From NCBI GenBank assembly GCA_013138965.1, contig WTBT01000050.1, positions 4,658 to 68,657 of the forward strand: a stretch of DNA of 64,000 bases. Reading direction: 5' to 3'. A program made the position numbers and the translations under genes. This DNA is from Candidatus Aegiribacteria sp. (lineage in GTDB: Bacteria; Fermentibacterota; Fermentibacteria; Fermentibacterales; JCC-6). The notes under the pieces were generated by a model. The model was not told where the DNA came from. It saw only the letters and a list, made by a program, of their open reading frames with translations, and ran no database searches. Shown in pieces: positions 1-64,000 of this stretch (position 1 is the stretch's first letter; every line of letters starts with the position of its first letter).

Positions 1-2244
1 GAAGAAGGCTCTTTAGATCAAATGTCTTTCGAAGTTCTTTCAATTCGCTGCCAAATGGAGATTGCCTATCGCCTCAGGTTACTTGACGAGAATTCGAAAG
101 CAGCGGAGAAATTCGACTTCATAATTAATTGCGGATTAAAGAGACTGGAAAGCACAGAGGAAACCCATCCTGACTTTAGGGCTGAGATACTATCCGCTAT
201 TAGCGAAGCAATGAACATTGCAGCTGAAGTAAATTTCAACTTTGAGGAACATAACAGATTGCGTTTAATTCACGAGAGTGTTTCTTTGTGTCGTGATACC
301 TGCTGGGAACTTGCTAGAAACGCAGTGAATCGGGGTTCGAATGATTTTGTCCAACAGCTTTTCGATGATGCTGGAAGGCAGTTCACAGAGGCATTTTTTA
401 GATTTTGGCATTTGCATTCCCTCTCCAATATGGATCGTTTGCATGGGTTTCGTGGTCGACTAGATCTGGCGCGATGCACAAATGGTACAAGCCCAACCAA
501 GATCACTGAATTGGCATTCAAAGCAGCCCTGGCGGGCGCAATCGCATGTGACCAGAAGCTGGTAATCGAGGCTAGGAGAATTCTGGAATCGAGTGGGGCT
601 TCACCGACTAAAACCGAATGCGATGTCCTAAAGAATATGGTTTTTGATGGTAATCTCCTGAGGCGTCGCGAAAAGATTGGTATATGCTTCCTAGCGACGG
701 AGTTCATTGATTACTTCGAAGAGTGTGATATTGATAACCTTATCAAACTCGCTGCCAATTGGTCGCGCGAACCATGGGATCTTTCCACTACTCGAGATGT
801 GGCTCGGAATGCAATCAGGCTCTTGAAAGCAACTTGTAGAGTTCTGTCTGGGTTGGACGATCCCAGCGTATCTGCGATAAAAGTTGCAGAAGCATTAAGG
901 GGTGCAGTTCTGGTTTATCCCAGGGTTGGCCACATACTTCTGGAAGTTGCCGATGTCGCTGATGCAATGGCTGAGATCCCGAGAGAGATTACCAAAGGCG
1001 CTTCAAGAGTGTTACTGGAAATACTTCTTGATTACCACTGGGAGCCAGGCACCATCGGTGAATGGGCATGGACATCAATCATTCGTCCAGCAGTCATACA
1101 CAGCGTTTTGGACGGGGACACTGATCTCTCAACCAAAATATCATCAAAGCTTCCTCCTATTTCCATTAGGAATCAAGACGGATCTGATGTTTCCGATCCT
1201 GAAGGACTGGGGCAAACGAATCTTGTGGAACACGCCATTCAGTATAGGATGTTCTTAGGCATTCATGTTGATGAGGAAATACTTTCGAAATATGTGAATC
1301 AGAAAACCGAAAGATATGTTAAAGATTACTTATCTGAAAAGCCACTCCAATCATTTCCAGGGCAATTTCACCCGTACATCGCATGTGTTAAACAGCTGAA
1401 GGAACGCGATCAAAAGAAAGTGTTGAATACTCTACTGTGTATCTTGATTCTAAAGGAGTTGATGCCAGTTGTGCGATCGGAGGCCCTTTCGGCGCTACGG
1501 TGGTATGTGGAAGTAGCAAGTTCAGAAAGGCAGAATAAGTCAGAGCGGTTCTCGATGCTCACAGACCTTGTCCCCTCCTTAGTTGAAACCCTATGGAAAG
1601 AACTGTCAGAGGGATTAGAGATTGACTGGTCACAAGATCCATTTTCTGGGGCGGCATTTCAGTCTTTTCCGTTGGATGTTGCCTCATTTTTACTTGCTGG
1701 ATGCGAATCAGGTGCTCTTGCATTTCAGAGAATAGGATCACCGAGTCAGATATTATCTGAATGTGTGGTTGAATGGCTTATCAAAGGGAGCTTAAAGAAT
1801 AGGGAGGTTGCGTCAAATTTCCAAGCTTACCAATTTGGGAAAGCTACAGACAGTAGCAAATTTGATGATTTAGAACTAATTTTTATTGAAAGCCTTGTTA
1901 AAGAGAAGGATGAATTAATCCGTCAACAATTATTCGCTGGTCTGGCAGCAGGCATCTCTCGTAGAGGGAAATCACTTCCAGACAAAATGATAAGCAGTAT
2001 TGTCATCGATTGCTGTATTGCTGATTCGAAAAGTTCACATAGAGGAATGGCTCAGAAGGCCACTAACGCTCTTGTAGCGATTCTAAGTACCTCGAAGAAC
2101 GGAGATGACAAATTCGTTGAGGGAATACGAACTAGAGTTAATGAAATGAGGCAAGGTAGTCTTTGGCCTAGGGCATTAGTTTGCACGGCTGATATGCTAT
2201 TTACGGAGGAAAAGGATGAAGTAGCCCCGTCATCCGACGATTAA
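1..2244 (+). CDS. Large all-alpha protein of unknown function (HEAT/ARM-like by composition), possibly 5'-partial
   Basis: ORF track 22..2244 (740 aa). The frame is open from base 1 (gaa gaa ggc tct tta gat caa atg), so the true start may lie upstream of the window. No catalytic motif recognised. Leu/Ala/Glu-rich and helix-like throughout. Confidence 0.5.
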   Translation, partial: EEGSLDQMSFEVLSIRCQMEIAYRLRLLDENSKAAEKFDFIINCGLKRLESTEETHPDFRAEILSAISEAMNIAAEVNFNFEEHNRLRLIHESVSLCRDTCWELARNAVNRGSNDFVQQLFDDAGRQFTEAFFRFWHLHSLSNMDRLHGFRGRLDLARCTNGTSPTKITELAFKAALAGAIACDQKLVIEARRILESSGASPTKTECDVLKNMVFDGNLLRRREKIGICFLATEFIDYFEECDIDNLIKLAANWSREPWDLSTTRDVARNAIRLLKATCRVLSGLDDPSVSAIKVAEALRGAVLVYPRVGHILLEVADVADAMAEIPREITKGASRVLLEILLDYHWEPGTIGEWAWTSIIRPAVIHSVLDGDTDLSTKISSKLPPISIRNQDGSDVSDPEGLGQTNLVEHAIQYRMFLGIHVDEEILSKYVNQKTERYVKDYLSEKPLQSFPGQFHPYIACVKQLKERDQKKVLNTLLCILILKELMPVVRSEALSALRWYVEVASSERQNKSERFSMLTDLVPSLVETLWKELSEGLEIDWSQDPFSGAAFQSFPLDVASFLLAGCESGALAFQRIGSPSQILSECVVEWLIKGSLKNREVASNFQAYQFGKATDSSKFDDLELIFIESLVKEKDELIRQQLFAGLAAGISRRGKSLPDKMISSIVIDCCIADSKSSHRGMAQKATNALVAILSTSKNGDDKFVEGIRTRVNEMRQGSLWPRALVCTADMLFTEEKDEVAPSSDD

Positions 2245-2507
2245 GCTGGTAACGAGCACCCTTGCATTAATTACTAACACCACGTTTCCTTCTTCTTTCA
2301 CGATGATTTGTCAAACTGAATGAGTTACTCCGGTGGCTATCCCAGTGTATTACTTCCACAACCCTCCTGCTTGATTATAGTGGCTACTGATGCTTCGCTT
2401 CCCAAAATTGGTTGCTTGTATTTCGCTTGACAATAGAGTTAGGTAAAAGCATAGATAAAAGTAGGGAGATTCATTTGATTCAGGCTTGGTGCTGAGAGTA
2501 GTTATGT

Positions 2508-2516
2508 TGGTATAAT
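2508..2516 (+). promoter_or_regulatory. Extended -10 promoter element (TGgTATAAT) upstream of the methyltransferase operon
   Basis: tggtataat at 2508-2516 matches the extended -10 consensus TGnTATAAT, about 53 nt upstream of ATG 2569. A TTGACA at about 2424-2429 is a second, weaker candidate. Both sit in a 277-nt AT-rich gap after the upstream ORF. Confidence 0.4.
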
Positions 2517-2568
2517 CGGGTTGCGTAGAATTGTTATTTGTTCTTTTAAGAGAGAAGAGAAGCTATCA

Positions 2569-3876
2569 ATGCATGAAGCCATGCAAGCATTCAATGAGTA
2601 CAATGTCAAGCTTGCCAATTTGTATCAAGAGATTGTTTTTGGGAAATTGCATATGCAGACTGAATTGCAGGTGACTGCTGATATGGTTGCTGCTGAGTTA
2701 CGACGCATTATCCCGATTGACCGTTTGCGAAAGGCGGGGAGTTTCTTTACCGGTGATGTTCTGGCAGGCAGGGCAGCTGGGTCGGTTTCAGATCATGGGT
2801 TGATTCTGGATCCTGCTTGTGGAGCAGGGAGCCTACTAACTGCTTTTACAAAGAAACTTCCAATAGAGACTACACTTGCTGATACCTTGCGAGAATGGGG
2901 AAGGATATTGTACGGGTGTGATCTCTTCCCGGAATTTGTTGAGGCTACCAAATTGCGTATCATCCTGGAGGCTATAAGCAGAGGAGTTCAACTCAACGGG
3001 GATTCTCTGGATGAGCTAAAGGATTTACTGTATGGAATTAAACAGGGTGATGGTCTTGGGTTGGTTCCTCCAGAAACATGTACTCATGTATTGATGAATC
3101 CTCCATTTAGATTAGTTCCTGCTCCTGCAAACTGTCAGTGGGCAAAGGGTAAACTGAATGAAGCTGCTCTTTTTGTAGAATACTATTTACAACGGATTCC
3201 AGAGAATTGTACTTTGATTGCTATTCTACCTGAAGTGTTGAGATGTGGCACTCGATACAAGAAGTGGAGAACCTGGCTCGAAGTGAATATCACTGCAGAA
3301 GTGATGCTCAATGGGCAGTTTGATACTAAAACAGATGTTGATGTATTTGTGTTCGCTGCATCAAGATTGTCTACACAGAAACCGAGTATGAATAGGATTG
3401 ACTGGAAAACACAAATTGATGAACCGACAGATCTTACCGTTGGTTCTTTGTTCGATGTGAGGGTTGGTTCTGTGGTGCCTTACAGGGATGAGATTGCAGG
3501 AGACGAATATCCTTATGCTTGTCCTTCGAACTTACCTCGCTGGAGAATTGTAAGCGAGTTCGAGAATCGCTGCGGGTACGCCGGTCGAAAGATCAATCCT
3601 CCATTTGTGGCAATCAGGCGGACTTCCAGTCCATCCGACAGAGAGAGAGCGGCAGCAACAATTGTTACAGGCAAAGAAGCGGTTGCAGTGGAGAATCATC
3701 TAATTGTTGCATGTCCTCGCAAGGACGGTTTGCGTGCATGTAAAAGGCTGCTGAAACTGCTGCGAAGCGCTGAAACCAACAGGTTTCTTAATCAGCGAAT
3801 GCGTTGTCGTCATCTGACTGTTGGCGCTGTAAAGGAGATCAATTGGCAGGAGGAGATTCATGCCGGAACTGATTGA
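2569..3876 (+). CDS. N6-adenine DNA methyltransferase, gamma-class motif order (Eco57I/TaqI-like) with a C-terminal putative target-recognition region
   Basis: SAM-binding motif I is LDPACGAGSLL. Catalytic motif IV is NPPF (VLMNPPFRL, codons at 3097-3108). Motif I precedes motif IV. The track ORF starts at TTG 2521, but ATG 2569 is preferred given the promoter at 2508-2516. Confidence 0.8.
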   Translation: MHEAMQAFNEYNVKLANLYQEIVFGKLHMQTELQVTADMVAAELRRIIPIDRLRKAGSFFTGDVLAGRAAGSVSDHGLILDPACGAGSLLTAFTKKLPIETTLADTLREWGRILYGCDLFPEFVEATKLRIILEAISRGVQLNGDSLDELKDLLYGIKQGDGLGLVPPETCTHVLMNPPFRLVPAPANCQWAKGKLNEAALFVEYYLQRIPENCTLIAILPEVLRCGTRYKKWRTWLEVNITAEVMLNGQFDTKTDVDVFVFAASRLSTQKPSMNRIDWKTQIDEPTDLTVGSLFDVRVGSVVPYRDEIAGDEYPYACPSNLPRWRIVSEFENRCGYAGRKINPPFVAIRRTSSPSDRERAAATIVTGKEAVAVENHLIVACPRKDGLRACKRLLKLLRSAETNRFLNQRMRCRHLTVGAVKEINWQEEIHAGTD

Positions 3877-6091
3877 AAGTTTGCCATTTGAAATAGAAGC
3901 ACGCGTTCCTATTCAGCTTGGCCGTGAGAGTATTTCCAGTTCGGTGGTGGCGGTATCCGAACTGGTTAAAAATGCATACGATGCAGATGCAAACAAAGTG
4001 AATATTGAATTTCACAATCTTGGTCAACCAGATGCCTGGCTTCTGATTCAGGACGACGGTGACGGAATGGATTCTGGTTCATTTGCCAATCATTGGATGC
4101 GTATTGGTACTGACTCCAAGACGGACGTATCAAGGTCAAAAAAGAACAGGATACTTACTGGATCAAAGGGTCTTGGACGGCTGGGTATTGATCGATTGTG
4201 CAAAACTCTCACAGTACGGACAAAAACATCTTCCACAACAGATACAATTGAGGCCAGAATAGATTGGACTAAGTATGAACTAAAAGGTAAAACTCTTTCA
4301 GAGATAAAACACAACATTTACCGGATTGCTTTGGGAGAAACCGACTCATTTCCCGAAGCTGATGACCACGGCACTAGTCTCATAATGAATGACCTGAAAG
4401 ATGGGTGGTCTAAGGATTTCCTGAGAGATCTCAGGCAGGAGTTGAGCCTCCTTGTGTCTCCATTTGAAGGCATTGAAGATTTTGCTATTGAATTAAAAAC
4501 AGGCATCAATGAACTAGACGGTCCATTGTTATCAACTGTAATGCTCGAAAGTGCTGTGTGGAAACTTGACTTTACATTGACTGAAGATGGTCAGGTTACA
4601 GCAAGAGCTTCATCTGCTCTTTACGGTGAAGATTGTTTTGACGGCCCACACGCCTGGCAAGAATGGTTAAAGGATAGAAGTGATGAACCTTGTTGCGGAG
4701 GGTTTAAGTTAGTTTTGTATTTTATTCCGGCAGATGCGCCGGGATTGAAGAAACTCAGTTTCTCACGGAAGGACTGGAAGACTTTCATGGATGCGAATAG
4801 TGGTGTACGTATCTATCGTGATAAATTCCGAGTTCGTCCATATGGAGAGCCCACAGGAAAGGGTGACTGGCTGGATCTTGGTCTGAGGCGTTCTAAGAGA
4901 CCAGAGGGTGTTACTCAGAAAGGTTGGGTTATTGGACCACACCAGGTTGTTGGCGCGGCATTCATCAGCAGAGAGAGTAATCCTGAGCTTGTTGATCAGA
5001 CTAATCGTGAGGGAATTGTTGAGGGAGAAGCGTTTTTTGACTTGCGTGTATCTGTTCTAAAGGCAATCACTTTTTTCGAGCAGAAAATACACGAAAGTGC
5101 TGTTAAACGTAAAAATACGAAACCAGCTGATAAAACCAAAGATATGTATGCCGCTGCCCAGGACGAATACCGGAAAAAGTTGAACAATGTCCTAAAGAAA
5201 GCATCTGCTCAGAATCAAAACACAGACGATTTTAAGGCACTCCTTGCTGGTTTTTCAAATGTGGTAGCTGCTGCTGATGATATGCATAGTTCAACTGAGC
5301 AGATAATCAAGGAGATACAAGCAGACAAGGACACAATGGCCAATCTTGCGTCATTGGGTATCCTGACAGTTTGTTTTGGTCATGAAGCAAAGGAATACAC
5401 TAATCTTGCAGCAGCGAATGCAGTTCTTCTCCTGCGAGCGTACCAACAAGGTCATTTTCATATGATGGCTCCGCACGACGATGAATTTATGAACAAGATT
5501 GAAATAATTCAGGATAGTACAGAATTCATAAAAACATTTGCTGGATTCGCATTGGGTAATGTACGCCCTGACAAGCGAAAGCGAACTAATGTCAACTTGA
5601 CAAAAGTAATTAATTCGGTGTTCATAGCAATGGATAAGTCACTTGAACGACAAAACATCGATATTGATTGCTCAGGAGTAGAGGTAAACATACCACCGGT
5701 AAGAGCATTTGAGATTGATCTTGAAAGTATCGTTGTCAACCTGTTAACAAACTCAGTTACTGCCCTTACAGATACTCCGGCAGAGAAGAGAAGAATTGTT
5801 GTTGGGTTGAAGCAGGTTGATGTAGACGTCGAGTTGACTTTTTCTGACTCTGGATGTGGCATCGAAGCTGGAACTGAAAAGCAGATATTCCATCCGATAT
5901 TCAGCACCAAGCGAGATAGGAAGGGTAATGTTGAGGGAACAGGGATGGGACTTGCGATCGTGAAGACTTTCGTTGAAGATCATTCCGGTGGATCAATCAG
6001 GGCTATTCCAAATGGGTCTCTTGGTGGAGCCGAGTTTATCATTCGGATTCCTATTGCTCCACGAAGAGGAGGCAGTGGAAAGGATGAGTAA
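3860..6091 (+). CDS. Soluble histidine kinase with an additional N-terminal MORC/Hsp90-type GHKL ATPase module
   Basis: N-terminal GHKL boxes: ELVKNAYDADA (N box), DDGDGMD (G1), GSKGLGRLG (G2). H-box-like FGHEAKEY, with the His codon at 5381-5383. C-terminal HATPase_c boxes: VNLLTNSVTAL (N), DSGCGI (G1), IFHPIFSTK (F), GTGMGLAIV (G2). No hydrophobic TM segment seen. RBS aggaggag at 3848-3855. The ATG overlaps the MTase 3' end by 17 nt. Confidence 0.75.
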   Translation: MPELIESLPFEIEARVPIQLGRESISSSVVAVSELVKNAYDADANKVNIEFHNLGQPDAWLLIQDDGDGMDSGSFANHWMRIGTDSKTDVSRSKKNRILTGSKGLGRLGIDRLCKTLTVRTKTSSTTDTIEARIDWTKYELKGKTLSEIKHNIYRIALGETDSFPEADDHGTSLIMNDLKDGWSKDFLRDLRQELSLLVSPFEGIEDFAIELKTGINELDGPLLSTVMLESAVWKLDFTLTEDGQVTARASSALYGEDCFDGPHAWQEWLKDRSDEPCCGGFKLVLYFIPADAPGLKKLSFSRKDWKTFMDANSGVRIYRDKFRVRPYGEPTGKGDWLDLGLRRSKRPEGVTQKGWVIGPHQVVGAAFISRESNPELVDQTNREGIVEGEAFFDLRVSVLKAITFFEQKIHESAVKRKNTKPADKTKDMYAAAQDEYRKKLNNVLKKASAQNQNTDDFKALLAGFSNVVAAADDMHSSTEQIIKEIQADKDTMANLASLGILTVCFGHEAKEYTNLAAANAVLLLRAYQQGHFHMMAPHDDEFMNKIEIIQDSTEFIKTFAGFALGNVRPDKRKRTNVNLTKVINSVFIAMDKSLERQNIDIDCSGVEVNIPPVRAFEIDLESIVVNLLTNSVTALTDTPAEKRRIVVGLKQVDVDVELTFSDSGCGIEAGTEKQIFHPIFSTKRDRKGNVEGTGMGLAIVKTFVEDHSGGSIRAIPNGSLGGAEFIIRIPIAPRRGGSGKDE

Positions 6092-6737
6092 TCAAAAAAA
6101 AGTTCTCTGGATTGACGAGGAACCAAGAGCTCTCTCTACCTTTACTGTATTTCTTCAGGAGTGTTTTGGTGACGAAATTACTGTTATTCCTAAAGCACCT
6201 GAAAGAAAGCTGGGTGAAATGATTGACTATATTTCCAATCAGCAGAACCTGGTGGCTCTTGTGGTTGATCAGCGGTTGAAATCCACTGGAATGGCGGAAT
6301 ACTCTGGTATAGACCTGATCGAGAGGGTTCGAGGTTTATTCCCAATACTTCCAATCTACATTCTGACAAATCATCAGGATGATATTGGTGATTTGGATTA
6401 CCAGGTTGAATATGTTTTAGAGAAAGATAATCTCTATGATGATAGCTACATTAAGACCTTGAAGGCGAGAGTTCGCCGTCATGTTGATGTTTATGATGTT
6501 ATCATGTCAGACAGAGAAATCCGTTTTGATGAATTGCTTAGAGCATCGCTTGAGCGTGAGTTGAACTCTGATGAGATGAAAGAAATGCAAGAGCTTGATT
6601 TTCGAAGATCGAAGCCTGTTCTTGCCGATGAGTTCATATGGGCTGAGAAGCTGAAGGAAAAACTTGACCAGCAGTCTGAGTTGCTGGATCGTCTTCGTCA
6701 GGATATTGAATCTAATCAGAGTAAACCGGAGAAGTGA
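6084..6737 (+). CDS. Stand-alone response-regulator receiver (REC) domain protein with a C-terminal coiled-coil tail and no DNA-binding output
   Basis: Receiver signature residues are all present: acidic pair in LWIDEEP, phospho-acceptor-like Asp in LVVDQRL (GAT 6267-6269), Thr in YILTNH, Lys in YVLEKD. The last roughly 90 aa are charged heptad-like sequence. ATG 6084 overlaps the kinase stop (atgagtaa). The track start at 5973 is rejected because it lies inside the kinase gene. Confidence 0.65.
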   Translation: MSNQKKVLWIDEEPRALSTFTVFLQECFGDEITVIPKAPERKLGEMIDYISNQQNLVALVVDQRLKSTGMAEYSGIDLIERVRGLFPILPIYILTNHQDDIGDLDYQVEYVLEKDNLYDDSYIKTLKARVRRHVDVYDVIMSDREIRFDELLRASLERELNSDEMKEMQELDFRRSKPVLADEFIWAEKLKEKLDQQSELLDRLRQDIESNQSKPEK

Positions 6738-7378
6738 TGACAATCGATAACCTGTTTTACCCAACCATTAAGCGGCGATCAACTTATATAGGCAAGGGTG
6801 ATGGGCAGGTCTCTCGCTATTCTGATTATCGCGATGAGATTCAGGAAGACTGTGGGAATCGCTGTGTCTATTGCGACATCAAACATGCAGAGATTGGCTA
6901 TGAGGGGATGCATCTGGACCATTTCCGCCCACAGAAACACTTTCCTGGACTAACTGATAACCCAACCAATCTGGTTCTTGCCTGTCCAAAATGTAATAGC
7001 TTTAAATCGTACAAGTGGCCTGCTTTCAAGAGAATAAATGCGTGTTCACATGAAGGAAAAACTGGTTTTATTGACCCTTTCGAAGAGTCTCGAAAAGAGT
7101 ACTTTGCAGTGAGTACTGATGGGTCTCTGCTCCCTCTTATGGATCCCGCAGAGTATTTAATTATACTGATGAAACTAAATCGAACAGCCCGTATTCAAGT
7201 GCGCCGCAATCGTATCATCCGACATGAGATGAAAAAGTTGTCAGGAAAGCTTGAGAACTTGATCTCTGATCTTATTACAGACTGGAAAGCTGAACGAATC
7301 TCTGCTGATGAGGCTATGCGTTCTATGGAACAGCACTGCTTGAGACTGGTTTCACTAGCGGAAATGATGACTGTCTAG
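6734..7378 (+). CDS. HNH endonuclease (resembles the PtuB/TIGR02646 style from memory) with a helical C-terminal extension
   Basis: CGNRCVYC...HLDHFRPQKH...NLVLACPKCNSFK gives the Cys4 zinc sites plus the catalytic D-H and Asn of the beta-beta-alpha-Me fold. GTG 6734 or ATG 6737 overlaps the REC stop TGA (6735-6737). Confidence 0.8.
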   Translation: MMTIDNLFYPTIKRRSTYIGKGDGQVSRYSDYRDEIQEDCGNRCVYCDIKHAEIGYEGMHLDHFRPQKHFPGLTDNPTNLVLACPKCNSFKSYKWPAFKRINACSHEGKTGFIDPFEESRKEYFAVSTDGSLLPLMDPAEYLIILMKLNRTARIQVRRNRIIRHEMKKLSGKLENLISDLITDWKAERISADEAMRSMEQHCLRLVSLAEMMTV

Positions 7379-7629
7379 CAATTCATCCAGTACTCCGGCT
7401 TCATAGTAGCATCGCCTTCTTGTTCAGGGATTCAAACGGATTATCATCCGGCTAACCCTGACCCAGCAGGCGCAATTCAAGCTCTGTTCTGAGCTTTCTC
7501 CATTGAGGGAGTTTGCTTTCAAGCAAGCTCTTTCTGCGTTATGGAAATACCTTGGAGATAATGCCGATAGAACAACTGTGGCAATACCATTGATTGGTAC
7601 TGGAAGAAGCAGGATTGCGAATTTCAGAA

Positions 7630-7661
7630 CTCCTGTTATGTTGAGCTTAACATAACAGGAG
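7630..7661. repeat. Perfect 13-bp stem / 6-nt loop hairpin between the convergent HNH and AbiE operons
   Basis: ctcctgttatgtt-gagctt-aacataacaggag. No U-tract on either strand, so it is not a canonical intrinsic terminator. Confidence 0.6.
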
Positions 7662-7783
7662 CCCTGAAGTTATAGCTTCCGCTGACAAGAGTATTCTCCA
7701 AAACCAATATCTGTCAATAAGTAGATATCCCCCAGGGGACTCCTCTCATCAACGTATTTACAGGTATGCGCCGTTTTATGCTA

Positions 7784-8614
7784 TCAGGAGAGCAGACGAT
7801 CAAGGTAGTGAATGAACAGTTCACGATTCCATCCATTAAGTGTACTGCGTTCTTCCATGGAGAGGAATGGGTACACATCGCGAGCAGTCTTATCCCAGTT
7901 CAAAGACTCGATCCTGCAGCTGAGTTGATCTCTGAGCCATATGCGGTTAACATTGATGCCCTGGCGCGCCCACGGTCCGTTCTGGTCGATTGCCGTGGAA
8001 AGCAGCTCCATTTCAGGATGGATATCTCTGGAGCAGAACCAGAGGAAATCGAACCAGTCTCTCCCTTTAACCCATGACCTGCACAAAAGTGCATGGCACT
8101 TCAAAGCGAACGATGAGGGGAGGTCCATCACTGAAACCTCGAAGGGTATGGGGAAGTCTATGAATGCGGTTTGGATGTGAGCTCCCTCAGGGGGATTTAC
8201 ATCAACTTCAAGTCTGATCCTTAAGAAAGGAGTTCTGCCATCAGATGAGCTTCCGAGAATAGAAGTATCAATCAGAAGAAGCTTGCGGATAGATGAGCGT
8301 TCCGAGCCTTCAGTGCGCAGTTCAATATCGAGACCGTAATTGGAAAAGGTTCTGAGGAGCGCTTTTTCGCATAAAGACCATGAGAATGAGTTGTCAGGTT
8401 CCGTGAGTACAAAATCGAGGTCTTCGGAGAACCTTGGCAGAGCGTGAATAAGCCGAAGTTCTGTTCCACCGTGGAACACCGCCCTGCTGAAAAAATCGTT
8501 CACCGAGAGGGAATAAAGAGCAATTTCCTGCATGATCTCCCGGAGAGCGTGAACGCGGGTCTCCCGGGAAGTTGAGCCATATTCCTCAAGTCTTGATTCA
8601 ATAATGTTTTTCAT
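7784..8614 (-). CDS. abiEii: AbiEii/AbiGii-family nucleotidyltransferase toxin (type IV TA / abortive infection)
   Basis: FHGGTELRLIHALPRFSEDLDF matches the DUF1814/AbiEii NTase signature. The start is taken at MKNIIESRLEEY (ATG 8614-8612), which overlaps the upstream stop as ATGA. The track start at 8773 lies inside abiEi. Confidence 0.75.
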   Translation of the reverse strand: MKNIIESRLEEYGSTSRETRVHALREIMQEIALYSLSVNDFFSRAVFHGGTELRLIHALPRFSEDLDFVLTEPDNSFSWSLCEKALLRTFSNYGLDIELRTEGSERSSIRKLLLIDTSILGSSSDGRTPFLRIRLEVDVNPPEGAHIQTAFIDFPIPFEVSVMDLPSSFALKCHALLCRSWVKGRDWFDFLWFCSRDIHPEMELLSTAIDQNGPWARQGINVNRIWLRDQLSCRIESLNWDKTARDVYPFLSMEERSTLNGWNRELFIHYLDRLLS

Positions 8615-9264
8615 GACCCTCCATCCAGGGCGCTGGCGCACCGGGAGAGGAAGTTCCGAGCTTTTGCTGAACGGTAGATGAGAGAGATCTCTCTGAGATC
8701 GTCTGTATTGATTTCGCTGAGATTCGATACATCCGTGCGTAGAGCCGCACAGAGTCCAAGAATCCCCTCCCACTTGAGTCTGCGGTCATATACTAAATCA
8801 CCGATTGCTCTCTCGGGAGATGCAACCAGGGCATACCCGTTCGGAAGGGTTTCCCTCAATACACACTTGTAGAAATCACTATCGGCAACAGGGATGCGTG
8901 TATATTCAAAACTACCCAGCGCATTCCTGAATGTTCTTTCTCTTCCGCGGACAATACAGCTTTGAACGAGCATAGGCTCTTCCTGCAGCCATCCAAAGTA
9001 GGCAAGGGCTGATTCCATAGTAACGTAGCTTTCAGGGGCAAGCCTGTTCGCGATACTCAAACTGCTGATCTCCATTCGTGATAAAGCCGGACTGAGTAAA
9101 TACATTCCGCGCTTCAGGTGAATGAACTCATCACTCTGCAGTGCCCTGTTCACCAGCCCCCACCGACGGGCGTGACTTCCCCCCGCCAGACGAGTGATAA
9201 TTGAAGGGGTGATGATCATTCCGGCGTACTCTGTGTTCAGCACCAGTTCTGTCAGCGTCTCCAT
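8611..9264 (-). CDS. abiEi: AbiEi-family antitoxin / transcriptional regulator (N-terminal wHTH)
   Basis: Sits immediately upstream of AbiEii with a 4-nt overlap. The N-terminal segment GMIITPSIITRLAGGSHARRWGLVNRALQSDEFIHLKRGMYLL resembles the AbiEi_4 wHTH. Confidence 0.6.
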   Translation of the reverse strand: METLTELVLNTEYAGMIITPSIITRLAGGSHARRWGLVNRALQSDEFIHLKRGMYLLSPALSRMEISSLSIANRLAPESYVTMESALAYFGWLQEEPMLVQSCIVRGRERTFRNALGSFEYTRIPVADSDFYKCVLRETLPNGYALVASPERAIGDLVYDRRLKWEGILGLCAALRTDVSNLSEINTDDLREISLIYRSAKARNFLSRCASALDGGS

Positions 9265-9328
9265 ATTCCTTCCTCACGTACATTTGTAGAAGTAATATAA
9301 CAATACTCACCTTAATAGCAAAGTATAT

Positions 9329-9361
9329 GTACAATACTTCCAAATTCTGGAAGTATCTTAC
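9329..9361. promoter_or_regulatory. Imperfect palindrome upstream of abiEi, putative AbiEi operator
   Basis: gtacaatacttcc-aaattct-ggaagtatcttac (11/13 complementary arms, perfect core acttcca..tggaagt), 65-97 nt upstream of the abiEi start codon. Confidence 0.35.
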
Positions 9362-9438
9362 AATGACCTGATGTGATGTGGTTTTCTGTCAGAGCCTTCT
9401 ATCCAGCTTTTCAGTTCTTCAATAGCCTTTCTGTACAT
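9358..9438 (-). pseudogene. 26-codon N-terminal stub of a DUF4143-type AAA ATPase gene
   Basis: GGAGG RBS (9441-9448 on plus) then ATG 9438. The peptide MYRKAIEELKSWIEGSDRKPHHIRSL* resembles the N-terminus MKRMLEKQLLEWKESKRRKPLILRGARQVGKT of the gene at 50675. Similarity stops just before the expected Walker A, where the AbiE promoter region begins. Confidence 0.3.
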
Positions 9439-9957
9439 TACTGCCTCCTTGCGATTCACACTTCCGCGCGGTAAAGAGAGCATGTTCTTCAGCTGTTACC
9501 TGCAGGTTGCCTACCTGCTGGCCTCCCCCGAGACTATAGAGAGAGAGTTCTCAGCACTTGATGTCAAGCGACAATATGTTCTTCCTGTAGCGGAACTGGT
9601 GTTGCTCAGCCCGGTGAAATTTGCCACTGAATCCGTTCCATGGCAAGATGATGTTCCTGAAATAGGTTGGGTGATAATGACTTCAAGGGGAACGTGCATC
9701 CGTATACCAAGTCTCCAGTGCATATTTGCCGGCAAGGATGTTTGACTACTGGTGGTTTCGACAGTATGGTCAGTTTCAGGAAGAAATCAGAGGTTTATAG
9801 GGATGAATGGGCTGCTTTGTAAGCAGCTTATGGGATTGCGGAAAATCATCATTGCTTTACTTCAGATATTATTTTATATTTATATGTTTGCGAATCATCC
9901 CGGTTTACCATAAAGAAAGCATTTTCCACATGAAAAGCTTAACAAAGGAGGGTTCTT

Positions 9958-10575
9958 TTGAAAAATCTTGCTTACCTTCTGTCCGTTCTTCTGCTTGGAG
10001 TCTCCGTGGCTACGGCTGGTATAACCTTCTATACGAATCAGACTTCCTTCGAAACCCTCTATCCCGGTCTGACGAAAGAGGACTACTCGAACACCAATCT
10101 GCCAGCTAGCTCTATTTCAGGAGCCCCTGGTCCTTTCAACAGCCTCACCGATAATTCATGTTTCTCCCCCGGTGATATTGTTGATGGTATATCTCTTGAT
10201 AACCTTGAAGGCAACGATAATGTGGTATTGACTCCTTCTTATCTCGGATTGACCAGTGTGGCAGTGGGTCCTGCAGCATTATCCAATAATGCCGAGTACT
10301 CGTTCACAGTTGCCGTAAATGCCTTCGGAATTGATGTAGTAATGCCCTATGGAGGCTCTGTTGATATCGAAGTGTTCGGAGCCGGCGGTTCTCTTGGCAC
10401 TTCGACCTCGACCGGTTCGCTTGCCGGTGATTTCTGGGGAGTTTACTCCGATGTGGACATCACAAAGATCGAATTCAAATCTGGCACTGATGGAGATCTT
10501 TTCTCAAATGCCCAGTTCGGAGCAACTACAGCACTTGATAACTCAACCTGGGGTTCTATAAAGACGTCATTCTAG
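9958..10575 (+). CDS. Secreted hypothetical protein
   Basis: AGGAGG RBS 6 nt before TTG 9958. Signal-peptide-like N-terminus KNLAYLLSVLLLGVSVATAG. Gly/Ser/Thr-rich. C-terminal STWGSIKTSF. No family recognised. Confidence 0.55.
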   Translation: MKNLAYLLSVLLLGVSVATAGITFYTNQTSFETLYPGLTKEDYSNTNLPASSISGAPGPFNSLTDNSCFSPGDIVDGISLDNLEGNDNVVLTPSYLGLTSVAVGPAALSNNAEYSFTVAVNAFGIDVVMPYGGSVDIEVFGAGGSLGTSTSTGSLAGDFWGVYSDVDITKIEFKSGTDGDLFSNAQFGATTALDNSTWGSIKTSF

Positions 10576-10584
10576 CGCAGAAAG

Positions 10585-10608
10585 GGACCGGGCTTTCACG
10601 CCCGGTCC
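10585..10608. terminator. GC-rich hairpin between convergent genes, possible bidirectional terminator
   Basis: ggaccgggc-tttcac-gcccggtcc is a perfect 9-bp stem. Weak T-rich tails (ctttct on the minus strand, atattttt further on the plus strand). Confidence 0.45.
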
Positions 10609-10672
10609 AGACAGAAGGATATTTTTCATAACCTACGTGTTCGCCCGAATCCGCTTCTCAGTTCTTCAGGTT

Positions 10673-11137
10673 TCAGTGTGGTGAATACCTTCCGATAAGC
10701 CTGGCTTCTTCCAGGATATAACCCTTCATAGCATCCTCGACATCATGATACGAAGCTCCGCCGGGTAGATCAAGCTTAGAACTCAAGGCGTAGAGATCGA
10801 AGTGCAGCTCCTGATCCGAGATATCGTCGGCAGGGCCGTCCCAGCCGACTCCTCCGAAGCTGTTAATTCCCTGCAGAGTACCGTCATGCGAAACGTTTTC
10901 GTGTGGTTGGTTCCCGAAGATCGTATCAGCTTTGGGCGGTATGTTGTACATTACCCAGTGGCAGTATACCTTACCGGTATCAGAATCGGTGCAGGTAACT
11001 ATAAGGGTCAGGCTGACGGTTCTCTTTGGAGGTTCCGTCCAGCCTATCGGAGGAGATGAATCGCCTTTAGATCTGGAATACCAGGGGGGAATAAAACCGT
11101 TATCCTTGAAAGCACTGCTTACAATTCTAAAACCCAT
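10673..11137 (-). CDS. YbhB/YbcL-family PEBP (Raf kinase inhibitor-like) protein
   Basis: SSPPIGWTEPPKRTVSLTLIVTCTDSD...CHWVMYNIPP and HFDLYALSSKLDLPGGASYHDVEDAMKGYILEEARLIGRY match the bacterial PEBP pattern. Confidence 0.75.
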   Translation of the reverse strand: MGFRIVSSAFKDNGFIPPWYSRSKGDSSPPIGWTEPPKRTVSLTLIVTCTDSDTGKVYCHWVMYNIPPKADTIFGNQPHENVSHDGTLQGINSFGGVGWDGPADDISDQELHFDLYALSSKLDLPGGASYHDVEDAMKGYILEEARLIGRYSPH

Positions 11138-11236
11138 TATCGCCTCCCTTTAAGGAATGTAAAAACCCTTTATAATTATATGGCTCCTCAAGTATGACGC
11201 AAGGGCATGCAAAACCGCGTTTCTGTCAGCCAGGAA

Positions 11237-12121
11237 TTAACCCGGTTCAAGCCTCACCATGACATCAACAACGCCGGGCCCGAGCATATAAAGGTCCCGC
11301 TCAACCTTCTTGAGTATGGAGAATGCCTCCGCAATGGGCATGTGACCGTCAACCACAATATGCATGTCAGTCTGGACACCATCTCCCTGGTATCTTGTCC
11401 TGAGATTGTGAACATCCTTCACGCCGTCCACCGATAAGGCAATTCTTCTCAGTTCTTCTATTATCTCAGGAGGGGCAGCCGTGTCCGACAGCTGCCACAG
11501 AACAGGCCGGATGATATCGATTCCCAGCTTGAAAATGAACATGGATACAATCACTCCGCCAATGCCGTCCAGCACTATAAGCGAATGTTCAATCCTTGCC
11601 GCGAGCACTACTATTGCTACCGGGATCGAGCTGAGAGCATCGGACCGCTGATGCATCGCGTTGGCGGCTAGAGCGGGGGATTTAAGCTCTCTGCTTGTTT
11701 TTAAGGTCCATCTGGAGAGAATTACCTTGGCAAGAATGGCAGCCACTGCCACAGCAAAGGCGAGCCATCCTGGTGGAATCTCAGCCGGGTTCATTATAGC
11801 GTCGAAGGACTTCCAGGCTATGTAAATGCTCGTAAGTACTACAAAGAAACCGATGAACCCAGAGATAAGGGTCTCAATTCTGGAATGGCCGTGTGGATGA
11901 TTCGCATCGGATGGTTTTGTCCAGAACTTCGCTCCGATCAGTATTGCTACATCTGTAACACAGTCAGACAGGCTGTGCACACCATCCGCAACCAGGGCAT
12001 TACTCTTACTTAGAATCCCTCCCGCAAGCTTGAAGCTGGACAGCAGTACGTTAAGTATAAATCCCGCCAGTGTAATCCTTCTGGTTCTCCTGAGAGCTCG
12101 CTTCTCCCCTGATCCATTCAT
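11237..12121 (-). CDS. Cation diffusion facilitator (CDF) family metal efflux transporter
   Basis: SNALVADGVHSLSDCVTDV...HPHGHSRIETL, about six hydrophobic helices, and a C-terminal cytoplasmic domain. Confidence 0.8.
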   Translation of the reverse strand: MNGSGEKRALRRTRRITLAGFILNVLLSSFKLAGGILSKSNALVADGVHSLSDCVTDVAILIGAKFWTKPSDANHPHGHSRIETLISGFIGFFVVLTSIYIAWKSFDAIMNPAEIPPGWLAFAVAVAAILAKVILSRWTLKTSRELKSPALAANAMHQRSDALSSIPVAIVVLAARIEHSLIVLDGIGGVIVSMFIFKLGIDIIRPVLWQLSDTAAPPEIIEELRRIALSVDGVKDVHNLRTRYQGDGVQTDMHIVVDGHMPIAEAFSILKKVERDLYMLGPGVVDVMVRLEPG

Positions 12122-13449
12122 ACGGTGCTTACGCTCCTTACATAAGCGGTGTAGAAGCTGACGGCGTTGAGATAATCCTCGACTGTAATGGATTCTCCTT
12201 CGGAATGAAGTGCTCCGAGGCCGTCTTTTCCGAGGTGAACAGGCTCGAACCTGTACACGTTATCAGCTATTCTGCAGTAGTGTCTTGAATCGGTGGCTGC
12301 CGGGAAAATGCCGGGCACAACCGGGATATCCGGCCAGATTTTCCGTACCGCTGCCTGTATGGCTCCGTATTCATCCGTATCCATCGAAGCTACACTCGAG
12401 GGTTCGTGAATCTGATCAGTATCCTCATACTGTACATCTACTCCAAGTGGTTCCGCTATGCTCCGAACGTGGTTCAGAATGTCCAGGGAACTATCACCCG
12501 GAACAGCCCTGAAATTCACAAGGGCATGGGGGAAAGCGGGGATGATGTTCTCTTTGCTGCTGCCACGGATCATGGTTATGGCCGTTGTAGTCCTTACAAG
12601 AGCGTTTCCCGAAGCCCATTTCTCAATGATACGCATCATCTCTCCGGGAGTCGCTGAACGATCAGTGACGACCACGGATTCCCCGAGCATGCCTGATGTC
12701 GCCTGAAACATCATCTCCACAGGATTGCAGAGCTTCGCTGTGAACTGGTTCTTTTCAAGTTCAGCCAGACACCTGCAAAGGCTGCCGGCAGCAGTATTAA
12801 GTTCAGGAACAGAAGCGTGTCCCTGAACTCCATGAGCTGTCAGTCTTAGCGTGAGGTATCCCTTCTCCGCAAGGCCGATAACAGCTATATCCCTATCCAT
12901 CCAGGGGTAACTGTAGATGTATCCGCCTTCGTCCAGCACAGAACTCAGGGATACACCTCTATCCGTAAGAATTCTGACTATTTCAGCAGCGCCGGTGTTC
13001 CCGCCCACTTCCTCATCATGCCCGAAGGCAAGAATTACTGTCCGGTCCGGTGTGAATCCTCTTTCAAGGATATCCTCGCAGGCCTGAAGCATGCCGGAGA
13101 CACCAGCCTTGTAATCGATGGCTCCCCTTCCCCATATCCTTCCATCCCTGAACTTGCCGGAGAAAGGAGGCTCAGGCCAATTTTCACCATCATCAGCGGG
13201 AACCACATCCAGGTGGGCTGTAAGCATGAAGGGTTTCAGCGATCGATCTGCGCCCTGAAGCGTAAATAGAAGGCTTCCCCCCCCAACGGTTTCTCTTCTG
13301 AAATGTTTGTGTACTCGCGGGAAAGCCTTTTTCAGGTATTCAGCAGTTTCCCTGAAGGGCTTCATATCAAAGACTTCTCCAGGCTGACGGGATACTGTCC
13401 TGTATCGCAGAATTTCAGAGAATATTTCAAGTTTCTGACTATCGGTCAT
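12118..13449 (-). CDS. M20/M25/M40 family metallopeptidase
   Basis: AHLDVVPA, GRGAIDYKAG and GHDEEVGG metal-binding motifs. Confidence 0.75.
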   Translation of the reverse strand: MTDSQKLEIFSEILRYRTVSRQPGEVFDMKPFRETAEYLKKAFPRVHKHFRRETVGGGSLLFTLQGADRSLKPFMLTAHLDVVPADDGENWPEPPFSGKFRDGRIWGRGAIDYKAGVSGMLQACEDILERGFTPDRTVILAFGHDEEVGGNTGAAEIVRILTDRGVSLSSVLDEGGYIYSYPWMDRDIAVIGLAEKGYLTLRLTAHGVQGHASVPELNTAAGSLCRCLAELEKNQFTAKLCNPVEMMFQATSGMLGESVVVTDRSATPGEMMRIIEKWASGNALVRTTTAITMIRGSSKENIIPAFPHALVNFRAVPGDSSLDILNHVRSIAEPLGVDVQYEDTDQIHEPSSVASMDTDEYGAIQAAVRKIWPDIPVVPGIFPAATDSRHYCRIADNVYRFEPVHLGKDGLGALHSEGESITVEDYLNAVSFYTAYVRSVSTV

Positions 13450-13544
13450 TCAGAAACCTTTCCGGGAATCCCCTGTATACAGATCCAGAATGTCCTGTTC
13501 ATCCGTAAAGCCTGTGCTGATTCGGTGAACTGAAGAAAACAGGA

Positions 13545-14498
13545 TCAGTTGGTAAGCGTAAAGACGCTTAAGGAGAACCCTTCGTAACCGAGACTGTCGA
13601 TGGCCATGGGAGCAATTCTTCTCATGATATCAACAGCATCACCAAGGTTGTACGCGTCATAATCGAACAGTGTAGCAACCTGGATACTGCGTTCTTCATA
13701 ATCCTTCCTCTCCAGCCTTCGGGATACTGTAAGGATGAGGTCGTTCAACTGGTTGTCGGAGAGCTCAGGTGTGGTAACAGCCACGTCGTACTGTATACTG
13801 AATTCCTCTATACTGCCTCTCATCATCTCAGGAGTGAAGTAAAGCTTTACGAGAACGGGGGGGGCGGATATGGTGTCCACACTTGATTCTTCAACCCTGA
13901 TAAGTGGCGTTGAGATGAATTCGGTCTTGGTGGTGTCGGTCCAGACACAGAGCCTGTCGATCTTCAAAGGTTTGAATTCACGCTGACTGATTTTTTGAAC
14001 AACAAATGTAGCCGCAGGCCTCAGAGGAACGGTCCAGCTTCCAAGAAATGACACTGTGGAGCCTTCGGGTATGAGTGTCATGTTGACGTTTGCTCTTGGC
14101 AGGGCTCTTGAGGCGCTGTCGTTCAAAACGTAGACAATATCCGAGGCAATGAGAGTCGCGATCGGATCTACATAGGTTTCCTCAACAATTTCCTCAAAAC
14201 GCTTCCTTTCCGGAAGCTCCGGCGTGAGCTCGGATCTTTCAAATACATTTGTGATGACAAATGCTCCAACCATCCCGACAATGGCTATAAGAATACCTAT
14301 TGTCGTACTGTGTCCTTTTGATGGAGGGATTTTGAATTCAGTTCTTTCCTGGAAATGCACGGGCTTTTCAAGTTTGCTCTGAAGGGCGCTGCGCTTTGTT
14401 TTCAGGGAATCGTTCTGAGTTGAAAGCTCATAGCCACAATTATCACACTTACCTTTATCCCGTCCATTGTTATCGTGTCCGCAACATCTACAGATCAT
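13545..14498 (-). CDS. Zinc-ribbon plus single-TM hypothetical protein
   Basis: N-terminal CRCCGH...CDNCGYEL zinc ribbon, one hydrophobic helix (TTIGILIAIVGMVGAFVITNVF), and a C-terminal domain of unknown function. Confidence 0.5.
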   Translation of the reverse strand: MICRCCGHDNNGRDKGKCDNCGYELSTQNDSLKTKRSALQSKLEKPVHFQERTEFKIPPSKGHSTTIGILIAIVGMVGAFVITNVFERSELTPELPERKRFEEIVEETYVDPIATLIASDIVYVLNDSASRALPRANVNMTLIPEGSTVSFLGSWTVPLRPAATFVVQKISQREFKPLKIDRLCVWTDTTKTEFISTPLIRVEESSVDTISAPPVLVKLYFTPEMMRGSIEEFSIQYDVAVTTPELSDNQLNDLILTVSRRLERKDYEERSIQVATLFDYDAYNLGDAVDIMRRIAPMAIDSLGYEGFSLSVFTLTN

Positions 14499-14718
14499 TG
14501 ATACACCTCCAGAAACACATCATATAGGTATTGAAGCCTGTTATCTCATCCTCAATCTAGTACCCTGTCAAGGAATAACTGCCGCATTCTGCTTGCTCTC
14601 CAGAGCCCCTGCGGCGTTACGGATTCAGTTACATAGCGTTGCTATGCGCCCTCATCCGCGCCTTGCAGGAACTCAGAATATCGGCGCATTATACCGACAC
14701 ATATTTCATGACAGGGTA

Positions 14719-16422
14719 CTAGGGCTGATCTATCGATAATGAATCAGCGTAAATGAACCTGTCGACAAATCCCCTGTCAATCTCAATATGATATACAGAA
14801 CCGAGGCTGTCTACAAGTCCTGATATCACTTCTTCCTCCTTCATTGCCCGAAAGATTGTCAGTACTTGGTCCTGCGATTCATCAAAAGTCGCCTGGCGTT
14901 CCGGGCTGATCTCCGTTAACTCGAATAGCAGTACTCGATCAACTGCAATGGAACAGGTGAAAGCCGTATGCATCTCAGCGCTGAAAAGCATTTCATCCCA
15001 TGGAGGCGGGACTTCTGATGCGGTCATGGGTCTGGTTATTATGGACTCCCCGGGAGCAAGGATGCTCGATACGATTGTCAGTTCCTCAATCATTGAAAAA
15101 GGATCGCCACCGGACTCCAAAACCTGCTCAAGCAGATCCAGCTGCTCTTCCCCAACAGCGCAAATCGTATTGAATACTCTGCCTTCGGGGATAATAAACG
15201 AATCCTGCTCGGCTTCGTAGAACTCAAGCAGTTTCTCTTCGGTGGGAATCAACCTCGATTCAATGACCTCCGCATAATAGAAATCAAGCACGTAGTTACC
15301 AAAACGCTGATCCATATATGAAACGACAGCAGGCAGTGTATCCATACCGAGTTTCTTCGCTTCCATCGCCATGATATCGTAAAGACCCAGAAGGCGGCTG
15401 TACTCCTCAATCCATTCGGGATCATCGGGCGCATTGGAACTCATTTGAGGAAGGTAACGGATATTTTCGACGAAAGAATTGAGTGTTCTTTCGCCGCCGG
15501 TGAACGTATATGCCGCCATATTCTCCTGCTCGGATGTAAAAGGCTCATAATTCTGGCTGTTCTCGAGGAAATGACTGGATATCAGTTCAGGCATCCCATC
15601 TATTATCTGAAGGTTGTTGACCGTTCTCAGGCTGTCAAAGAGTTCCACCTTGTACGCCATCTTCAGCCCCCCGAGTATCCTGCGCGCTATTACGTCTCTG
15701 ATTTCTTCGAAGGAAAGTACGGTGTCCTGATAAGTACTGTCAATTCTGAGAAATCTCCAGCCGAAACCGGATGAATCCATTGAGGATAACTCACCCGTCT
15801 CAAGACCCCGAAGAAGCATGTAATCCCCTGACATTGCCTGCATCATATCTAACGGCCCCAGAACTCCTCGGTTGATTGCCTCACGGGGGATAATAGAATA
15901 CTCCTCAGCAAGATCCCCCATGTCATCACCATTGATGACAAGCTGCCTCAGGCTATCGCAGCGGGCTCTGTCTCCTACGGTGATCGCAGTGTATATCAGC
16001 ATTGTTCCCATCTGTGAATAGTATTCCTCAACGGTATCCGGGGGCAGTTTCACCTTCTGGTCAAGGATCAAGGTCAACCAGTCATTCTGAAGCTTTTCTC
16101 TCTCCCACTCGTTAAAGAGAAATTCCATTTCACGGGTGGAATCAAATCCTCTTTCGTGTGCATCCTGCAGTATCAGCATTCTGTTTATGAGCGATTCAAG
16201 TTTCAGGTTAACCATCATGGAATCACCATGCAGGAGTTCAAGAGAAGGCGCAAGCCTGGCACCGAGAAAACTCCTGTCGCCTACTGTAAGCACAACGCTG
16301 TCATTGTACTCCGCCGCCAGGCCAGCCGCATCATTAACTTCTGCAGCGGTATTGCTTCCCGGTTGCGCACCACAACCGGCGAGAATAATTAATGAAGTAA
16401 ACACTGCGATCTGACGAAACAT
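14719..16422 (-). CDS. SurA/PrsA-like lipoprotein with a parvulin-type PPIase domain
   Basis: Lipobox LIILAGC. GVLGPLDMMQAMSGDYMLLRGLETGELSSMDSSGFGWRFLRI resembles a parvulin domain. Confidence 0.55.
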   Translation of the reverse strand: MFRQIAVFTSLIILAGCGAQPGSNTAAEVNDAAGLAAEYNDSVVLTVGDRSFLGARLAPSLELLHGDSMMVNLKLESLINRMLILQDAHERGFDSTREMEFLFNEWEREKLQNDWLTLILDQKVKLPPDTVEEYYSQMGTMLIYTAITVGDRARCDSLRQLVINGDDMGDLAEEYSIIPREAINRGVLGPLDMMQAMSGDYMLLRGLETGELSSMDSSGFGWRFLRIDSTYQDTVLSFEEIRDVIARRILGGLKMAYKVELFDSLRTVNNLQIIDGMPELISSHFLENSQNYEPFTSEQENMAAYTFTGGERTLNSFVENIRYLPQMSSNAPDDPEWIEEYSRLLGLYDIMAMEAKKLGMDTLPAVVSYMDQRFGNYVLDFYYAEVIESRLIPTEEKLLEFYEAEQDSFIIPEGRVFNTICAVGEEQLDLLEQVLESGGDPFSMIEELTIVSSILAPGESIITRPMTASEVPPPWDEMLFSAEMHTAFTCSIAVDRVLLFELTEISPERQATFDESQDQVLTIFRAMKEEEVISGLVDSLGSVYHIEIDRGFVDRFIYADSLSIDQP

Positions 16423-16515
16423 AGAAACCTCCGGTTACTCTTGTTTTTTTCGTTTAGTCGGTCAGTTATATTTAATGAATCTAAGCGTAGTTTGTTCAAG
16501 TATCAAGTCGAACGG

Positions 16516-17862
16516 ATGGAGAGCCGCATGAGTCTGCTGGTTCACATATTGATTCTGTCAATATCATTTAGCATGCCTTCAATACCATCATCATGGAAAG
16601 CAGGCATTTATGTTGCCGATGCAGATACGGGAGAAATACTTCACAACCTAAACGGTGATTCCTATTTCAGACCGGCATCAACAGTTAAGCTTCTTACTAC
16701 CCTGGTGGCTTTGAAAGAACTTGGTCCTTCGTACGTATATACAACCAGGGTAATGGCCGATACTGCCGGAGGCAGGCTTTTCATTGCAGGAGCCGGGGCT
16801 CCCCTTCTGAGCGCGGAGCACATCAGGATAGTCGCCCTCGAAACCGCGGCTTCACTTGATCCGGGTTCCTCCTGGGATCTTTTCTGGGACACAGCAAGAT
16901 TCTTCAGCGAATCGCACTGCCCGGGATGGGATACTTCCGACTGGAGCAAAACCTATTGTCCCCCAATTGAGGGCCTTTCGGTGGGAGATAATATCCTGCA
17001 GCTGATAATTTCAACTAAAGGCGATACAATCAGAGTCTTCCACTACCCTCCACTGCCGGGTCTTTCAATTGAGAATAATCTTGTTGTTGGAGGCAGGGAA
17101 TCCATAAGAACCACTGTAGAAGGATGGAGTGAGAACAGACCGATTCTGATACTGGAAGGAAGCATACCTCCAGATACCCACCTTGTTCTTTACAAGCCCT
17201 TTGCAGGGCCTCCGGCTGAATTCGCAGGAATGCTGGCCGTTGAGCTGGAAGTCGCCGGTTTGAACATCGATCATGTACTGCAGGGAGAAGCGCCTGACTC
17301 AGAGTTACTGCTCCAGACATCGGTGATGTTTTCCGATCCGATGTTCGTTCTTCTCGCCTCGATGAACAAGTGGAGCAGGAATATGGTTGCCGAGATGGTT
17401 CTCCGAACAGCAAGCCTTGAAACAGGATCAGACCTCGCTTCAACCGGAGCGGGGTGTGATGTGGCAGGTCAGCTTCTTAGGGACCTTGTTCCCTCGCTCA
17501 CAGAATTTCAGATTGCAGACGGATCGGGTCTTTCCAGGTTCAACAGCCTGACGCCGATTCATCTTGCGGCAGTACTCTCCGAAGGAATCGGTTCAGCGGC
17601 ATGGGGAGTGGAATTTCTCGCCACATTACCTGTTAACGGTGTTGATGGAACTCTGAAATCAAGAATGGCCGATCTGCCGGCAGGAGCATTTCGCGGTAAA
17701 ACAGGCACTTTAAGTGACACATCAACGATTGCGGGGCTGCTCACATCTTCGTCGGGCAGGAGGATAATACTGGTTATTATGCTTGAGGTGCCCAACGGTC
17801 ATACCCGGACTGCAAGGGCACTGCAGGACAACCTGATATCATGGTTCTGGGAGAATTACTGA
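16516..17862 (+). CDS. dacB: D-alanyl-D-alanine carboxypeptidase/endopeptidase, PBP4 family (peptidase S13)
   Basis: SxxK (PASTVKLLT), SxN (KWSRNMVAE) and KTG (GKTGTLS) motifs. The start is taken at ATG 16516 (ATG 16528 is also possible). The track TTG 16441 is unlikely. Confidence 0.8.
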   Translation: MESRMSLLVHILILSISFSMPSIPSSWKAGIYVADADTGEILHNLNGDSYFRPASTVKLLTTLVALKELGPSYVYTTRVMADTAGGRLFIAGAGAPLLSAEHIRIVALETAASLDPGSSWDLFWDTARFFSESHCPGWDTSDWSKTYCPPIEGLSVGDNILQLIISTKGDTIRVFHYPPLPGLSIENNLVVGGRESIRTTVEGWSENRPILILEGSIPPDTHLVLYKPFAGPPAEFAGMLAVELEVAGLNIDHVLQGEAPDSELLLQTSVMFSDPMFVLLASMNKWSRNMVAEMVLRTASLETGSDLASTGAGCDVAGQLLRDLVPSLTEFQIADGSGLSRFNSLTPIHLAAVLSEGIGSAAWGVEFLATLPVNGVDGTLKSRMADLPAGAFRGKTGTLSDTSTIAGLLTSSSGRRIILVIMLEVPNGHTRTARALQDNLISWFWENY

Positions 17863-17911
17863 CCGAAAAGGGATTTGATTCGGAGCCGGAGGGGAGTGAC
17901 AAGGGATTCAA
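17833..17911. repeat. Left copy of a perfect 79-bp direct repeat (putative attL core) covering the dacB 3' end
   Basis: ctgatatcatggttctgggagaattactgaccgaaaagggatttgattcggagccggaggggagtgacaagggattcaa, identical to 23998-24076. Confidence 0.9.
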
Positions 17912-17960
17912 ATAGATGCAGTAGAACAGTGAACTGCGTTACCAAGAAACCTAGTAACAC

Positions 17961-17980
17961 TGTCTACTGATTTGAAGCGT
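17961..17980. repeat. Copy of the short motif family tct(g/a)ctgatttga(a)gc
   Basis: tgtctactgatttgaagcgt, 50 nt inside the left island end. Related copies are at 28117-28143 and 29182-29208. The 12-mer ctgatttgaagc is identical at 17968 and 29196. Confidence 0.7.
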
Positions 17981-18037
17981 TCGCAAGTCAAATAGAAATT
18001 GTTGCCACTTGAATGAGTTAGTACGAAGGGGAACATT

Positions 18038-19234
18038 ATGTCTAACAGGATAGATTTGTATAACTTCGGTGATGGTGGTGGGGATTTCGATAAGAACAAC
18101 CCTTTCTATTTGTACAAGCAGAAATGGGCTCCTGAAATTCTGTTTGAGATCGCAAATGCAAATAGCTATGAATTAACAATTTATGATATTGCATCAAAAT
18201 TAGGCACTAGCCCAGTTGATTTGGATAAGTTGCTATCCAATATGGAAAAGATTGCCATGGTGACGAAGAAACAGGACAGGTATTCAGTGTCTTTCTTTGT
18301 CATACTAGAGAAGGATCTTCCCATAATAGACAATCTTAGCAGCGCAATTGCTCTCAGGCTAAGTCAAAAGATTTTGAGATATAAGCAGGAAATCCAAAAT
18401 TATACCTCCAAGATCAAATGCTTGGATGAATTTGGCTATGGTAGAATCCTATATCATGTGATTGGTTGTGATATTTTTGATGGGACCAGTTTCTCTGAAT
18501 TCAGCAAGAGGGGTATCTTAAGTATCTCAAAACCTCAGTACGATCATAGAGACTACATTCTTATTGGTTTTGAGCAGAACGAAGTTGTAGCATGCTCAAG
18601 TGACAAGATACTTTGCAGCCGCAACTGTAAAGGAGCAGGCAGCGTAGAATTCGCGAGTTTCGGGGACAGCAATGGTAATAGACAAGACATGTTCAGATTT
18701 ATGAGACAAGTAATCTCGCAGCTGATAGATGTTACCCCAAACCTGAGCCTGAATTCTTCATACATACATATCCTTGAACAGCAAAATCAGCATTTAGCTC
18801 AGGTATGCGCTGAATTAGTTACAAAGGTTCTTTATGAAGAAAAATCAGTTTCATCCTTTTCGGATGAAGAGAATGATGCTCTAAAATTCCTTGAGGAGTT
18901 GAAATACATCGAAATTGATGAATCTGGTGGGGTAAGAGTAGTGGTTCCATTGTTTGATGGAGACGATGCAAAAGCGATAGATGATGTCTCAAACTACTTG
19001 ATTGAGTTAATCGGGGATGACGTAGCAAGGGAATTCAGCAATCTAAAAGTGAAAATGCAAGGATTATCTGCTTTGTCGCATGGAGTGGATGAAAAAGAAA
19101 TCGCTAATGGATTATGGCATCAGGTATTCGGAAATATAAATGAGAATTTGGTTCTGGAAGGATTATTTGCATCTCCCGAATCAAGAACTGGAGAAGGACG
19201 ATATTTCCAGGCAATCTACATCAGAGGAAATTGA
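18038..19234 (+). CDS. Hypothetical protein with a putative N-terminal winged-helix domain, in an AT-rich gene
   Basis: 398-aa ORF. WAPEILFEIANANSYELTIYDIASKLGTSPVDLDKLLSNMEKIAMVTKK looks like an HxlR/MarR-type wHTH. The rest is unrecognised. Visibly AT-richer than the flanks. Confidence 0.5.
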   Translation: MSNRIDLYNFGDGGGDFDKNNPFYLYKQKWAPEILFEIANANSYELTIYDIASKLGTSPVDLDKLLSNMEKIAMVTKKQDRYSVSFFVILEKDLPIIDNLSSAIALRLSQKILRYKQEIQNYTSKIKCLDEFGYGRILYHVIGCDIFDGTSFSEFSKRGILSISKPQYDHRDYILIGFEQNEVVACSSDKILCSRNCKGAGSVEFASFGDSNGNRQDMFRFMRQVISQLIDVTPNLSLNSSYIHILEQQNQHLAQVCAELVTKVLYEEKSVSSFSDEENDALKFLEELKYIEIDESGGVRVVVPLFDGDDAKAIDDVSNYLIELIGDDVAREFSNLKVKMQGLSALSHGVDEKEIANGLWHQVFGNINENLVLEGLFASPESRTGEGRYFQAIYIRGN

Positions 19235-19341
19235 TTTAGGTCTATGAGTATCGCATTAATTCAATGAAAGAAATAGAATTGCGAACAACTGAATGAAGAA
19301 CCTGCTACAACCGCTTTGGTGTGGGCTTCAGTGATACCCGT

Positions 19342-19360
19342 GCAGGTTATTCAGAGCGTT
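19342..19360. repeat. Left copy of a 19-nt imperfect direct repeat flanking the hicAB cassette
   Basis: gcaggttattcagagcgtt versus gcaggttattcagagtgtt at 20289-20307 (18/19). Confidence 0.8.
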
Positions 19361-19618
19361 GACGAGCAGGACACGGCGACGGTTTGAGCACAAAGAACAA
19401 ACGAAAATCGGGCCCATAGAACAAAAAGCCGTCGCCGAAAAACGAAACCGGAAAAGGACAGAACACAGAAGCTATCGTGCCAGTGATAAAGCCGGTAAGT
19501 ACTATTCGAAGAAAACGTTATGATTACAGGGCGAAAATAGTTCCGCCAACAAATGCAAAGCTATGAGCCAGAGTAATATCTGTGCTGGTTATGCAGGCGT
19601 TAGCATACAAAGAAGGGA

Positions 19619-19647
19619 TTGACAAACAGTATCATTATCGATACTAT
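19619..19647 (+). promoter_or_regulatory. Sigma70-type promoter of hicA, with an overlapping inverted repeat as putative HicB operator
   Basis: TTGACA (19619-19624), 17-nt spacer, TACTAT (19642-19647). The ATG at 19653 is only 5 nt downstream, implying a leaderless or near-leaderless transcript. Inverted repeat agtatc-attatc-gatact lies at 19628-19645. Confidence 0.5.
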
Positions 19648-19652
19648 ATTCT

Positions 19653-19913
19653 ATGGCAAAGCTAGAAACGTTGATAAAGAGAATGAAGGATAACCCGAAG
19701 GATGTTCGATTCCCGGATTTATGTAAGATATGTAAATGCTATTTTGGGGAACCAAGACAATCCGGATCAAGCCATCATGTGTACAAGACACCATAGCAAG
19801 GAGATCCGAGAGTGAACATCCAGAATAAGAAAGGCAAAGCAAAAGCCTACCAGGTTAGACAAGTTCTTCGAGCCATAGAAAGGTTGAGTGAAGAAGATGC
19901 CGCTGAAAAGTGA
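19653..19913 (+). pseudogene. hicA: HicA-family toxin gene interrupted by an in-frame TAG
   Basis: MAKLETLIKRMKDNPKDVRFPDLCKICKCYFGEPRQSGSSHHVYKTP-TAG(19794-19796)-QGDPRVNIQNKKGKAKAYQVRQVLRAIERLSEEDAAEK*. It has the GSxHH and K.YQV..V HicA-like motifs. The 3' end overlaps the hicB start. Confidence 0.55.
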
Positions 19914-20226
19914 TCATTTCACATATAGAGTAACATGGTCCGAAGAAGATCAGGAATATGTTGGTCTATGTACAGAATTCCCTAGCTTGAGCTGGCTTAC
20001 TGAAACTCAGGAATCAGCTCTTGAAGGAATACGACAACTTGTGGCTGATGTTATCTCTGATATGAAGAAGAACAAAGAAAAATTACCAGTTCCGATTTCA
20101 ATCAGGAAATACAGCGGTAAGTTCATGGTGCGGATTCCTCCCGAAGTACATCGAAAAATCGCTGAAATTGCAGCTGAAGAGGGAGTGAGTATCAATCGCT
20201 TAGTAAGCGCAAGATTAGCAAAATAA
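19897..20226 (+). CDS. hicB: HicB-family antitoxin with a C-terminal ribbon-helix-helix
   Basis: FTYRVTWSEEDQEYVGLCTEFPSLSWLTETQESALEGI (HicB fold) and YSGKFMVRIPPEVHRKIAEIAAEEGVSINRLVSARLAK (RHH). Confidence 0.7.
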   Translation: MPLKSDHFTYRVTWSEEDQEYVGLCTEFPSLSWLTETQESALEGIRQLVADVISDMKKNKEKLPVPISIRKYSGKFMVRIPPEVHRKIAEIAAEEGVSINRLVSARLAK

Positions 20227-20227
20227 A

Positions 20228-20634
20228 GTGCTAAAACAGAATGAACCTGACGCATGTGGGCAAGGAGTTGTGCTGAGTGACTCCATACGCAGGTTATTCA
20301 GAGTGTTAGTGGCCGGAGAGCACCTGGATGCACGCGTGGGTTTTTCTAATGAGATGGTTGCAATCTGGGAGCAAAGCGGTGACGAATGGATCCGTCACTG
20401 CATATTCAGCGGCTCCGACCCGCTGATATGCCGTTTCAGCGACATGGACGGTGATGGAATACTGGACATAACCGCCGCCTGGTGGGGTAGAATCGCATGG
20501 TTCGAGTACACCACATACGGCTTCATCGGATGGATGGAGTCCAGCAGACAGGAGAGCTTGAGCCGGGTATCTATTTCTGTCGGCTGGAGACCAGTGAGTT
20601 CAGCGAATCATTGAGGTTGGTGGTTCTGGATTAA
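20228..20634 (+). pseudogene. 5'-truncated, frameshifted remnant of an FG-GAP/VCBS-repeat protein with a T9SS-type C-terminal sorting domain
   Basis: FSDMDGDGILDITAAWWG (FG-GAP-like) in the track frame. The next frame reads GELEPGIYFCRLETSEFSESLRLVVLD* (T9SS CTD-like), ending at 20632-20634. It starts directly after the hicB stop. Confidence 0.4.
20289..20307. repeat. Right copy of the 19-nt imperfect direct repeat flanking hicAB
   Basis: See 19342-19360. Confidence 0.8.
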
Positions 20635-20711
20635 TCGAGTCAGGAACTGATTACGGTGCGTTGGGAAATCAAGATTCCTACTGTTTTTCATCTTACCCCT
20701 CCTGTTTTCTA

Positions 20712-21296
20712 TCATAAGTTGAATTGCTGAACCGCTGCATAGTCCTGATATAGCCTTTCAAGCAGATCAATAAGCTTATCTCCGTACAGCCGGTCAGTTG
20801 CCCAGGCTCCCGCGAGACCCTGAATATCAGGTGATTTTCCTCTGGGAGTTACATAATTGAAACGAGGATCAACCAGATCACCGTTCAAAGGGTCTGACGA
20901 ACCGTAAGCTTTCAAGTGCTGTACATGGGCACGAACACCGGTACACTCATCGGGAAAGGAATGACCCGGCTGACCAGGACCCACAGATCCAAGACCGCAG
21001 AAATTGTTCATCTCCGAACTAACAAGCCCTTGAAAACGAAGGAATCCGGTTTCCAGGCACATCTGCACAAATGCAACATCCGAATTAACCCCTTCGAAGG
21101 CACATTCTGCAATGTACAAAGCTGCAAGGCGAACAACCCTTTGCTCATCCGCATCAGGGTTGTTTTCCATGAAAAAGGAAGCAAGCTGCTCGGACTCCAT
21201 TAAACCGTTACCCATTATCAGCAGAGGCGGATTCAGCCCGGCCATAGCCACGGCTGATAAGAAACAGATAATCGTAAACAGCTTCAACTGCATCAC
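20712..21296 (-). CDS. Secreted glucosaminidase-domain (LytD/FlgJ-like) cell-wall hydrolase
   Basis: Signal peptide. AFVQMCLETGFLRFQGLVSSEMNNFCGLG resembles the glucosaminidase (PF01832-type) core. Confidence 0.5.
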   Translation of the reverse strand: MMQLKLFTIICFLSAVAMAGLNPPLLIMGNGLMESEQLASFFMENNPDADEQRVVRLAALYIAECAFEGVNSDVAFVQMCLETGFLRFQGLVSSEMNNFCGLGSVGPGQPGHSFPDECTGVRAHVQHLKAYGSSDPLNGDLVDPRFNYVTPRGKSPDIQGLAGAWATDRLYGDKLIDLLERLYQDYAAVQQFNL

Positions 21297-21360
21297 CTAC
21301 ATCTCCGGCGAAATCCCCCCGATGAGGAATTTGTGCACGCGTACAAAATCAAGAACAAAG

Positions 21361-22659
21361 TTAAATATTCTCATGAAGCGATTCCATTAACCATTGCCAT
21401 GCAGGAAGAATTTCAACTGTCCTCCCATCCCGCTCAAATGTACTTCTATCATCCGAGGTTATTACAATACATGATGAGGCTCCTGCGTTGGCTCCGGCTT
21501 CAAGAAGACTGTCATATTCCCTCTGCTGATTTGTTTTATCCAGCGCCCAGCAAACCTGTATTGCTTCCCGGCTGTTCTCATCTCCATCTGCTATGAAGTC
21601 GCACTCCCCTCTTCCTCTATAGTAACAGAATTTGCGTCCTCTCCTGAGAAGCTCAGTGGCAACAACGTTTTCCAGAAGTAATCCGAGGTTCTCGGAATAT
21701 GCAAGGGGAATAGCTGCAAAACCGTGATCCATCAGATATACCTTCCTGGGGTTCATTCTTCTTTTATGTGCTGATGGATCGCAAAGTTCACCTGTATGTA
21801 TAAAAAATGCCTCTTCCAGATATGACAGGTAAGCTGATATGGTCTTCTTGCTTGATGATATCCCTTCCGACTTGAGTTTCCCGGTAAACCTTGAAATAGA
21901 GAACAAAGTCGAAAATGAATGGAGAAAATACTCCATCAGCCTTTGCATGGTTGGAGCAGCGTGAATATCGAATCTTTCAACCATATCGTTAAAGAAGACA
22001 GTTCTGAAGTAGGATGATAGAAGCTCACTCCTTCTGAGATTTGATTCCGCAAGAACGACCTCCGGAAACCCGCCTGTCTCCATGTATGATCGAAGCGCAC
22101 CCGACAGCTTTCCGCTCTGCTCCGTGTAAAGCATTGTTCTATCCATATCAATACCTTTGAAGTCCAGGTACTCAGTAAAAGATAAGGGCAGCATTCGGCG
22201 GCTTGTGTGCCTTCCGCGAAGCTCAGTCGACACTTCACGCTCCAATAACCCGGCGTTACTGCCGGAGACAACGATATGGTAACGTCTTCTGTTACAGAGT
22301 GTCCTGATCACCCGGCTCCAGTCAGGAAGACTCTGCACCTCGTCAAGGAAAAGATGGGTCAGTGGTCGATCTGAAAGCTCACTGTGAGCCCGAAGAAACA
22401 GTTCCATATCCCCAGGCACAAGAAACGTGAGCCTGTAGTCCTCGAAGTCAACCAGAAGACTTGAACCCCCCGAGCTTTCCGCCTTTGCAGCCATCTGATA
22501 CATAAGAAATGTCTTCCCAGACCTTCTCGCCCCCACTATAGCAAGCACTGAACCCTTCGGCGCGATTTCGGAGGATGGGCTTCGCCGAACAATAAGGCCG
22601 GGAACAGGCTCTCTTCCGAGCCACTCGGATACTATTGCTTTTGCAGCTTCATAGTTCAT
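21361..22659 (-). CDS. AAA ATPase of the AAA_14/DUF4143 type
   Basis: Walker A is IVGARRSGKTF and Walker B-like is HLFLDEVQ. RBS GGAGGAAAC before ATG 22659. The track N-terminal extension to 22911 is antisense to a gene remnant and is rejected. Confidence 0.7.
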   Translation of the reverse strand: MNYEAAKAIVSEWLGREPVPGLIVRRSPSSEIAPKGSVLAIVGARRSGKTFLMYQMAAKAESSGGSSLLVDFEDYRLTFLVPGDMELFLRAHSELSDRPLTHLFLDEVQSLPDWSRVIRTLCNRRRYHIVVSGSNAGLLEREVSTELRGRHTSRRMLPLSFTEYLDFKGIDMDRTMLYTEQSGKLSGALRSYMETGGFPEVVLAESNLRRSELLSSYFRTVFFNDMVERFDIHAAPTMQRLMEYFLHSFSTLFSISRFTGKLKSEGISSSKKTISAYLSYLEEAFFIHTGELCDPSAHKRRMNPRKVYLMDHGFAAIPLAYSENLGLLLENVVATELLRRGRKFCYYRGRGECDFIADGDENSREAIQVCWALDKTNQQREYDSLLEAGANAGASSCIVITSDDRSTFERDGRTVEILPAWQWLMESLHENI

Positions 22660-22792
22660 TGTTTCCTCCGAGAAACAATATATAGTGAAATTGTTTCTCC
22701 AACAACCCCGGAGTTCTCTCTGCAACCCGGTTAAACCTTCTTGAACGGTTCCTCCGTTTAAACACATAGGTGACTTGTGTAAGCCATAGCCA

Positions 22793-22913
22793 ATGACCCT
22801 TGACATTCTACATTCAACGGAAAATCTTCCAATTGATGTTAAGTCCGGAGCAGCTGGAAGCTTGAAAAGCCTGCCGGAACAGAAACTGGAGTTTTTGCCA
22901 TTATATAGCACTG
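22793..22913 (+). pseudogene. Collapsed, multiply deleted copy of the promoter and 3' end of the ATPase gene at 50675-52003
   Basis: 22793-22810 is identical to 50616-50633 (atgacccttgacattcta). 22811-22872 is homologous to 51777-51840, with 35 nt identical at 22838-22872. 22865-22913 is identical to 51905-51953 (49 nt). The junction falls at the shared octamer aaaagcct. Confidence 0.6.
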
Positions 22914-22926
22914 AAGAAAGGGGAAA

Positions 22927-23508
22927 ATGATGAATGTACTGCTGCTGGCGTTATTGATTGTTACACCGGAACAGTGGCCCAGAATCGCGCTTTCGCAGCC
23001 ATCCATAGAATTCCTGGGCTGGCAGTCAGACACCGCAGCAGTCCTTGAAACCATATATCACGATCTTGCCGCAGAATATGAATACCGGCTTGTACAAATC
23101 ACCCCTGATTCCTCATGGACAGTTTCTTCTCCGCAGAAAACAGCCCTGGACACGGGAACAGTGGTATCCTGCATGCAGAGCATTCAGGATGGAACTGCCA
23201 CGTATTTGCTTGAGGTCGATGCCTCGGAAGCCGATCTTGAATTCATGTGCAATGCGTGCATTAATTTTGAAGAATACCTGGACCATCCACCACTGGTTCC
23301 AGTTGAGATGAGAATTATCAGAGCCGCCACCGGCGAAGAGCTCTGGCAAGAAGACAGAGAGCTAACCTGGTTCGGAGGTGAGTGCGCACCGATATTCAGC
23401 CTGCCGGTTCTTGACATGGCTGTTCTTTCACCGGACGGTAACTATCTTTTCTTCAGCATTCTATACGGTCCGTACATGGAGTACTTTGTTACAGGTATAG
23501 AGAACTAA
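22927..23508 (+). CDS. Hypothetical protein
   Basis: 193-aa ORF with a hydrophobic N-terminus. No family recognised. Confidence 0.4.
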   Translation: MMNVLLLALLIVTPEQWPRIALSQPSIEFLGWQSDTAAVLETIYHDLAAEYEYRLVQITPDSSWTVSSPQKTALDTGTVVSCMQSIQDGTATYLLEVDASEADLEFMCNACINFEEYLDHPPLVPVEMRIIRAATGEELWQEDRELTWFGGECAPIFSLPVLDMAVLSPDGNYLFFSILYGPYMEYFVTGIEN

Positions 23509-23773
23509 ACGCAAACCAATGCTTCAAATAGATCCCGAGCTGGTGCAGCGACCATGCCGACCTGGCAAAGTCCTCGAACAGGGCTCCGTCGTCACAGATA
23601 CACAGATCGTTAATCCCCTGATCCTGAGCCTGTTCTACAAGAAACTTGATCCACTCCTCCCGGTCCTCGCCTTCCTTTTCCTCCACATGTACCAGTTCAA
23701 GATACCACTGATAGACTGGAGACTTCCTGCACAGCGCCTGCAGCGACCTGCAGTGTTCGTTATCACCGAACAC
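23489..23773 (-). CDS. Hypothetical small protein, doubtful
   Basis: 94-aa ORF with a GTG start and no recognisable motif. The frame is open a few codons further upstream (KIRVLVFGDNEH). Confidence 0.2.
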   Translation of the reverse strand: MFGDNEHCRSLQALCRKSPVYQWYLELVHVEEKEGEDREEWIKFLVEQAQDQGINDLCICDDGALFEDFARSAWSLHQLGIYLKHWFAFSSLYL

Positions 23774-23952
23774 CAGTACCCGGATCTTACCTTCTCATGA
23801 AGGGTCGAATCAGCAGGCGGAAGACGTACGGAAATGCATCAACCCGTAAAAGAAAGAAAGTAGAACCCCGCCAGACAGAAGAACGAGATGACCACGATAA
23901 ATCTGCTATGCATGAAGTAATCCGAAGGCAGACGGAACAGGAACATCACAAC

Positions 23953-24001
23953 GTGGAATTCCTTGCCACTTTACCTGTTAACAGCGTTGACGGAACTCTG
24001 A
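23953..24001 (+). pseudogene. Diverged dacB 3' fragment with an internal deletion (putative element-borne att arm)
   Basis: 49 nt with 43 identical to dacB 17608-17656, then joined directly to the 79-bp repeat. Relative to dacB, 180 nt (60 codons, KSRM...QDNL) are missing. Track ORF 23797..24027 reads through it. Confidence 0.6.
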
Positions 24002-24076
24002 TATCATGGTTCTGGGAGAATTACTGACCGAAAAGGGATTTGATTCGGAGCCGGAGGGGAGTGACAAGGGATTCAA
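23998..24076. repeat. Right copy of the perfect 79-bp direct repeat (putative attR core) covering the GT2 3' end
   Basis: Identical to 17833-17911. It contains both a dacB-type stop (tga 24025-24027) and the real GT2 stop (tta 24021-24023 on plus). Confidence 0.9.
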
Positions 24077-24737
24077 TGAATACCTGCATCGAAACCTTGG
24101 AATCCCCACTTTCTCTTTCTACGAAAACTATGGGCACTTCACCGATATCCGTACCGTTTTTCCAGACATCGTAAAGGGTTTCCACAAGAAACGCGTACCC
24201 TGAGGATTTGATATCCGAAGAGAGTAGCAACGGGAGCAGGCCAGAGTGAAAGCCTCTGAAGCCGCTTGTGCAGTCGCTGAAAGGCATTCCGGTCAGTAAT
24301 CTGATATACAGGTTCGCTGAATAACTGAGATTAAGCCTGATGATGGACCAGTTCAGTACGCTGACACCTTTCAGATACCTGGAGCCCACTACAAAAGCAT
24401 GATCATCAAGCGCACTGTCAATCTCTTTGAGGTGCATCGGCTGATGGGACAGATCGGCATCCATCATGAATATCCTGTCCCAACGGTCTGATTCGTAAAC
24501 CCTCTGGAAAGCTTCTCTGTACGCCTGTCCCAGCCCCTCCTTGACCTTCTTGTTCAGTAGCTGGACACCCGGATCCTTTTCCATCAGGTTCTGGATCCGC
24601 CGCGCGGTTCCATCAGGTGAACTGTCATCTATGAACATCAGATCGTAGCTGCATTCCCTGCGGATACTGTCATAAAGTGGCTGGATATTCTGTACTTCGT
24701 TGTATGTGGGAATAAGTATGATCCGACTGCGCTTCAG
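24021..24737 (-). CDS. GT2 glycosyltransferase, polyprenol-phosphate mannosyl/glucosyl transferase (Dpm1-like), start codon uncertain
   Basis: FIDDSSPDGT, KEGLGQAY and MMDADLSHQP motifs. The conserved N-terminal RIILIPTYNE motif lies upstream of the first ATG (24638), in a frame with no ATG/GTG/TTG. The end is set at CTG 24737-24735, which overlaps the efp stop. Confidence 0.65.
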   Translation of the reverse strand: MKRSRIILIPTYNEVQNIQPLYDSIRRECSYDLMFIDDSSPDGTARRIQNLMEKDPGVQLLNKKVKEGLGQAYREAFQRVYESDRWDRIFMMDADLSHQPMHLKEIDSALDDHAFVVGSRYLKGVSVLNWSIIRLNLSYSANLYIRLLTGMPFSDCTSGFRGFHSGLLPLLLSSDIKSSGYAFLVETLYDVWKNGTDIGEVPIVFVERESGDSKVSMQVFIESLVTPLRLRIKSLFGQ

Positions 24738-25297
24738 GATGAAACTCTCTCTAAGTAGCTGTCATTACGGGTATCGATCTTTATCACATCTTTCTCCTGA
24801 ATGAACAGCGGCACCTGAACTGTGAGACCGGTTTGAAGGACAGCAGGCTTGGAACCACCGCTCGCAGTATCCCCTCTCAATCCCGGATCGGTTTTAACCA
24901 CTTCAAGCTCAACAGTATCCGGAGGTTCAAGCATAATTGGTTTATCATCAACAAACGCAATCTTTACCGCGCTGTTCTCAATAAGGTATTTGGATGCATC
25001 TCCGACCAGATCGAAATCAAGATGTATCTGATCATAAGTATCGGGGTTCATGACAACGAATTCAAGATCGGTCATGTAAAGCAGCTCCCAGATCCGGTGT
25101 TCAACTCTTACTTCCGTAACTTTCTCACCGGCTCTCCATGTACGGTCAAGAACCTTGCCTGAAAGTATCTCTTTGAGTCTCGATCTTACGAATGCAGCCC
25201 CTTTTCCGGGGTTGACATGCTGAAACTCTACAATCTGGCAAAGCACTCCAGCCATATCAATAACCATACCACGCCTGAAATCGTTAGTGGTGGGCAC
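24734..25297 (-). CDS. efp: Elongation factor P
   Basis: TNDFRRGMVI...VEFQHVNPGKGAAFVRSRLKE. GTG start 8 nt after GGAGGT. Confidence 0.9.
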   Translation of the reverse strand: MPTTNDFRRGMVIDMAGVLCQIVEFQHVNPGKGAAFVRSRLKEILSGKVLDRTWRAGEKVTEVRVEHRIWELLYMTDLEFVVMNPDTYDQIHLDFDLVGDASKYLIENSAVKIAFVDDKPIMLEPPDTVELEVVKTDPGLRGDTASGGSKPAVLQTGLTVQVPLFIQEKDVIKIDTRNDSYLERVSS

Positions 25298-25300
25298 TGA

Positions 25301-25756
25301 TCATACCTCCGTTTTTTCTGCTAATTCGTACAGGATATTCATGGCGTGAAGATAGCCTCTGACTCCCGCACCCGCTATGAACGCGTCCGCAGCTTGTGCG
25401 GTCACGAGGTTGTTTCTAAAGGAATCTCTTGAAAACACCCGGCTTATATGCACTTCTACAACCGGACCGTCAAATGCTGCCATGGCATCCATGATAGCTA
25501 TTGAATAGTGAGAATACGCCGCCGGATTTATGACTATGCCAAAGGAAGTGCCTGAAGCGCTGTTAATTGCGCTGACAAGCTCACCCTCAATATCGGACTG
25601 GATGTAGTCCGCCGTGAAACCGTCCTTGGAAGCCTTTTCCTTGATCATTTCCAATAGCTCATCCTGGGTAGTGGTTCCATAGTGTTCGGTTTCACGGTTG
25701 CCGAGCTGAGAAAGGTTTGGCCCGTTAATAACAGTAATTGTACGGGAAAGTTTCAT
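25301..25756 (-). CDS. aroQ: Type II 3-dehydroquinate dehydratase
   Basis: ITVINGPNLSQLGNRE..HYG, QSDIEGELV, INPAAYSHYSIAIMDA and VEVHISRVFSRDSFR. Confidence 0.9.
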   Translation of the reverse strand: MKLSRTITVINGPNLSQLGNRETEHYGTTTQDELLEMIKEKASKDGFTADYIQSDIEGELVSAINSASGTSFGIVINPAAYSHYSIAIMDAMAAFDGPVVEVHISRVFSRDSFRNNLVTAQAADAFIAGAGVRGYLHAMNILYELAEKTEV

Positions 25757-26442
25757 TCCTCCTCACTATCGTAGGGTTTCAGATTAAGATTCTGCTTTTC
25801 TTCGTCTGAGAAGAATGCAATCAGGCTGTCCGGAGAGGTTTCCACGATATATGATTCCTCTTCCATAGAATATCCCTCTGATTCTGTCTCTTCTGATTCT
25901 GAGAATATTTTTGTGAGTATGCCCTGGGATTCGAGCACTTTGTTCATTCTTTCAGTTTTTGGAAAAGCATCACTGTCATGTTCGGGTACGTCTTCCTCAG
26001 TCTCTAATGAGACCTGATCTGACGAATTCTTCCAGGATCTGGCTTCTTCCAGTTTATCCCTGGCCTCATCATCCCCAGGATGCTCAAATAGATACTCTTC
26101 AAAGAAATTGACAGCTTCACTCCAGTTCTCCTTCTTAAAGTGTATCTCAGCAAGATTTTTGAGCGCAACAAGGTTCTGCGGCTGTACCGAATTTACTGTT
26201 TCGAAACTTTCCATTGCCTTCTCTAGAAGACCTAAATCCCGATAACATTTTCCGAGAACCACGGTTATGGAAGTGTTGTTCTTCCATCGCCTCAAACCTG
26301 TATCCGCCACTTCCCTGGATTCATCAAGCCTGCCCATCTGACGCAGTATTTCTGCAAGCCTCGAACACAGTATGGAAGAGGGGTTACTGACCCATTCACT
26401 TTCTAATTTCTCAAGCTCTCGTACGGATACGTTATCTGTCAT
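25753..26442 (-). CDS. TPR-repeat protein
   Basis: Repeated TPR-like helices (LGKCYRDLGLLEKAMESFE..., LAEIHFKKENWSEAVNFFEEY...) and an acidic C-terminus. Confidence 0.55.
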   Translation of the reverse strand: MTDNVSVRELEKLESEWVSNPSSILCSRLAEILRQMGRLDESREVADTGLRRWKNNTSITVVLGKCYRDLGLLEKAMESFETVNSVQPQNLVALKNLAEIHFKKENWSEAVNFFEEYLFEHPGDDEARDKLEEARSWKNSSDQVSLETEEDVPEHDSDAFPKTERMNKVLESQGILTKIFSESEETESEGYSMEEESYIVETSPDSLIAFFSDEEKQNLNLKPYDSEEE

Positions 26443-27388
26443 TATCTCCCCCCAGCATGAATGTATTCATAATAATCCACCCTTCACGAATATATGGCTC
26501 CTTCTCCCGGTTTTCGTGGAAAACTTCCGTATCCAGCAAATACCTTCTGCCGTTGCTTCTTAGAACATAACTTGTAAACGCGCCTGCATTCAGGTGCTCC
26601 GGATTTCTCCACATACCCAGAAGTCTCAAGCCATGAAGACCTCTCAGGTCTACGGGCAGTACTTCAACAGATGATCTGTCAACGGAATCGGCAGCCGAAT
26701 CGTAGAAGTAATTCCTTGCAACCGCCTCTCTCCAGAGTACCGCATCATCCGGAGACAGTACTACAGAATCATCGATCCACCTTATACTCAAGAGTATAAG
26801 GCACTTATCGGATACGGTCCGCTGATACTGGATGAATCCGGCTTCAAGATTCCACTCTGCAAGATGATATGATTTGGGTATATCCATACTGAAACCGAGT
26901 ACAAGAAGGCTGTCTATCCTTTCGGGGCTGCTCATCTGAGTTGATACGAAACTGCTGTAGATATATGATGTAAGGTGATGGTTGTAAGCCTGTTCAAGCA
27001 GATTCGAAAGTGCATCCGTATCGGTGAACCCTGGCAGCACTATTCCCAGAACAATCTGATCCTTCGCCCATATATTCTCTCCGCTGAAGATACCGCCTGA
27101 CAGCTGAAGATCATCGGGAAGCTGAAGACTGTTTTCGGTAATGAACAGAATTGTACGCCTTGCCTTGAGATCATCCCTGAAATCCTCCCTTGAGCAGGTG
27201 GAGAAATCAAAGACATTCTCGGTATCCACTGTTGTTACATGAAGCTGGATCTCGTCCAGCAGATCGTCCATTTTCTGTAGATCAATACCAGGCTCGTAAA
27301 CTATAAGAACTCCTTTTACAGGACCTGTTGCGGGCCCGGCACAGGATACCAGCAGAAGCAGCAGGATCATAAATGCAAAATGTTTCAT
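26432..27388 (-). CDS. Hypothetical lipoprotein
   Basis: Lipobox LLLVSCAG. No catalytic motif recognised. Confidence 0.5.
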   Translation of the reverse strand: MKHFAFMILLLLLVSCAGPATGPVKGVLIVYEPGIDLQKMDDLLDEIQLHVTTVDTENVFDFSTCSREDFRDDLKARRTILFITENSLQLPDDLQLSGGIFSGENIWAKDQIVLGIVLPGFTDTDALSNLLEQAYNHHLTSYIYSSFVSTQMSSPERIDSLLVLGFSMDIPKSYHLAEWNLEAGFIQYQRTVSDKCLILLSIRWIDDSVVLSPDDAVLWREAVARNYFYDSAADSVDRSSVEVLPVDLRGLHGLRLLGMWRNPEHLNAGAFTSYVLRSNGRRYLLDTEVFHENREKEPYIREGWIIMNTFMLGGDNDR

Positions 27389-27747
27389 TTGTTTTTCCTC
27401 CGGGAGGAGAACAACGGTACAACATATCGCAGAAGAGTAAGCGCCGGAGGTATGAAACGGGCTGCTCCGTCGATTATCTGGGATGATCCCGCTTTACCGT
27501 TTATCCTGTTCAGAAGTGTGGTTGTAGCATTCGCTGTTATACCGATATCCTCTCCTGTTTTTTCTATTTCCTGAAGTGCCGATGAAATACGGGGGGTCAG
27601 ATCTACTATTTCCCTGCCGAGAGACGAAAGAGTCCTCTCCATTTCAGTGAGAGTCCTGTGCATTTTCATTACTATCGAAATGAAGAATCCTAAACCAATG
27701 AACAGGCCTGCAGCACCTACGAGCTGAATAACGAATAATCCTCCCAT
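27385..27747 (-). CDS. Small membrane-anchored hypothetical protein
   Basis: One N-terminal TM helix followed by a helical region. Overlaps the downstream gene by 4 nt. Confidence 0.45.
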   Translation of the reverse strand: MGGLFVIQLVGAAGLFIGLGFFISIVMKMHRTLTEMERTLSSLGREIVDLTPRISSALQEIEKTGEDIGITANATTTLLNRINGKAGSSQIIDGAARFIPPALTLLRYVVPLFSSRRKNK

Positions 27748-28116
27748 TGAATACTCCTATTCTATTCTATTTCAGGAACCATTTTTCTTCTGTTGATTCC
27801 TGAGATTCACTATTATCACATCCGGCTGCACCATCCATGAACCCTGGACAGGTTTATGGAAAGATAACCGATAATAACCTATAGTATAGGCATACAGAAA
27901 TACCATGGTTAATGTCAACCTTTATACTACCATACAGCACCACAAGATAAAGTTGTCCCATAATCAGTATAACAATACACTTCTTGACCGCTTGCTGCAA
28001 CGAATTCAGATCATTTGGATAATACATTTAGTCCTCTGGCTTCCGCAGCATATTCAGCGGACTCTCCGCTGAAGAGCGAAAATTGATATTGCCGGCCCAG
28101 CGAGTGAATATCACAG

Positions 28117-28143
28117 CTACTGCAGTCTGCTGATTTGAGCGTT
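28117..28143. repeat. Left copy of the tctgctgatttga motif flanking the vapBC islet
   Basis: ctactgcagtctgctgatttgagcgtt. The 13-nt core at 28126-28138 is identical to 29191-29203. Confidence 0.8.
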
Positions 28144-28389
28144 GGAATTGTATATGTGGAAATCCGGGATATTCAAGGGGACGTGCGGATCCTAAGAAAA
28201 GAATCTGGTTGTAAATGTGTTGAAATGGAAGCGGCAGCACTTTTTGCTGTTGCAAGATTTCGGAATGTTGCTCAAATCCTCTATGCAGGTGATGACCTAA
28301 GTGGTGATTTTGGGGATTCAAGAAACTGGAGCGATCGACAAGCTATCAGAGAAGAATTATTGGAACTGCCTGCGAGTCCTTATGAATAA
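28135..28389 (+). pseudogene. C-terminal fragment of a PNP/UDP-family nucleoside phosphorylase
   Basis: VEMEAAALFAVARFRNVAQILYAGDDLSG is the conserved C-terminal segment of the family. The preceding roughly 170 aa of the fold are absent. Confidence 0.5.
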
Positions 28390-28548
28390 TCGGCTAACAA
28401 TGGCATCAACTAGTCGCAGTAGCCTGAGTGCCAGCATCTTACTGTCATAACTGTGCTAGGAGACTGTCCGATAATGCGGCATCGGCATAAGAGAAGGCTT
28501 GACAATACTGTATCGATGCCACATAGGTATTACGAAATGGGGGTCGAT

Positions 28549-28758
28549 ATGGATACCGTAAAATTATCACCAAAATATCAGATTGTAGTCCCGAAAAGAA
28601 TTAGGGAGAAAATGTCCCTTCATCCGGGAGAGATGTTTGAGATCATCGGTTTCGAAGAACGGATTGAGTTAATACCTATTCGTCCAATGTCTTCAGTCAG
28701 AGGTTTTCTCAAGGATTTGGATCCTTCTTTTAAAAGAGACGAAAGAGACAGAGTTTAA
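28549..28758 (+). CDS. vapB: AbrB/MazE/SpoVT-family antitoxin (VapB-like)
   Basis: VKLSPKYQIVVPKRIREKMSLHPGEMFEII is a swapped-hairpin motif. The start is taken at ATG 28549 after GGGGG (28537 is also possible). The gene ends 2 nt before vapC. Confidence 0.7.
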   Translation: MDTVKLSPKYQIVVPKRIREKMSLHPGEMFEIIGFEERIELIPIRPMSSVRGFLKDLDPSFKRDERDRV

Positions 28759-28760
28759 TC

Positions 28761-29159
28761 ATGAATCTTGTAGACACTTCGGGCTGGATCGAGTACTTCT
28801 TTGATGAACCCAATGCTGGACATTTCGCTAACGTAATAGAAGACACTGAAAATCTGATCATATCTGTTATTAACCAGTACGAAGTATTCAAGAAAGTATT
28901 GCTTGTCGCGGATGAAGAGAAAGCGCTAAGAGCTATTGCCCAGATGAAACAGGGACATGTGATTCAGTTGACAGAGGAGATAGCACTTCTTGCCGCCAAG
29001 TTGAGCATTAAACATAGACTTCCAATGGCTGATAGTATGATATATGCTACTGGTCAATCCATGGAAGCGATGGTTTGGACCCAAGATGCTGATTTCAAAA
29101 TCCTTCCTCAGGTGGAATATATAATGAAGTCCGAACAATCAAATCCAGCAGAACTATAA
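28761..29159 (+). CDS. vapC: PIN-domain VapC-family toxin
   Basis: MNLVDTSGWIEYF (first acidic residue), later D in MADSMIYATG and WTQDADF. Confidence 0.8.
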   Translation: MNLVDTSGWIEYFFDEPNAGHFANVIEDTENLIISVINQYEVFKKVLLVADEEKALRAIAQMKQGHVIQLTEEIALLAAKLSIKHRLPMADSMIYATGQSMEAMVWTQDADFKILPQVEYIMKSEQSNPAEL

Positions 29160-29181
29160 CCTTCGATACTTATTTCCCATG

Positions 29182-29208
29182 TTACTGTAATCTGCTGATT
29201 TGAAGCTG
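29182..29208. repeat. Right copy of the tctgctgatttga motif flanking the vapBC islet
   Basis: ttactgtaatctgctgatttgaagctg. Confidence 0.8.
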
Positions 29209-29261
29209 ATCCTCACTGTCAATAATATGCACGGATTAATAATGCAAAGCCTGTCCGGATT

Positions 29262-30104
29262 CTAATTGTTCCGTTTCCAGGCTTTCACGGTGTTGGACAG
29301 AAGGAAAGCGATGGTAAGAGGCCCTACGCCGCCGGGAACCGGAGTTATTGCCCCGCAGATCGGGGCAACGTTATCAAAATCAACATCACCTACAAGACCC
29401 TCATCAGTTCGGCTGATACCAACATCAATAACCGTTGCTCCGGGTTTGATGAACTCCCTCTTTATGAAACGGGGACGACCCACGGCAGCTACGAGTATGT
29501 CGGCCTTCCTGCATAGACCTTCCAGATCAGAGGTGTGTGAATGAGCAAGCGAAACCGTTGCGTTCTCTCGAAGAAGAAGCGCAGCCAGAGGTTTACCTAC
29601 TATGTTGCTTCTTCCTACAATAACGGCATCGGCACCGTCGATATCGATGTTGCTGTGCTTCATAAGGGCGATGATTCCAACGGGAGTACATGGGAAGAGG
29701 CCATCTTCCCCCCTCCACAATCTGCCTACATTTTCGGGATGGAACCCGTCTACGTCTTTTTCTGGCAGTATCGCTGAAGCCACTGTATCGGCAGATATAT
29801 GGCCGGGAAGAGGCAGCTGGCAGAGTATACCGTCAACGGATGTATCTTGATTGAGACTGTCTATCTGCAGAAGAAGCTTCTGCTGCGAGACCGATCCGTC
29901 AAGCCTTACTACAACACTATCTATCCCGGCTTTACCGCAGGCTTTTTCCTTCATTGAAACGTATACCCGGCTTGCGGGATCATCTCCAACGATAACCACG
30001 GCCAGCCCGGGAGGCCGGCCGCCGATCCTGTTAATCTCTTCTGCGAGGTTTCTCCGTACTTCCTTCGCGAATTTTCTTCCGGACAGTACAGATGATTCTG
30101 CCAT
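29262..30104 (-). CDS. folD: Bifunctional methylenetetrahydrofolate dehydrogenase/cyclohydrolase
   Basis: LAVVIVGDDPASRVYVSMKEKAC, GILCQLPLP, DVDGFHP, VIVGRSNIVGKPLA and ITPVPGGVGPLT. Confidence 0.9.
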   Translation of the reverse strand: MAESSVLSGRKFAKEVRRNLAEEINRIGGRPPGLAVVIVGDDPASRVYVSMKEKACGKAGIDSVVVRLDGSVSQQKLLLQIDSLNQDTSVDGILCQLPLPGHISADTVASAILPEKDVDGFHPENVGRLWRGEDGLFPCTPVGIIALMKHSNIDIDGADAVIVGRSNIVGKPLAALLLRENATVSLAHSHTSDLEGLCRKADILVAAVGRPRFIKREFIKPGATVIDVGISRTDEGLVGDVDFDNVAPICGAITPVPGGVGPLTIAFLLSNTVKAWKRNN

Positions 30105-30114
30105 GAAGAATTCT

Positions 30115-30429
30115 CTATCCTCTGCTAATCGATTTGATCTCTATTCTCGTGTAATCCTGGCGATGACCCTGTGTTCTTTCGTATCCCTTGCGACGTTTCC
30201 GCTTGTAGACAATGATTTTCTTTCCCCTGCCATGCTCAAGTATTTCAGCTTCCACTGAAGCGCCGGCAACCAGAGGGGTTCCAACTTCTACATCATCACC
30301 GTCACCGACCAGGAGAACTTTCTCAAGATTAATTGAATCACCTTCCCCGGATACGATTCTGGGGACATTCAGTTTCATACCGGGTTCCACTTTGAACTGA
30401 AATCCACCGGTTTCAATTACTGCGTACAA
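30115..30429 (-). CDS. rplU: 50S ribosomal protein L21
   Basis: (M)YAVIETGGFQFKVEPG. TTG 30429 preceded by GGAGGTG with a 5-nt spacer. Confidence 0.85.
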   Translation of the reverse strand: MYAVIETGGFQFKVEPGMKLNVPRIVSGEGDSINLEKVLLVGDGDDVEVGTPLVAGASVEAEILEHGRGKKIIVYKRKRRKGYERTQGHRQDYTRIEIKSISRG

Positions 30430-30473
30430 CTGTTCACCTCCGCATTTAACATTCAATTCCAACAGTCAGTGAA

Positions 30474-32018
30474 TCAGGATTTCCCTGATCGACTGTAGAG
30501 ACTGGTTATCTCTTCATGCACATTTAAAGAATATACTTTGAATTCATCAACTCTGAGCTGGCCATCTTCCCGTATATCGATGCTGAGGTGGGAAATGGAC
30601 GCTATATGATCTATTCTCTTTCCCTCTTCTTCATGCAGGTACTCGGCAAGTTTCGGATGAACGGAAATCACAAGATTCCTGTGCGTCCGGTCAAGGGACG
30701 CTCTTTCAATAAACCGCCCCAGCCTGGTAGCTGTTGATACCGTGGACATCACTCTGCCTGAACCGCCACAGCAGGTGCAGGGTTGAGAGAGAGCCTGAAA
30801 TACACTCGGGCGTACCCTTTTTCTGGTCATCTCAACCAGTCCGAGGGGACTGACCTGGCATGTTTTTGTAGGCGATCTATCCCTGCTCAGTTCACTTCTG
30901 AGGGTATTGAGCACCTTCTCCTTGTGATCGGGGAAATCCATATCGATAAAATCAATAACGATAATACCACCGAGGTCACGCAGCCGAAGCTGGCGCGCAA
31001 CTTCCTTAGCGGCTTCCATATTTGTCTTGAGGATGGTGTATTCCTGTTTCTTCCTGCCCACGTATCTCTTTGTGTTGACATCGATTGCTACAAGAGCTTC
31101 CGTGTGCTCGATGACAAGTGACCCGCCGCTCTTGAGGGATACTTCTCTGTCCATTATCCCCGTTATTTCCTGCTCTATTCCGAAATGATCGAATATCGGG
31201 GTTTTCCCTCTGTAATACTTTACTTTGCCCGTCATACCGCTGGCATAGGTTTTCAGATACTTTCTTGCTTCTCTCGCTACCGTTTTAGAATCAGTAACTA
31301 TGGAATTGGTATCCAGGGTGACCAGATCCCTCATTGTAATGGTCACGATATCCTGTTCCTGGTGAAGAAGGGAAGGCGCTTTCCGCTTAAGGGCGGTTTG
31401 CCCGACCTCCTTCCATCTTTGCACAATGGTATCCATATCCACCTTGAAGGCTTTTTCGTCCTGCGAGATTCCTGCGGTCCTGGCGATAATACCGTATCCG
31501 GGTGTCTTCACTGCGGACAGGATCTTCCTGAGCCGTGCTCTTTCCGTCCTGTCACTGATCTTCCTTGATATTCCGGTAATGGATTCACCCGGCATACTCA
31601 CGATATATCTTCCCGCAATGGAGATCCTGGTACTGACTCTTGCGCCTTTTGTCCCTATGGGTTCCTTTGTAACCTGCACAAGGATAGCCTGTCCTTTTTT
31701 CAGGACTTTCTCTATGGAATCGCTTACCTCTTTTGTGCTTGCGGGTAAGCCGCTGGCAAGGGATTTTGCGAACATCTCGGTGTCCACCGCGCCGGAACGG
31801 GTATCACTTACATGCAGAAAGGCACTTCTCTCGAGACCTATATCCACAAAGGCCGCCTGCATACCGGGCAGTACGGCATTTACTTTTCCCAGGTAAATAT
31901 TCCCTACCTGTCTTTTCTCGTTTCCGTCTTCAACAATTATCTCCATCAGCCTATTGTCTTCAAGAATTCCAATTCTTGTAACTTCCGGATGGGAGTTTAT
32001 TATAAAATCAACTTTCAA
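30474..32018 (-). CDS. rng: Ribonuclease G/E family (Rne/Rng) endoribonuclease
   Basis: S1 domain GNIYLGKVNAVLPGMQAAFVDIG, catalytic region VIDFIDM. The 514-aa length is typical of RNase G. Confidence 0.75.
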   Translation of the reverse strand: MKVDFIINSHPEVTRIGILEDNRLMEIIVEDGNEKRQVGNIYLGKVNAVLPGMQAAFVDIGLERSAFLHVSDTRSGAVDTEMFAKSLASGLPASTKEVSDSIEKVLKKGQAILVQVTKEPIGTKGARVSTRISIAGRYIVSMPGESITGISRKISDRTERARLRKILSAVKTPGYGIIARTAGISQDEKAFKVDMDTIVQRWKEVGQTALKRKAPSLLHQEQDIVTITMRDLVTLDTNSIVTDSKTVAREARKYLKTYASGMTGKVKYYRGKTPIFDHFGIEQEITGIMDREVSLKSGGSLVIEHTEALVAIDVNTKRYVGRKKQEYTILKTNMEAAKEVARQLRLRDLGGIIVIDFIDMDFPDHKEKVLNTLRSELSRDRSPTKTCQVSPLGLVEMTRKRVRPSVFQALSQPCTCCGGSGRVMSTVSTATRLGRFIERASLDRTHRNLVISVHPKLAEYLHEEEGKRIDHIASISHLSIDIREDGQLRVDEFKVYSLNVHEEITSLYSRSGKS

Positions 32019-34437
32019 AGAACTTCTTCTCCAAATCTCTGCTGTGAGACCTGAATGATCTCCAGCAATTACTGTCGTAACAAGTATATATATCCGTCCG
32101 TTTAATACTTACCGGGTAATCCAGTATTTCGGATAAAAGCAGATCCGGACGGGATTTCCTGCTATCCGTCAGTGTCATAAATACGACACAACCATCTTTT
32201 TCATTCACGCTGAGTACATACCTGCTGTTACCAAGGAACTCAGCTGTCCTTCCGGCTTCCTCTACTGTCCATAATTCGCAATCCGACGATACGCTGTATC
32301 CGGCTGCGACTGAACCCCCCCCGTCAGGCGAAGGTGTATCCGGGGCCAGCGTCCAGGTTTCCTCAACCCTGAGACCTGGGGGCATGAACCGGTTGAGAAG
32401 CTCTTCAGCCCTGCTGACAGGTATTGTATTCAACTCTATATCTATATACTCTGCGATACTCTCAATACCAAGTGGAAGAGGAGGGCCAAAATGTACTCTA
32501 GGCCTTGTAACATAACCATCAGACCACGACACAGGCAAATCAGAACGTCTCAGTAGCCTTCCCCACATCCTAACCATATCAAGATGGGAAGTGTATGCCG
32601 CGCAATCTGTCTTTGAATAACGTACCCTCAGTACAGCAGCACAATTTGTCGATGATACGAAACCATCGTGGGTGAAATCCCGAACGGGAGTTTCCGTGCT
32701 GTCCATGGTTCCCGGGCAGGCGCCACATCCTCTGCACCCCTCCTCCCTGCAATCGGGAGTGTTCCGGCTTTCGGAATAGCGTTTATTCTCCGCTTCAAGA
32801 AACGACTGCGAAACACCAGTGGAAACAAAGTTCCATGGAAGCTCTTCGCACGGTTCGATACCTGACTGCAGCCGAGTCAGGAGATGATCGTAACCGTCAA
32901 TAAGGTCTTTCCATATATCCCATCTGAATCTATCGGTCCATGCGTCAAACCTTGCTCCCTGCAGCACAGCTTTCTCCAGCATATCAGCGGTATCTCCGTC
33001 ATTACCCAGCGAAAGCAGCCCTTCGATAATGGCCACATTGGGGCTGTTCCAGCTCAGAGATACTTTCTTTCCGCAGATTCTCCTCACCATCCTGATTCTC
33101 CGCCATAGTTCATTTTCATCCATCTGCGGCGACCACTGCAGCGGTGTATGTGCTTTCGGTACGAAAGGAGAAAGGGCGGCCGTAATGCTCTTTCTGGGAT
33201 TACGGCCATGCTTTCGGGCAACGGCTGCTATCTTTAATACCAGCTCACCGATCCCGGTCACATCCTCATCGGATTCCTCCGGAAGGCCCACCATGAAATA
33301 GAGCTTTATCCCCTTTGCTCCCATTCTGAAAACTGTGTCAACCGCATCGAGGATAACTTCATCTGACATGGGCTTGTTAATCTTCTGCCTCATCGATTCC
33401 GTGCCAGCTTCGGGTGCGATTGTAATTCTGCCGGTGATGCTGCAGCTTTCTTCAAGCCGGGTTATCGTATCCGGCCTCATCGATGGCCTGCCGATGGATG
33501 TATGGTGCTTTACGGCCAGCATGTCCATCCCCTCCAGGAGCATAGGCAGATGAGAATAATCGGAAAGTGAAAGAGTCAGGAGGCCGGATTTCTCCCATCC
33601 TGTGGATTCGAGGATTCTGTCTAGAAGATCTACTGTCTCATCAGGCGCTCTCTCCCTAACGGGCCTGTAAAGCTGCGAAGCCTGGCAGAATCTGCATCCT
33701 CTGGTGCAGCCCCTGGCAATCTCAATAACTGCCCTGTCCTGCGATATCCTGGAATTCGGAACCAGTTGTCTCACCGGAGCATATTCCATTCGGAGGCTTT
33801 CGATCCTCTGCATCTCCACATGTTTCTTTCCCAGAATCGGGACATATACACCGGGTATTTCACCGGCTTTCTTCAGACGATCGCTGCGCGAGCCGACACC
33901 CGCAAGAATCCTGAACAGATCCACCGCCTGCTCCTCTATCTCGCCCAGAAAGAAAATATCCGCAAAGGGAGCAAGAGGAAGAGGATTACTCAGGCCGCCG
34001 CCTCCGAAAAGGATAACGGGGGCATTATCATCTCTGTCGCTGCTGCGGAGGGGCAATCCCATTCTTGTTATGAGATGAAGCGCATTCGTATACAAAGCCT
34101 CGGAGGCAATGCCGAAACCTACGACCCTGCTGAAACGGACAGGGTCCTTTCCTTCCAGATCAACCCATTCCAGGTTCTCCCCGCCTATGATCCCATCCAT
34201 ATCCGGAGCAGGACAGAATGCTCTTCTTACATCAAACCGAGTGTTCGAGAGCAGAATATGCCTGAGAATCACAAGTCCGAAATTGGACATGCCCAGTTCG
34301 TATATATCTGGATATACAAGCGTGACCCTTGGCCCCCCTCTTTCGGTGACATCAAGATTCCACTCTCCCCCGATATACTGCTGGGGTCTTTGTACCTTTT
34401 GAAGGAATTGCGCGTAGGGATGGCCTGCGCAGATCAA
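32008..34437 (-). CDS. Radical SAM protein (TIGR03960-like) fused to a DUF2344/TIGR03936-like C-terminal domain
   Basis: CTRGCRFCQA is a CxxxCxxC cluster motif. Large N-terminal B12-binding-like region. Adjacency to an RNase E/G gene is the usual context for this family. Confidence 0.7.
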   Translation of the reverse strand: MICAGHPYAQFLQKVQRPQQYIGGEWNLDVTERGGPRVTLVYPDIYELGMSNFGLVILRHILLSNTRFDVRRAFCPAPDMDGIIGGENLEWVDLEGKDPVRFSRVVGFGIASEALYTNALHLITRMGLPLRSSDRDDNAPVILFGGGGLSNPLPLAPFADIFFLGEIEEQAVDLFRILAGVGSRSDRLKKAGEIPGVYVPILGKKHVEMQRIESLRMEYAPVRQLVPNSRISQDRAVIEIARGCTRGCRFCQASQLYRPVRERAPDETVDLLDRILESTGWEKSGLLTLSLSDYSHLPMLLEGMDMLAVKHHTSIGRPSMRPDTITRLEESCSITGRITIAPEAGTESMRQKINKPMSDEVILDAVDTVFRMGAKGIKLYFMVGLPEESDEDVTGIGELVLKIAAVARKHGRNPRKSITAALSPFVPKAHTPLQWSPQMDENELWRRIRMVRRICGKKVSLSWNSPNVAIIEGLLSLGNDGDTADMLEKAVLQGARFDAWTDRFRWDIWKDLIDGYDHLLTRLQSGIEPCEELPWNFVSTGVSQSFLEAENKRYSESRNTPDCREEGCRGCGACPGTMDSTETPVRDFTHDGFVSSTNCAAVLRVRYSKTDCAAYTSHLDMVRMWGRLLRRSDLPVSWSDGYVTRPRVHFGPPLPLGIESIAEYIDIELNTIPVSRAEELLNRFMPPGLRVEETWTLAPDTPSPDGGGSVAAGYSVSSDCELWTVEEAGRTAEFLGNSRYVLSVNEKDGCVVFMTLTDSRKSRPDLLLSEILDYPVSIKRTDIYTCYDSNCWRSFRSHSRDLEKKFFES

Positions 34438-34958
34438 ATTAGTAACGGGGCAGGCAGATCGATCTTCTGGGAAACCGGGTTTGCCAGAAGTCCATGATCT
34501 CTGCGGGTGGAGACAGTCAGGTCCAGAACTCTGTTTCTGGCATTATCGAACGATATCCCGGATGCAAAACCGAAACGCCATAGAACCGAACAGAGGACAC
34601 CTTCAACCTCGCATCTGTTCCTGCGGAGGATTGCTGTCCAGTTCTCAGAAACACTGTCGACTCTGTCAGTTACACGAACATCGATCCATACCATCCTGTC
34701 ATCCGACCGGTCAACAGGCTTGCTGAACTCATCGATGAATGACCATGTCTGCTTGTTTGGGTTAACAATATCATGGTAGCGGGATACTATCCCGCTGACG
34801 GTTTCTCTGCCCAGGCAAGGGTTCAGAAAACACCAGTAATCGTACCGCTCAAGACTGTCAGGGCACGTTTCGGGATATATCCGTCTGAAAGTTGACATGG
34901 CGGTCATGGCAGCCGGATCGGGGGATTTCAATCTGACGATGATCGAGATATTTCCCAT
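34434..34958 (-). CDS. PurS-like protein (apparently a tandem or extended PurS fold)
   Basis: Sits directly downstream of purQ (TAG then ATG 34958). ISIIVRLKSPDPAAMTAMSTFRRI resembles the PurS beta-alpha pattern. At 174 aa it is about twice the usual PurS length. Confidence 0.4.
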   Translation of the reverse strand: MGNISIIVRLKSPDPAAMTAMSTFRRIYPETCPDSLERYDYWCFLNPCLGRETVSGIVSRYHDIVNPNKQTWSFIDEFSKPVDRSDDRMVWIDVRVTDRVDSVSENWTAILRRNRCEVEGVLCSVLWRFGFASGISFDNARNRVLDLTVSTRRDHGLLANPVSQKIDLPAPLLI

Positions 34959-34959
34959 A

Positions 34960-35787
34960 CTAGCGTTCCCCTCTGAAGTGATCGGCAAGGCTCATGAAGA
35001 AAAGCGATCCGGGACCTTTCGTGTCAGCATGGGAACCGGAACGGAGTGACTGATCTCTGCGGTCCCCCCATTCTCCGGGAATCCACGGTGGAAGCTGCCA
35101 CATCCAGAAAGCCCTTTCAGGATGAGGCATCATCGCCAGCACATTTCCGCGGTCGTTCATGATCCCGGCAAGGTTAAGGAAAGAACCGTTCGGATTAACC
35201 GGATAATCACTCGATTCGATTCCTTTTTCATCACAGTATTTCAGAGCCGCACTGCTAGAGGCTCTTTCCCGGTTCTCCTCGGAAAATACAAACCTTCCCT
35301 CGGCGTGGGCTATGGGCAGGGGTATGATCCCGTTGCCTGTCTTTCCAAGCCATGGACAGATCTGCTGCGCCTTAGCAGCGACGTGAAGAAATACCCACCT
35401 GCTCAGGTAACCGCTGCGTCCGCTGATGTGATTCGCCGCAAGGGCGGATTCAATCCTTCCCCTCTCCCATCCGGGGACCATACCGCTTTCCACAAGTATC
35501 TGGGCGCCGTTGCATATACCCAAAACAGGTTTGCCGCCTGCGGCCTCGCTGAAAACCAGATCCATTATTCTTTCCTTTGCGGCCACAGCTCCGGCACGAA
35601 CCCTGTCCTGAAACGAAAACCCCCCGGGAAGTACGTAAGCGTCCGGCTGGGAATCCCTCAGCTCCCGGCATTGATTCCAACGGTAAATACAGCTATCCAT
35701 GCCACTATTCAGGATACCGCGCTTCGTTTCATACTCGCAGTTTGACCCGGGGAACTGAATTACCGCAACAAGAGGAACGGACTTCAT
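34960..35787 (-). CDS. purQ: Phosphoribosylformylglycinamidine synthase, glutaminase subunit
   Basis: VAVIQFPGSNCEYE, GGFSFQD, GICNGAQIL (nucleophile Cys) and HAEGRF. ATG 35787 overlaps the purL stop as ATGA. Confidence 0.85.
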   Translation of the reverse strand: MKSVPLVAVIQFPGSNCEYETKRGILNSGMDSCIYRWNQCRELRDSQPDAYVLPGGFSFQDRVRAGAVAAKERIMDLVFSEAAGGKPVLGICNGAQILVESGMVPGWERGRIESALAANHISGRSGYLSRWVFLHVAAKAQQICPWLGKTGNGIIPLPIAHAEGRFVFSEENRERASSSAALKYCDEKGIESSDYPVNPNGSFLNLAGIMNDRGNVLAMMPHPERAFWMWQLPPWIPGEWGDRRDQSLRSGSHADTKGPGSLFFMSLADHFRGER

Positions 35788-38072
35788 TCCGTTACCTCCT
35801 CTCTCCAGATAATTCTGTCGAGCCTGCTGGTATGATCTTCCAGTATCTCCAGCAGATCCATTTTCCACCGGGACGAAGCGATACGGAATTCATCCGTCAC
35901 CCTTCCGGCCACGGAAAGAAATTCCGGCTTATTCTCTATTGCATCCCAGGATTCCCGTGACATTTCAATGAGATAACCCGGTGTTTCGGAATAAAGGATA
36001 ACCGGGTCAAGCATCTCAGTGTCAAAAACAATTCCCCTTCTGGCGTCAGGCCGGGAAGCAATGGCCATTTCCGCTGCAGCCAGTATCATTCCCCCATCCG
36101 ATATGTCATGGACGGATCTCGATATACCGGCTTCGCAGCACGCGAGTACGAACCGGGCCATTTCCCGTTCGAGTTTCCCCCTGAATGCAGGCACTCTGCC
36201 CCCCCTGTGGCCAATACAGGTTCTATAGTAAAGGCTGCCCCCCAGCTCATCCTTCCGGTCACCCACCAGAATGATAAGGTTTCCAGGTTCCTTGAGGGAT
36301 ATATCGGTTGACTTTGTAAAATCATCAATCCTTCCGAAGACAGCGACTATGGGAGAGGGCGGAACAGCACCCCCCTTCGATGACTGGTTGTAAAAACTTA
36401 CATTACCCGAGACGATCGGCAGTGGTTCTTCGCCTTCAAGGCCAAGTTCCATGCAGGCGGCCGCAATTCCTTCCACACCCTGGCGGAATTGCCAGAAAAC
36501 ATCGGCTTTCTCCGGGTTTCCGTAATTCAGGCAGTCTGTAGCTGCAATAGGAGTGGCTCCGGTCGCTACAACGTTACGGACGGCTTCGCCTACGGCGTGG
36601 GCTCCCGCAAGAAAGGGGTCAAGCTCACCGATCCAGGGATTACCGTCTCCCGAGACAGCCAACCCCGCCCTGCATCCGGGAATTGGAACGATTACGCAGG
36701 CATCGGCCTCACCGGGCCTGAAATGTGTAATACCCTGAACCTCACTGTCGTAATAACTCCATACGGGAGACCTGCTGGCCCCGTCAACGGAAAGCAGCAT
36801 TCTTTTCAGATCCAGAGGCGGATGGCAGGGTCTGGAATCCGGCTCAATCACAGGTACGGGGGATGGCTCCCAGTTCCTGTCGTAAACTATTCCCTCGGTG
36901 ATGTATTCAACTGGAGTGTTGGCGACTTCTTTGCCCCGATGCAGGACCCTGTAAAAAGGTTCTCCGGTAAATGTACCGATAACTGTAGCACCTGCTCCGG
37001 GAAACAACCGGGGCATTTCGTATTTTTCATTGTAAATCTCGAGAACTTCAGCTGATATCCATTCGGGGACAGCCAGCCCGTACCGTTCCTGGGTTTCGGC
37101 ACATGCAATAACCTCTGAAGGCAGATCAGGAATGGATACGGGAACCAGGTCAAGGTTCACTTCAATGCCAAGATTTCCATGAGCCGCAAGTTCGCTGGTA
37201 ACACATGCTATGCCACCGGCGCCCAGATCTTTGAATCCGAACTTGATCCCTCTGTCGAAAAGGAAATCCAGTACATTCAGATTAGCCTCGGAAAGCACTC
37301 TTTTAAGGAACGGATCAGCAACCTGAACTGCTCCCTTCTCAGATTCGTCTTTAAGATCGGCTGAAGCGAATGTGGCTCCACCGAAACCCGTATCATCGGT
37401 AGGTTTCCCCACCAGAATAAGAACGTACTGCTCTTCATGGGCTTCGGCGGGAACGAAGCTGTGTACAATTCTGTCATGCCTTACAAAACCAAGGGAAACA
37501 ACGTTAACAAGGCAGTTGTCGTCGTAGCCTTCGTGGAATCTTGTATCACCACCCAGATTGGGCACACCAAGAGCGTTCCCGTACTTCCAGATGCCTTCTA
37601 CAACACCGCGGCATATAGCCCTTGATTTCTCTCCTGAATTGCCCAGAGGATCCCCGAACCGGAGCAGATCAAGGGAACCTGTTACCCTGGCGCCCATACA
37701 GTATACATCTCGAACGATACCACCTATCCCGGTGGCTGCGCCTTCAACGGGAAGAACCTGGGATGGGTGATTATGACTCTCGTGGGCGACAACAAGATCC
37801 CATGAGAAACCGTCATGATCGGCGAATTTTACGATTCCGGCATCCTCCCCGGGACCCACAACCACAGAGGATGCATGGGTAGGAAGCAGTTTCAATACAG
37901 ATCTGGAACTTTTGTAGGAACAGTGTTCGCTCCACATGGTGTCAAAGAGATGCAGTTCGAGAGGTGTCGGCATTCTGCCCACGTATCCGGCAAGCTTTTC
38001 GGCTTCTTCAAGCGTCATGGCCAGGCTGCGATGCCTGATGGCTTCTTTCAGTTCATCCGAGAGGCTCATCAA
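35784..38072 (-). CDS. purL: Phosphoribosylformylglycinamidine synthase subunit PurL
   Basis: FDTMWSEHCSYKSS, AHESHNHPS and duplicated PurM-like domains. Confidence 0.9.
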   Translation of the reverse strand: MMSLSDELKEAIRHRSLAMTLEEAEKLAGYVGRMPTPLELHLFDTMWSEHCSYKSSRSVLKLLPTHASSVVVGPGEDAGIVKFADHDGFSWDLVVAHESHNHPSQVLPVEGAATGIGGIVRDVYCMGARVTGSLDLLRFGDPLGNSGEKSRAICRGVVEGIWKYGNALGVPNLGGDTRFHEGYDDNCLVNVVSLGFVRHDRIVHSFVPAEAHEEQYVLILVGKPTDDTGFGGATFASADLKDESEKGAVQVADPFLKRVLSEANLNVLDFLFDRGIKFGFKDLGAGGIACVTSELAAHGNLGIEVNLDLVPVSIPDLPSEVIACAETQERYGLAVPEWISAEVLEIYNEKYEMPRLFPGAGATVIGTFTGEPFYRVLHRGKEVANTPVEYITEGIVYDRNWEPSPVPVIEPDSRPCHPPLDLKRMLLSVDGASRSPVWSYYDSEVQGITHFRPGEADACVIVPIPGCRAGLAVSGDGNPWIGELDPFLAGAHAVGEAVRNVVATGATPIAATDCLNYGNPEKADVFWQFRQGVEGIAAACMELGLEGEEPLPIVSGNVSFYNQSSKGGAVPPSPIVAVFGRIDDFTKSTDISLKEPGNLIILVGDRKDELGGSLYYRTCIGHRGGRVPAFRGKLEREMARFVLACCEAGISRSVHDISDGGMILAAAEMAIASRPDARRGIVFDTEMLDPVILYSETPGYLIEMSRESWDAIENKPEFLSVAGRVTDEFRIASSRWKMDLLEILEDHTSRLDRIIWREEVTE

Positions 38073-38102
38073 TCCCTTTCAAAAAACAGGTTGCCAGAAT
38101 AA

Positions 38103-39263
38103 TCAGCCGAGGGAGGAGATGAATGCCTTATGTTCAAGGTTATCGAGGACATCCTCCAGGGTTTCCTCCTTGTCTGCTTCTACTATCAGGTATCTCAGAC
38201 GGACTGTGCCAAGGGGATCTCCCGCATCATTCTGAAGCTTCGGAAGATCATCCAGCAGCCTTTGCATAACATTTTCCATACCATCCTGGTCGGTTCCGGG
38301 AAGCAGGAGAGTTATTTTATCGGTTCCCGTCCTCAAGCCGATATCGATATTCCTCATCGTTGTTTTCAGGTGATTGGAGCCTATTGACATAAACTCCCTG
38401 GCGCGGAAACGGTCATCAATACTGCCCCGTTCGATAACAAGCTCGACAATAGCGAGGGCGCTGTCGAACCTTCTTACTCTCTCCAGTTCCTGTGTAAGGA
38501 CCGGTTTCAATCTTCCCCTGCCTGGCAATCCGGTGTCCGGATCCATATCCGAGGCGGATTCGAACCTGCCCAGAAGCCGTATTCCCTCAAGGGCCGCGGC
38601 GCCAACCGCCGCAATCGAGATCAGTCTTTCCTTCGGTAATATGGCTGTTGACGGAATATCTACAAGGCAGATCACGCCGTAAAGAACGCCCTGTGACATC
38701 ATAGGCGCTGCTATGTCGGGTAGAAAATCGGGTATGGAGGTTTTTTCGAGCCTCTTCTTTGTGAGTTCACTCTCTTTCTCTAGATTCTTTTTCTCAAATA
38801 CGATACCTGTTTCCGCCACGAATCCAACGTGTCCATCTCCTACATTCACAACCAGAGGCTGTTTCAGGATGTCTCCAAGCCCTTCGGAGTAGACCAGTCC
38901 AAGTTTCCCACCTCTTACGTCTGCCAGAAAGACTGTAATTCTCTCGCAGCCGGTGAGTTTTTTCATCGCCCTCGACAGAAGCCTGGCCAGTTCGTCCGGT
39001 GTCCTGGCGGAGAATACCTGCCTGACAAGATCCGGGAAGACAATCGTCAGGTCTCTGTGTTTTTTTATCTCGTGATCATATCTTGTATGTCTCGCATCAG
39101 CTTCCTGCTGCTGGTATCGAAGAGAAGTTATATCATTCTTCAGTGTGTGTATCCGTTCTTCAAAGCGCGCTGCCTTTCTGCCGCTCAGAATTATCAGAAT
39201 GACCCACACGATCAGCGAACCAAGCGCAAACCCTGCTATAATACCTGATAGCATCCATATCAC
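38103..39263 (-). CDS. Membrane-anchored GAF plus degenerate GGDEF-like domain protein
   Basis: N-terminal TM helix, coiled coil, GAF-like middle. The C-terminal DPDTGLPGRGRL...RTGTDKITLLLPGTD places GTDKI where GGDEF is expected. Confidence 0.5.
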   Translation of the reverse strand: MIWMLSGIIAGFALGSLIVWVILIILSGRKAARFEERIHTLKNDITSLRYQQQEADARHTRYDHEIKKHRDLTIVFPDLVRQVFSARTPDELARLLSRAMKKLTGCERITVFLADVRGGKLGLVYSEGLGDILKQPLVVNVGDGHVGFVAETGIVFEKKNLEKESELTKKRLEKTSIPDFLPDIAAPMMSQGVLYGVICLVDIPSTAILPKERLISIAAVGAAALEGIRLLGRFESASDMDPDTGLPGRGRLKPVLTQELERVRRFDSALAIVELVIERGSIDDRFRAREFMSIGSNHLKTTMRNIDIGLRTGTDKITLLLPGTDQDGMENVMQRLLDDLPKLQNDAGDPLGTVRLRYLIVEADKEETLEDVLDNLEHKAFISSLG

Positions 39264-39275
39264 CTCCCAAAGAAA

Positions 39276-40583
39276 TTACTCATCCTCATTTATCAGACCA
39301 AGTCTATTAAGGGTATTATTCTCATTTCGGAGGTGATATTCAAGGGCGCATCTTCTGTTGATCTCCTCAGCGGTGAGATGCTCACCGATTCGGGGGTCAT
39401 CCTTCACCATATCAAGAAATCCCTTATCACTCTCCATAACGCTCATCGCTACGCTCTGAACAAGCCTGTATGCTTCCTCCCTGGTAAGACCGGCATCGAT
39501 AAGCAACAGCATAATCGTCTGGGAATAGAACCTGTCACCTGCGGAATCGATATTCCCCGCAACGGCTTCCGGAATTACTCTCAGACCTGACACCATTGAA
39601 ACCGCCTTTCTGAGTGAATACAGGGATATACCACAGGCGTCCGGAAAAATAAAACGCTCCGCGGATGAATGACTGATATCCCGTTCATGCCATAATACCG
39701 TATTATCGAGGGACGGGATAAGGTATCCCCTCAGCATTCTGGCAAGACCGCAAAGCCGTTCACTGACGATAGGATTCCTTTTATGAGGCATGGCGCTCGA
39801 ACCCTTCTGACCTTTTCCGAAGGATTCCTCCACTTCCCCGACCTCCGATCTCTGGAGGTGCCTTATCTCGGTTCCAAGCCTATCGAGTAAATCGCCTACG
39901 GCTGCAAGGGCGTATATGAAGTCCGCATGCCTGTCCCTGGCCACAACTTGTGTCGCAACATTCTCAATCCCTATTCCAAGTCTGCTGCATACGTACTCTT
40001 CAACTGAAGGATCAAGGTGAGCGTAGGTTCCAACCGCCCCTGACAACTTACCAACGCATGCTGATCTCAGCCCGTTTTCCAGCCGCCTTCGCACTCTCAG
40101 ATATTCGGAATAGAAACCGGCGAACTTCAAGCCGAGTGTGGTAGGTTCAGCGAACATACCATGGCTTCTTCCAATACAAACGACACCACGGGTCCTTCGG
40201 ACAAGACCCTTCAGGGCTTCGCCCAGGGCATCCAGCTCATTCATGATGAGTTCTCCGCTGTCCTTTATCTGCGTGGCAAGGCAGGTATCAAGTATGTCGC
40301 TGGATGTCATACCGTAATGAATGTGCCTGGATTCAGGTCCCAGGCTTTCCGACACGCTGGTCAGGAAAGCTATTACATCGTGCCGCACAATTTCTTCGAT
40401 CTCAGCTGCGCGTTCTACATCAAAGGAAGCATTTTCCCTTATCAGCTCAAGATCTTCCGCCGGGACATCCCCTGATTCAGCCCTGGCCTCGACTGCGAGC
40501 AGCTCAATCTCAAGCCATCGGGAATACCTGGATGCTATCGTCCAGATCTCGCTCATTTCAGGAATTGAGTAACGTTCAATCAT
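39276..40583 (-). CDS. purB: Adenylosuccinate lyase
   Basis: MIERYSIPEMSEIW, GMTSSDILDT and GSSAMPHKRNP signature. Confidence 0.9.
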   Translation of the reverse strand: MIERYSIPEMSEIWTIASRYSRWLEIELLAVEARAESGDVPAEDLELIRENASFDVERAAEIEEIVRHDVIAFLTSVSESLGPESRHIHYGMTSSDILDTCLATQIKDSGELIMNELDALGEALKGLVRRTRGVVCIGRSHGMFAEPTTLGLKFAGFYSEYLRVRRRLENGLRSACVGKLSGAVGTYAHLDPSVEEYVCSRLGIGIENVATQVVARDRHADFIYALAAVGDLLDRLGTEIRHLQRSEVGEVEESFGKGQKGSSAMPHKRNPIVSERLCGLARMLRGYLIPSLDNTVLWHERDISHSSAERFIFPDACGISLYSLRKAVSMVSGLRVIPEAVAGNIDSAGDRFYSQTIMLLLIDAGLTREEAYRLVQSVAMSVMESDKGFLDMVKDDPRIGEHLTAEEINRRCALEYHLRNENNTLNRLGLINEDE

Positions 40584-40723
40584 TGAGACCCCTTCCAGTC
40601 ATCATCGCTGATCAATTATCCAGCACAGATCGCTCAGGATTGGATCAACTCTCCGCTCCCCCGGGTAATTGGCATGCAGCGATAATACAATAGGTAATAT
40701 ATCAAACTGCTTCGGGTACTTGA

Positions 40724-41050
40724 TCAGGGGAGTTCCGTTCCGGAAGTTAACGGGCCGTAAATCCAGGCAAACAGGGACTCGCGGGGAAGATAAATCCTGT
40801 ACCAGTCATCAACCCCTCCGGTCACCTGCAAAGAATCTCCCTCATGAACCTTATCCAGAATCGCATAAATCGTTCCAGGACCGGATCGGAGATTAACAAC
40901 GCTGCCCGTTACCGCGATAAGATTCCATGCAACATGGGGCCCGCCGCCATTTTCCTCTTCAGATACCACAATCCTGCTATCACTACATGAGGAAAGCAAA
41001 ACGCAAACGATCAGCAGACATGCAAATACAGTTAATCTGATTGTTTTCAT
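40724..41050 (-). CDS. SH3b-domain lipoprotein
   Basis: Lipobox LLSSCS. VVNLRSGPGTIYAILDKVHEGDSLQVTGGVDDWYRI is a bacterial SH3 pattern. Confidence 0.55.
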   Translation of the reverse strand: MKTIRLTVFACLLIVCVLLSSCSDSRIVVSEEENGGGPHVAWNLIAVTGSVVNLRSGPGTIYAILDKVHEGDSLQVTGGVDDWYRIYLPRESLFAWIYGPLTSGTELP

Positions 41051-41052
41051 AC

Positions 41053-42774
41053 TTACCATTCTACAATACATATCAATAGAGAAAAAAATCCGGCGGCAAA
41101 CAGGCTTCCATCTGCAATTACCCTTTTAAACAGCTCCGAGGGAAAGGGGGTTCTTCCGAGGATCAGATACCCCGCTGCAAGGAACAGAGGTCCCGGAAAG
41201 AACGCTGCTGCGCTGCCGGTAAGATAACCCATCGCAATACCTGCTGCCAGAAGAACCGTTGCCAGTAATAAGCACAGCCAGAACAGCCGAACACTCAATG
41301 ATCTTCCGGCATGGATGGGAATGGTATCCATTCCCATCAGAGCATCTCCCTGCAGATCAACAAGATCTGCAAGGAGACATCTGCTCAGAAATAAAAAGAA
41401 CAGGACCGCCGCCCAGATCACAATTCCCGGTGTAATGGCTGCACCGGCTGATATGTAACCGGGCAGAAACGCAAGAAGAAAGGACCATGCTCCGGCGAAC
41501 ATCAGATCCCTGGAACCGGGGAGAGTCCTCAATCCCCGGAATGGATAGACTTTGCGTATGAGCGGGATGGAATAAACAAGAAAAAGCGCCAGCATCACTC
41601 CCAGTACCGCAGGCCATAATGGATTAAGAAAGACTGACAGCGACAGGGAACATGCGAAAGCTAATATCGCACTAACGGTCAGAAGTCTGCGGTGGGATCT
41701 TGTGAATTCCTGTCTTCGCAACCTTGATGGGTGGGAATATCCGGATTCAAGCACAGAGGTTACAGTATGAACCCCATACAGAAAAAAGGATGCGGCCATA
41801 GCCGGTATCAGCCAGTTCGCACTGTTCAGGATGCATGCCCCGGCTGTTCCCAGTACGAATGTCAGGGGTAGAACATGAAAATTCCCGAAAATCGCGTTCT
41901 GAAGCAGTTTCCAGATCTTTCCCGCTCTAAGAGTACCTCCCTGCATCTCCAGAAGTTTTTCCCTGACTTTTCTTATACTCCAGCTTGGTGTGGATGCTCC
42001 TGCAGTAAGGAGCACGTTTTCATATTCTTTCAGTTCAGCGGCATCAAGCTCTTCATGGGTCTCGATATGATAAGAAGGGAGGCCTTCTTCCCTTGCTATC
42101 TCCACTAGTCTGGCGGTATTAGCGCTGTTCCTGCCTCCAACTACAACAACGCAGTCCACTACATCACACATTTTACGAAGCTCATCCTGCCTGAGGTTAG
42201 TTGAATTGCAGATGGTGAAAGCATATTCCAGATTTGGATATTTCTCCCGAAGGGCATTCTTAGTTTTCTCGAATGTCTCTGTATTCTGAGTAGTCTGTGA
42301 CAGGAGATACGGTCTGGAAATACCTGAGAGAGCCGAAATCTCATCCGGTCCCGAAATGACCCTTGCCCTTTCTCCGCCGTATGACAGAATGGATCTGACC
42401 TCCTGATGCGAAGGATCGCCGAGTATTATGACATCGTAACCTTCCATGCTTTTTTTTCTGGCTATCGCAAGGGCTCTGCCAACCCTGGGACAGGTCAGAT
42501 CTCTGATCTTCAGCGGAAGCGATTTCAACCGTTTGCGTCTTTCCAGCGTCGTTCCATGGGTTCTTAGAAAGAGAGTACCCATGTTCATGTTCTCCGGGGT
42601 CATGCATATGCTTACGCCCCGCTCCTCCAGAGCGCGAAGAACCTGCGGGTTATGAACCAGTTCTCCGTAGACCGCATAAGGGTCATTGCCTTTCTTCAAT
42701 TCGGCCAGAACCATATCAACAGCCCGGCGGACACCCCAGCAGAAACCCGCTGTATGAGCGGTGATTACGCTCAA
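41053..42774 (-). CDS. ispH: IspH (HMBPP reductase) fused to a C-terminal polytopic membrane domain with a UbiA-like prenyltransferase motif
   Basis: N-terminal roughly 280 aa: AGFCWGVRRAV, HNPQV, TICNSTNLRQDE and VVGGRNSANT. C-terminal roughly 290 aa: about 8 hydrophobic helices, YSIPLIRK, and the Asp-rich LLADLVDLQGDALMGMDTIPIHAG. Confidence 0.75.
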   Translation of the reverse strand: MSVITAHTAGFCWGVRRAVDMVLAELKKGNDPYAVYGELVHNPQVLRALEERGVSICMTPENMNMGTLFLRTHGTTLERRKRLKSLPLKIRDLTCPRVGRALAIARKKSMEGYDVIILGDPSHQEVRSILSYGGERARVISGPDEISALSGISRPYLLSQTTQNTETFEKTKNALREKYPNLEYAFTICNSTNLRQDELRKMCDVVDCVVVVGGRNSANTARLVEIAREEGLPSYHIETHEELDAAELKEYENVLLTAGASTPSWSIRKVREKLLEMQGGTLRAGKIWKLLQNAIFGNFHVLPLTFVLGTAGACILNSANWLIPAMAASFFLYGVHTVTSVLESGYSHPSRLRRQEFTRSHRRLLTVSAILAFACSLSLSVFLNPLWPAVLGVMLALFLVYSIPLIRKVYPFRGLRTLPGSRDLMFAGAWSFLLAFLPGYISAGAAITPGIVIWAAVLFFLFLSRCLLADLVDLQGDALMGMDTIPIHAGRSLSVRLFWLCLLLATVLLAAGIAMGYLTGSAAAFFPGPLFLAAGYLILGRTPFPSELFKRVIADGSLFAAGFFSLLICIVEW

Positions 42775-42805
42775 AACCCCACTCCCTTCACAGATATTGA
42801 GGAGG

Positions 42806-44779
42806 TTAACATAACTTCATTTTTCTCATTATATCTCTGTATTCCGCGGCGGTTTCAAAATCGAGCTTTTCCGCAGCCTCCAGCATCTTACCCTCAAGAA
42901 ACACCAGAGCTTCCTCCGGAGTCCCCGGTATGTCCGCGGTGATTACCCTCTCCTCTACGGATGGCCTGAAAATATCCGCGATACTTGTAGCGCTGATAAT
43001 TTCACTTCGTGATTTACGAATGCTCTCGGGCGTGATATTGTTATCCTTATTGTATTTTAGCTGAATAGCTCTTCTTCTCGTGGTCTCGCTGATTGCGTAC
43101 TCCATGGAATCGGTAATCCTGTCAGCGTAGAGAATAACGCGTCCGGCAAGGTTTCTCGCGGCTCTTCCAGCCGTCTGGACCAGACTGGTTCTTGACCTGA
43201 GAAATCCCTCCTTGTCGGCGTCCAGTATCGCAACCAGGGAAACTTCCGGCAGATCAAGTCCTTCCCTGAGAAGGTTCACGCCAATCAGAATATCAAATTC
43301 CGCCAGTCTCAGCTCCCTTAGAATTGAGACTCGTTCAAGGGCGTCAACTTCGCTGTGTATGTACCTGGATCTGATGGAGAGATCCTGAAAGAAGGAGGTC
43401 AGCTCTTCGGCCATCTTCTTTGTCAGCGTTGTTACAAGCACCCTTCCGCCGGATTCAACAGCTTTTCTTACTTCACCGACAAGATCATCTATCTGAGTGG
43501 AAGCGGGGCGGACAACCATATCCGGGTCAACAAGACCTGTGGGTCTTACTATCTGCTGTACCACCCTGGTAGAACGCTCAAGTTCATATTCAGCCGGAGT
43601 CGCTGACATGCATATCTTCTGCCCTGTGATATCAATGAATTCCTCAAGATAGAGAGGACGGTTGTCCAGAGCTGAAGGAAGACGGAAGCCGTTCTGAACC
43701 AGTGTTTCCTTCCGGGACCTGTCACCTTTGTACATTGCGGACAGCTGCGGAATTGTCCTGTGGGATTCATCAATGAAGACAAGCATGCCGCCCTCGGGGA
43801 AGTAATCGATAAGACAGGATGGCCGCTCTCCCTTTTTTCTGCCGGATATGTGCCTGCTGTAATTCTCGACTCCGCTGCAGTAGCCTGTTTCAGCAAGCAG
43901 TTCTATATCATACCTGGTTCTGGATTCAAGCCGTTGAGCCTCAAGGAGTTTACCTTTGTGTTTGAACTCTCCCAACGTCTCCTCCAGCTCCCTCTCTATT
44001 CTGCCTATGGCAAGGTTCAGCTCTCTTTCGGATGTTACGAAGTGTCTGGCAGGGAAAATGTTAATCTCCTGCAGATCTTCGAGTATCATCCCCGTCAGAT
44101 GATCGATTCTCTTTATGCTGTCTATCCTGTTCCCGAAAAATTCCACCCTTGCCGCCATGCGTCCATAGGCAGGAACCAAGTCCACAACGTCACCCCGGAC
44201 TCTGAACCTCCCTCTGGTAAGGGCAACATCGTTCCTTGCATAACGCATTTCAACAAGTTCCATAAGGAACTGACCCTGATCAAGTTCCATTCCGACGGAG
44301 ATGTGGAGGCTGCCGGATGCGAATGTAGATGGGTTTCCAAGACCGTAGATGCAGCTGACGGATGCTACTACTATCACGTCTTTCCTTGACAGGAGAGATG
44401 TGGTGGCGCGAAGCCTCAACCGGTCCAGTTCCTCGTTGAGATCGGCATCCTTTTCGATGAATGTGTCCGTGGTGGGAATGTAGGCTTCCGGCTGATAATA
44501 ATCGTAGTAGCTTACGAAATACTCCACGGCGGCATCGGGAAAGAATCCCTTCAACTCGCTGTAAAGCTGAGCAGCCAGAGTTTTGTTATGGCTGACGACC
44601 AGAACGGGTTTATCCATTTCCTGGATGATCCCCGCCATTGTGAAGGTCTTGCCTGAACCTGTAACACCTAGAAGGGTCTGCCACTGGCAACCCTCCCTGA
44701 GACCCGCAATAAGTTCTTTTATGGCATTCGGCTGGTCACCGGATGGCTGAAATTCACTGACAAGGTTGAAAACCGGCAT
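42806..44779 (-). CDS. uvrB: Excinuclease ABC subunit B
   Basis: GDQPNAIKEL, GVTGSGKTFTMA and a C-terminal UVR domain. Confidence 0.95.
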   Translation of the reverse strand: MPVFNLVSEFQPSGDQPNAIKELIAGLREGCQWQTLLGVTGSGKTFTMAGIIQEMDKPVLVVSHNKTLAAQLYSELKGFFPDAAVEYFVSYYDYYQPEAYIPTTDTFIEKDADLNEELDRLRLRATTSLLSRKDVIVVASVSCIYGLGNPSTFASGSLHISVGMELDQGQFLMELVEMRYARNDVALTRGRFRVRGDVVDLVPAYGRMAARVEFFGNRIDSIKRIDHLTGMILEDLQEINIFPARHFVTSERELNLAIGRIERELEETLGEFKHKGKLLEAQRLESRTRYDIELLAETGYCSGVENYSRHISGRKKGERPSCLIDYFPEGGMLVFIDESHRTIPQLSAMYKGDRSRKETLVQNGFRLPSALDNRPLYLEEFIDITGQKICMSATPAEYELERSTRVVQQIVRPTGLVDPDMVVRPASTQIDDLVGEVRKAVESGGRVLVTTLTKKMAEELTSFFQDLSIRSRYIHSEVDALERVSILRELRLAEFDILIGVNLLREGLDLPEVSLVAILDADKEGFLRSRTSLVQTAGRAARNLAGRVILYADRITDSMEYAISETTRRRAIQLKYNKDNNITPESIRKSRSEIISATSIADIFRPSVEERVITADIPGTPEEALVFLEGKMLEAAEKLDFETAAEYRDIMRKMKLC

Positions 44780-46441
44780 TTATCCCTTCAGCGCGGACAG
44801 TGCGATCTCAAAAGCGGAAGCGGGTCTGGAAATCCCCCAGTTGTCAAGAACCGCCGGGTGCAATTCCCCGATAACTCCGGAATCTCGACCATCGATGGTA
44901 ATTACAGCACATCTTCCCGGAATGAACCTGTCATCATCAGCATCAGCAAGAGACAGTCCAATTGCTCTTGAGTGACAGAGAGAGCCTATTATCGAATGAG
45001 CATCTCCAAAATCAGCCTTATTGCCGCAGACCAGGCAGGCTAATAATATTTCGGTTCGGCAGTTTCCGTCTTCGCCGACAGTGAGAACCTCCCCTGTCTC
45101 AAAAATCCTGTGTGGATACGCAGCATGGGCACTTGTACTTTCCACTTCAAGCAGTCCGGGAAGAAGCGTATTCCTGACCACACCGTACTCCGCTGTCATG
45201 GGATTCGCTATACTCACGGGGTTGTTCGGCGTCCGCGTCGCGTCCTTAATCTTCGCTCTGCTTGTAAGGACAGGGCGAAGAATTTCTTCACAACCCGCAC
45301 CTGCAAGAAGAATCCGTGCTGCATCCGCCAGATCTTCTATCGGCGCGCATTTCCCAAGGGTGAACTGCTCCGGAAGAAGGGGCTCAAAGGATGATAGACC
45401 GAGGGAGATGACGATATCCTCGATCATGTCAACAGCATGTATGCCGTCCCTCCTGTAAGGCGGCATGATACCTGTTATCCCGATTCTGTCAAACTCAACA
45501 GACGCATAATCCATCCGTTGAAGAGCTTTTTGAACAGATTCCGGAGATATTGGAGCACCCAGAACTTCACGTATCGATTCCATGGATGCAGTCATAAGGT
45601 CACTGAAAAGGATCGGGGTTACAACGGTCTTCACAGGGTAGGGTTCAGGGTAATTTATTCTTATGGGGAAAATTTCAGCCCCTCTGTCCTGAAGGTTGCA
45701 GGCAAGTATGGTAGCAGAAAGCTGTACCGTTTCCCATTCGGTGCCGGTTACCTCACAGAAAAGCCTCGAATCGCCGGCGCTTACCCTTCCTGTCGTCTGG
45801 CTGTTCAGAACTGGAGGAAACGAAAGGACATTGCCACCGATGTCCTCAAGCAGGGGCCAGAGATCCTTGCCCTCGAGCAGATGGGCGTATGTTCGACCGG
45901 TTTCCGTCTCTTCCAGAATTTCAGATAATGTCATCTCCTTCTCAAAGCCCAGAGGGATAAAAGATGTTTCAGGAGATGCTGCTCTGTATCTGACGGGAAA
46001 CTCTATATCATCCAGGCGGTAAAATCCAGCTCCGGCAGTTTTCCTGTTCTTTCCAAAGGAAGCGGCCAGTTTCTCCTGTACATCGATCAGCGCATCGAGT
46101 TCTTTCTGGCCTGGAGCCCATCCGCATGCGGCAAAAGCCGCTACATATGGCCTTACTTTCTCAAGACCGGAATCCACAAAGATCTCCATATCAGGCTCCG
46201 GAAGCTCTTCCAGATGTCGCTGCGCCCCTGCATTCCAGCACCTGATCGCCCTTGCGACACCTTCCACACACCAGAGGTCGGGTCTGTTGGTATCATTGAG
46301 TTCCAGCTTGAGACAATCTCCCTCCGAGGAGTCTATTTCACCTTTGACAAGAGACAGGATGTCTGCCAGCTTCTCATCACCGGGATCATCTATGCAGGCC
46401 TGTGAAAATAGATCCTGTCTGCTGACTTCTATCTTAGGCAT
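44780..46441 (-). CDS. pheT: Phenylalanine-tRNA ligase beta subunit, archaeal/eukaryal-type (short form)
   Basis: MPKIEVSRQDLF...NRPDLW. 553 aa, whereas bacterial PheT is about 800 aa. Confidence 0.85.
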   Translation of the reverse strand: MPKIEVSRQDLFSQACIDDPGDEKLADILSLVKGEIDSSEGDCLKLELNDTNRPDLWCVEGVARAIRCWNAGAQRHLEELPEPDMEIFVDSGLEKVRPYVAAFAACGWAPGQKELDALIDVQEKLAASFGKNRKTAGAGFYRLDDIEFPVRYRAASPETSFIPLGFEKEMTLSEILEETETGRTYAHLLEGKDLWPLLEDIGGNVLSFPPVLNSQTTGRVSAGDSRLFCEVTGTEWETVQLSATILACNLQDRGAEIFPIRINYPEPYPVKTVVTPILFSDLMTASMESIREVLGAPISPESVQKALQRMDYASVEFDRIGITGIMPPYRRDGIHAVDMIEDIVISLGLSSFEPLLPEQFTLGKCAPIEDLADAARILLAGAGCEEILRPVLTSRAKIKDATRTPNNPVSIANPMTAEYGVVRNTLLPGLLEVESTSAHAAYPHRIFETGEVLTVGEDGNCRTEILLACLVCGNKADFGDAHSIIGSLCHSRAIGLSLADADDDRFIPGRCAVITIDGRDSGVIGELHPAVLDNWGISRPASAFEIALSALKG

Positions 46442-48032
46442 TTTCGTCTTCCTTTCCCGTAAGAAGGCGGTCAGGCTGAACCCTGATTCCCCTGAGCTTT
46501 GTAAGATCGGGGGTTATAAGGTCGCGGATATCCTCGATCCCCATGGCAAGCATCGCCATTCTATCGAGGCCGAGTCCCCACGCGATCACGGGTACATCTA
46601 TACCCAGAGGCAGGCAGACTTCAGGCCTGAAGAGACCTGCGCCTCCGCCTTCAACCCATCCGAGAACCGGATGAAAGATATGCATCTCAACCGAAGGTTC
46701 TGTGAAAGGGAAATACCCGGGAAGGAATTTGTAATCGGAAGCACCCGCTATCTCCTCAGCGAACAGTTTGAGAAGTCCCAGAAGATGCCTCAGATTGATC
46801 TGTTCACCAAGCACGATACCTTCCACCTGAAAAAAATCAGGAAGGTGTGTGGAATCAACCTGATCGTACCTGAAACATCTTGCGATGCCGAAATATTTCC
46901 CCGGAATATCGGGATTCGATGCCAGGGTCCTTGCTGACAGCGCGGTTCCCTGGGATCGGAGAATAGTCTGAAGGGACTGTTCACGGCTGAAACTGTAACC
47001 CCAGCCCCTTCCGCCGGTGTTGCCACCGTTCTCATGAACTTCTGCGACCCTCTCCTCCAGTTCCCGCTCAGGAGGGGGTACTTTGATACCGTCACTCAGA
47101 AAATAGACATCGTGGATATCCCTTGCGGGATGGAACTGGGGCATGAAAAGGGCGTCATTATTCCAGAATTCGTTTTCGGCCAGTGAACCTCGCATTTCGG
47201 TGAAACCCAGTGCCATGAAGCGTTTTCTGACCGTATCAAGAAACTGCCTGTAGGGATGCAGCCTTCCTGTATGTATCTGTGAAGGCGGGATATCCAGTTG
47301 ATACCTTCTGAATTTAGCGTGCCTCCATGAACCGTCAGCCAGAATCTCCGGAGTAATGGCTCCGATAGTGACACTCTCCTTCGCCGCTCTGAGAGCGACG
47401 CTCCCCTTTTCAGTGATATCCAGTACCCTGGTTACCACTACATTAACCGTGAACTCGGCTCTGCTTTTTCCCCTTTTCGGGCTCCTGTCGTTAATAATTA
47501 AAACTACATCCTCAGGCAGCCGGGCCATCTTGAGTTCACCACCGTCTGCGAGAGGTTCATAAACAAGGTCCCAGACTTTCTGGAATACTGTCTCTTGCGG
47601 CCCGCAGCTAAGATGAATGCCACTGGCATCCTTTATAAGATGACCGGTTTTCATAAGTGATCCGAATGCGCTGCCCCAGCGTCCCCTGTCGAAGACAGTA
47701 TTCTTCTGAATATCCTGCAGAGACCCTGCGCCTCCGGCCACTTCCCTCAGCATTGCCAGTTCAGGTGTAACACCCGCTTCAAGGTTTGCTATTCCCAGGG
47801 GTCCAAGCTCTACGAATTCTTCCTCATCCCTCGATGCCTCCCTGACAAGTTCTCTGGACAGAAGCCATTCGGCTGCCCTTCTGAAAGAACCCTCATCGGG
47901 AAGATCACTTCTTTCGATTATTTCCTTATCAGATGATTCCCCGTGTTCTTCGAGGTAGACAAGCAGCTTCTCCTCGAGTGGATGCAGATCTCTTTCCTCG
48001 GTCACTTGTTTCCTTTCTACCGGATCTTCCAC
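46434..48032 (-). CDS. pheS: Phenylalanine-tRNA ligase alpha subunit, archaeal/eukaryal-type (long form)
   Basis: FHPARDIHDVYF, FRYDQVDSTH and GLGLDRMAML class II motifs. 532 aa with N-terminal wHTH-like repeats. Confidence 0.85.
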   Translation of the reverse strand: MEDPVERKQVTEERDLHPLEEKLLVYLEEHGESSDKEIIERSDLPDEGSFRRAAEWLLSRELVREASRDEEEFVELGPLGIANLEAGVTPELAMLREVAGGAGSLQDIQKNTVFDRGRWGSAFGSLMKTGHLIKDASGIHLSCGPQETVFQKVWDLVYEPLADGGELKMARLPEDVVLIINDRSPKRGKSRAEFTVNVVVTRVLDITEKGSVALRAAKESVTIGAITPEILADGSWRHAKFRRYQLDIPPSQIHTGRLHPYRQFLDTVRKRFMALGFTEMRGSLAENEFWNNDALFMPQFHPARDIHDVYFLSDGIKVPPPERELEERVAEVHENGGNTGGRGWGYSFSREQSLQTILRSQGTALSARTLASNPDIPGKYFGIARCFRYDQVDSTHLPDFFQVEGIVLGEQINLRHLLGLLKLFAEEIAGASDYKFLPGYFPFTEPSVEMHIFHPVLGWVEGGGAGLFRPEVCLPLGIDVPVIAWGLGLDRMAMLAMGIEDIRDLITPDLTKLRGIRVQPDRLLTGKEDENA

Positions 48033-50380
48033 AGTTCAACATCCTCAATAAGGAACATGCCCTGCTGCGGTCTGGGTACGGCATTCTCTCCCTTGAGAAC
48101 CGCGCCGCAGTCAGGACAGACATATGTATTCGCGGTAAGTTCAGCATCACATTCGGGACATATCAACTGCAATTTATCATCAATGTACATCATAAGTTCA
48201 AGCCCGGAAACATAACCGTTTCCGTTACTGTCCGCATCTCCTCTGGAACCCTGAAGCAGGATCGGAGTGAGAATTCTTTCACTGACACTCAGATCCTCTC
48301 TGGCTGCTGTCAGGATCAGAACATTGCTTCCGGCGGAGAAATCGTTCACAAAACCACCTGAATGACATGCGTCGAAGAAAAAGAAAACCGGTGATACCGC
48401 GAGGGAGTCAACCAGGGATGCTATCTGGTCATCCGATATCTCATCATCGTAAAGACAGAGGTATTCGTTGGCTGAATCCGGTTCCTCGCTTCCTCCCGAA
48501 CCGGGATGCGACTGATCACCATGACCACTGTAGAAAACAATGACCTTATCCTCGGGTCCTGCAGAACTCAGCAGAGAGGATATCCCGCTTATGAATTCTT
48601 CGGAAGTGGCCATGGCGTCCACCAGGAGAATGACATGATCAGGCTCCACTCCCTGCTCTTCGATCAGGAAATCGTACATTTCAACAGCGTCCATGCTTGC
48701 CCTGTTCAGAATATCAGCTGACGAGGGGTAGCCGCTGATCCCTGCGGAAATTGCCCAGATCTCAGCCTCTGGTGATGGTTCCGCCAGACTTGTTCTCTCA
48801 ATTCTGTTCACCTTCAGTTTAAAAGGTGTCTCTCCGCTTCTATCGTACAGGTAGACAGTAATACCGTATTCGGCGCTGTCTTCGACGTATACTTCTACAG
48901 CCTCATCACCTGCCGCATCGACATTGCTTAACCATCCCTCGGCGATCAGATCGAAATCAGGGCCCGAGACGAACAGGTCAAGATCAACTTCCCTGTCCTC
49001 ACCGGTGAGCCCGATATCCAGAATGGTTTCCGATTCGGCCTGAACCGTGAAATACTCCGCGGGTGAGTCCTCGCTGATCACACCGCTGTACTCTCCTTCC
49101 ATCTCTACGGCGTCAGCCCGGGCTATCCTTACGGTAGCGTAACCTCTTGTCTGGATATCACTGAAGAAGGGATCTATCCATACGGTATCTCCCTCCGAAA
49201 CGTACAGCAGGAATTCCTCATCCCCCCGTGCGGAAGCAAACGTAATAGCGGGTTCACCGGCTCCCCTGAAGACTTTTACATCTCCGTCACGGGTTTTCTC
49301 GAAATTCACGCTTATCCTGAACAGCCCTCCATGAATCGGAGAGAACCCGACAGGCAGGTTGCTTCCGGAACCGATATTCACAACTTCTTTGACAGGTATA
49401 AGGTTTGAAAGCGGACCTGGCTCTCTTGTGAACATTTCGTAGGAAACGGTTTCGTTCTCTCCTGTATCGAAAAGAATCACATCCGCAACGACATCATCAC
49501 CTGTCGGCGGAAGCAAGAGTGTCTCAATTGAGGCATAGGACTGTGAGCCCATCAGGTATTCACCGGATGCGTCCCGGATAAGGAGGTCTATATCCGCTCC
49601 GGAAGAGAGTATTGCAAGGTCAAGGAAGAAGCTGGATTCGTGCTCAGGTATGATGTATCTATGAATCTCTCCCGGAGCAATCGATTCTGTCAGGCCAGAG
49701 GGATCGAATTCGGGAAACTGCCCGGAAGGCTCAACCGAGAACTTATATTCGCCTGATCCGCTTTTTCCGTATCTGCTGACGACAGCAGTCACGACTTCTC
49801 CGGGAAGAACCGAAACGGTAACGGTTTCAAATCCTTCAAATGACATACTGCTTCCCCAGAGGCGCATACTCGTGCCGTATACTTCAAGATCGATATCGGT
49901 TCCTCCGGTACCCTCGAGTCTGAATGTCCAGCGGCCCCGGGAGCCTGGAGTAAAAGTGAACGTTTCCGCCATCACATTTCGGCCCAGAGCGCCCTCAACA
50001 TCATCACCGGGGAACAACTCAGCGGGAGATACCTCCTGAACATCGATCTCAGCGGAAAAAGAGGAATAACCATCAACACAAACCAGTTGAACGTAAAACC
50101 AGTAATCGGTGAAAGCTGACAGTATCATATCACTGCCGGATTCTGACTGGCAAAGAATATCACCGTTTTCATCAAAGGCTTTCAGTTGCATCCCATCTGA
50201 CACGGATAATCTCAGACAGACGTAATCATCCTCAAGAATACGTACCCATCCCTCCCCCGAGGAAACATCAACTACCGCCTGCTGACCTGCGGATATCGTC
50301 TCGATTTCCGCAGTATTGGGAAGCACAACGGACAGGATTACCGATGCCAGAAAAATTGATAACATGAAAGCCTCCATCAC
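48017..50380 (-). CDS. Secreted multi-domain protein: PPC-like repeats plus a caspase-fold (C14) peptidase domain plus a C-terminal zinc ribbon
   Basis: Signal peptide. Repeated ...DLDL.V/I... pre-peptidase-like modules. His-Cys dyad context VIVFYSGHGD and FFFFDACHSGGF. C-terminal CPECDAELTANTYVCPDCG. Confidence 0.65.
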   Translation of the reverse strand: MMEAFMLSIFLASVILSVVLPNTAEIETISAGQQAVVDVSSGEGWVRILEDDYVCLRLSVSDGMQLKAFDENGDILCQSESGSDMILSAFTDYWFYVQLVCVDGYSSFSAEIDVQEVSPAELFPGDDVEGALGRNVMAETFTFTPGSRGRWTFRLEGTGGTDIDLEVYGTSMRLWGSSMSFEGFETVTVSVLPGEVVTAVVSRYGKSGSGEYKFSVEPSGQFPEFDPSGLTESIAPGEIHRYIIPEHESSFFLDLAILSSGADIDLLIRDASGEYLMGSQSYASIETLLLPPTGDDVVADVILFDTGENETVSYEMFTREPGPLSNLIPVKEVVNIGSGSNLPVGFSPIHGGLFRISVNFEKTRDGDVKVFRGAGEPAITFASARGDEEFLLYVSEGDTVWIDPFFSDIQTRGYATVRIARADAVEMEGEYSGVISEDSPAEYFTVQAESETILDIGLTGEDREVDLDLFVSGPDFDLIAEGWLSNVDAAGDEAVEVYVEDSAEYGITVYLYDRSGETPFKLKVNRIERTSLAEPSPEAEIWAISAGISGYPSSADILNRASMDAVEMYDFLIEEQGVEPDHVILLVDAMATSEEFISGISSLLSSAGPEDKVIVFYSGHGDQSHPGSGGSEEPDSANEYLCLYDDEISDDQIASLVDSLAVSPVFFFFDACHSGGFVNDFSAGSNVLILTAAREDLSVSERILTPILLQGSRGDADSNGNGYVSGLELMMYIDDKLQLICPECDAELTANTYVCPDCGAVLKGENAVPRPQQGMFLIEDVELWKIR

Positions 50381-50586
50381 TCAAATTACGTTACAATGCT
50401 TGTATCAGTCTATTCTTACAGGATAATATGCAATCCCCGGGCTCCGGTGGACAGGTGTCTACCGGTATACTGTTCTCCAAACTCATCAACTCTTTATAGA
50501 ACCCTGAAATTGAAAAGACCCCAGGCCTCCGCCCCAGTCTTTGGAAATGGTATGTGAACCCGATGCGGATTACATTTCCCTTATAT

Positions 50587-50637
50587 CCCTTGACATTCTA
50601 TATCATCAGTACAGTATGACCCTTGACATTCTATATC
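50587..50637. repeat. Tandem 18-nt repeat cccttgacattctatatc (two copies, 33-nt period) in the ATPase promoter region
   Basis: Copies at 50587-50604 and 50620-50637. A third partial copy is at 22793-22810. Confidence 0.85.
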
Positions 50638-50652
50638 CAGTGCGGCAATAAT
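50623..50652 (+). promoter_or_regulatory. Sigma70-type promoter of the ATPase gene
   Basis: TTGACA (50623-50628), 18-nt spacer, AATAAT (50647-50652). AGGAGG at 50664-50669 precedes GTG 50675. Confidence 0.45.
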
Positions 50653-50674
50653 ATCATCGGCTCAGGAGGTAATT

Positions 50675-52003
50675 GTGAAAAGAATGCTTGAAAAACAGTT
50701 GCTTGAATGGAAAGAATCAAAGCGGCGGAAACCGTTAATTCTGCGTGGTGCACGACAGGTTGGCAAAACATGGCTTGTAGAAAACATTCTTGCTGGAGAA
50801 TTTGAAAACTATGTTAAAATCGATTTAGAGAAGATGAATAATCTTCACCTCTATTTTGAAGGTGAATTGGACCCCAAAAAAATAGTGAACTATTTGGAAT
50901 TGTCGACAAAACCAATCACTCCGGGGAAAACGCTTCTCTTTCTTGATGAAATCCAGGCATGCCCCAGGGCGATTACAGCGCTGAGATATTTTTACGAGGA
51001 TATGCCCGAACTCCATGTTGTTGCTGCCGGTTCCCTGCTTGAATTTGCTTTTGGAGAAATATCTATTCCGGTTGGCAGAGTTCAATACATGCAAGTTTAC
51101 CCTATGTCATTCTATGAGTATCTCAATGCAATTCGCGGAGAATCATTAGCCCAAGAATCTCTTAAACACCCGGGCATAGTGGATGAACAGGTTCAAAATA
51201 TGCTCCTGGAAGAATTACGCAGATATTTCTTTATCGGAGGAATGCCTGAATGTGTTGAGACTTTCAGTGATACCGAATCAATGATTGAAACCTTCAGAGT
51301 TCAATCGGAAGAAATAGAATCATACAGAGATGATTTTTCAAAATATAAGCCGCATGTTGACCCTGCCTGTCTTGATGCAGTTTTTTTGAACTGTGCTAAA
51401 AGTGTTGGAGACCAGCTTATTTATACAAAACTAAATGATGGTCACACCGGTCAGACAAATCGCAAAGCATTTGATCTGCTGAATAAAGCCGGAGTTCTAA
51501 AAAAAATACCTTCCGCAAGCCCATCAGGTCTCCCGCTTGGGGCAACTGCCAATCAAAAAAAGTTCAAGGCATCCATATTGGATATCGGGCTTATGCAGAG
51601 ACTCTGCAGAACTCCTGTTGATCTTGAACTTCAGCGAAAGGATTTACTGACAATCTTCAGAGGGAAACTTGCTGAACAATATGTTGCTCAGGAACTCCTG
51701 GCTTATCACGGACCCGATCTTTTCTACTGGTCGCGAGATGCCAGGGGAAGCAGTGCCGAGGTTGATTATCTTCTGGCATTCAACGGGAATATCTATCCAA
51801 TTGAAGTTAAGTCCGGAGCAGCTGGAAGCTTGAAAAGCCTTCACATGCTGCTGCAAAAGTATCCCAACTGTCCCCGGGGACTTGTTTTGTATGACGGTAC
51901 ATATAAAAGCCTGCCGGAACAGAAACTGGAGTTTTTGCCATTATATAGCACTGGCGGAATGTCAGGAGAACGGATTTCTGATTCACAATATCCTGTTTCT
52001 TAA
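50675..52003 (+). CDS. AAA ATPase of the DUF4143 type
   Basis: Walker A is RGARQVGKTW and Walker B is LLFLDEIQ. C-terminal DUF4143-like region. Confidence 0.75.
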   Translation: MKRMLEKQLLEWKESKRRKPLILRGARQVGKTWLVENILAGEFENYVKIDLEKMNNLHLYFEGELDPKKIVNYLELSTKPITPGKTLLFLDEIQACPRAITALRYFYEDMPELHVVAAGSLLEFAFGEISIPVGRVQYMQVYPMSFYEYLNAIRGESLAQESLKHPGIVDEQVQNMLLEELRRYFFIGGMPECVETFSDTESMIETFRVQSEEIESYRDDFSKYKPHVDPACLDAVFLNCAKSVGDQLIYTKLNDGHTGQTNRKAFDLLNKAGVLKKIPSASPSGLPLGATANQKKFKASILDIGLMQRLCRTPVDLELQRKDLLTIFRGKLAEQYVAQELLAYHGPDLFYWSRDARGSSAEVDYLLAFNGNIYPIEVKSGAAGSLKSLHMLLQKYPNCPRGLVLYDGTYKSLPEQKLEFLPLYSTGGMSGERISDSQYPVS

Positions 52004-52015
52004 GAATACAGTTCC

Positions 52016-52308
52016 AGAGGGGTTGATGTTCCCTGTTTCAGCAGCGATGTTGAAGAAACCTGATCTGTATGATTACGCTCTGGAAGCATATTCCCGACCT
52101 CTGCTGTCCTTGCTGAAATACGGTCTGGATGGATTAGGGCAAATGACTGTCAAGGGAGAGACTGGAAACTTCTATAGATACATAGATATGACGGTACAGG
52201 CAGACACTCTTTGAATTCGTCAAGATGACCGTAGATTACGAACTGGTTATTGAACTGGATTTCCTCGTGAATTACGATAGAGCCAGAAAGGCAATACGCT
52301 GCAACTAA
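52016..52308 (+). pseudogene. Frameshifted C-terminal remnant, possibly of a Fic-family protein (recalled similarity only)
   Basis: ...FPVSAAMLKKPDLYDYALEAYSRPLLSLLKY.LDGLGQMTVKGETGNFYRYIDMTVQADTL* continues in another frame as FEFVKMTVDYELVIELDFLVNYDRARKAIRCN* (stop 52306-52308). Confidence 0.3.
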
Positions 52309-52311
52309 TTT

Positions 52312-53766
52312 CTACTGAATCGTCCGCATTCTTCCGTTTACGCAGGATATAACCGTTCGCTGAGTTTCATATGGATTGATCCGATTTCCATTATCCAGGA
52401 AGAGAGAATCCCCGTAAGAGCTTATTCTGCAGTACACAATGTAATTCGACTCCCTGCCTGTGAACATGGTTACTGCTTCGTTCAATCCGTTTCTGAACAC
52501 ATAAGCTCCTCGGAAACTGTCAGGTATGGCCAGAATAAGAATGCTGTCAGCATCGTATTCCGAAACAGATTGTACAATACTGGAACAGAGCCTGCCTGCC
52601 TGGCGCCAGTTCCCATTTGACCTGTGGAGAAAAATCCCCTGAACAAAAATCAAAACCACAAGAATAACCAGACTTGTTCTGCTTTCTTTGAACAGGGAGA
52701 CAGTTGCGACCGTGAGAAAACCTGCAGCGAACACACCAGGCAGATATAGGAACCTCTCGGACTGAGTATCAAAAAGAGAAACCTTCATGCTCAGTACAGG
52801 AAGAAGAGATACAAAAAAACATCCGATCAGTAGAAGAAGAATCCTTTTCTGCTTCCCGGTTGCCTTTCTATGCAAAGCTATTCCAAAAGGGACCAACAAT
52901 AGAAGGAGGGTAATGGGAACCAGCAATGGAAAGGATAGAACTACTTGTCTTAGAGAGACGGGGAGTGGAGGAATGAATACTCTGAATGTATAGCGTATAA
53001 GATTCTCAGGAATATTAACACCTGATATATCGAGAAACCCTCCGGACCTCAGATTGGAAAAGAAACCGTTACCTGGAATGATTCGGAGAGCAAGATAGAC
53101 TCCCGTAATTAACAGACAAATTAGTAGAAGCCGAAGGTTTCTGCGAAGATTCTCTCTGCTTTTTGCGGCACTGTAGATAAGGAAAATTCCCCAGAGTAAC
53201 GGAGTAATTATTACGCTTTCTTTAGCCATCAGCCCTGCAAAGAACAGAAAAAGCGCAAGAGTTGCCTGAAATATCGATGGATTATTCAACTGGCGGTAGT
53301 AGAAAAACACGGAAAGCAGAGACAGAGCTGTTGCTATAATGTCTGCTCTTCCCGAAATCCATGATACAGATTCAGAGTGAGAAGACAGAGACAAAAACAG
53401 CACACCTGTCAACAATCCGTATAAGCAGGGTTTCCGGAAAGATACTCGGTACATCATAACTCTGAACAATAGAAACACAGCAATGCCTGCCAGGCAATGC
53501 CAGAACAGATTGGTTATATGAAAACCGGTAGAGTTGATACCCCATATACTGTAATCAAAAAGATATGAGAGGGTAGTCGCAGGGCGAAAGAATGCCGTCC
53601 CGTTTTCCCCGCCCCAGCTCGAATAGTAACCCTCGCTGGCTACTCGGTTAACAAGAACAAAGTCATCTGAAACAAAACCTGCCCCCACAATATTTGAGAA
53701 GCACAAAAATACTGTGACAATAAGAATCGAAATCGCTGTTACATGACACTGTTTATCTGACAACAT
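52312..53766 (-). CDS. Polytopic membrane protein, GT-C-like (ArnT/PMT-type) glycosyltransferase candidate
   Basis: More than 10 hydrophobic helices followed by a soluble C-terminal domain. No motif-level confirmation. ATG 53766 is preferred over 53829. Confidence 0.4.
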   Translation of the reverse strand: MLSDKQCHVTAISILIVTVFLCFSNIVGAGFVSDDFVLVNRVASEGYYSSWGGENGTAFFRPATTLSYLFDYSIWGINSTGFHITNLFWHCLAGIAVFLLFRVMMYRVSFRKPCLYGLLTGVLFLSLSSHSESVSWISGRADIIATALSLLSVFFYYRQLNNPSIFQATLALFLFFAGLMAKESVIITPLLWGIFLIYSAAKSRENLRRNLRLLLICLLITGVYLALRIIPGNGFFSNLRSGGFLDISGVNIPENLIRYTFRVFIPPLPVSLRQVVLSFPLLVPITLLLLLVPFGIALHRKATGKQKRILLLLIGCFFVSLLPVLSMKVSLFDTQSERFLYLPGVFAAGFLTVATVSLFKESRTSLVILVVLIFVQGIFLHRSNGNWRQAGRLCSSIVQSVSEYDADSILILAIPDSFRGAYVFRNGLNEAVTMFTGRESNYIVYCRISSYGDSLFLDNGNRINPYETQRTVISCVNGRMRTIQ

Positions 53767-55297
53767 CTCTCCCGTCGAATCGCCAGAGAATAACAGTTCC
53801 TGTGGCCCCCGCCCATCGCTGGAGTTCATCTTCCCTGTGTACTGTAACCCTGTTGGGCAGAGACAAGCTCTGTGCTATGTCAGGAACAAGAAGATCCCAC
53901 GAAGTATAATCCTCGGTGTTCCCCGGACCGGTCCAACTGACTACATAATCTACTCCCATATCCAGCAGATACTCCTGAAGTCTCTTCTGCTGAATAGATT
54001 CTGCCAGGTCTACGCTTCCGGCAAGGCCCTCCATCTGCACTACTCCTCCGCGGAAAAAATAGGCAAAACTACCTGCTCTATCTCCTATCGCTATTAGTAC
54101 AGAATCCCCCATTGAAGAATTCAACTCTTCAGCAATGTGCATGTTCCTGACTCTGAAATCATCGGGATTCTCTCCACCGTAATGCCATCCCCACAATACT
54201 GCCAAGAGAATAGAAAGCAAAAGAAGAAATGCGGAAGAAACATTTAACAGCCTTTTCGGAATCCTCAAACAGTCACACAGTTTCTGCAGGAGAAATGGAA
54301 GGCAGAACGCACAGAAAAGCACAGCAGGGTAGGCATACCAGAACCACAATCGCCAACGGGACAAAAACAGTTGTGAGATTGTGAAAAGAATCAGAAATAC
54401 GCTTACAACTCTTATTGATGGCTTACTCCGTTTAATAAAGAGAATTACAAAAGACAGAGCAAAGAACAGCAGGAACAAACCCCAGGGGCTGCGGAGCCCC
54501 ATTGGATCAGAAAGCAGAAACAACTGCTTTGCAAACAGAGTATTCAAACCTGCTCCAGAGGCTTTGATGCCTCCGGACACAGACATCCACGAACCAAAGA
54601 ACAGTTTGTTCGCAACAAGAAGAAGTATGCCTGCGACTGCCCCGGGAAGAAACACAATAGCAGCGGAAAGCCTTCCATTCTGCTTCATTGCCCATATGCC
54701 TGTCAACACTGCGAGAAGTGCCGCATCAACTCTGGCAAGCCCAACCAGAGCAAGCACACCTCCCAGCACGAGGAGAGATCGAATTGAAGTGGACCGGGTC
54801 ACTCCATCAAGTAAAACCAGGGCAAGCATAGCCAGCGGTATGAGAATTGATGTTTCCATGGCGAGATGAGCGAAATCCCTCAGATATCTGAGAAGAAGAA
54901 GCAATACAAGTAGAACCACCACTGAAGAGTACTGCCTGCTCATTGTTCTGACAACGATAATTCCTGCGAGGAACAGCAGAAAGGAGGAGAGAACACTTAC
55001 TGCTCGAAGAAAGCATATCTGATCGGGAACAACAGAACGGGTTGCTATAAGAATTCCCATCCATAGCGGATGAAAGCCATTGGTAGCAGAAACACCATCG
55101 AAAGAAATGATACCTTCTTCTGCTGCATGCCTGGAAATGGTTGCATAGAAAAAGGCATCATCCTCAAAACGACATACCAGATTGTCTGATGATGCTGACA
55201 AAGCAGTGAAAACATCCAGAATTACCCAAATGGCTAATACAGCCATGAGGCTTAGTGGGCAGTACTTGCGAAGTACCCCCGAAGCTGGATTTCCCAC
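53753..55297 (-). CDS. Polytopic membrane protein, GT-C-like candidate
   Basis: Same architecture as the neighbour and overlaps it by 14 nt. GTG start. Confidence 0.4.
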   Translation of the reverse strand: MGNPASGVLRKYCPLSLMAVLAIWVILDVFTALSASSDNLVCRFEDDAFFYATISRHAAEEGIISFDGVSATNGFHPLWMGILIATRSVVPDQICFLRAVSVLSSFLLFLAGIIVVRTMSRQYSSVVVLLVLLLLLRYLRDFAHLAMETSILIPLAMLALVLLDGVTRSTSIRSLLVLGGVLALVGLARVDAALLAVLTGIWAMKQNGRLSAAIVFLPGAVAGILLLVANKLFFGSWMSVSGGIKASGAGLNTLFAKQLFLLSDPMGLRSPWGLFLLFFALSFVILFIKRSKPSIRVVSVFLILFTISQLFLSRWRLWFWYAYPAVLFCAFCLPFLLQKLCDCLRIPKRLLNVSSAFLLLLSILLAVLWGWHYGGENPDDFRVRNMHIAEELNSSMGDSVLIAIGDRAGSFAYFFRGGVVQMEGLAGSVDLAESIQQKRLQEYLLDMGVDYVVSWTGPGNTEDYTSWDLLVPDIAQSLSLPNRVTVHREDELQRWAGATGTVILWRFDGRDVVR

Positions 55298-55484
55298 AAA
55301 CCCCCACTTCCAAGCTTAAACTCTGGTCGACTGGAAAACTGTAACATTTATACAGATCCTGAATTCTTACTGCGTAACTTAATTAATGTATCTATTATAG
55401 AAACCCAAGAATGAGCAGGTAAAGGTATAGTCTGGCGGGAAAATGCTTGAAATCCTGCATAAGATCAGTTGCTGGAAAGTTCTA

Positions 55485-55931
55485 TTATGAATTCATGAGA
55501 TTCTTGGCATCAATCTTATCTTTTTCACGTCCCGTTGCCAACTTATTTGTAATAAGATTCTGTTTGGATATCACAGGTATCAATAGATTTTCAATTTCTA
55601 TGATTTCTTTACCTTTGGAAGCTTCATCAAATGTCATTCCATCAATTATCGTTATAATGTCAATGCGTCGAGGAGCAACTCCAATCTGAAGAATAGTACC
55701 AGGCTCCGCAAAATCATCCGGTGATATATTTTCAAGAGGCGTGCCGAATCTTTCAAGCGTTTTGTACAGTTTCGAAGCATTTTCAGAATCCGATTTTACA
55801 AAAATATCTATATCAGCAGTTGCCCTTGGAAATCCATGAGCGGCCAGGGCATAGGCACCTACTAATAAAAATTCAACTCTGTTGTCGAGTAATAGAGATA
55901 ACATTTCTTTGTAATCTTGATTCAACATCAT
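55485..55931 (-). CDS. Small nucleotidyltransferase-fold protein (putative TA-type toxin)
   Basis: FLLVGAYALAAHGFPRATADIDIFV is a G[S/A]...D.D minimal NTase motif. ...IGVAPRRIDIIT..., ...NKLATGREKDKIDAKNL. ATG 55931 after GGGAGA. Confidence 0.55.
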   Translation of the reverse strand: MMLNQDYKEMLSLLLDNRVEFLLVGAYALAAHGFPRATADIDIFVKSDSENASKLYKTLERFGTPLENISPDDFAEPGTILQIGVAPRRIDIITIIDGMTFDEASKGKEIIEIENLLIPVISKQNLITNKLATGREKDKIDAKNLMNS

Positions 55932-56070
55932 ATCTCCCTGAAAGTGAATAAATCTCTTCCGTAAGTTCCCAGACAAATGCAAGCGCTTCTGATTTCGATA
56001 TTCCGGCTGCTTCCTCTGTATCATCTTCAACGAATTGAGAAACAGTTACTTTCTTTCGATTCAGTTTCAT
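55873..56070 (-). CDS. Small upstream partner ORF (putative antitoxin)
   Basis: GGAGGG RBS before ATG 56070. 65 aa. Overlaps the NTase start by 59 nt in another frame. Confidence 0.35.
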   Translation of the reverse strand: MKLNRKKVTVSQFVEDDTEEAAGISKSEALAFVWELTEEIYSLSGRYDVESRLQRNVISITRQQS

Positions 56071-56149
56071 GCTCAGCCCTCCATCTTTACTGCATGTCAT
56101 CAATTAGCCAGATTGTCAACCTGGACTAGGAGGCTGTCCAGCAATAGCA

Positions 56150-57049
56150 TTATTTAAAGCTGAACCATTTTCTGAATAAGCCACCACCCGAAATCCTTTT
56201 CAATTGGTCAAGATGCCTGATTGCGGCTTCTCGCCCCTTCTCAATAGATTCTTCATATATTCCAAAATCAGTCCAGTGAGTATTTCCCGCGTCAATTTCA
56301 ACGACATAGTCCGCCTTCTCGATGAGCATCCTGAATAATTTCAATTTAGCGAGTTCATCACCCCGCAGGATAACACTCATGGAACTTTCAAGTTTTCCAG
56401 GGGGGGACGGTTCGTAGCCGAAAATAACACCAATTACTATATCCGCGCCCAGTTTTCTTGCCGCTGTCACAGGGGCGTTCGCCGTCACACCGCCATCAAC
56501 AAGCTTTTTCCCATTCATGTTTACTGTCGGGAATACTCCTGGAATAGCAGTGCTCGCTCTCACAGCGTCACTGATCAGACCTTCCCTGAACAGCACATCT
56601 TCACCCGATATAAGGTCCAGAGCAACCGCCGCAAAGGGAAGTTCTGCATCCTCAAATGTCTTTTCACCAAACAGTTCATCAAAGAGCCTTACTACCTGCA
56701 ATTCAGGAACAAGTGACGGCTTGGTCGCCGCCTCGGCAAATGTAAGGCTTACTCTCAACCTGTTTCTGATCCTATTAAACCAGTGGTCTTCTTCAACTGA
56801 TTTGAATTTGTTCAGTTTCAGATTTCTGAATACATCAGATTCTATGAGCATCCGCAGAGTGGCTTTCAGTTTCTCAGTATCAGGTTCAAGGGCATAAGCT
56901 GCCCCTATAACCGCCCCAATGCTCGTTCCTGAAATAATATCAATGGGAATTCCGTTATTCACGAGGATTTCAAGAAAACCTATATGCGCAAGTCCTTTTG
57001 CGCCGCCACCTGCAAGTGCGATACCGATTGTTGGCTTTCTAAACAGCAT
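56150..57049 (-). CDS. Patatin-like phospholipase
   Basis: Oxyanion GGGAKG, nucleophile elbow GTSIG and catalytic Asp in VDGGV. Confidence 0.8.
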   Translation of the reverse strand: MLFRKPTIGIALAGGGAKGLAHIGFLEILVNNGIPIDIISGTSIGAVIGAAYALEPDTEKLKATLRMLIESDVFRNLKLNKFKSVEEDHWFNRIRNRLRVSLTFAEAATKPSLVPELQVVRLFDELFGEKTFEDAELPFAAVALDLISGEDVLFREGLISDAVRASTAIPGVFPTVNMNGKKLVDGGVTANAPVTAARKLGADIVIGVIFGYEPSPPGKLESSMSVILRGDELAKLKLFRMLIEKADYVVEIDAGNTHWTDFGIYEESIEKGREAAIRHLDQLKRISGGGLFRKWFSFK

Positions 57050-57249
57050 CCGGCTCCTCCTCCATGCTTTGAAGCTGTATCATACTTCTATTTCTTCAGA
57101 ACGGAACACCATACCCGCTTTGAAATGTTGAATGTATAGAGCTGATCCCGAGAATTGACAGGACAGGAATACTCCCGGTATTTAATCTTATGTGTTTTTA
57201 CCCTGGATCGACCCCCGGATACGGGGTTTGCAGCCAGGCGTGGCGCGGA

Positions 57250-57960
57250 CTACGTTCCCCGGGTGGATGACGTTTCTTCTATCTTTAAGGCGAAGGATCG
57301 AAAATCGGGTTCGGAGGTGGATATGTTTTCAGTGTCCCTGAGCCTCAGGGCAAGATCCCAGCAGCACAGCAATGTGTATCCCAGAAGCCTGTCATCAAGT
57401 ATCAATACGGATGGAACGACCTGCCCCGGATATCCCAGGCGGAGTATCAACCTGTTTTCCCGTACCCTCTGCGGAGGCCAGACGGCAAAGGTTACATCAA
57501 GACAGGGATCGGTTGAATCCTCGGTTCTGAAAAGAGTCTTCAGGAGTTCGAAATCACCTCCAATATGATGAACTGCAGATCTGATCTGATGACGGGTTCT
57601 GATGGAGTTCCGTGCGGGAGATGGAAGCGAGGTGGTCAACAGAGCCGGTTCATCCCTGGGATAACCAAGCTCCAGAAGAGCTGATGCTTCCGAAAGGCAT
57701 GCTCCGAAACAGCTTGAAGCTACATCGGGTGGTAGATATACAGACGTATCGGTATTACCCGAAAGCAGGTTCATCTGCCTGGATAATTGCTCAACCCTGC
57801 CGCTGGAAGGGCTTCTTGATATCTCACCCACATGGGTACGCAGAGCATTGAATCCCTGCATCCGTACTTCGGAGGTTCTTCCTCCACTCCAGATAGCCGC
57901 ATAGTAGAGCAGTCTGGAAATATCGAACGAATTCATGAAATTGGATGGAAAAAGTATCAT
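57250..57960 (-). CDS. Hypothetical protein
   Basis: 236-aa ORF overlapping the recombinase gene end by 4 nt. No family recognised. Confidence 0.4.
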   Translation of the reverse strand: MILFPSNFMNSFDISRLLYYAAIWSGGRTSEVRMQGFNALRTHVGEISRSPSSGRVEQLSRQMNLLSGNTDTSVYLPPDVASSCFGACLSEASALLELGYPRDEPALLTTSLPSPARNSIRTRHQIRSAVHHIGGDFELLKTLFRTEDSTDPCLDVTFAVWPPQRVRENRLILRLGYPGQVVPSVLILDDRLLGYTLLCCWDLALRLRDTENISTSEPDFRSFALKIEETSSTRGT

Positions 57961-58850
57961 GCATCTACCGATCTTGGATGATATTTGTCAACAATAGCAC
58001 GCAGATAGGTTGTATCCACGCTGGTATATATCTCAGTGGTCTTGATGTCAGCATGGCCGAGCAGCTCCTGAACAACCCTGAGGTCAGCGCCTCCCCGCAG
58101 CAGGTGGGTGGCAAATGAATGCCTCAGAATATGAGGATGGATGTGCTCCTTTATGCCGGCCATCTCCGCAGATATTCTGACGATGTTCCATACTGTCATT
58201 CTGGAAAGGGGATTTCCCCTGTAAGTAAGAAAAAGAACCGGAGTTGATCTTCCATGAACCAGCAGGGGTCTGGCCGTATCAATGTACAATGAAAGCCATC
58301 TGACCGCAGCTCCCCCTAACGGGACTAACCTTTCTCTGGACCCCTTTCCAAAAGGCCTCACGAGAGCTTCTTCCAGATAAATCCTGGAAACGGTGATCCC
58401 GGTGAGTTCACTCTCCCTTAGACCTGCGCCGTATGCAAGTTCAAGCAAAGCACGGTTCCTTGTGGAGATGGGAGAATCTCCTTCCCATACATCTATAAGG
58501 GCTGCAATCGTCTCAACACTGACCGCATATGGAAGTCTGAGCGGCTGCCTGGGAGAATGAAGAAGTTCAGCAGGATTATCTTTTCGCTGCCCCGATGACT
58601 GAATAAACCGGAAGAAACCTCTGATACTGGAGAGCTTTCTAACGATGCTGACCGGCGAAAAACCGTTGGAAGAAAGGAAAGCCATATACTCCGCGATATC
58701 CGCGGCAGCCGCCTTCGAAAGCGTAATCCCGTTAACGTTCAGCCAGCTGTTGAAACGCCTCAGATCATTACTGTACGCTTTGATCGTTCGTGAAGCCAGT
58801 TTCTTTTCCAGGGCAGAAAACTCCAGGTATGAATCCAGTCTTTCATCCAT
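57957..58850 (-). CDS. XerC/XerD-family tyrosine recombinase
   Basis: N-terminal SAM-like core-binding domain (TIKAYSNDLRRF). HILRHSFATHLL and LLGHADIKTTEIYTSV hold the catalytic R, H-x-x-R, H and Y. Confidence 0.85.
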   Translation of the reverse strand: MDERLDSYLEFSALEKKLASRTIKAYSNDLRRFNSWLNVNGITLSKAAAADIAEYMAFLSSNGFSPVSIVRKLSSIRGFFRFIQSSGQRKDNPAELLHSPRQPLRLPYAVSVETIAALIDVWEGDSPISTRNRALLELAYGAGLRESELTGITVSRIYLEEALVRPFGKGSRERLVPLGGAAVRWLSLYIDTARPLLVHGRSTPVLFLTYRGNPLSRMTVWNIVRISAEMAGIKEHIHPHILRHSFATHLLRGGADLRVVQELLGHADIKTTEIYTSVDTTYLRAIVDKYHPRSVDA

Positions 58851-60234
58851 TCTTCGAAAGCCATGCCTGAAAGCCTTCACCTGCACTCACAACTGGTATT
58901 CCCGCAGCCAGGTTCCCTCTGGTGATGGATACCGTAACACCAAGGGAATCCAGCTCATAAGCTATCCTGATCGCTCTTTTATGATCGACACAGGTCTCAA
59001 GAAGCGCAGGGGTCTTTCTAAGAAGATCCCGGGATTCTCTTAATGATACTCCCAATACTTCGCGAAGGGCTTCAGCGATTCTACCCTCATCCTCCGGTGC
59101 CGGCGTGCAGAGAAAAAGCATCAGTACTTCGTCTTCGTTTGATTCTACATATTTATATTTCTTCGCGCAGATGGATCCGTCTCTGATGGAATCAATATCA
59201 GATTCCAGATCATTATCCGTTGCTGCAGCATCCGGTGAATCATCTCCGGTCGAAAAAAGACCTTCCCAGGATTCCTCAAGAACAGGGGGAAGAAGGAGAT
59301 GCTGAAACATACTGCCTGGCGGCGGGTACAGCATCACTATATCCGGAGGAGGTCCACAGATTATCGAATCACTGCCGACTATCGGTGGAGAATCCCCAGT
59401 TACGATTTCAGGCGGAGAAAACTCAATGGTTTCCGGGATGCTTCTGTTACTGACATCCGGCAGAACAGGAGGAGTCTCAAGGAATCCTCCATCCATGGAT
59501 TTTGAAGGAAGCCCCACTGTATACCTTGCAGGGGGTTGCAGGAATACCCTTCCGGATGAGGTCTCGAATTCATCAGTCGGAGGTGGCCCGATTAAATACT
59601 GTTCCGGAAGGCCGCTTACAGGTGGAATCCGGGAGACACCATCTTCGGTGGTACCGGTCTGGTCTCCGAACAGCGTATCGCTGAGGTTACCGTTTGAATC
59701 TGCCATTTCTGCGCTGGCGCCGAGGGTTCTGAATACCGCATTCGACCTTCGCCTGGGGGAAACGCTTTCCTGCGGCAGTGATTCAGCTTCGATCCTTACT
59801 ATCCCGCCGGACTCGGTTATTGATCTCTTTATCCTTCTGGCTGTTTCGCTGTCGATACCCCTGCTCAGAACAATCGGCATTCGGGAAAGCCAGTGAACGA
59901 TCTGTTCCTGGGGGAGACGGGTCAGATTCTGCAATCTTCTTCGTAACCTTGTCCTGTATCCGGGACGGTAGTTTACCAGGAGAACCCTGAAGAGGGGCAC
60001 GGGTTGAACTTTTTCCTCATGATCTGGAAGAATTCTGCAGTGTACACCGGAATCCCGCCGAAGGCTGTCAGCTATTTTCTGTGCTTCTCCCTCGGAAAGA
60101 CCATTGCATACGACTTCATCCTCATGGCTGAAAGCCATCAGAATTTTGTCCAGAGGCAAGTCTGTATGTTCAGTCAGAACATGTGCAGACTCCATGGAGG
60201 GTTTATCCCCCTGTACGATTACCTTCCATTTCAT
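58843..60234 (-). CDS. Hypothetical protein with three ribosomal L7/L12 C-terminal-domain-like modules and a Pro-rich linker
   Basis: Three modules: LSEGEAQKIADSLRRDSGVHCRILP, IDSETARRIKRSITESGGIVRIEAE and VSLRESRDLLRKTPALLETCVDHKRAIRIAYELDSLGVTVSITRG. Confidence 0.45.
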   Translation of the reverse strand: MKWKVIVQGDKPSMESAHVLTEHTDLPLDKILMAFSHEDEVVCNGLSEGEAQKIADSLRRDSGVHCRILPDHEEKVQPVPLFRVLLVNYRPGYRTRLRRRLQNLTRLPQEQIVHWLSRMPIVLSRGIDSETARRIKRSITESGGIVRIEAESLPQESVSPRRRSNAVFRTLGASAEMADSNGNLSDTLFGDQTGTTEDGVSRIPPVSGLPEQYLIGPPPTDEFETSSGRVFLQPPARYTVGLPSKSMDGGFLETPPVLPDVSNRSIPETIEFSPPEIVTGDSPPIVGSDSIICGPPPDIVMLYPPPGSMFQHLLLPPVLEESWEGLFSTGDDSPDAAATDNDLESDIDSIRDGSICAKKYKYVESNEDEVLMLFLCTPAPEDEGRIAEALREVLGVSLRESRDLLRKTPALLETCVDHKRAIRIAYELDSLGVTVSITRGNLAAGIPVVSAGEGFQAWLSKNG

Positions 60235-60246
60235 ACGTCTTCGCCG

Positions 60247-61272
60247 CTACAGCTGTTTTCTGATCAATTCGATTTTATCGCCGATACACACCAGATCGGT
60301 TGTTGAGACAGAGGTAATCAGTGCCGCTGAAGTGTTCTGCAGAGTCTCAACAATAATCAGTTCGGAAATAGGGAGATCGGGAGTCATTACAGTTGCGCCG
60401 GAGGGACTTACAACCTCATGACCGTATTTGAACATGCTGAAAATATCCCCGGGACTGAGACCGTCATCCGTTCCTCTGTCAATGTATACAATATCGTACG
60501 AATATGCTCTCTCAAGATCGGGGTTCTTGAATGCGATTATATAAGCATCGATATCTTCGACTACAATTGAACCTGCAACCGGTATTGGAGCTGAAGAGGT
60601 GTATGGAACCAGAAAGTCACCTGTTATCACAGGGAGGAAAGCGTGTTCGATCAAGACAACACTGGACGAAATGGATGTATCTATAACACGGCAGACTCCT
60701 GCAACTCTTATTACGTTGCCAAGCGTAATACCGGTCTGAGGATGCCTTACTTCCTCACCTGTTTCGTATATTTTGTAGACCATGTCTATCATCACACCCT
60801 GATCTCGGCCGATATCTATAGCCACCAGATCTCCAGGGTACGATGCCAGACCTGAATACTCTTCCTCATTTTCCACATCCAGTTCAATGATGTAGCTCAC
60901 AGCATCAGGCGGATCGCTTGTAACCATACCGGCAGTTTCAAGGATAAGCCTGCTGAGAATGGGTCTGCTGCTGGTTCCCGAGGTGATATACACTCCTGAA
61001 AAGCCTGAATCAAAAGCCTGCTGCGTGATCGTGGTGCCGGATATATCAGGAAGAATCAGCTCACTCCCCGGCTGAAGGTATTCAACTCCTTCAAGAAACG
61101 GATTGGCATTCAGTATATCCTCCCAGTGAAAGGGAGTGTTGTAGTAGTGTATCGAAAGCTCCCACAATGTGTCTCCGTACCTTACATAATGGGTTCTCGC
61201 CGCAGCAGATACAGAAAATACTGCCCCGATTAAAAGGATTAGAACAGATAAGATTACAGTGAAGCTTTTCAT
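60247..61272 (-). CDS. Secreted LysM-domain protein
   Basis: Signal peptide. HYVRYGDTLWELSIHYYNTPFHWEDILNANP...LQPGSELILP is a LysM pattern. Confidence 0.6.
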   Translation of the reverse strand: MKSFTVILSVLILLIGAVFSVSAAARTHYVRYGDTLWELSIHYYNTPFHWEDILNANPFLEGVEYLQPGSELILPDISGTTITQQAFDSGFSGVYITSGTSSRPILSRLILETAGMVTSDPPDAVSYIIELDVENEEEYSGLASYPGDLVAIDIGRDQGVMIDMVYKIYETGEEVRHPQTGITLGNVIRVAGVCRVIDTSISSSVVLIEHAFLPVITGDFLVPYTSSAPIPVAGSIVVEDIDAYIIAFKNPDLERAYSYDIVYIDRGTDDGLSPGDIFSMFKYGHEVVSPSGATVMTPDLPISELIIVETLQNTSAALITSVSTTDLVCIGDKIELIRKQL

Positions 61273-61379
61273 TTCAACCTGACCTCCCGCAGTGGTCTTT
61301 ACTAATGAGCGAACTTCATAACTTCATAATATTCTAAGTTCACAAGTTACTTAAGTCAAATGGACCTTATATGCAGATT

Positions 61380-62099
61380 TCATTTCACTGCGAGATAAAG
61401 CACTGAATTGTTCAGAATGCCTGCTGTTTTTATTACAGTAACAGCATAAATTCCACCAACCCCTGCAGTGGATTCCAGGTTAGGTATGTTTACTGCAAGC
61501 CGCAACTCTCCATTACCGGGAGAATCCCCCGTCCATGTGCTGCCTGCCGCTACCGGATCTGACTCACCGACAGCTATGACGAGCTGTCCGTTCGTTGCCC
61601 CCGGAACAAGGGCTGTGGCTGTGGAGAAGTAATCTATTCCCGAGGGGCCACAGGTCCCCGTTTCCATCGAGACGGTTCCAGATGCATGAATGCTGATTCT
61701 TTCATTCCGGGACACTTCAAGGCCGGTGTTCACCCATCCATCTACAGCAGGAACCTCCACAGTTATAGTGGTTTCATCTGTGGGATTACTCCATATCACC
61801 GACTTAATCTCCCCAACAGGGAATTCTCTCTCTCCCGAATCCGTTCTTATCGTGAGTGTCCCGCCATCGAGGGTTATATATCCTCTGAAGGAGGTTCTTC
61901 CATCTCTTAAAAACACTCTGCCCTCTTCATACTCAACGAATGTTTCAGAATTATTGAAGACTATATGCCGTCCTTCTATGGATTCCAGCTTTCCGGACAG
62001 AACCTGACCATCGGCGGTAATCATCCTGTCCGGTCTGCTCTTGCACCCGGTGAACACAGCGATCAGGACCAGGAATAACACCGCATTGATTCTGATCAT
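61380..62099 (-). CDS. Hypothetical lipoprotein
   Basis: Lipobox VFTGCKS. Beta-rich. No family recognised. Confidence 0.45.
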   Translation of the reverse strand: MIRINAVLFLVLIAVFTGCKSRPDRMITADGQVLSGKLESIEGRHIVFNNSETFVEYEEGRVFLRDGRTSFRGYITLDGGTLTIRTDSGEREFPVGEIKSVIWSNPTDETTITVEVPAVDGWVNTGLEVSRNERISIHASGTVSMETGTCGPSGIDYFSTATALVPGATNGQLVIAVGESDPVAAGSTWTGDSPGNGELRLAVNIPNLESTAGVGGIYAVTVIKTAGILNNSVLYLAVK

Positions 62100-64000
62100 C
62101 AGTCAACCTCTTTCAAGCCGGTAATGAAGCTATCTATAACATCCTGAACTCTTTCAATCAGTTCAAACTGCATCAGCTCCCTGGTTTCCTCGGGGATCTC
62201 CTCAATACTCCTGCTGTTCTCCAGCGGAAGAAACACCTTTGTAATACCGGCAGCCAGAGCTCCCAGAATTTTTTCCTTGATACCCCCCACGGGCATCACC
62301 CGTCCCTGGAGACTTATTTCTCCGGTAACGGCAATATCAGGTGCGACCGGTTTCCTGGTCAGTGCGGAAAGAAGGGATATAAGTATGGCCACCCCCGCCG
62401 AAGGACCATCTTTAGGAGTTGCCCCCGCGGGTACATGCAGATGGATATCAACCTCTTTGAAATTCGTTTTCAAACCGTACTCATCCGCGTGTGTCCTGAT
62501 CCATGAGAGAGCTGCCTTCGCCGATTCCTGCATAACCTGCCCAAGCTGCCCGGTGAGAATCAGTTCTCCCTTGCCGCTCATGATGGAACTCTCTATCAAG
62601 AGTATCTCTCCCCCTGCAGGTGTCCATGCCAGACCTGTGGAAACGCCGATCCTGGGTTTGTCCGAAACCCGCATGCGCGAAAACTTTCTTGGTCCGAGGT
62701 ATTCATGAAGTCTGGACGGTGTGATGATTGCAAGGTCGTCACATCCCCGGGCGACTTTCATTGCTACTTTCCTGCAGATCTTGCCAATGGTGCGTTCAAG
62801 CTCCCTGACTCCAGCCTCGCGAGTATGGTCAGCTATTATTCTACTGAGACCCTTCCTTTGAAAGCGGAGTATTCTGCCTGTGAGCCCGGCATTCTGCATC
62901 TGTCTTTTCACCAGGTATCTTCTTGCTATTTCCAGCTTCTCGGCAGATGTATATCCGGGGATACGGATTATCTCCATCCTGTCCATCAGGGGTGAAGGGA
63001 TAGTGTCAATCCGATTTGCTGTAGTTATGAACTGCACACCGCTGAGATCGAAAGGAACGTTCATGTAATTATCCCTGAATGAGAAATTCTGCTCCGGGTC
63101 GAGTACTTCCAGTAATGCGGATGTCGGATCACCCCGGAAATCACTGCCTATCTTATCCACCTCATCCAGCATGAAAACAGGATTATTGCTCCCTGCTTCC
63201 TTCAGCCCCTGGATTATCTTGCCCGGCATCGCTCCTATATAGGTCCTTCTATGGCCCCGGATTTCCGCTTCATCGTGAACGCCACCAAGAGAAAGGCGCA
63301 CGAATTTACGACCTATAGCTCTTGCTATGCTTCTTCCCATGGATGTTTTTCCCACGCCTGGAGGCCCTACAAAACAGAGTATAGGAGCCTTCCCATTGGG
63401 ATTAAGCTTCCGGACAGCGAGAAACTCCAGAATCCTTTCCTTCACATCCTTCAGATCGTAATGATCTTTCTCCAGAACAACCAGTGCCCTGTTAATGTCC
63501 AATCTGTCCTTCGTGCTTTCCATCCATGGCAGACAAAGTATCCATTCAATATAGTTCCTTATAACAGCAACTTCAGGAATCCCGGGATGCATTCTCGTAA
63601 GTCGGTCCAGCTCCTCCATCGCTGCTTTCTCAACCTGTTCCGGAAGGGCCTTCTCTTCTATCCGTTGCTTGAGTTCCTCGGCTTCGGGATTCTCGCTTTC
63701 ACCACCCAGCTCCTTCTGAATGGCTTTCATCTGCTCTTTAAGGATGTATTCTTTCTGGTCTTTCTCTATCTCAGTTCTGACCTGACCCTGAATCTTGTTA
63801 CGAAGTTTCAGTATCCTGATCTCCTTTTCCAGGATACCGGACAACAGCCATAGACGCTCAAGTACATTATCAACTTCCAGGATCTTCTGCTTATCCTCAA
63901 TGCTTGCCTCAATCCTGCTTGCGGCCAGGAAACTCAATTTCTCGGCATCACCGGAAAACTCTATGAACAGTGAATCATCAGGTATACTCCGTGTAAGTTC
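62099..64000 (-). CDS. lon: Lon protease (endopeptidase La), 5'-partial at the window end
   Basis: GPPGVGKTS Walker A, the AAA+ module, and the protease Ser in PKDGPSAG. The frame stays open from 63937 to 64000, and the Lon N-terminal domain is missing from the window. Confidence 0.9.
   Translation of the reverse strand, partial: ELTRSIPDDSLFIEFSGDAEKLSFLAASRIEASIEDKQKILEVDNVLERLWLLSGILEKEIRILKLRNKIQGQVRTEIEKDQKEYILKEQMKAIQKELGGESENPEAEELKQRIEEKALPEQVEKAAMEELDRLTRMHPGIPEVAVIRNYIEWILCLPWMESTKDRLDINRALVVLEKDHYDLKDVKERILEFLAVRKLNPNGKAPILCFVGPPGVGKTSMGRSIARAIGRKFVRLSLGGVHDEAEIRGHRRTYIGAMPGKIIQGLKEAGSNNPVFMLDEVDKIGSDFRGDPTSALLEVLDPEQNFSFRDNYMNVPFDLSGVQFITTANRIDTIPSPLMDRMEIIRIPGYTSAEKLEIARRYLVKRQMQNAGLTGRILRFQRKGLSRIIADHTREAGVRELERTIGKICRKVAMKVARGCDDLAIITPSRLHEYLGPRKFSRMRVSDKPRIGVSTGLAWTPAGGEILLIESSIMSGKGELILTGQLGQVMQESAKAALSWIRTHADEYGLKTNFKEVDIHLHVPAGATPKDGPSAGVAILISLLSALTRKPVAPDIAVTGEISLQGRVMPVGGIKEKILGALAAGITKVFLPLENSRSIEEIPEETRELMQFELIERVQDVIDSFITGLKEVD

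Follow-up and report, generated by a model that had tools for sequence, protein, structure and literature searches.

The four genes between positions 2450 and 7378 of a 64,000 nt stretch of DNA from Candidatus Aegiribacteria sp. (the window) very probably make up, as judged from their sequences, an anti-phage cassette of Ambrosia type, organised as one operon and set in a low-GC island beside an AbiE module. Ambrosia is the AbrR-AbrA-AbrB-AbrC-AbrD system of Pseudomonas aeruginosa, which van den Berg et al. reported as a preprint in 2025 (bioRxiv 10.1101/2025.09.30.679545). The features of the cassette, with the evidence on which each assignment rests, are:

2450..2568, + strand: upstream leader (aligned with the sequence upstream of the cassette in the 85 % and 78 % relatives)
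2569..3876, + strand: AbrA-like gamma-class N6-adenine DNA methyltransferase (MTase), 435 aa (BLASTP, motifs, weak Pfam N6_Mtase, PADLOC mad2/MTase_II)
3860..6091, + strand: AbrB-like soluble histidine kinase, 743 aa (Pfam, BLASTP, AF2 model, Foldseek, PDB profile search)
6084..6737, + strand: AbrC-like receiver, 217 aa (BLASTP, AF2 model, Foldseek, invariant residues)
6737..7378, + strand: AbrD-like PtuB-type HNH endonuclease, 213 aa (BLASTP, Pfam, PADLOC, NCBIfam, solved structures)

Organisation of the cassette

ORF analysis of 2569-7378 on the + strand gives four ORFs that overlap at every junction, by 17 nt where the MTase adjoins the kinase upstream, by 8 nt (atgagtaa) between kinase and receiver, and by 1-4 nt between receiver and HNH, the last figure depending on whether the HNH gene begins at ATG 6737 (1 nt) or at GTG 6734 (4 nt). 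An earlier sequence-only reading of this DNA had proposed four coupled genes on one strand with overlaps of these same lengths, encoding a gamma-class N6-adenine MTase, a soluble dual-GHKL histidine kinase, a receiver and an HNH nuclease, and the ORF coordinates bear out the layout just as the searches confirm the identities. A motif check found the catalytic and phospho-site residues all present and the four frames intact.

ATG 2569, rather than TTG 2521, is the most likely start of the MTase, as the gene calls of the closest relatives are of 435 aa, the length that the ATG would give. It carries the motifs FFTG at aa 59, DPACGAG at aa 81 and NPPF at aa 177, and a sequence search of the PDB with this protein returned nothing at E≤1. 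The HNH protein has the motif series CxxC...DH62...N...CxxC, with the catalytic His62 encoded at 6920-6922, so that two CxxC zinc-finger pairs are followed by a helical C-terminal extension. It matches Pfam HNH (1e-9), PADLOC PtuB (3e-18) and, in NCBIfam, TIGR02646 and PtuB, and its nearest solved structures are the PtuB proteins of Septu and of retron I-A.

Homology with close relatives starts at about 2450, with some 110 nt before the ATG being kept. Two elements of this leader are conserved among close relatives, an extended -10-like sequence, TGGTATAAT, at 2508-2516 (5' of 2521), which in the upstream alignment takes the form TGGTA(T/C)AAT in the relatives, and an RBS-like AGAGAAGAGAAG directly 5' of ATG 2569. 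A sigma-70 scan of the + strand upstream of the MTase found no site, the region being poorer in sites than its shuffles. A terminator scan found none 3' of the HNH gene. The GC content of the cassette is 0.435 versus 0.482 for the remainder of the window, and the AT-richness that had been remarked upon is therefore correct in direction though modest in extent. The AbiE module that had been placed downstream is identified by PADLOC as AbiEii/AbiEi (9e-81 and 1e-48). A 740-aa ORF at 22-2244 was considered as a member of the system and rejected, having 0 homologues beside the cassette in 80 loci.

Relationship to Ambrosia

The four products were compared by BLASTP with the sequences in Table S1 of the preprint, and as in Ambrosia the four homologues are found on one strand and in the same order, at 33-47 % identity. 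The MTase shares 37 % identity with AbrA (8e-73), the kinase 47 % with AbrB over 388 AbrB residues (1e-113), the receiver 33 % with AbrC, collinear over its full length (6e-32), and the HNH protein 47 % with AbrD (8e-59). The pairwise BLASTP scores are 222, 337 (half-length), 102 and 172 bits for AbrA, AbrB, AbrC and AbrD, whereas the authors' thresholds of 100, 500, 150 and 200 bits are HMM scores and so another measure (10.1101/2025.09.30.679545). The domain content of the Ambrosia proteins, an N6 MTase, a HATPase_c_3 plus HATPase_c kinase of ~745 aa, a REC protein of ~210 aa and a PtuB-like HNH protein of ~213 aa, is matched here, and the residues mutated in the preprint are all kept, with AbrB N40 corresponding to N38, AbrC D60 to D62 and AbrD H60 to H62. 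The sequence-only reading had known of no described system in which a His-Asp phosphorelay lies between a methyltransferase and an HNH nuclease, and had itself named a match to an already named system as grounds for giving up that view; the operon matches Ambrosia, with four homologues in the same order, and the claim of novelty therefore fails.

There are also differences. Unlike Ambrosia, the cassette and most of its relatives lack the AbrR (XRE) gene: the interval 2245-2568 has no ORF of more than 40 aa on either strand, and hence no AbrR, XRE genes lie upstream in just two of the ~55 loci that have a window-type MTase upstream, both of them from Pseudomonas (L018 and L063), and clustering of the ORFs upstream of the MTase across all loci yielded no recurrent family. 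The XRE regulator AbrR is outside the conserved core. Since the authors' thresholds cover AbrA-D alone, AbrR can be regarded as a described component of Ambrosia and not as an operational criterion for it. Furthermore the preprint reports the system from Gammaproteobacteria only, whereas the cassette here belongs to an uncultivated non-proteobacterial lineage, and it gives AbrC a winged helix, whereas the receiver modelled here is without one.

The P. aeruginosa system blocks phage propagation, and its defence is lost on mutating the MTase, the N-terminal GHKL ATPase, the receiver D60 or the HNH His (10.1101/2025.09.30.679545); ΔAbrR and E45A constructs are among the mutants that are said to lose defence (10.1101/2025.09.30.679545), and this need for AbrR in P. 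aeruginosa weighs against the assignment of a cassette that has none. Phage from an AbrA+ host are still sensitive to Ambrosia, and no toxicity was seen (10.1101/2025.09.30.679545). The earlier idea that the MTase marks self DNA is contradicted in this homologue, both by the sensitivity of AbrA+-grown phage and by the absence of defence in the MTase point mutant.

The kinase and the receiver

The kinase comprises an N-terminal MORC-like GHKL ATPase (aa 1-200, with N38 encoded at 3971-3973), an alpha/beta transducer (aa ~209-390), long coiled-coil/DHp helices (aa 390-566, with H508 at 5381-5383) and a C-terminal catalytic HATPase_c domain (aa 575-735), the two ATPase domains being matched by Pfam HATPase_c_3 (2e-22) and HATPase_c (6e-24). 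Foldseek searches with the AF2 model (pLDDT 81) liken the N-terminal half to MORC2, MORC3, SMCHD1 and Hsp90 and the C-terminal half to class I histidine kinases such as YF1, ZraS, CpxA and HK853, and a PDB profile search agrees on both. The model shows what would be an ATPase module of MORC type, made up of GHKL domain and transducer, with a long coiled coil joining it to a canonical DHp/CA core. No variation is seen at H508, E509 or either set of ATP-binding residues in 67 kinase sequences, nor at D11, D62, T95 and K114 in 75 receivers, and the dual GHKL domains and phospho-sites that had been read from the sequence as intact, the H-box His and the receiver Asp among them, are therefore upheld.

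Residues 5-140 of the receiver form a (beta-alpha)5 REC domain, in which D62 is encoded at 6267-6269, and Pfam gives a weak Response_reg match only. The protein had been taken as REC-only, a description that has to be revised as the AF2 model (pLDDT 84.8) reveals a conserved helical tail of ~75 aa, consisting of a helix at 143-157 followed by a single long helix at 162-212. There is no strand past residue 113 in the model, no beta-hairpin and no winged helix; Foldseek matched the model to receiver domains alone and to no DNA-binding fold, and neither the window receiver nor P. aeruginosa AbrC has a match to HTH Pfam families at E≤1. The wider receiver family, 464 representatives at E≤1e-10, is of uniform length (~204-237 aa). 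A helical tail without a winged helix argues against a direct transcriptional output, and a receiver that is predicted to lack a DNA-binding domain favours the relay-gated nuclease that was first proposed for this operon over a transcriptional model.

Conservation and spread

Relatives of the kinase are encoded in 416 species-level genomes, and related loci are spread over more than 12 phyla. Neighbourhoods were counted for the 65 loci that have 1.5 kb or more of flank on each side; 52 of these have the order MTase-kinase-REC-HNH, 45 with the window-type MTase and 7 with another MTase. With the same gene order kept in so many loci the adjacency is not due to chance, and the expectation that kinase and receiver would be co-conserved with an MTase and an HNH nuclease has held. 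In the remaining loci the family or position of the MTase is swapped, or the effector is, and manual reading indicates that most still have an MTase, either upstream or downstream. The HNH protein is replaced by another protein in four loci (L060, L067, L068 and L073), where the C-terminal region of the receiver differs too; this alternative effector has no Pfam, PADLOC or PDB match, which leaves a HEPN identity unsupported, and the same searches found no match for a 200-aa protein in a further locus (L077).

The gap between kinase and receiver has a median of -7 nt (overlap in 51/64) and that between receiver and HNH a median of -11 nt (overlap in 43/62). Similarity scores of the kinase, receiver and HNH proteins co-vary (rho 0.55-0.65), those of the MTase do not. 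Kinase, receiver and HNH are a translationally coupled block that co-evolves, and the MTase is an exchangeable module of the cassette.

The closest relatives have the same four genes between other flanks, in one case lying between GmrSD/MmeI-like and McrBC-like genes, and comparison of these loci supports the four genes as a co-conserved and mobile module of defence type. The kinase is disrupted in at least two relatives, one on a K. variicola plasmid, as three separate CDS, and the other at locus L056. A collection of phage genomes contained one partial kinase match only, and there is therefore no evidence that the cassette is carried by phages.

How the relay may act

The arrangement of domains is consistent with a relay of five steps, which taken by itself is plausible, if a little short of an even chance. 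Using ATP, the MORC-like module would engage either DNA or a cue from the phage, and the kinase core would then be switched to autophosphorylation at H508, from which the phosphoryl group would be handed to D62 of the receiver. The phosphorylated receiver may then use its helical tail to act on another protein, the PtuB-like HNH protein being the likeliest candidate, and so license cleavage of DNA, whilst the MTase would be a required specificity or marking partner and not a simple self-protector. More broadly, and only tentatively, we suggest that the relay acts post-translationally, with a MORC-like DNA-engaging sensor at one end and a receiver tail that activates or releases the HNH nuclease at the other, and that the kinase-REC-effector block is an ancient one, pan-bacterial and occasionally archaeal, that has taken up different MTases and effectors.

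Such a reading would conflict with the transcriptional model of the preprint, in which the kinase senses infection and the phosphorylated receiver, with AbrR where that is present, induces a silent MTase/HNH pair, the HNH protein then attacking DNA, possibly DNA methylated by the system itself. That model draws on the finding that mNeonGreen in place of abrA or abrD is barely expressed in uninfected cells and strongly so on infection (10.1101/2025.09.30.679545), and it accommodates the loss of defence in D60A, the sensitivity of pre-methylated phage and the failure of the MTase mutant to defend (10.1101/2025.09.30.679545). It would nevertheless seem rather unlikely for the cassette here, as the receiver family, AbrC included in the Pfam search, has no detectable DNA-binding domain by AF2 model, Foldseek or Pfam, AbrR-type XRE genes are confined to the two Pseudomonas loci, and the receiver and kinase lie within the very overlapping operon that they would need to induce. 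In addition the PtuB-like HNH protein has no recognisable reader of modified bases, and host DNA would be methylated as well, yet no toxicity was seen in the homologue.

Two further explanations can be given far less weight than post-translational control. It is improbable that the cassette is a decayed, non-functional remnant or a housekeeping signalling operon without a role in defence: at least two relatives do have a disrupted kinase, but here the four frames are unbroken and retain every catalytic residue, the leader upstream of them is kept in relatives, AbiE adjoins the cassette here just as a GmrSD/McrBC island surrounds that of a relative, and the Ambrosia homologue defends against phage. 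Less probable still is an ordinary type II R-M pair placed by chance next to a two-component pair that is unrelated to it or has only a regulatory part, a reading that has already been largely refuted. R-M systems are often composed of an MTase and an HNH nuclease, PADLOC MTase_II models match the MTase and REase_II, more weakly, the kinase N-terminus, which NCBIfam also ties to the BbrUII/HgiDII restriction enzymes; against this, all four genes recur together across many phyla, in one order and with overlapping frames, and the homologue needs both the kinase ATPase and the receiver Asp, with AbrA methylation giving phage no protection.

On this evidence Ambrosia is a widespread, horizontally mobile four-gene module and not a peculiarity of Pseudomonas or of the Gammaproteobacteria, with a conserved core that lacks the XRE regulator which the sole experimental study counts in the mechanism. 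A MORC-type input domain and a receiver without a predicted DNA-binding domain sharpen the question of how relay, nuclease and methylase are wired together. If the relay does act directly on the nuclease, it would be a new form of control of restriction-type immunity, and a bacterial precedent for coupling MORC-like DNA sensing to signalling.

Comparison with other known systems

Searches with PADLOC v2, NCBIfam, Pfam and PHROGs give the system no name, matching only a generic MTase, HATPase, the PtuB-like HNH and AbiE; it had been forecast that PADLOC would find only AbiE and perhaps a generic MTase, which was right as to those two but not as to their being the only ones, the PtuB-like HNH being matched as well. 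In the DefensePredictor paper a HATPase/REC candidate is named in a figure legend only. Detocs, Septu, MADS and BREX type 2 were each considered as the identity of the cassette and rejected, as key components of each are missing. From MADS (mad1-mad8) PADLOC finds a weak mad2 match on the MTase (4.5e-8) and no other mad models. Like Detocs (DtcA kinase, DtcB buffer receiver, DtcC receiver-effector) the cassette would place His-Asp two-component genes in phage defence; unlike Detocs, for which no PADLOC model matched, it has one unfused receiver, a separate HNH effector, a MORC-like sensor and an MTase. Septu (PtuA/PtuB) and retron I-A (Ec78) likewise partner a PtuB-like HNH protein with an ATPase, but the cassette has a GHKL/MORC-like kinase, a receiver and an MTase in place of the PtuA ABC-type ATPase, and the PADLOC PtuA-model matches sit on the HNH protein and cover HNH-containing fusion models only.

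An association of two-component proteins with R-M was predicted in 2021 for HEF_HK (PF19191) and Response_reg_2 (PF19192), together with paraMORC ATPases (Bellieny-Rabelo et al., PMC8011034). Those predicted systems also combine a soluble HATPase_c_3 plus DHp plus HATPase_c kinase with a stand-alone receiver-like protein among MTases and nucleases, although they are known from prediction and associate mostly with C5 MTases, Vsr and HNH_2 (PMC8011034). Neither PF19191 nor PF19192 matches the window kinase or receiver at E≤1, and both are absent from the Pfam domains precomputed for 120 homologues of the kinase and 97 of the receiver, and HEF_HK/Response_reg_2 is therefore treated as a sister family. 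Finally, prokaryotic MORC and paraMORC GHKL ATPases have been described in R-M operons (Iyer, Abhiman & Aravind 2008, PMC2292703). With these, and with enzymes of the BbrUII/HgiDII type, the kinase shares a GHKL plus transducer N-terminal half and a link to an MTase and an HNH nuclease; unlike the R-M MORCs, its MORC-like module is fused to a full histidine-kinase core and would signal to a receiver, not to a helicase or nuclease.

Homology to the Ambrosia system

The anti-phage system Ambrosia of Pseudomonas aeruginosa consists of AbrR (HipB-like XRE), AbrA (N6 MTase), AbrB (sensor histidine kinase/HSP90-like ATPase), AbrC (REC) and AbrD (HNH), and in strain PAO1 it protects against Pbunavirus and Mesyanzhinovviridae phages (10.1101/2025.09.30.679545). 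According to the preprint, mutation of a conserved residue in any predicted domain abolishes defence (the plasmid list has AbrA T72A, AbrB N40A, AbrC D60A/P52A, AbrD H60A/K83A, AbrR E45A and ΔAbrR), and defence needs every enzymatic activity as well as the receiver Asp. Infection induces reporters put in place of abrA or abrD, phage from an AbrA+ host is still sensitive, such that methylation is not protective, and no host toxicity was observed (10.1101/2025.09.30.679545).

When the Ambrosia sequences (supplementary Table S1 of the preprint) were compared by BLASTP with the products of the cassette, the kinase matched AbrB at 47 % identity (1e-113; 388 N-terminal AbrB residues compared), the HNH protein AbrD at 47 % (8e-59), the MTase AbrA at 37 % (8e-73) and the receiver AbrC at 33 % over its full length (6e-32), and the residues mutated in Ambrosia align with N38, D62 and H62 of the window proteins. 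These identities and aligned residues mark the cassette, as judged by homology, as an Ambrosia-family member. The sequence-only reading knew of no described system with this layout, a claim which falls as the preprint already names it and all four proteins are homologous. The family is already named, has been validated experimentally in P. aeruginosa and was partly foreshadowed in 2021; the window cassette would be an AbrR-less, four-gene Ambrosia form from a distant lineage.

Organisation of the cassette and its surroundings

The anatomy first described for the cassette is accurate, with the ORF table and the sequence bearing out four genes on one strand and overlaps at all of their junctions:

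MTase end 3876, kinase start 3860 (+): MTase/kinase junction, 17 nt shared (ORF table and sequence)
Receiver ATG 6084, kinase stop 6091 (+): kinase/receiver junction, 8 nt shared, 'atgagtaa'
Receiver stop 6737, HNH start GTG 6734 or ATG 6737 (+): receiver/HNH junction

Translation places the MTase motifs FFTG at aa 59, DPACGAG at aa 81 and NPPF at aa 177 (counted from ATG 2569), and confirms the key codons of the kinase (N38 and the H-box H508) and the receiver (D11/D62/T95/K114), and H62 of the HNH protein between two CxxC pairs. The MTase start is most likely ATG 2569, in line with gene calls of 435 aa in the closest relatives. Some 110 nt 5' of this ATG are kept among the closest relatives, with TGGTA(T/C)AAT at window 2508-2516 and a AGAGAAGAGAAG run as conserved elements. 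A generic sigma-70 scan of the MTase upstream region called no promoter; what supports the "promoter-like site" proposed there is thus conservation and an extended -10 rather than a match to the consensus.

The region had also been read as AT-richer and followed by an AbiE module, which agrees with a cassette GC of 0.435, compared with 0.482 for the rest of the window, and with AbiEii and AbiEi genes that lie downstream and are convergent with the cassette. Further features of the window are:

7784-8773 (-): AbiEii toxin, PADLOC 9e-81, convergent with the HNH gene
8611-9264 (-): AbiEi antitoxin, PADLOC 1e-48, convergent with the HNH gene
21361-22911 (-) and 50675-52003 (+): two AAA_14+DUF4143 ATPases
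48017-50380 (-): 787-aa protein, caspase (Peptidase_C14) domain and C-terminal zinc ribbon
52312-55297 (-): two adjacent ORFs of ~510 aa in the low-GC 50-56 kb stretch, no Pfam match
55485-56030: DUF6036 nucleotidyltransferase-like ORF

The caspase-domain protein borders this second low-GC stretch (50-56 kb, GC 0.43-0.44), and in an 85 % relative (locus L083) a truncated AbiEii fragment lies upstream of the cassette. Directly upstream of the window cassette, in the same low-GC stretch, is a 740-aa ORF (22-2244, +) with no match in Pfam, PADLOC, NCBIfam or PHROGs. It does not lie beside the cassette in any of 80 related loci, and may be an uncharacterised gene of the island with no link to the cassette.

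Conservation and modularity

The kinase family is large and conserved at full length, with at least 1824 matches at E<=1e-5 (8000 candidates scored); the closest named relative among the matches listed, at 85 % identity, is from a Candidatus Aegiribacteria MAG. Among species-representative genomes, 416 loci encode a kinase relative; 80 of these were fetched, and for most of them tblastn with the window proteins recovered MTase-kinase-REC-HNH with order and strand unchanged. The taxa represented include Gamma-, Beta- and Alphaproteobacteria, Verrucomicrobiota, Planctomycetota, Chloroflexota, Nitrospirota, Desulfobacterota, Myxococcota, Bdellovibrionota, Spirochaetota, Poribacteria, Lentisphaerae/Kiritimatiellia, Calditrichota and Bacillota, along with two archaeal MAGs.

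In the 65 loci whose flanks extend 1.5 kb or more to each side, REC and HNH accompany a window-type MTase in 45 and an upstream MTase of a different family in seven. Reading the remaining loci by hand revealed more MTases immediately upstream, recognised by DPxxGxG/NPP[FY] motifs. The order kinase-REC-HNH-MTase, with the MTase 3' of HNH, is found in L053, L078, L079 and L082 (Bacteroides finegoldii plasmid); in L079 a type I HsdR-like helicase lies upstream of the kinase. The median gap is +12 nt between MTase and kinase, -7 nt between kinase and REC (overlap in 51/64) and -11 nt between REC and HNH (overlap in 43/62). In 44 complete loci the scores of similarity to the window co-vary among kinase, REC and HNH (Spearman 0.55-0.65) and barely with the MTase (0.25, 0.37 and -0.04), a measure that is crude but agrees with the MTase swaps observed. 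Kinase-REC-HNH is a co-evolving block, the MTase is an exchangeable module and translational coupling is tight.

In the nearest relatives all four genes recur but their flanks are unrelated; in one case GmrSD_N/MmeI-like MTase/SNF2 genes lie on one side and McrBC-like genes on the other. The four genes thus move and are conserved together, in defence-island contexts, and the chance adjacency that could have undone the sequence-only reading is excluded. A plasmid-borne cassette (L081 3700-8569, K. variicola pBM374-1) has intact MTase, receiver and HNH genes and a frameshifted or decayed kinase, annotated as three separate CDS.

In a few loci the effector itself is replaced:

L060 10237-11515, L067 2332-3739, L068 5714-6978, L073 10237-11509: variant cassettes of Chloroflexi and Micrarchaeota MAGs
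L077 3943-8376: Nitrosopumilaceae archaeon MAG, kinase relative, 185-aa receiver, uncharacterised 200-aa protein, Dcm-like C5 MTase

In the four variant cassettes the kinase accompanies another MTase and a receiver whose C-terminal region is changed to an extra alpha/beta region, and HNH is replaced by an unrelated 160-235-aa protein (MWANAYLEQARSDW...) that has no match in Pfam, PADLOC or PDB sequences. The module of L077 is archaeal and has another effector and another MTase; here too the receiver C-terminal region and the effector both differ, and the C5 MTase comes after. Contact of the receiver tail with the effector would be expected to leave such co-variation, which is seen here in few lineages.

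Domains and predicted structures of the four proteins

Pfam matches HATPase_c_3 (aa 28-146) and HATPase_c (aa 618-733) in the kinase. Its AF2 model (67-sequence alignment, pLDDT 81) has an N-terminal GHKL domain followed by an alpha/beta transducer-like domain, ~170 residues of long helices with H508 and a C-terminal catalytic domain. Foldseek matched the N-terminal half to the ATPase modules of MORC3, MORC2-DNA, SMCHD1 and Hsp90 (430-486 columns) and the C-terminal half to the class I histidine kinases YF1, ZraS, CpxA and HK853, assignments with which a PDB profile search agrees. Across 67 homologues there is little or no variation at H508-E509, N-terminal N38/D65/G69 and C-terminal N627/N631/D663/G667/G693-G697. 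The input half of the kinase is a MORC-like GHKL+transducer module.

In the receiver the REC domain is divergent, with a Pfam Response_reg match no better than E 0.016. A search of 1.84 billion clustered proteins with the receiver profile gave 464 representatives at E<=1e-10, and D11, D62, T95 and K114 of the receiver are invariant in 75 sequences. Its model (75 sequences, pLDDT 84.8) has a (beta-alpha)5 fold, a helix at 143-157 and a 50-residue helix at 162-212, with no strand beyond residue 113, and Foldseek matches are receiver domains only, e.g. XynC REC (rmsd 2.7 Å over 136 columns).

The HNH protein is PtuB-like (PADLOC 3e-18; NCBIfam PtuB/TIGR02646), its nearest solved structures being PtuB of Septu and of retron I-A. 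The MTase is a gamma-class N6-adenine enzyme with weak family matches only, and no relative was found by sequence among solved structures.

Possible mechanisms

The phosphorelay residues of the window kinase and receiver are intact. We tentatively propose that the MORC-like module would engage DNA or a phage cue in an ATP-dependent manner and so control autophosphorylation of H508, that phosphotransfer to D62 would change the helical tail of the receiver, and that this tail would activate the PtuB-like HNH or free it from inhibition, with the MTase as a required specificity or marking partner. That the relay acts post-translationally on HNH through the tail seems to us possible, at somewhat below even odds.

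The preprint proposes instead that AbrC is a transcriptional regulator. That infection induces the reporters in P. aeruginosa is genuine evidence that expression is regulated. This induction could go by way of AbrR, a protein missing from most family members. The receiver appears to have no DNA-binding domain. The window receiver aligns collinearly with AbrC right through the C-terminus, neither protein matches HTH Pfam families at E<=1, and the full-length family members listed are almost all ~204-237 aa with no added domain. Together with the predicted wingless two-helix end, these observations do not support a DNA-binding output, and we regard transcriptional control as somewhat less likely than the post-translational version, the remaining probability falling to mixed or other schemes. 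It is the mechanism, and the clash of the published model with the predicted structure of the receiver, that we consider worth pursuing.

Comparison with known systems

Iyer et al. 2008 tied MORC/paraMORC GHKL ATPases to R-M operons, some with HNH nucleases, and Bellieny-Rabelo et al. 2021 predicted HATPase_c_3+HEF_HK+HATPase_c kinases with Response_reg_2 partners in R-M neighbourhoods (PMC8011034). Neither the window proteins nor AbrC match the Pfam families of these HEF_HK/Response_reg_2 pairs, and the precomputed domains of kinase and receiver homologues do not include them; the pairs are therefore a sister family with a common theme but different Pfam families.

AbrR is part of the P. aeruginosa system but is missing from the window cassette and most family members. 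The 324-nt spacer 5' of the MTase holds no ORF >40 aa, close relatives are also without AbrR upstream, and clustering of upstream ORFs across loci gave no recurrent family, with XRE-type ORFs (HTH_31/HTH_3) confined to L018 and L063, both of them Pseudomonas loci. The 537 RefSeq instances in the preprint are all gammaproteobacterial, 76 % of them from Pseudomonadales (10.1101/2025.09.30.679545), whereas the cassette is found here across many phyla. The MORC-like nature of the sensor half is absent from the preprint's discussion. Finally, the preprint gives AbrC a winged helix, whereas in the model of the window receiver two helices form the end and a wing is absent, a mismatch between the published model and the modelled structure.

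Follow-up and report, generated by a model that had tools for sequence, protein, structure and literature searches.

What stands in for the sensor in a soluble histidine kinase that carries two GHKL domains and no familiar input domain, and what does such a kinase control when it is encoded between a DNA methyltransferase and an HNH endonuclease? We addressed this question for one open reading frame in a 64,000-nucleotide stretch of DNA from an Aegiribacteria-like bacterium (the whole stretch analyzed, here called the window). The frame very probably encodes the AbrB-type kinase of a predicted Ambrosia-type cassette, in which a MORC-like module occupies the place of the sensor and a phosphorelay would lead to a receiver and an HNH protein. 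Coordinates of the cassette and of the kinase domains are collected in Table 1.

Table 1. Genes of the predicted cassette and domains of its kinase, in window coordinates.
Feature	Coordinates	Strand	Basis
AbrA-like N6-adenine DNA methyltransferase, 435 aa	2569..3876	+	Motifs LDPACGAGS and NPPF; weak N6_Mtase match
AbrB-like soluble histidine kinase, two GHKL domains	3860..6091	+	743 aa, ATG start
N-terminal MORC/MutL-type GHKL ATPase domain, residues ~1-180	3860..4399	+	HATPase_c_3, PDB profile matches, conservation
Conserved mixed alpha/beta middle domain, residues ~181-388	4400..5023	+	AF2 secondary structure, invariant columns, Foldseek
Helical coiled-coil-like linker, residues ~390-454	5027..5221	+	AF2 helices 390-417 and 422-449
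DHp-like helical hairpin, residues 455-566	5222..5557	+	AF2 helices 455-529 and 539-566
C-terminal catalytic (CA) GHKL domain with N, G1, F, and G2 boxes, residues ~575-735	5582..6064	+	HATPase_c, PDB matches, invariant residues
AbrC-like receiver, 217 aa	6084..6737	+	AbrC homology, REC fold by AF2 and Foldseek
AbrD-like HNH endonuclease, PtuB/TIGR02646-like	6737..7378	+	Pfam HNH E 1.3e-9, PADLOC PtuB E 2.8e-18

Domain architecture of the kinase

A preliminary description of the window, made from the sequence, had claimed two complete sets of Bergerat-fold boxes in a single 743-aa protein. By Pfam, the protein contains two distinct GHKL domains, HATPase_c_3 (residues 28 to 146, E 2.4e-22) and HATPase_c (residues 618 to 733, E 6.1e-24), and every quoted motif lies at its implied position: ELVKNAYDADA (34-44), DDGDGMD (65-71), and GSKGLGRLG (101-109) in the N-terminal set; the H-box-like FGHEAKEY (506-513, with the histidine at H508); and NLLTNSV (627-633), DSGCGI (663-668), IFHPIFSTK (676-684), and GTGMGLAIV (693-701) in the C-terminal set. 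The description of the protein as lacking a transmembrane helix and PAS, GAF, or TPR domains also agrees with our results: the highest Kyte-Doolittle mean over 19 residues is 1.12, and therefore no transmembrane helix is expected, while Pfam reports none of these three sensor types in the kinase. Both box sets are under strong constraint. Across 40 homologs with 43 to 85% identity, residues D65, G101-G109, H508, E509, N627, N631, D663, G665, G667, and G693-G697 are invariant, as is F677 of the F box, and E34 and N38 are each kept in at least 90%. Among 90 distant relatives (24 to 35% identity), both box sets and the H508-E509 pair are at least 90% conserved; overall, conservation of the two ATP sites, H508-E509, and the D/D/T/K residues of the receiver reaches down to about 25% identity.

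The N-terminal module has the Bergerat motifs I to IV (E34/N38/D41, D65xGxG69, the lid G101-G109, and G171-T172), including the catalytic Glu and the Mg-binding Asn; E34, N38, D65xGxG, the lid, and G171-T172 are conserved in relatives. Profile searches of PDB sequences match residues ~24 to 128 to MORC3, MutL, and PMS1, and the N-terminal ~180 residues match the N terminus of BbrUII/HgiDII restriction enzymes in NCBIfam (E 6e-22) and type II restriction endonuclease models in PADLOC (E 2e-11). In an AF2 model of the kinase (mean pLDDT, 81), residues 1 to ~450 can be superimposed by Foldseek on ATPase modules from MORC2, MORC3, SMCHD1, and Hsp90 (~450 to 500 aligned columns, E ~1e-10 to 1e-11), with DNA-bound MORC2 structures among the best structural matches of the N-terminal part. 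The Pfam, PDB profile, and Foldseek results together bear out the expectation of a MORC/MutL-type GHKL fold.

The two box sets had been described as separated by roughly 300 residues that include a coiled-coil-like stretch; a helical, coiled-coil-like part is indeed modeled at residues 390 to 454, but the intervening region is not coiled coil alone, as it also contains a conserved alpha/beta domain (residues ~180 to 388). This middle domain holds the position of the transducer domain in MORC and Hsp90 and carries the strongest motif block of the kinase family (G315, R317, Y319, D321, F323-R324-V325, P327, G329, D336-W337, Q362, G365-A366, N374, D379-Q380, and N382-R383-E384). The GHKL and middle domains align over 450 to 509 columns to SMCHD1 (6mw7), MORC2 (9cdh/9cdj), and MORC3 (6o1e); target-normalized TM-scores are only 0.44 to 0.55, and the modeled middle domain is therefore no more firmly assigned than as a likely S5-type transducer. 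The kinase is most likely a homodimer in which a complete MORC/MutL-like ATPase module, made up of the GHKL and middle domains (residues 1 to ~390), stands where a ligand-binding sensor would otherwise be.

The candidate phosphoacceptor H508 (codon 5381-5383), followed directly by E509, lies within the first helix of a DHp-like hairpin, as had been anticipated, and in the model this helix pairs with the second immediately ahead of the CA domain. Foldseek matches the C-terminal part of the kinase to the DHp and CA structures of YF1, ZraS, CpxA, and HK853, NCBIfam kinase models align from residue ~477 to 495, and a profile search matches the CA domain to PDB kinases (E 4e-19). Of the HisKA and HATPase_c pair predicted for the C terminus, only HATPase_c was recovered by Pfam; neither HisKA nor HEF_HK matches the DHp region, and the DHp segment queried alone finds no kinase among PDB sequences. 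The DHp is therefore assigned from the AF2 model, together with the invariant H-E pair and the whole-domain matches.

A probable Ambrosia-type operon and the variable effectors of its relatives

The kinase gene sits in an operon whose four genes (methyltransferase, kinase, receiver, and HNH) are all joined by start/stop overlaps; the link to restriction-modification (R-M) genes and to a REC partner had been proposed correctly. The methyltransferase frame opens at TTG 2521, though ATG 2569 is the likely start, and its 3′ end runs 17 nt into the kinase gene; in addition to the Pfam hit, the protein matches PADLOC mad2/MTase_II, and its orthologs in other loci are 418 to 455 aa long. The receiver starts at ATG 6084, overlapping the kinase stop as ATGAGTAA (the mechanical frame opens at TTG 5973), and the HNH frame opens at GTG 6734 with its likely start at ATG 6737, overlapping the receiver stop. 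A REC fold spans receiver residues 1 to 140, with D11/E12, D62 (codon 6267-6269), T95, and K114; all 77 aligned sequences (76 relatives plus the window protein) have D62 and T/S95, and the Pfam Response_reg match is weak (E 0.024). Residues 143 to 212 are modeled as an all-helical tail with no beta wing (AF2 from 12 sequences; pLDDT, 79, dropping in some stretches of the tail), and no DNA-binding or helix-turn-helix (HTH) match for the receiver was found in Pfam or among PDB sequences. The HNH protein has two CxxC pairs and a predicted catalytic histidine at H63 in ORF numbering (codon 6920-6922). Upstream of the operon, no HTH is encoded at positions 2244 to 2568 and no ORF there reaches 40 aa, which leaves no candidate for an AbrR-like XRE regulator.

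Ambrosia is an anti-phage system of Pseudomonas aeruginosa that consists of AbrR and AbrA to AbrD; defense needs all four of AbrA-D, and it is abolished by each of N40A in the N-terminal GHKL of AbrB, D60A in AbrC, and H60A in the HNH protein AbrD (bioRxiv 10.1101/2025.09.30.679545). All four core genes have homologs in the window, in identical order. The methyltransferase shares 37% identity with AbrA (E 2e-72); the kinase shares 47% identity with AbrB residues 11 to 397 (388 aligned residues, E 1e-113), in a comparison with the 399 N-terminal residues of AbrB that have been published; the receiver aligns collinearly with AbrC from end to end (33% identity, E 2e-31); and the HNH protein shares 47% identity with AbrD (E 6e-59), which likewise matches PtuB/TIGR02646. 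The residues mutated in Ambrosia are kept in the window proteins: AbrB N40 corresponds to N38, AbrC D60 to D62, and AbrD H60 to H63.

Relatives are found in no fewer than 586 species genomes from most bacterial phyla, and also on plasmids, in a prophage, and in one archaeal MAG. The four-gene cassette surrounds homologs in Pseudomonas, a Klebsiella prophage, an Aegiribacteria MAG, a metagenome contig, and Bacteroidia. Across 80 species-level loci the receiver gene lies directly 3′ of the kinase in 76, and the effector is an HNH protein in 48; in 18, the receiver itself carries a fused, uncharacterized, non-HTH domain of ~250 aa as the effector. Four of the 80 loci (L052, L074, L083, and L088), as well as the plasmid locus L010, encode an MBL-fold hydrolase after the receiver. 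The full set of four occurs together in 47 of the 80 loci (44 with a methyltransferase and 3 in which the methyltransferase was undetected), in many phyla and in two fixed orders. AbrR is also missing from loci L004 and L007 and is present in L006 (HTH_3, 72 aa). The kinase-receiver pair is thus constant, and the effector is variable.

Proposed sensing and output of the kinase-receiver pair

We infer that the N-terminal GHKL module may be the input of the kinase and would drive autophosphorylation through ATP-dependent dimerization on DNA, as the preliminary description had suggested; loss of defense in AbrB N40A demonstrates that this module is needed but not what it does. An infection cue, most plausibly invading or abnormal DNA clamped by the MORC-like module, would shift the ATP-dependent state of that module, and the helical linker would relay the change to the DHp, where, judging from the conserved residues, the CA domain would phosphorylate H508. 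The phosphoryl group would then move to D62 of the receiver encoded next downstream, the residue whose counterpart abolishes defense when replaced in the ortholog, and the phosphorylated receiver would switch on the HNH nuclease arm. Direct control of the HNH at the protein level may be at least as likely as transcriptional induction, because the modeled receiver tail is all-helical with no recognizable DNA-binding domain and because sister lineages have other effector domains, placed either within the receiver protein or after it. In its most specific form, in which the MORC-like clamp detects invading or AbrA-unmethylated DNA and the helical tail of the receiver directly licenses the nuclease after His-Asp phosphorelay, this proposal is tentative and rather unlikely. 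If true, restriction here would be gated by phosphorelay instead of being transcriptionally induced, and one MORC-kinase-receiver sensor would drive swappable effectors (HNH, MBL-fold hydrolase, or receiver-fused domain) across the at least 586 species genomes.

The preprint itself proposes transcriptional induction as the receiver output; reporters placed in the cluster were induced on infection and AbrC is said to have a winged HTH (wHTH), both of which favor transcriptional output over direct control (bioRxiv 10.1101/2025.09.30.679545). A strict version, in which the phosphorylated receiver acts solely through transcription, inducing the genes for the methyltransferase and the HNH, while the N-terminal GHKL responds to a nucleotide or to some metabolic signal and not to DNA, is possible though somewhat unlikely. 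It accords with the earlier speculation that HATPase_c_3 senses NTP levels (PMC8011034), but the window receiver, collinear with AbrC, is modeled with a wingless helical tail and has no HTH match, in 18 of the 80 loci the receiver bears a fused non-HTH domain and in others its partner is an MBL-fold hydrolase, and the XRE regulator is missing here and in several relatives. Moreover, since the four genes form one overlapping operon, a self-inducing kinase and receiver would require basal expression anyway.

Alternatively, the MORC/MutL-like module could be no sensor but an active component of the restriction apparatus, namely, a DNA-clamping or remodeling ATPase that loads or positions the HNH nuclease, as in restriction enzymes that contain a GHKL domain, with the kinase core and receiver serving only to tune or report. 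The restriction-enzyme matches of the N-terminal ~180 residues in NCBIfam and PADLOC and the DNA-bound MORC2 structures among the best matches are in keeping with such a role, GHKL domains fused straight to a nuclease are known in defense (e.g., VcSduA, from a Shedu system with an N-terminal GHKL; PMC12137116), and the N40A phenotype is compatible with either function. We nevertheless consider this reading improbable: a complete, conserved DHp and CA core invariably accompanies the module in one polypeptide, a receiver with all catalytic residues follows, and the effector differs by lineage while the kinase-receiver pair is unchanged, which is the pattern of a sensor-transducer pair and not of an effector-specific loader. 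That an ordinary two-component system lies by chance beside an unrelated type II R-M pair can hardly be right, even though each component alone resembles a standard family member, given the overlaps that link all four genes, their co-occurrence in 47 of 80 loci from many phyla in two fixed orders, and the need for all four in the characterized ortholog.

Relation to known systems

For a phosphorelay with direct output, the precedent in defense may be Detocs, an anti-phage system reportedly described by Rousset et al. in 2023, in which a histidine kinase is said to phosphorylate a receiver that controls an effector domain. Detocs reportedly combines a kinase sensor of the TPR type with a receiver protein that serves as a buffer and with a nucleosidase as the effector; by analogy, it would offer a model for non-transcriptional output, with a TPR-type sensor where the window kinase has a MORC-like module. 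MORC, paraMORC, and MutL ATPases (Iyer, Abhiman & Aravind 2008, as cited in later papers) share with the window kinase the Bergerat motifs I to IV and the superposable GHKL and middle domains, and both are found in R-M and defense gene neighborhoods. They differ in what follows the module, which is a histidine-kinase core in the window protein and a nuclease, CW, or coiled-coil-only C terminus in the ATPases.

Kinases of HATPase_c_3, DHp, and HATPase_c architecture adjoining R-M genes were described in 2021 (Bellieny-Rabelo et al., PMC8011034), with HATPase_c_3 in the sensor position proposed to be the sensor and to originate from paraMORC. These HEF_HK/Response_reg_2 elements ("group 1" in PMC8011034) share with the window system this domain architecture, a soluble kinase, an adjacent divergent receiver, and linkage to methyltransferase and nuclease genes; their neighbors are mostly C5-methyltransferases and Vsr, whereas the window cassette has an N6-methyltransferase and an HNH. 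Pfam HEF_HK (PF19191) and Response_reg_2 (PF19192) match neither the window proteins nor ~70 relatives, and HEF_HK has no match up to E 10 on kinase residues 301 to 607 or in 58 + 5 relatives. We therefore treated these elements as a sister lineage of similar design.

By sequence comparison, the window kinase is a distant relative of the Ambrosia kinase and not a novel design. The sensor idea for HATPase_c_3 dates from 2021 (PMC8011034) and the gene set was validated as Ambrosia in 2025; with architecture and defense role both already published, the window kinase opens no new category. What is new is a copy in an Aegiribacteria-like genome without AbrR. Ambrosia has been reported from Gammaproteobacteria only (detection by its authors used AbrA-D alone, with an HMM cutoff of 500 bits; bioRxiv 10.1101/2025.09.30.679545), whereas the window host is an Aegiribacteria-like bacterium of the FCB group (closest homolog, 85%), so the design reaches far past that class. 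The window cassette also differs from Ambrosia in having no upstream XRE regulator in the place of the HipB-like AbrR, which shows that this regulator is dispensable for the conserved core, and in a receiver tail modeled without the wHTH stated for AbrC. The constant kinase-receiver pair, the swappable effectors, and the predicted all-helical tail sharpen the mechanistic question and, taken together, suggest that the MORC-like ATPase serves as a general sensor of infection inside the cell, with an output that is post-translational.

Architecture of the two-GHKL kinase

The preliminary description had quoted two sets of Bergerat-fold motifs in one protein. Every motif was found at its implied position, and the sets correspond to two independent Pfam domains, an N-terminal HATPase_c_3 (E = 2.4e-22) and a C-terminal HATPase_c (E = 6.1e-24). 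Among 40 homologs with 43 to 85% identity, E34, N38, D65, G101-G109, H508, and E509 are invariant or nearly so, as are N627, N631, D663, G665, G667, and G693-G697 of the second site; even in 90 relatives with only 24 to 35% identity, conservation of ATP-site and H-box residues stays at or above 90%. The observation of a kinase with two ATP sites is real and well above chance. As had been noted from the sequence, there is no PAS, GAF, or TPR domain by Pfam, and no transmembrane helix is expected because the 19-residue hydropathy mean peaks at 1.12.

An AlphaFold2 model built from the 40-sequence alignment (mean pLDDT, 81) resolves five successive parts, including a conserved middle domain with the strongest motif block of the family (G315, R317, Y319, D321, F323-V325, P327, G329, D336-W337, D379-Q380, and N382-E384). 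Foldseek matches to the PDB fall into two groups: the N-terminal ∼450 to 500 residues resemble the ATPase modules of SMCHD1, MORC2, MORC3, and Hsp90/GRP94 (E ∼1e-11 to 1e-10; TMt, 0.35 to 0.55; MORC2 matches include DNA complexes), and the C-terminal part resembles DHp plus CA structures of YF1, ZraS, CpxA, and HK853 (E ∼1e-12 to 1e-10). The N-terminal part of the family sequence profile matches MORC3, MutL, and PMS1, and NCBIfam relates the kinase N terminus to that of BbrUII/HgiDII restriction enzymes. Computationally, the proposed architecture could be challenged on two points, the MORC-type GHKL fold of the N-terminal region and the placement of H508 in a DHp-like hairpin; the Pfam, profile, Foldseek, and AlphaFold2 results favor it on both, and the structural interpretation is right. 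A C-terminal HisKA plus HATPase_c had also been expected, and only the latter was recovered: neither HisKA nor HEF_HK from Pfam detects the DHp, and the DHp segment alone, searched by sequence against the PDB, returned chance alpha-repeat matches and no kinase. The DHp of this kinase is divergent.

The H-box (H508-E512) reads H-E-A-K-E, with Glu rather than Thr or Asn at position H+4. A 2026 preprint on HisKA profiles ties Thr/Asn at H+4 to phosphatase activity in HisKA kinases and reports that PF19191 likewise lacks them. Given Glu at this position, the kinase may not dephosphorylate its receiver as is usual.

Operon structure and genomic surroundings

Start/stop overlaps join four genes into an operon in which the kinase comes second; the receiver start codon lies within ATGAGTAA, which spans the kinase stop. 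In the receiver, D62, T95, and K114 are present along with the acidic pair D11/E12, and the model shows a REC fold with a purely helical tail made up of one helix at 143-157 and one long helix at 162-212, with no beta wing. The tail has no helix-turn-helix (HTH) match in Pfam or among PDB sequences, and the NCBIfam receiver model LM5578_1851 matches the receiver only weakly (29.5 bits; cutoff, 150). No regulator gene occurs in the 277 to 325 nt 5′ of the methyltransferase. Scanning the upstream region (2240-2580) and the operon gave fewer promoter-like sites than expected from shuffles (6 versus 10.2), a matching number of terminator-like sites (4 versus 4.2), and no convincing operator-like repeat.

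Features of the window and of related loci
Feature	Position	Strand	Remarks
ORF, 740 aa	22-2244	+	orphan protein of 988 aa, truncated at the window edge so that its C-terminal part remains
N6-adenine methyltransferase	2569-3876	+	operon gene 1
Two-GHKL kinase, 743 aa	3860-6091	+	operon gene 2; ATG start
GHKL domain	kinase residues ∼1-180		AlphaFold2 model
HATPase_c_3	kinase residues 28-146		Pfam
Mixed alpha/beta middle domain	kinase residues ∼181-388		AlphaFold2 model
Two linker helices	kinase residues 390-449		AlphaFold2 model
DHp-like hairpin	kinase residues 455-529 and 539-566		AlphaFold2 model; long first helix bears H508 and pairs with second
H-box	5381-5395		kinase residues H508-E512
CA domain	kinase residues 575-735		AlphaFold2 model
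HATPase_c	kinase residues 618-733		Pfam
Receiver protein, 217 aa	start ATG 6084		operon gene 3
Receiver tail	6510-6737		receiver residues ∼143-217
PtuB-like HNH nuclease	6737-7378	+	operon gene 4
AbiEii nucleotidyltransferase toxin	7784-8773	-	Pfam E 1e-23; ∼400 nt 3′ of cassette
ORF, 217 aa	8611-9264	-	AbiEi antitoxin position; overlaps AbiEii gene; no Pfam match
MBL-fold hydrolases, short receiver without HNH	L052:7642-8694, L074:7707-8744, L083:7709-8695, L088:7737-8756		among the best 80 loci
MBL-fold hydrolase, same arrangement	L010:8790-9797		plasmid locus
Fused receivers, 18 loci	L036:7036-8190, L037, L041, L042, L048, L051, L062-L065, L070, L071, L073, L075, L077, L081, L082, L089		
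Fused receiver, Campylobacter plasmids	L011:7168-8190		

Together with the AbiEii pair, the cassette forms a small defense island. An AbiEii fragment also lies near the cassette of L004, an Aegiribacteria locus with an 85%-identical kinase. G+C content is 43.7% in the cassette (2569-7378) and 44.4% in the upstream orphan ORF, compared with 47.7% across the full window and 48.2% from 9301 to 64000; these low values fit horizontal acquisition of the window end that holds the cassette. The orphan ORF has no family match, and among 5.8 billion proteins it has a single homolog (47% identity), whose start overlaps a preceding Metallophos phosphoesterase gene (locus L094). We rejected this ORF as a fifth component, since it is not next to the cassette in other loci, including the 85%-identical relative.

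Breadth of the kinase family and exchange of effectors

The N-terminal 480 residues of the kinase retrieve 710 representatives at E ≤ 1e-30 (50%-identity clusters), and most of the family matches listed are ∼680 to 790 aa long. When each species was represented by one genome, at least 586 of the genomes scanned had a kinase relative, spanning most bacterial phyla plus one Nitrosopumilus MAG. Cassettes are not common in sequenced phages, given one partial match in 50,697 phage records; one Klebsiella copy lies inside a prophage.

We typed the best 80 loci of these genomes by jackhmmer and checked samples with Pfam. The most frequent order is kinase-receiver-HNH-methyltransferase (30 loci), followed by kinase with a fused receiver of 340 to 414 aa that includes an uncharacterized ∼250-aa domain (18), the window order of methyltransferase-kinase-receiver-HNH (14), kinase with a short receiver, with or without methyltransferase, and without HNH (11), kinase-receiver-HNH (3), kinase alone, in some cases on short contigs (3), and kinase-HNH-methyltransferase with no receiver detected (1). 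In 76 of the 80 loci, the receiver gene comes immediately after that of the kinase, and all 77 sequences in the receiver alignment have the Asp. From these arrangements, the MORC-like kinase and receiver are the constant unit and the effector is exchangeable; plasmid copies are equally varied.

The fused ∼250-aa domain, C-terminal to REC, carries conserved "SCD" and "ERYxFLPG...VVDFQ" motifs and has no Pfam or NCBIfam match. None of the 18 loci with a fused receiver has a separate HNH gene, and the domain may be a new phosphorylation-controlled effector. In another cassette variant, an MBL-fold (Lactamase_B) hydrolase directly follows the receiver in place of the HNH gene. The sole archaeal case among the best 80 loci, L032 (Nitrosopumilus sp. 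MAG, OZ252092.1), encodes a two-GHKL kinase relative (28% identity) with an adjoining receiver and then a 199-aa ORF without family matches.

Relation to Ambrosia and proposed mechanism

Ambrosia, validated in Pseudomonas aeruginosa in a 2025 preprint (10.1101/2025.09.30.679545), comprises AbrR (XRE), AbrA (N6 methyltransferase), AbrB (kinase/HATPase), AbrC (REC), and AbrD (HNH). Every gene is needed for defense, infection induces reporters inserted in the cluster, and AbrA methylation does not protect phage. Against the Table S1 sequences of that preprint, the window proteins share 37% identity with AbrA (E = 2e-72), 47% with the first 399 aa of AbrB (E = 1e-113), 33% with AbrC (E = 2e-31), and 47% with AbrD (E = 6e-59). 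Defense is lost with AbrB N40A, AbrC D60A, and AbrD H60A; the N-terminal Asn, receiver Asp, and HNH His required in the ortholog correspond in the alignments to N38, D62, and H63 in the window proteins, and N40 belongs to the N-terminal GHKL because it sits in the ELVKNAYDA motif. The cassette also surrounds homologs in Pseudomonas, the Klebsiella prophage, Bacteroidia, an Aegiribacteria MAG (kinase 85% identical), and a metagenome contig on which an HTH_3 gene precedes it. Based on AbrA-D homology, the aligned mutated residues, and the shared cassette, the locus is by sequence an Ambrosia-type system without AbrR, a phylogenetically distant new member of a known system. Neither the DefensePredictor paper nor the V. 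cholerae WASA paper describes it under a different name.

The present data or those on the ortholog show the architecture, the operon structure, the conservation of both ATP sites, of the His, and of the receiver residues, and the need for the three mutated residues in defense. The input would be the MORC-like module, whose ATP-dependent state, plausibly clamping of foreign DNA, would be communicated to the DHp via the helical linker; H508 would then be phosphorylated and pass its phosphate to D62, and the receiver would turn on the nuclease arm. The Ambrosia preprint favors a transcriptional output, and describes AbrC as having a winged helix-turn-helix, whereas the collinear window receiver is modeled with a tail of helices only. 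As the only route, transcription is weakened by this predicted all-helical tail without an HTH match, by receivers fused to or paired with enzymatic effectors in many relatives, and by the frequent lack of the XRE gene. The main rival to an input role, which casts the N-terminal module as an active DNA motor within the restriction machinery and not as a sensor, seems to us improbable. An assignment to MADS is rejected because mad2/MAD2 matches of the methyltransferase fall far under the cutoff (13.5 versus 720 bits) and the MADS preprint describes no two-GHKL kinase in the operon.

The N-terminal GHKL is a plausible input module, and such a role was in print before the present analysis. In the soluble kinases reported by Bellieny-Rabelo et al. 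(2021; PMC8011034), HATPase_c_3 is combined with a new DHp (HEF_HK) and HATPase_c, and R-M genes and a gene for a divergent receiver (Response_reg_2) lie alongside. Those authors proposed a paraMORC origin, with HATPase_c_3 in the sensor position acting as sensor. The Pfam models from that study match neither the window proteins nor ∼70 relatives; the design is the same, and we treat their kinases as a sister lineage. With Ambrosia and its architecture also published, the window locus is not a new system type, and its remaining value lies in the sensing and output mechanism and in the breadth and modularity of the kinase family.
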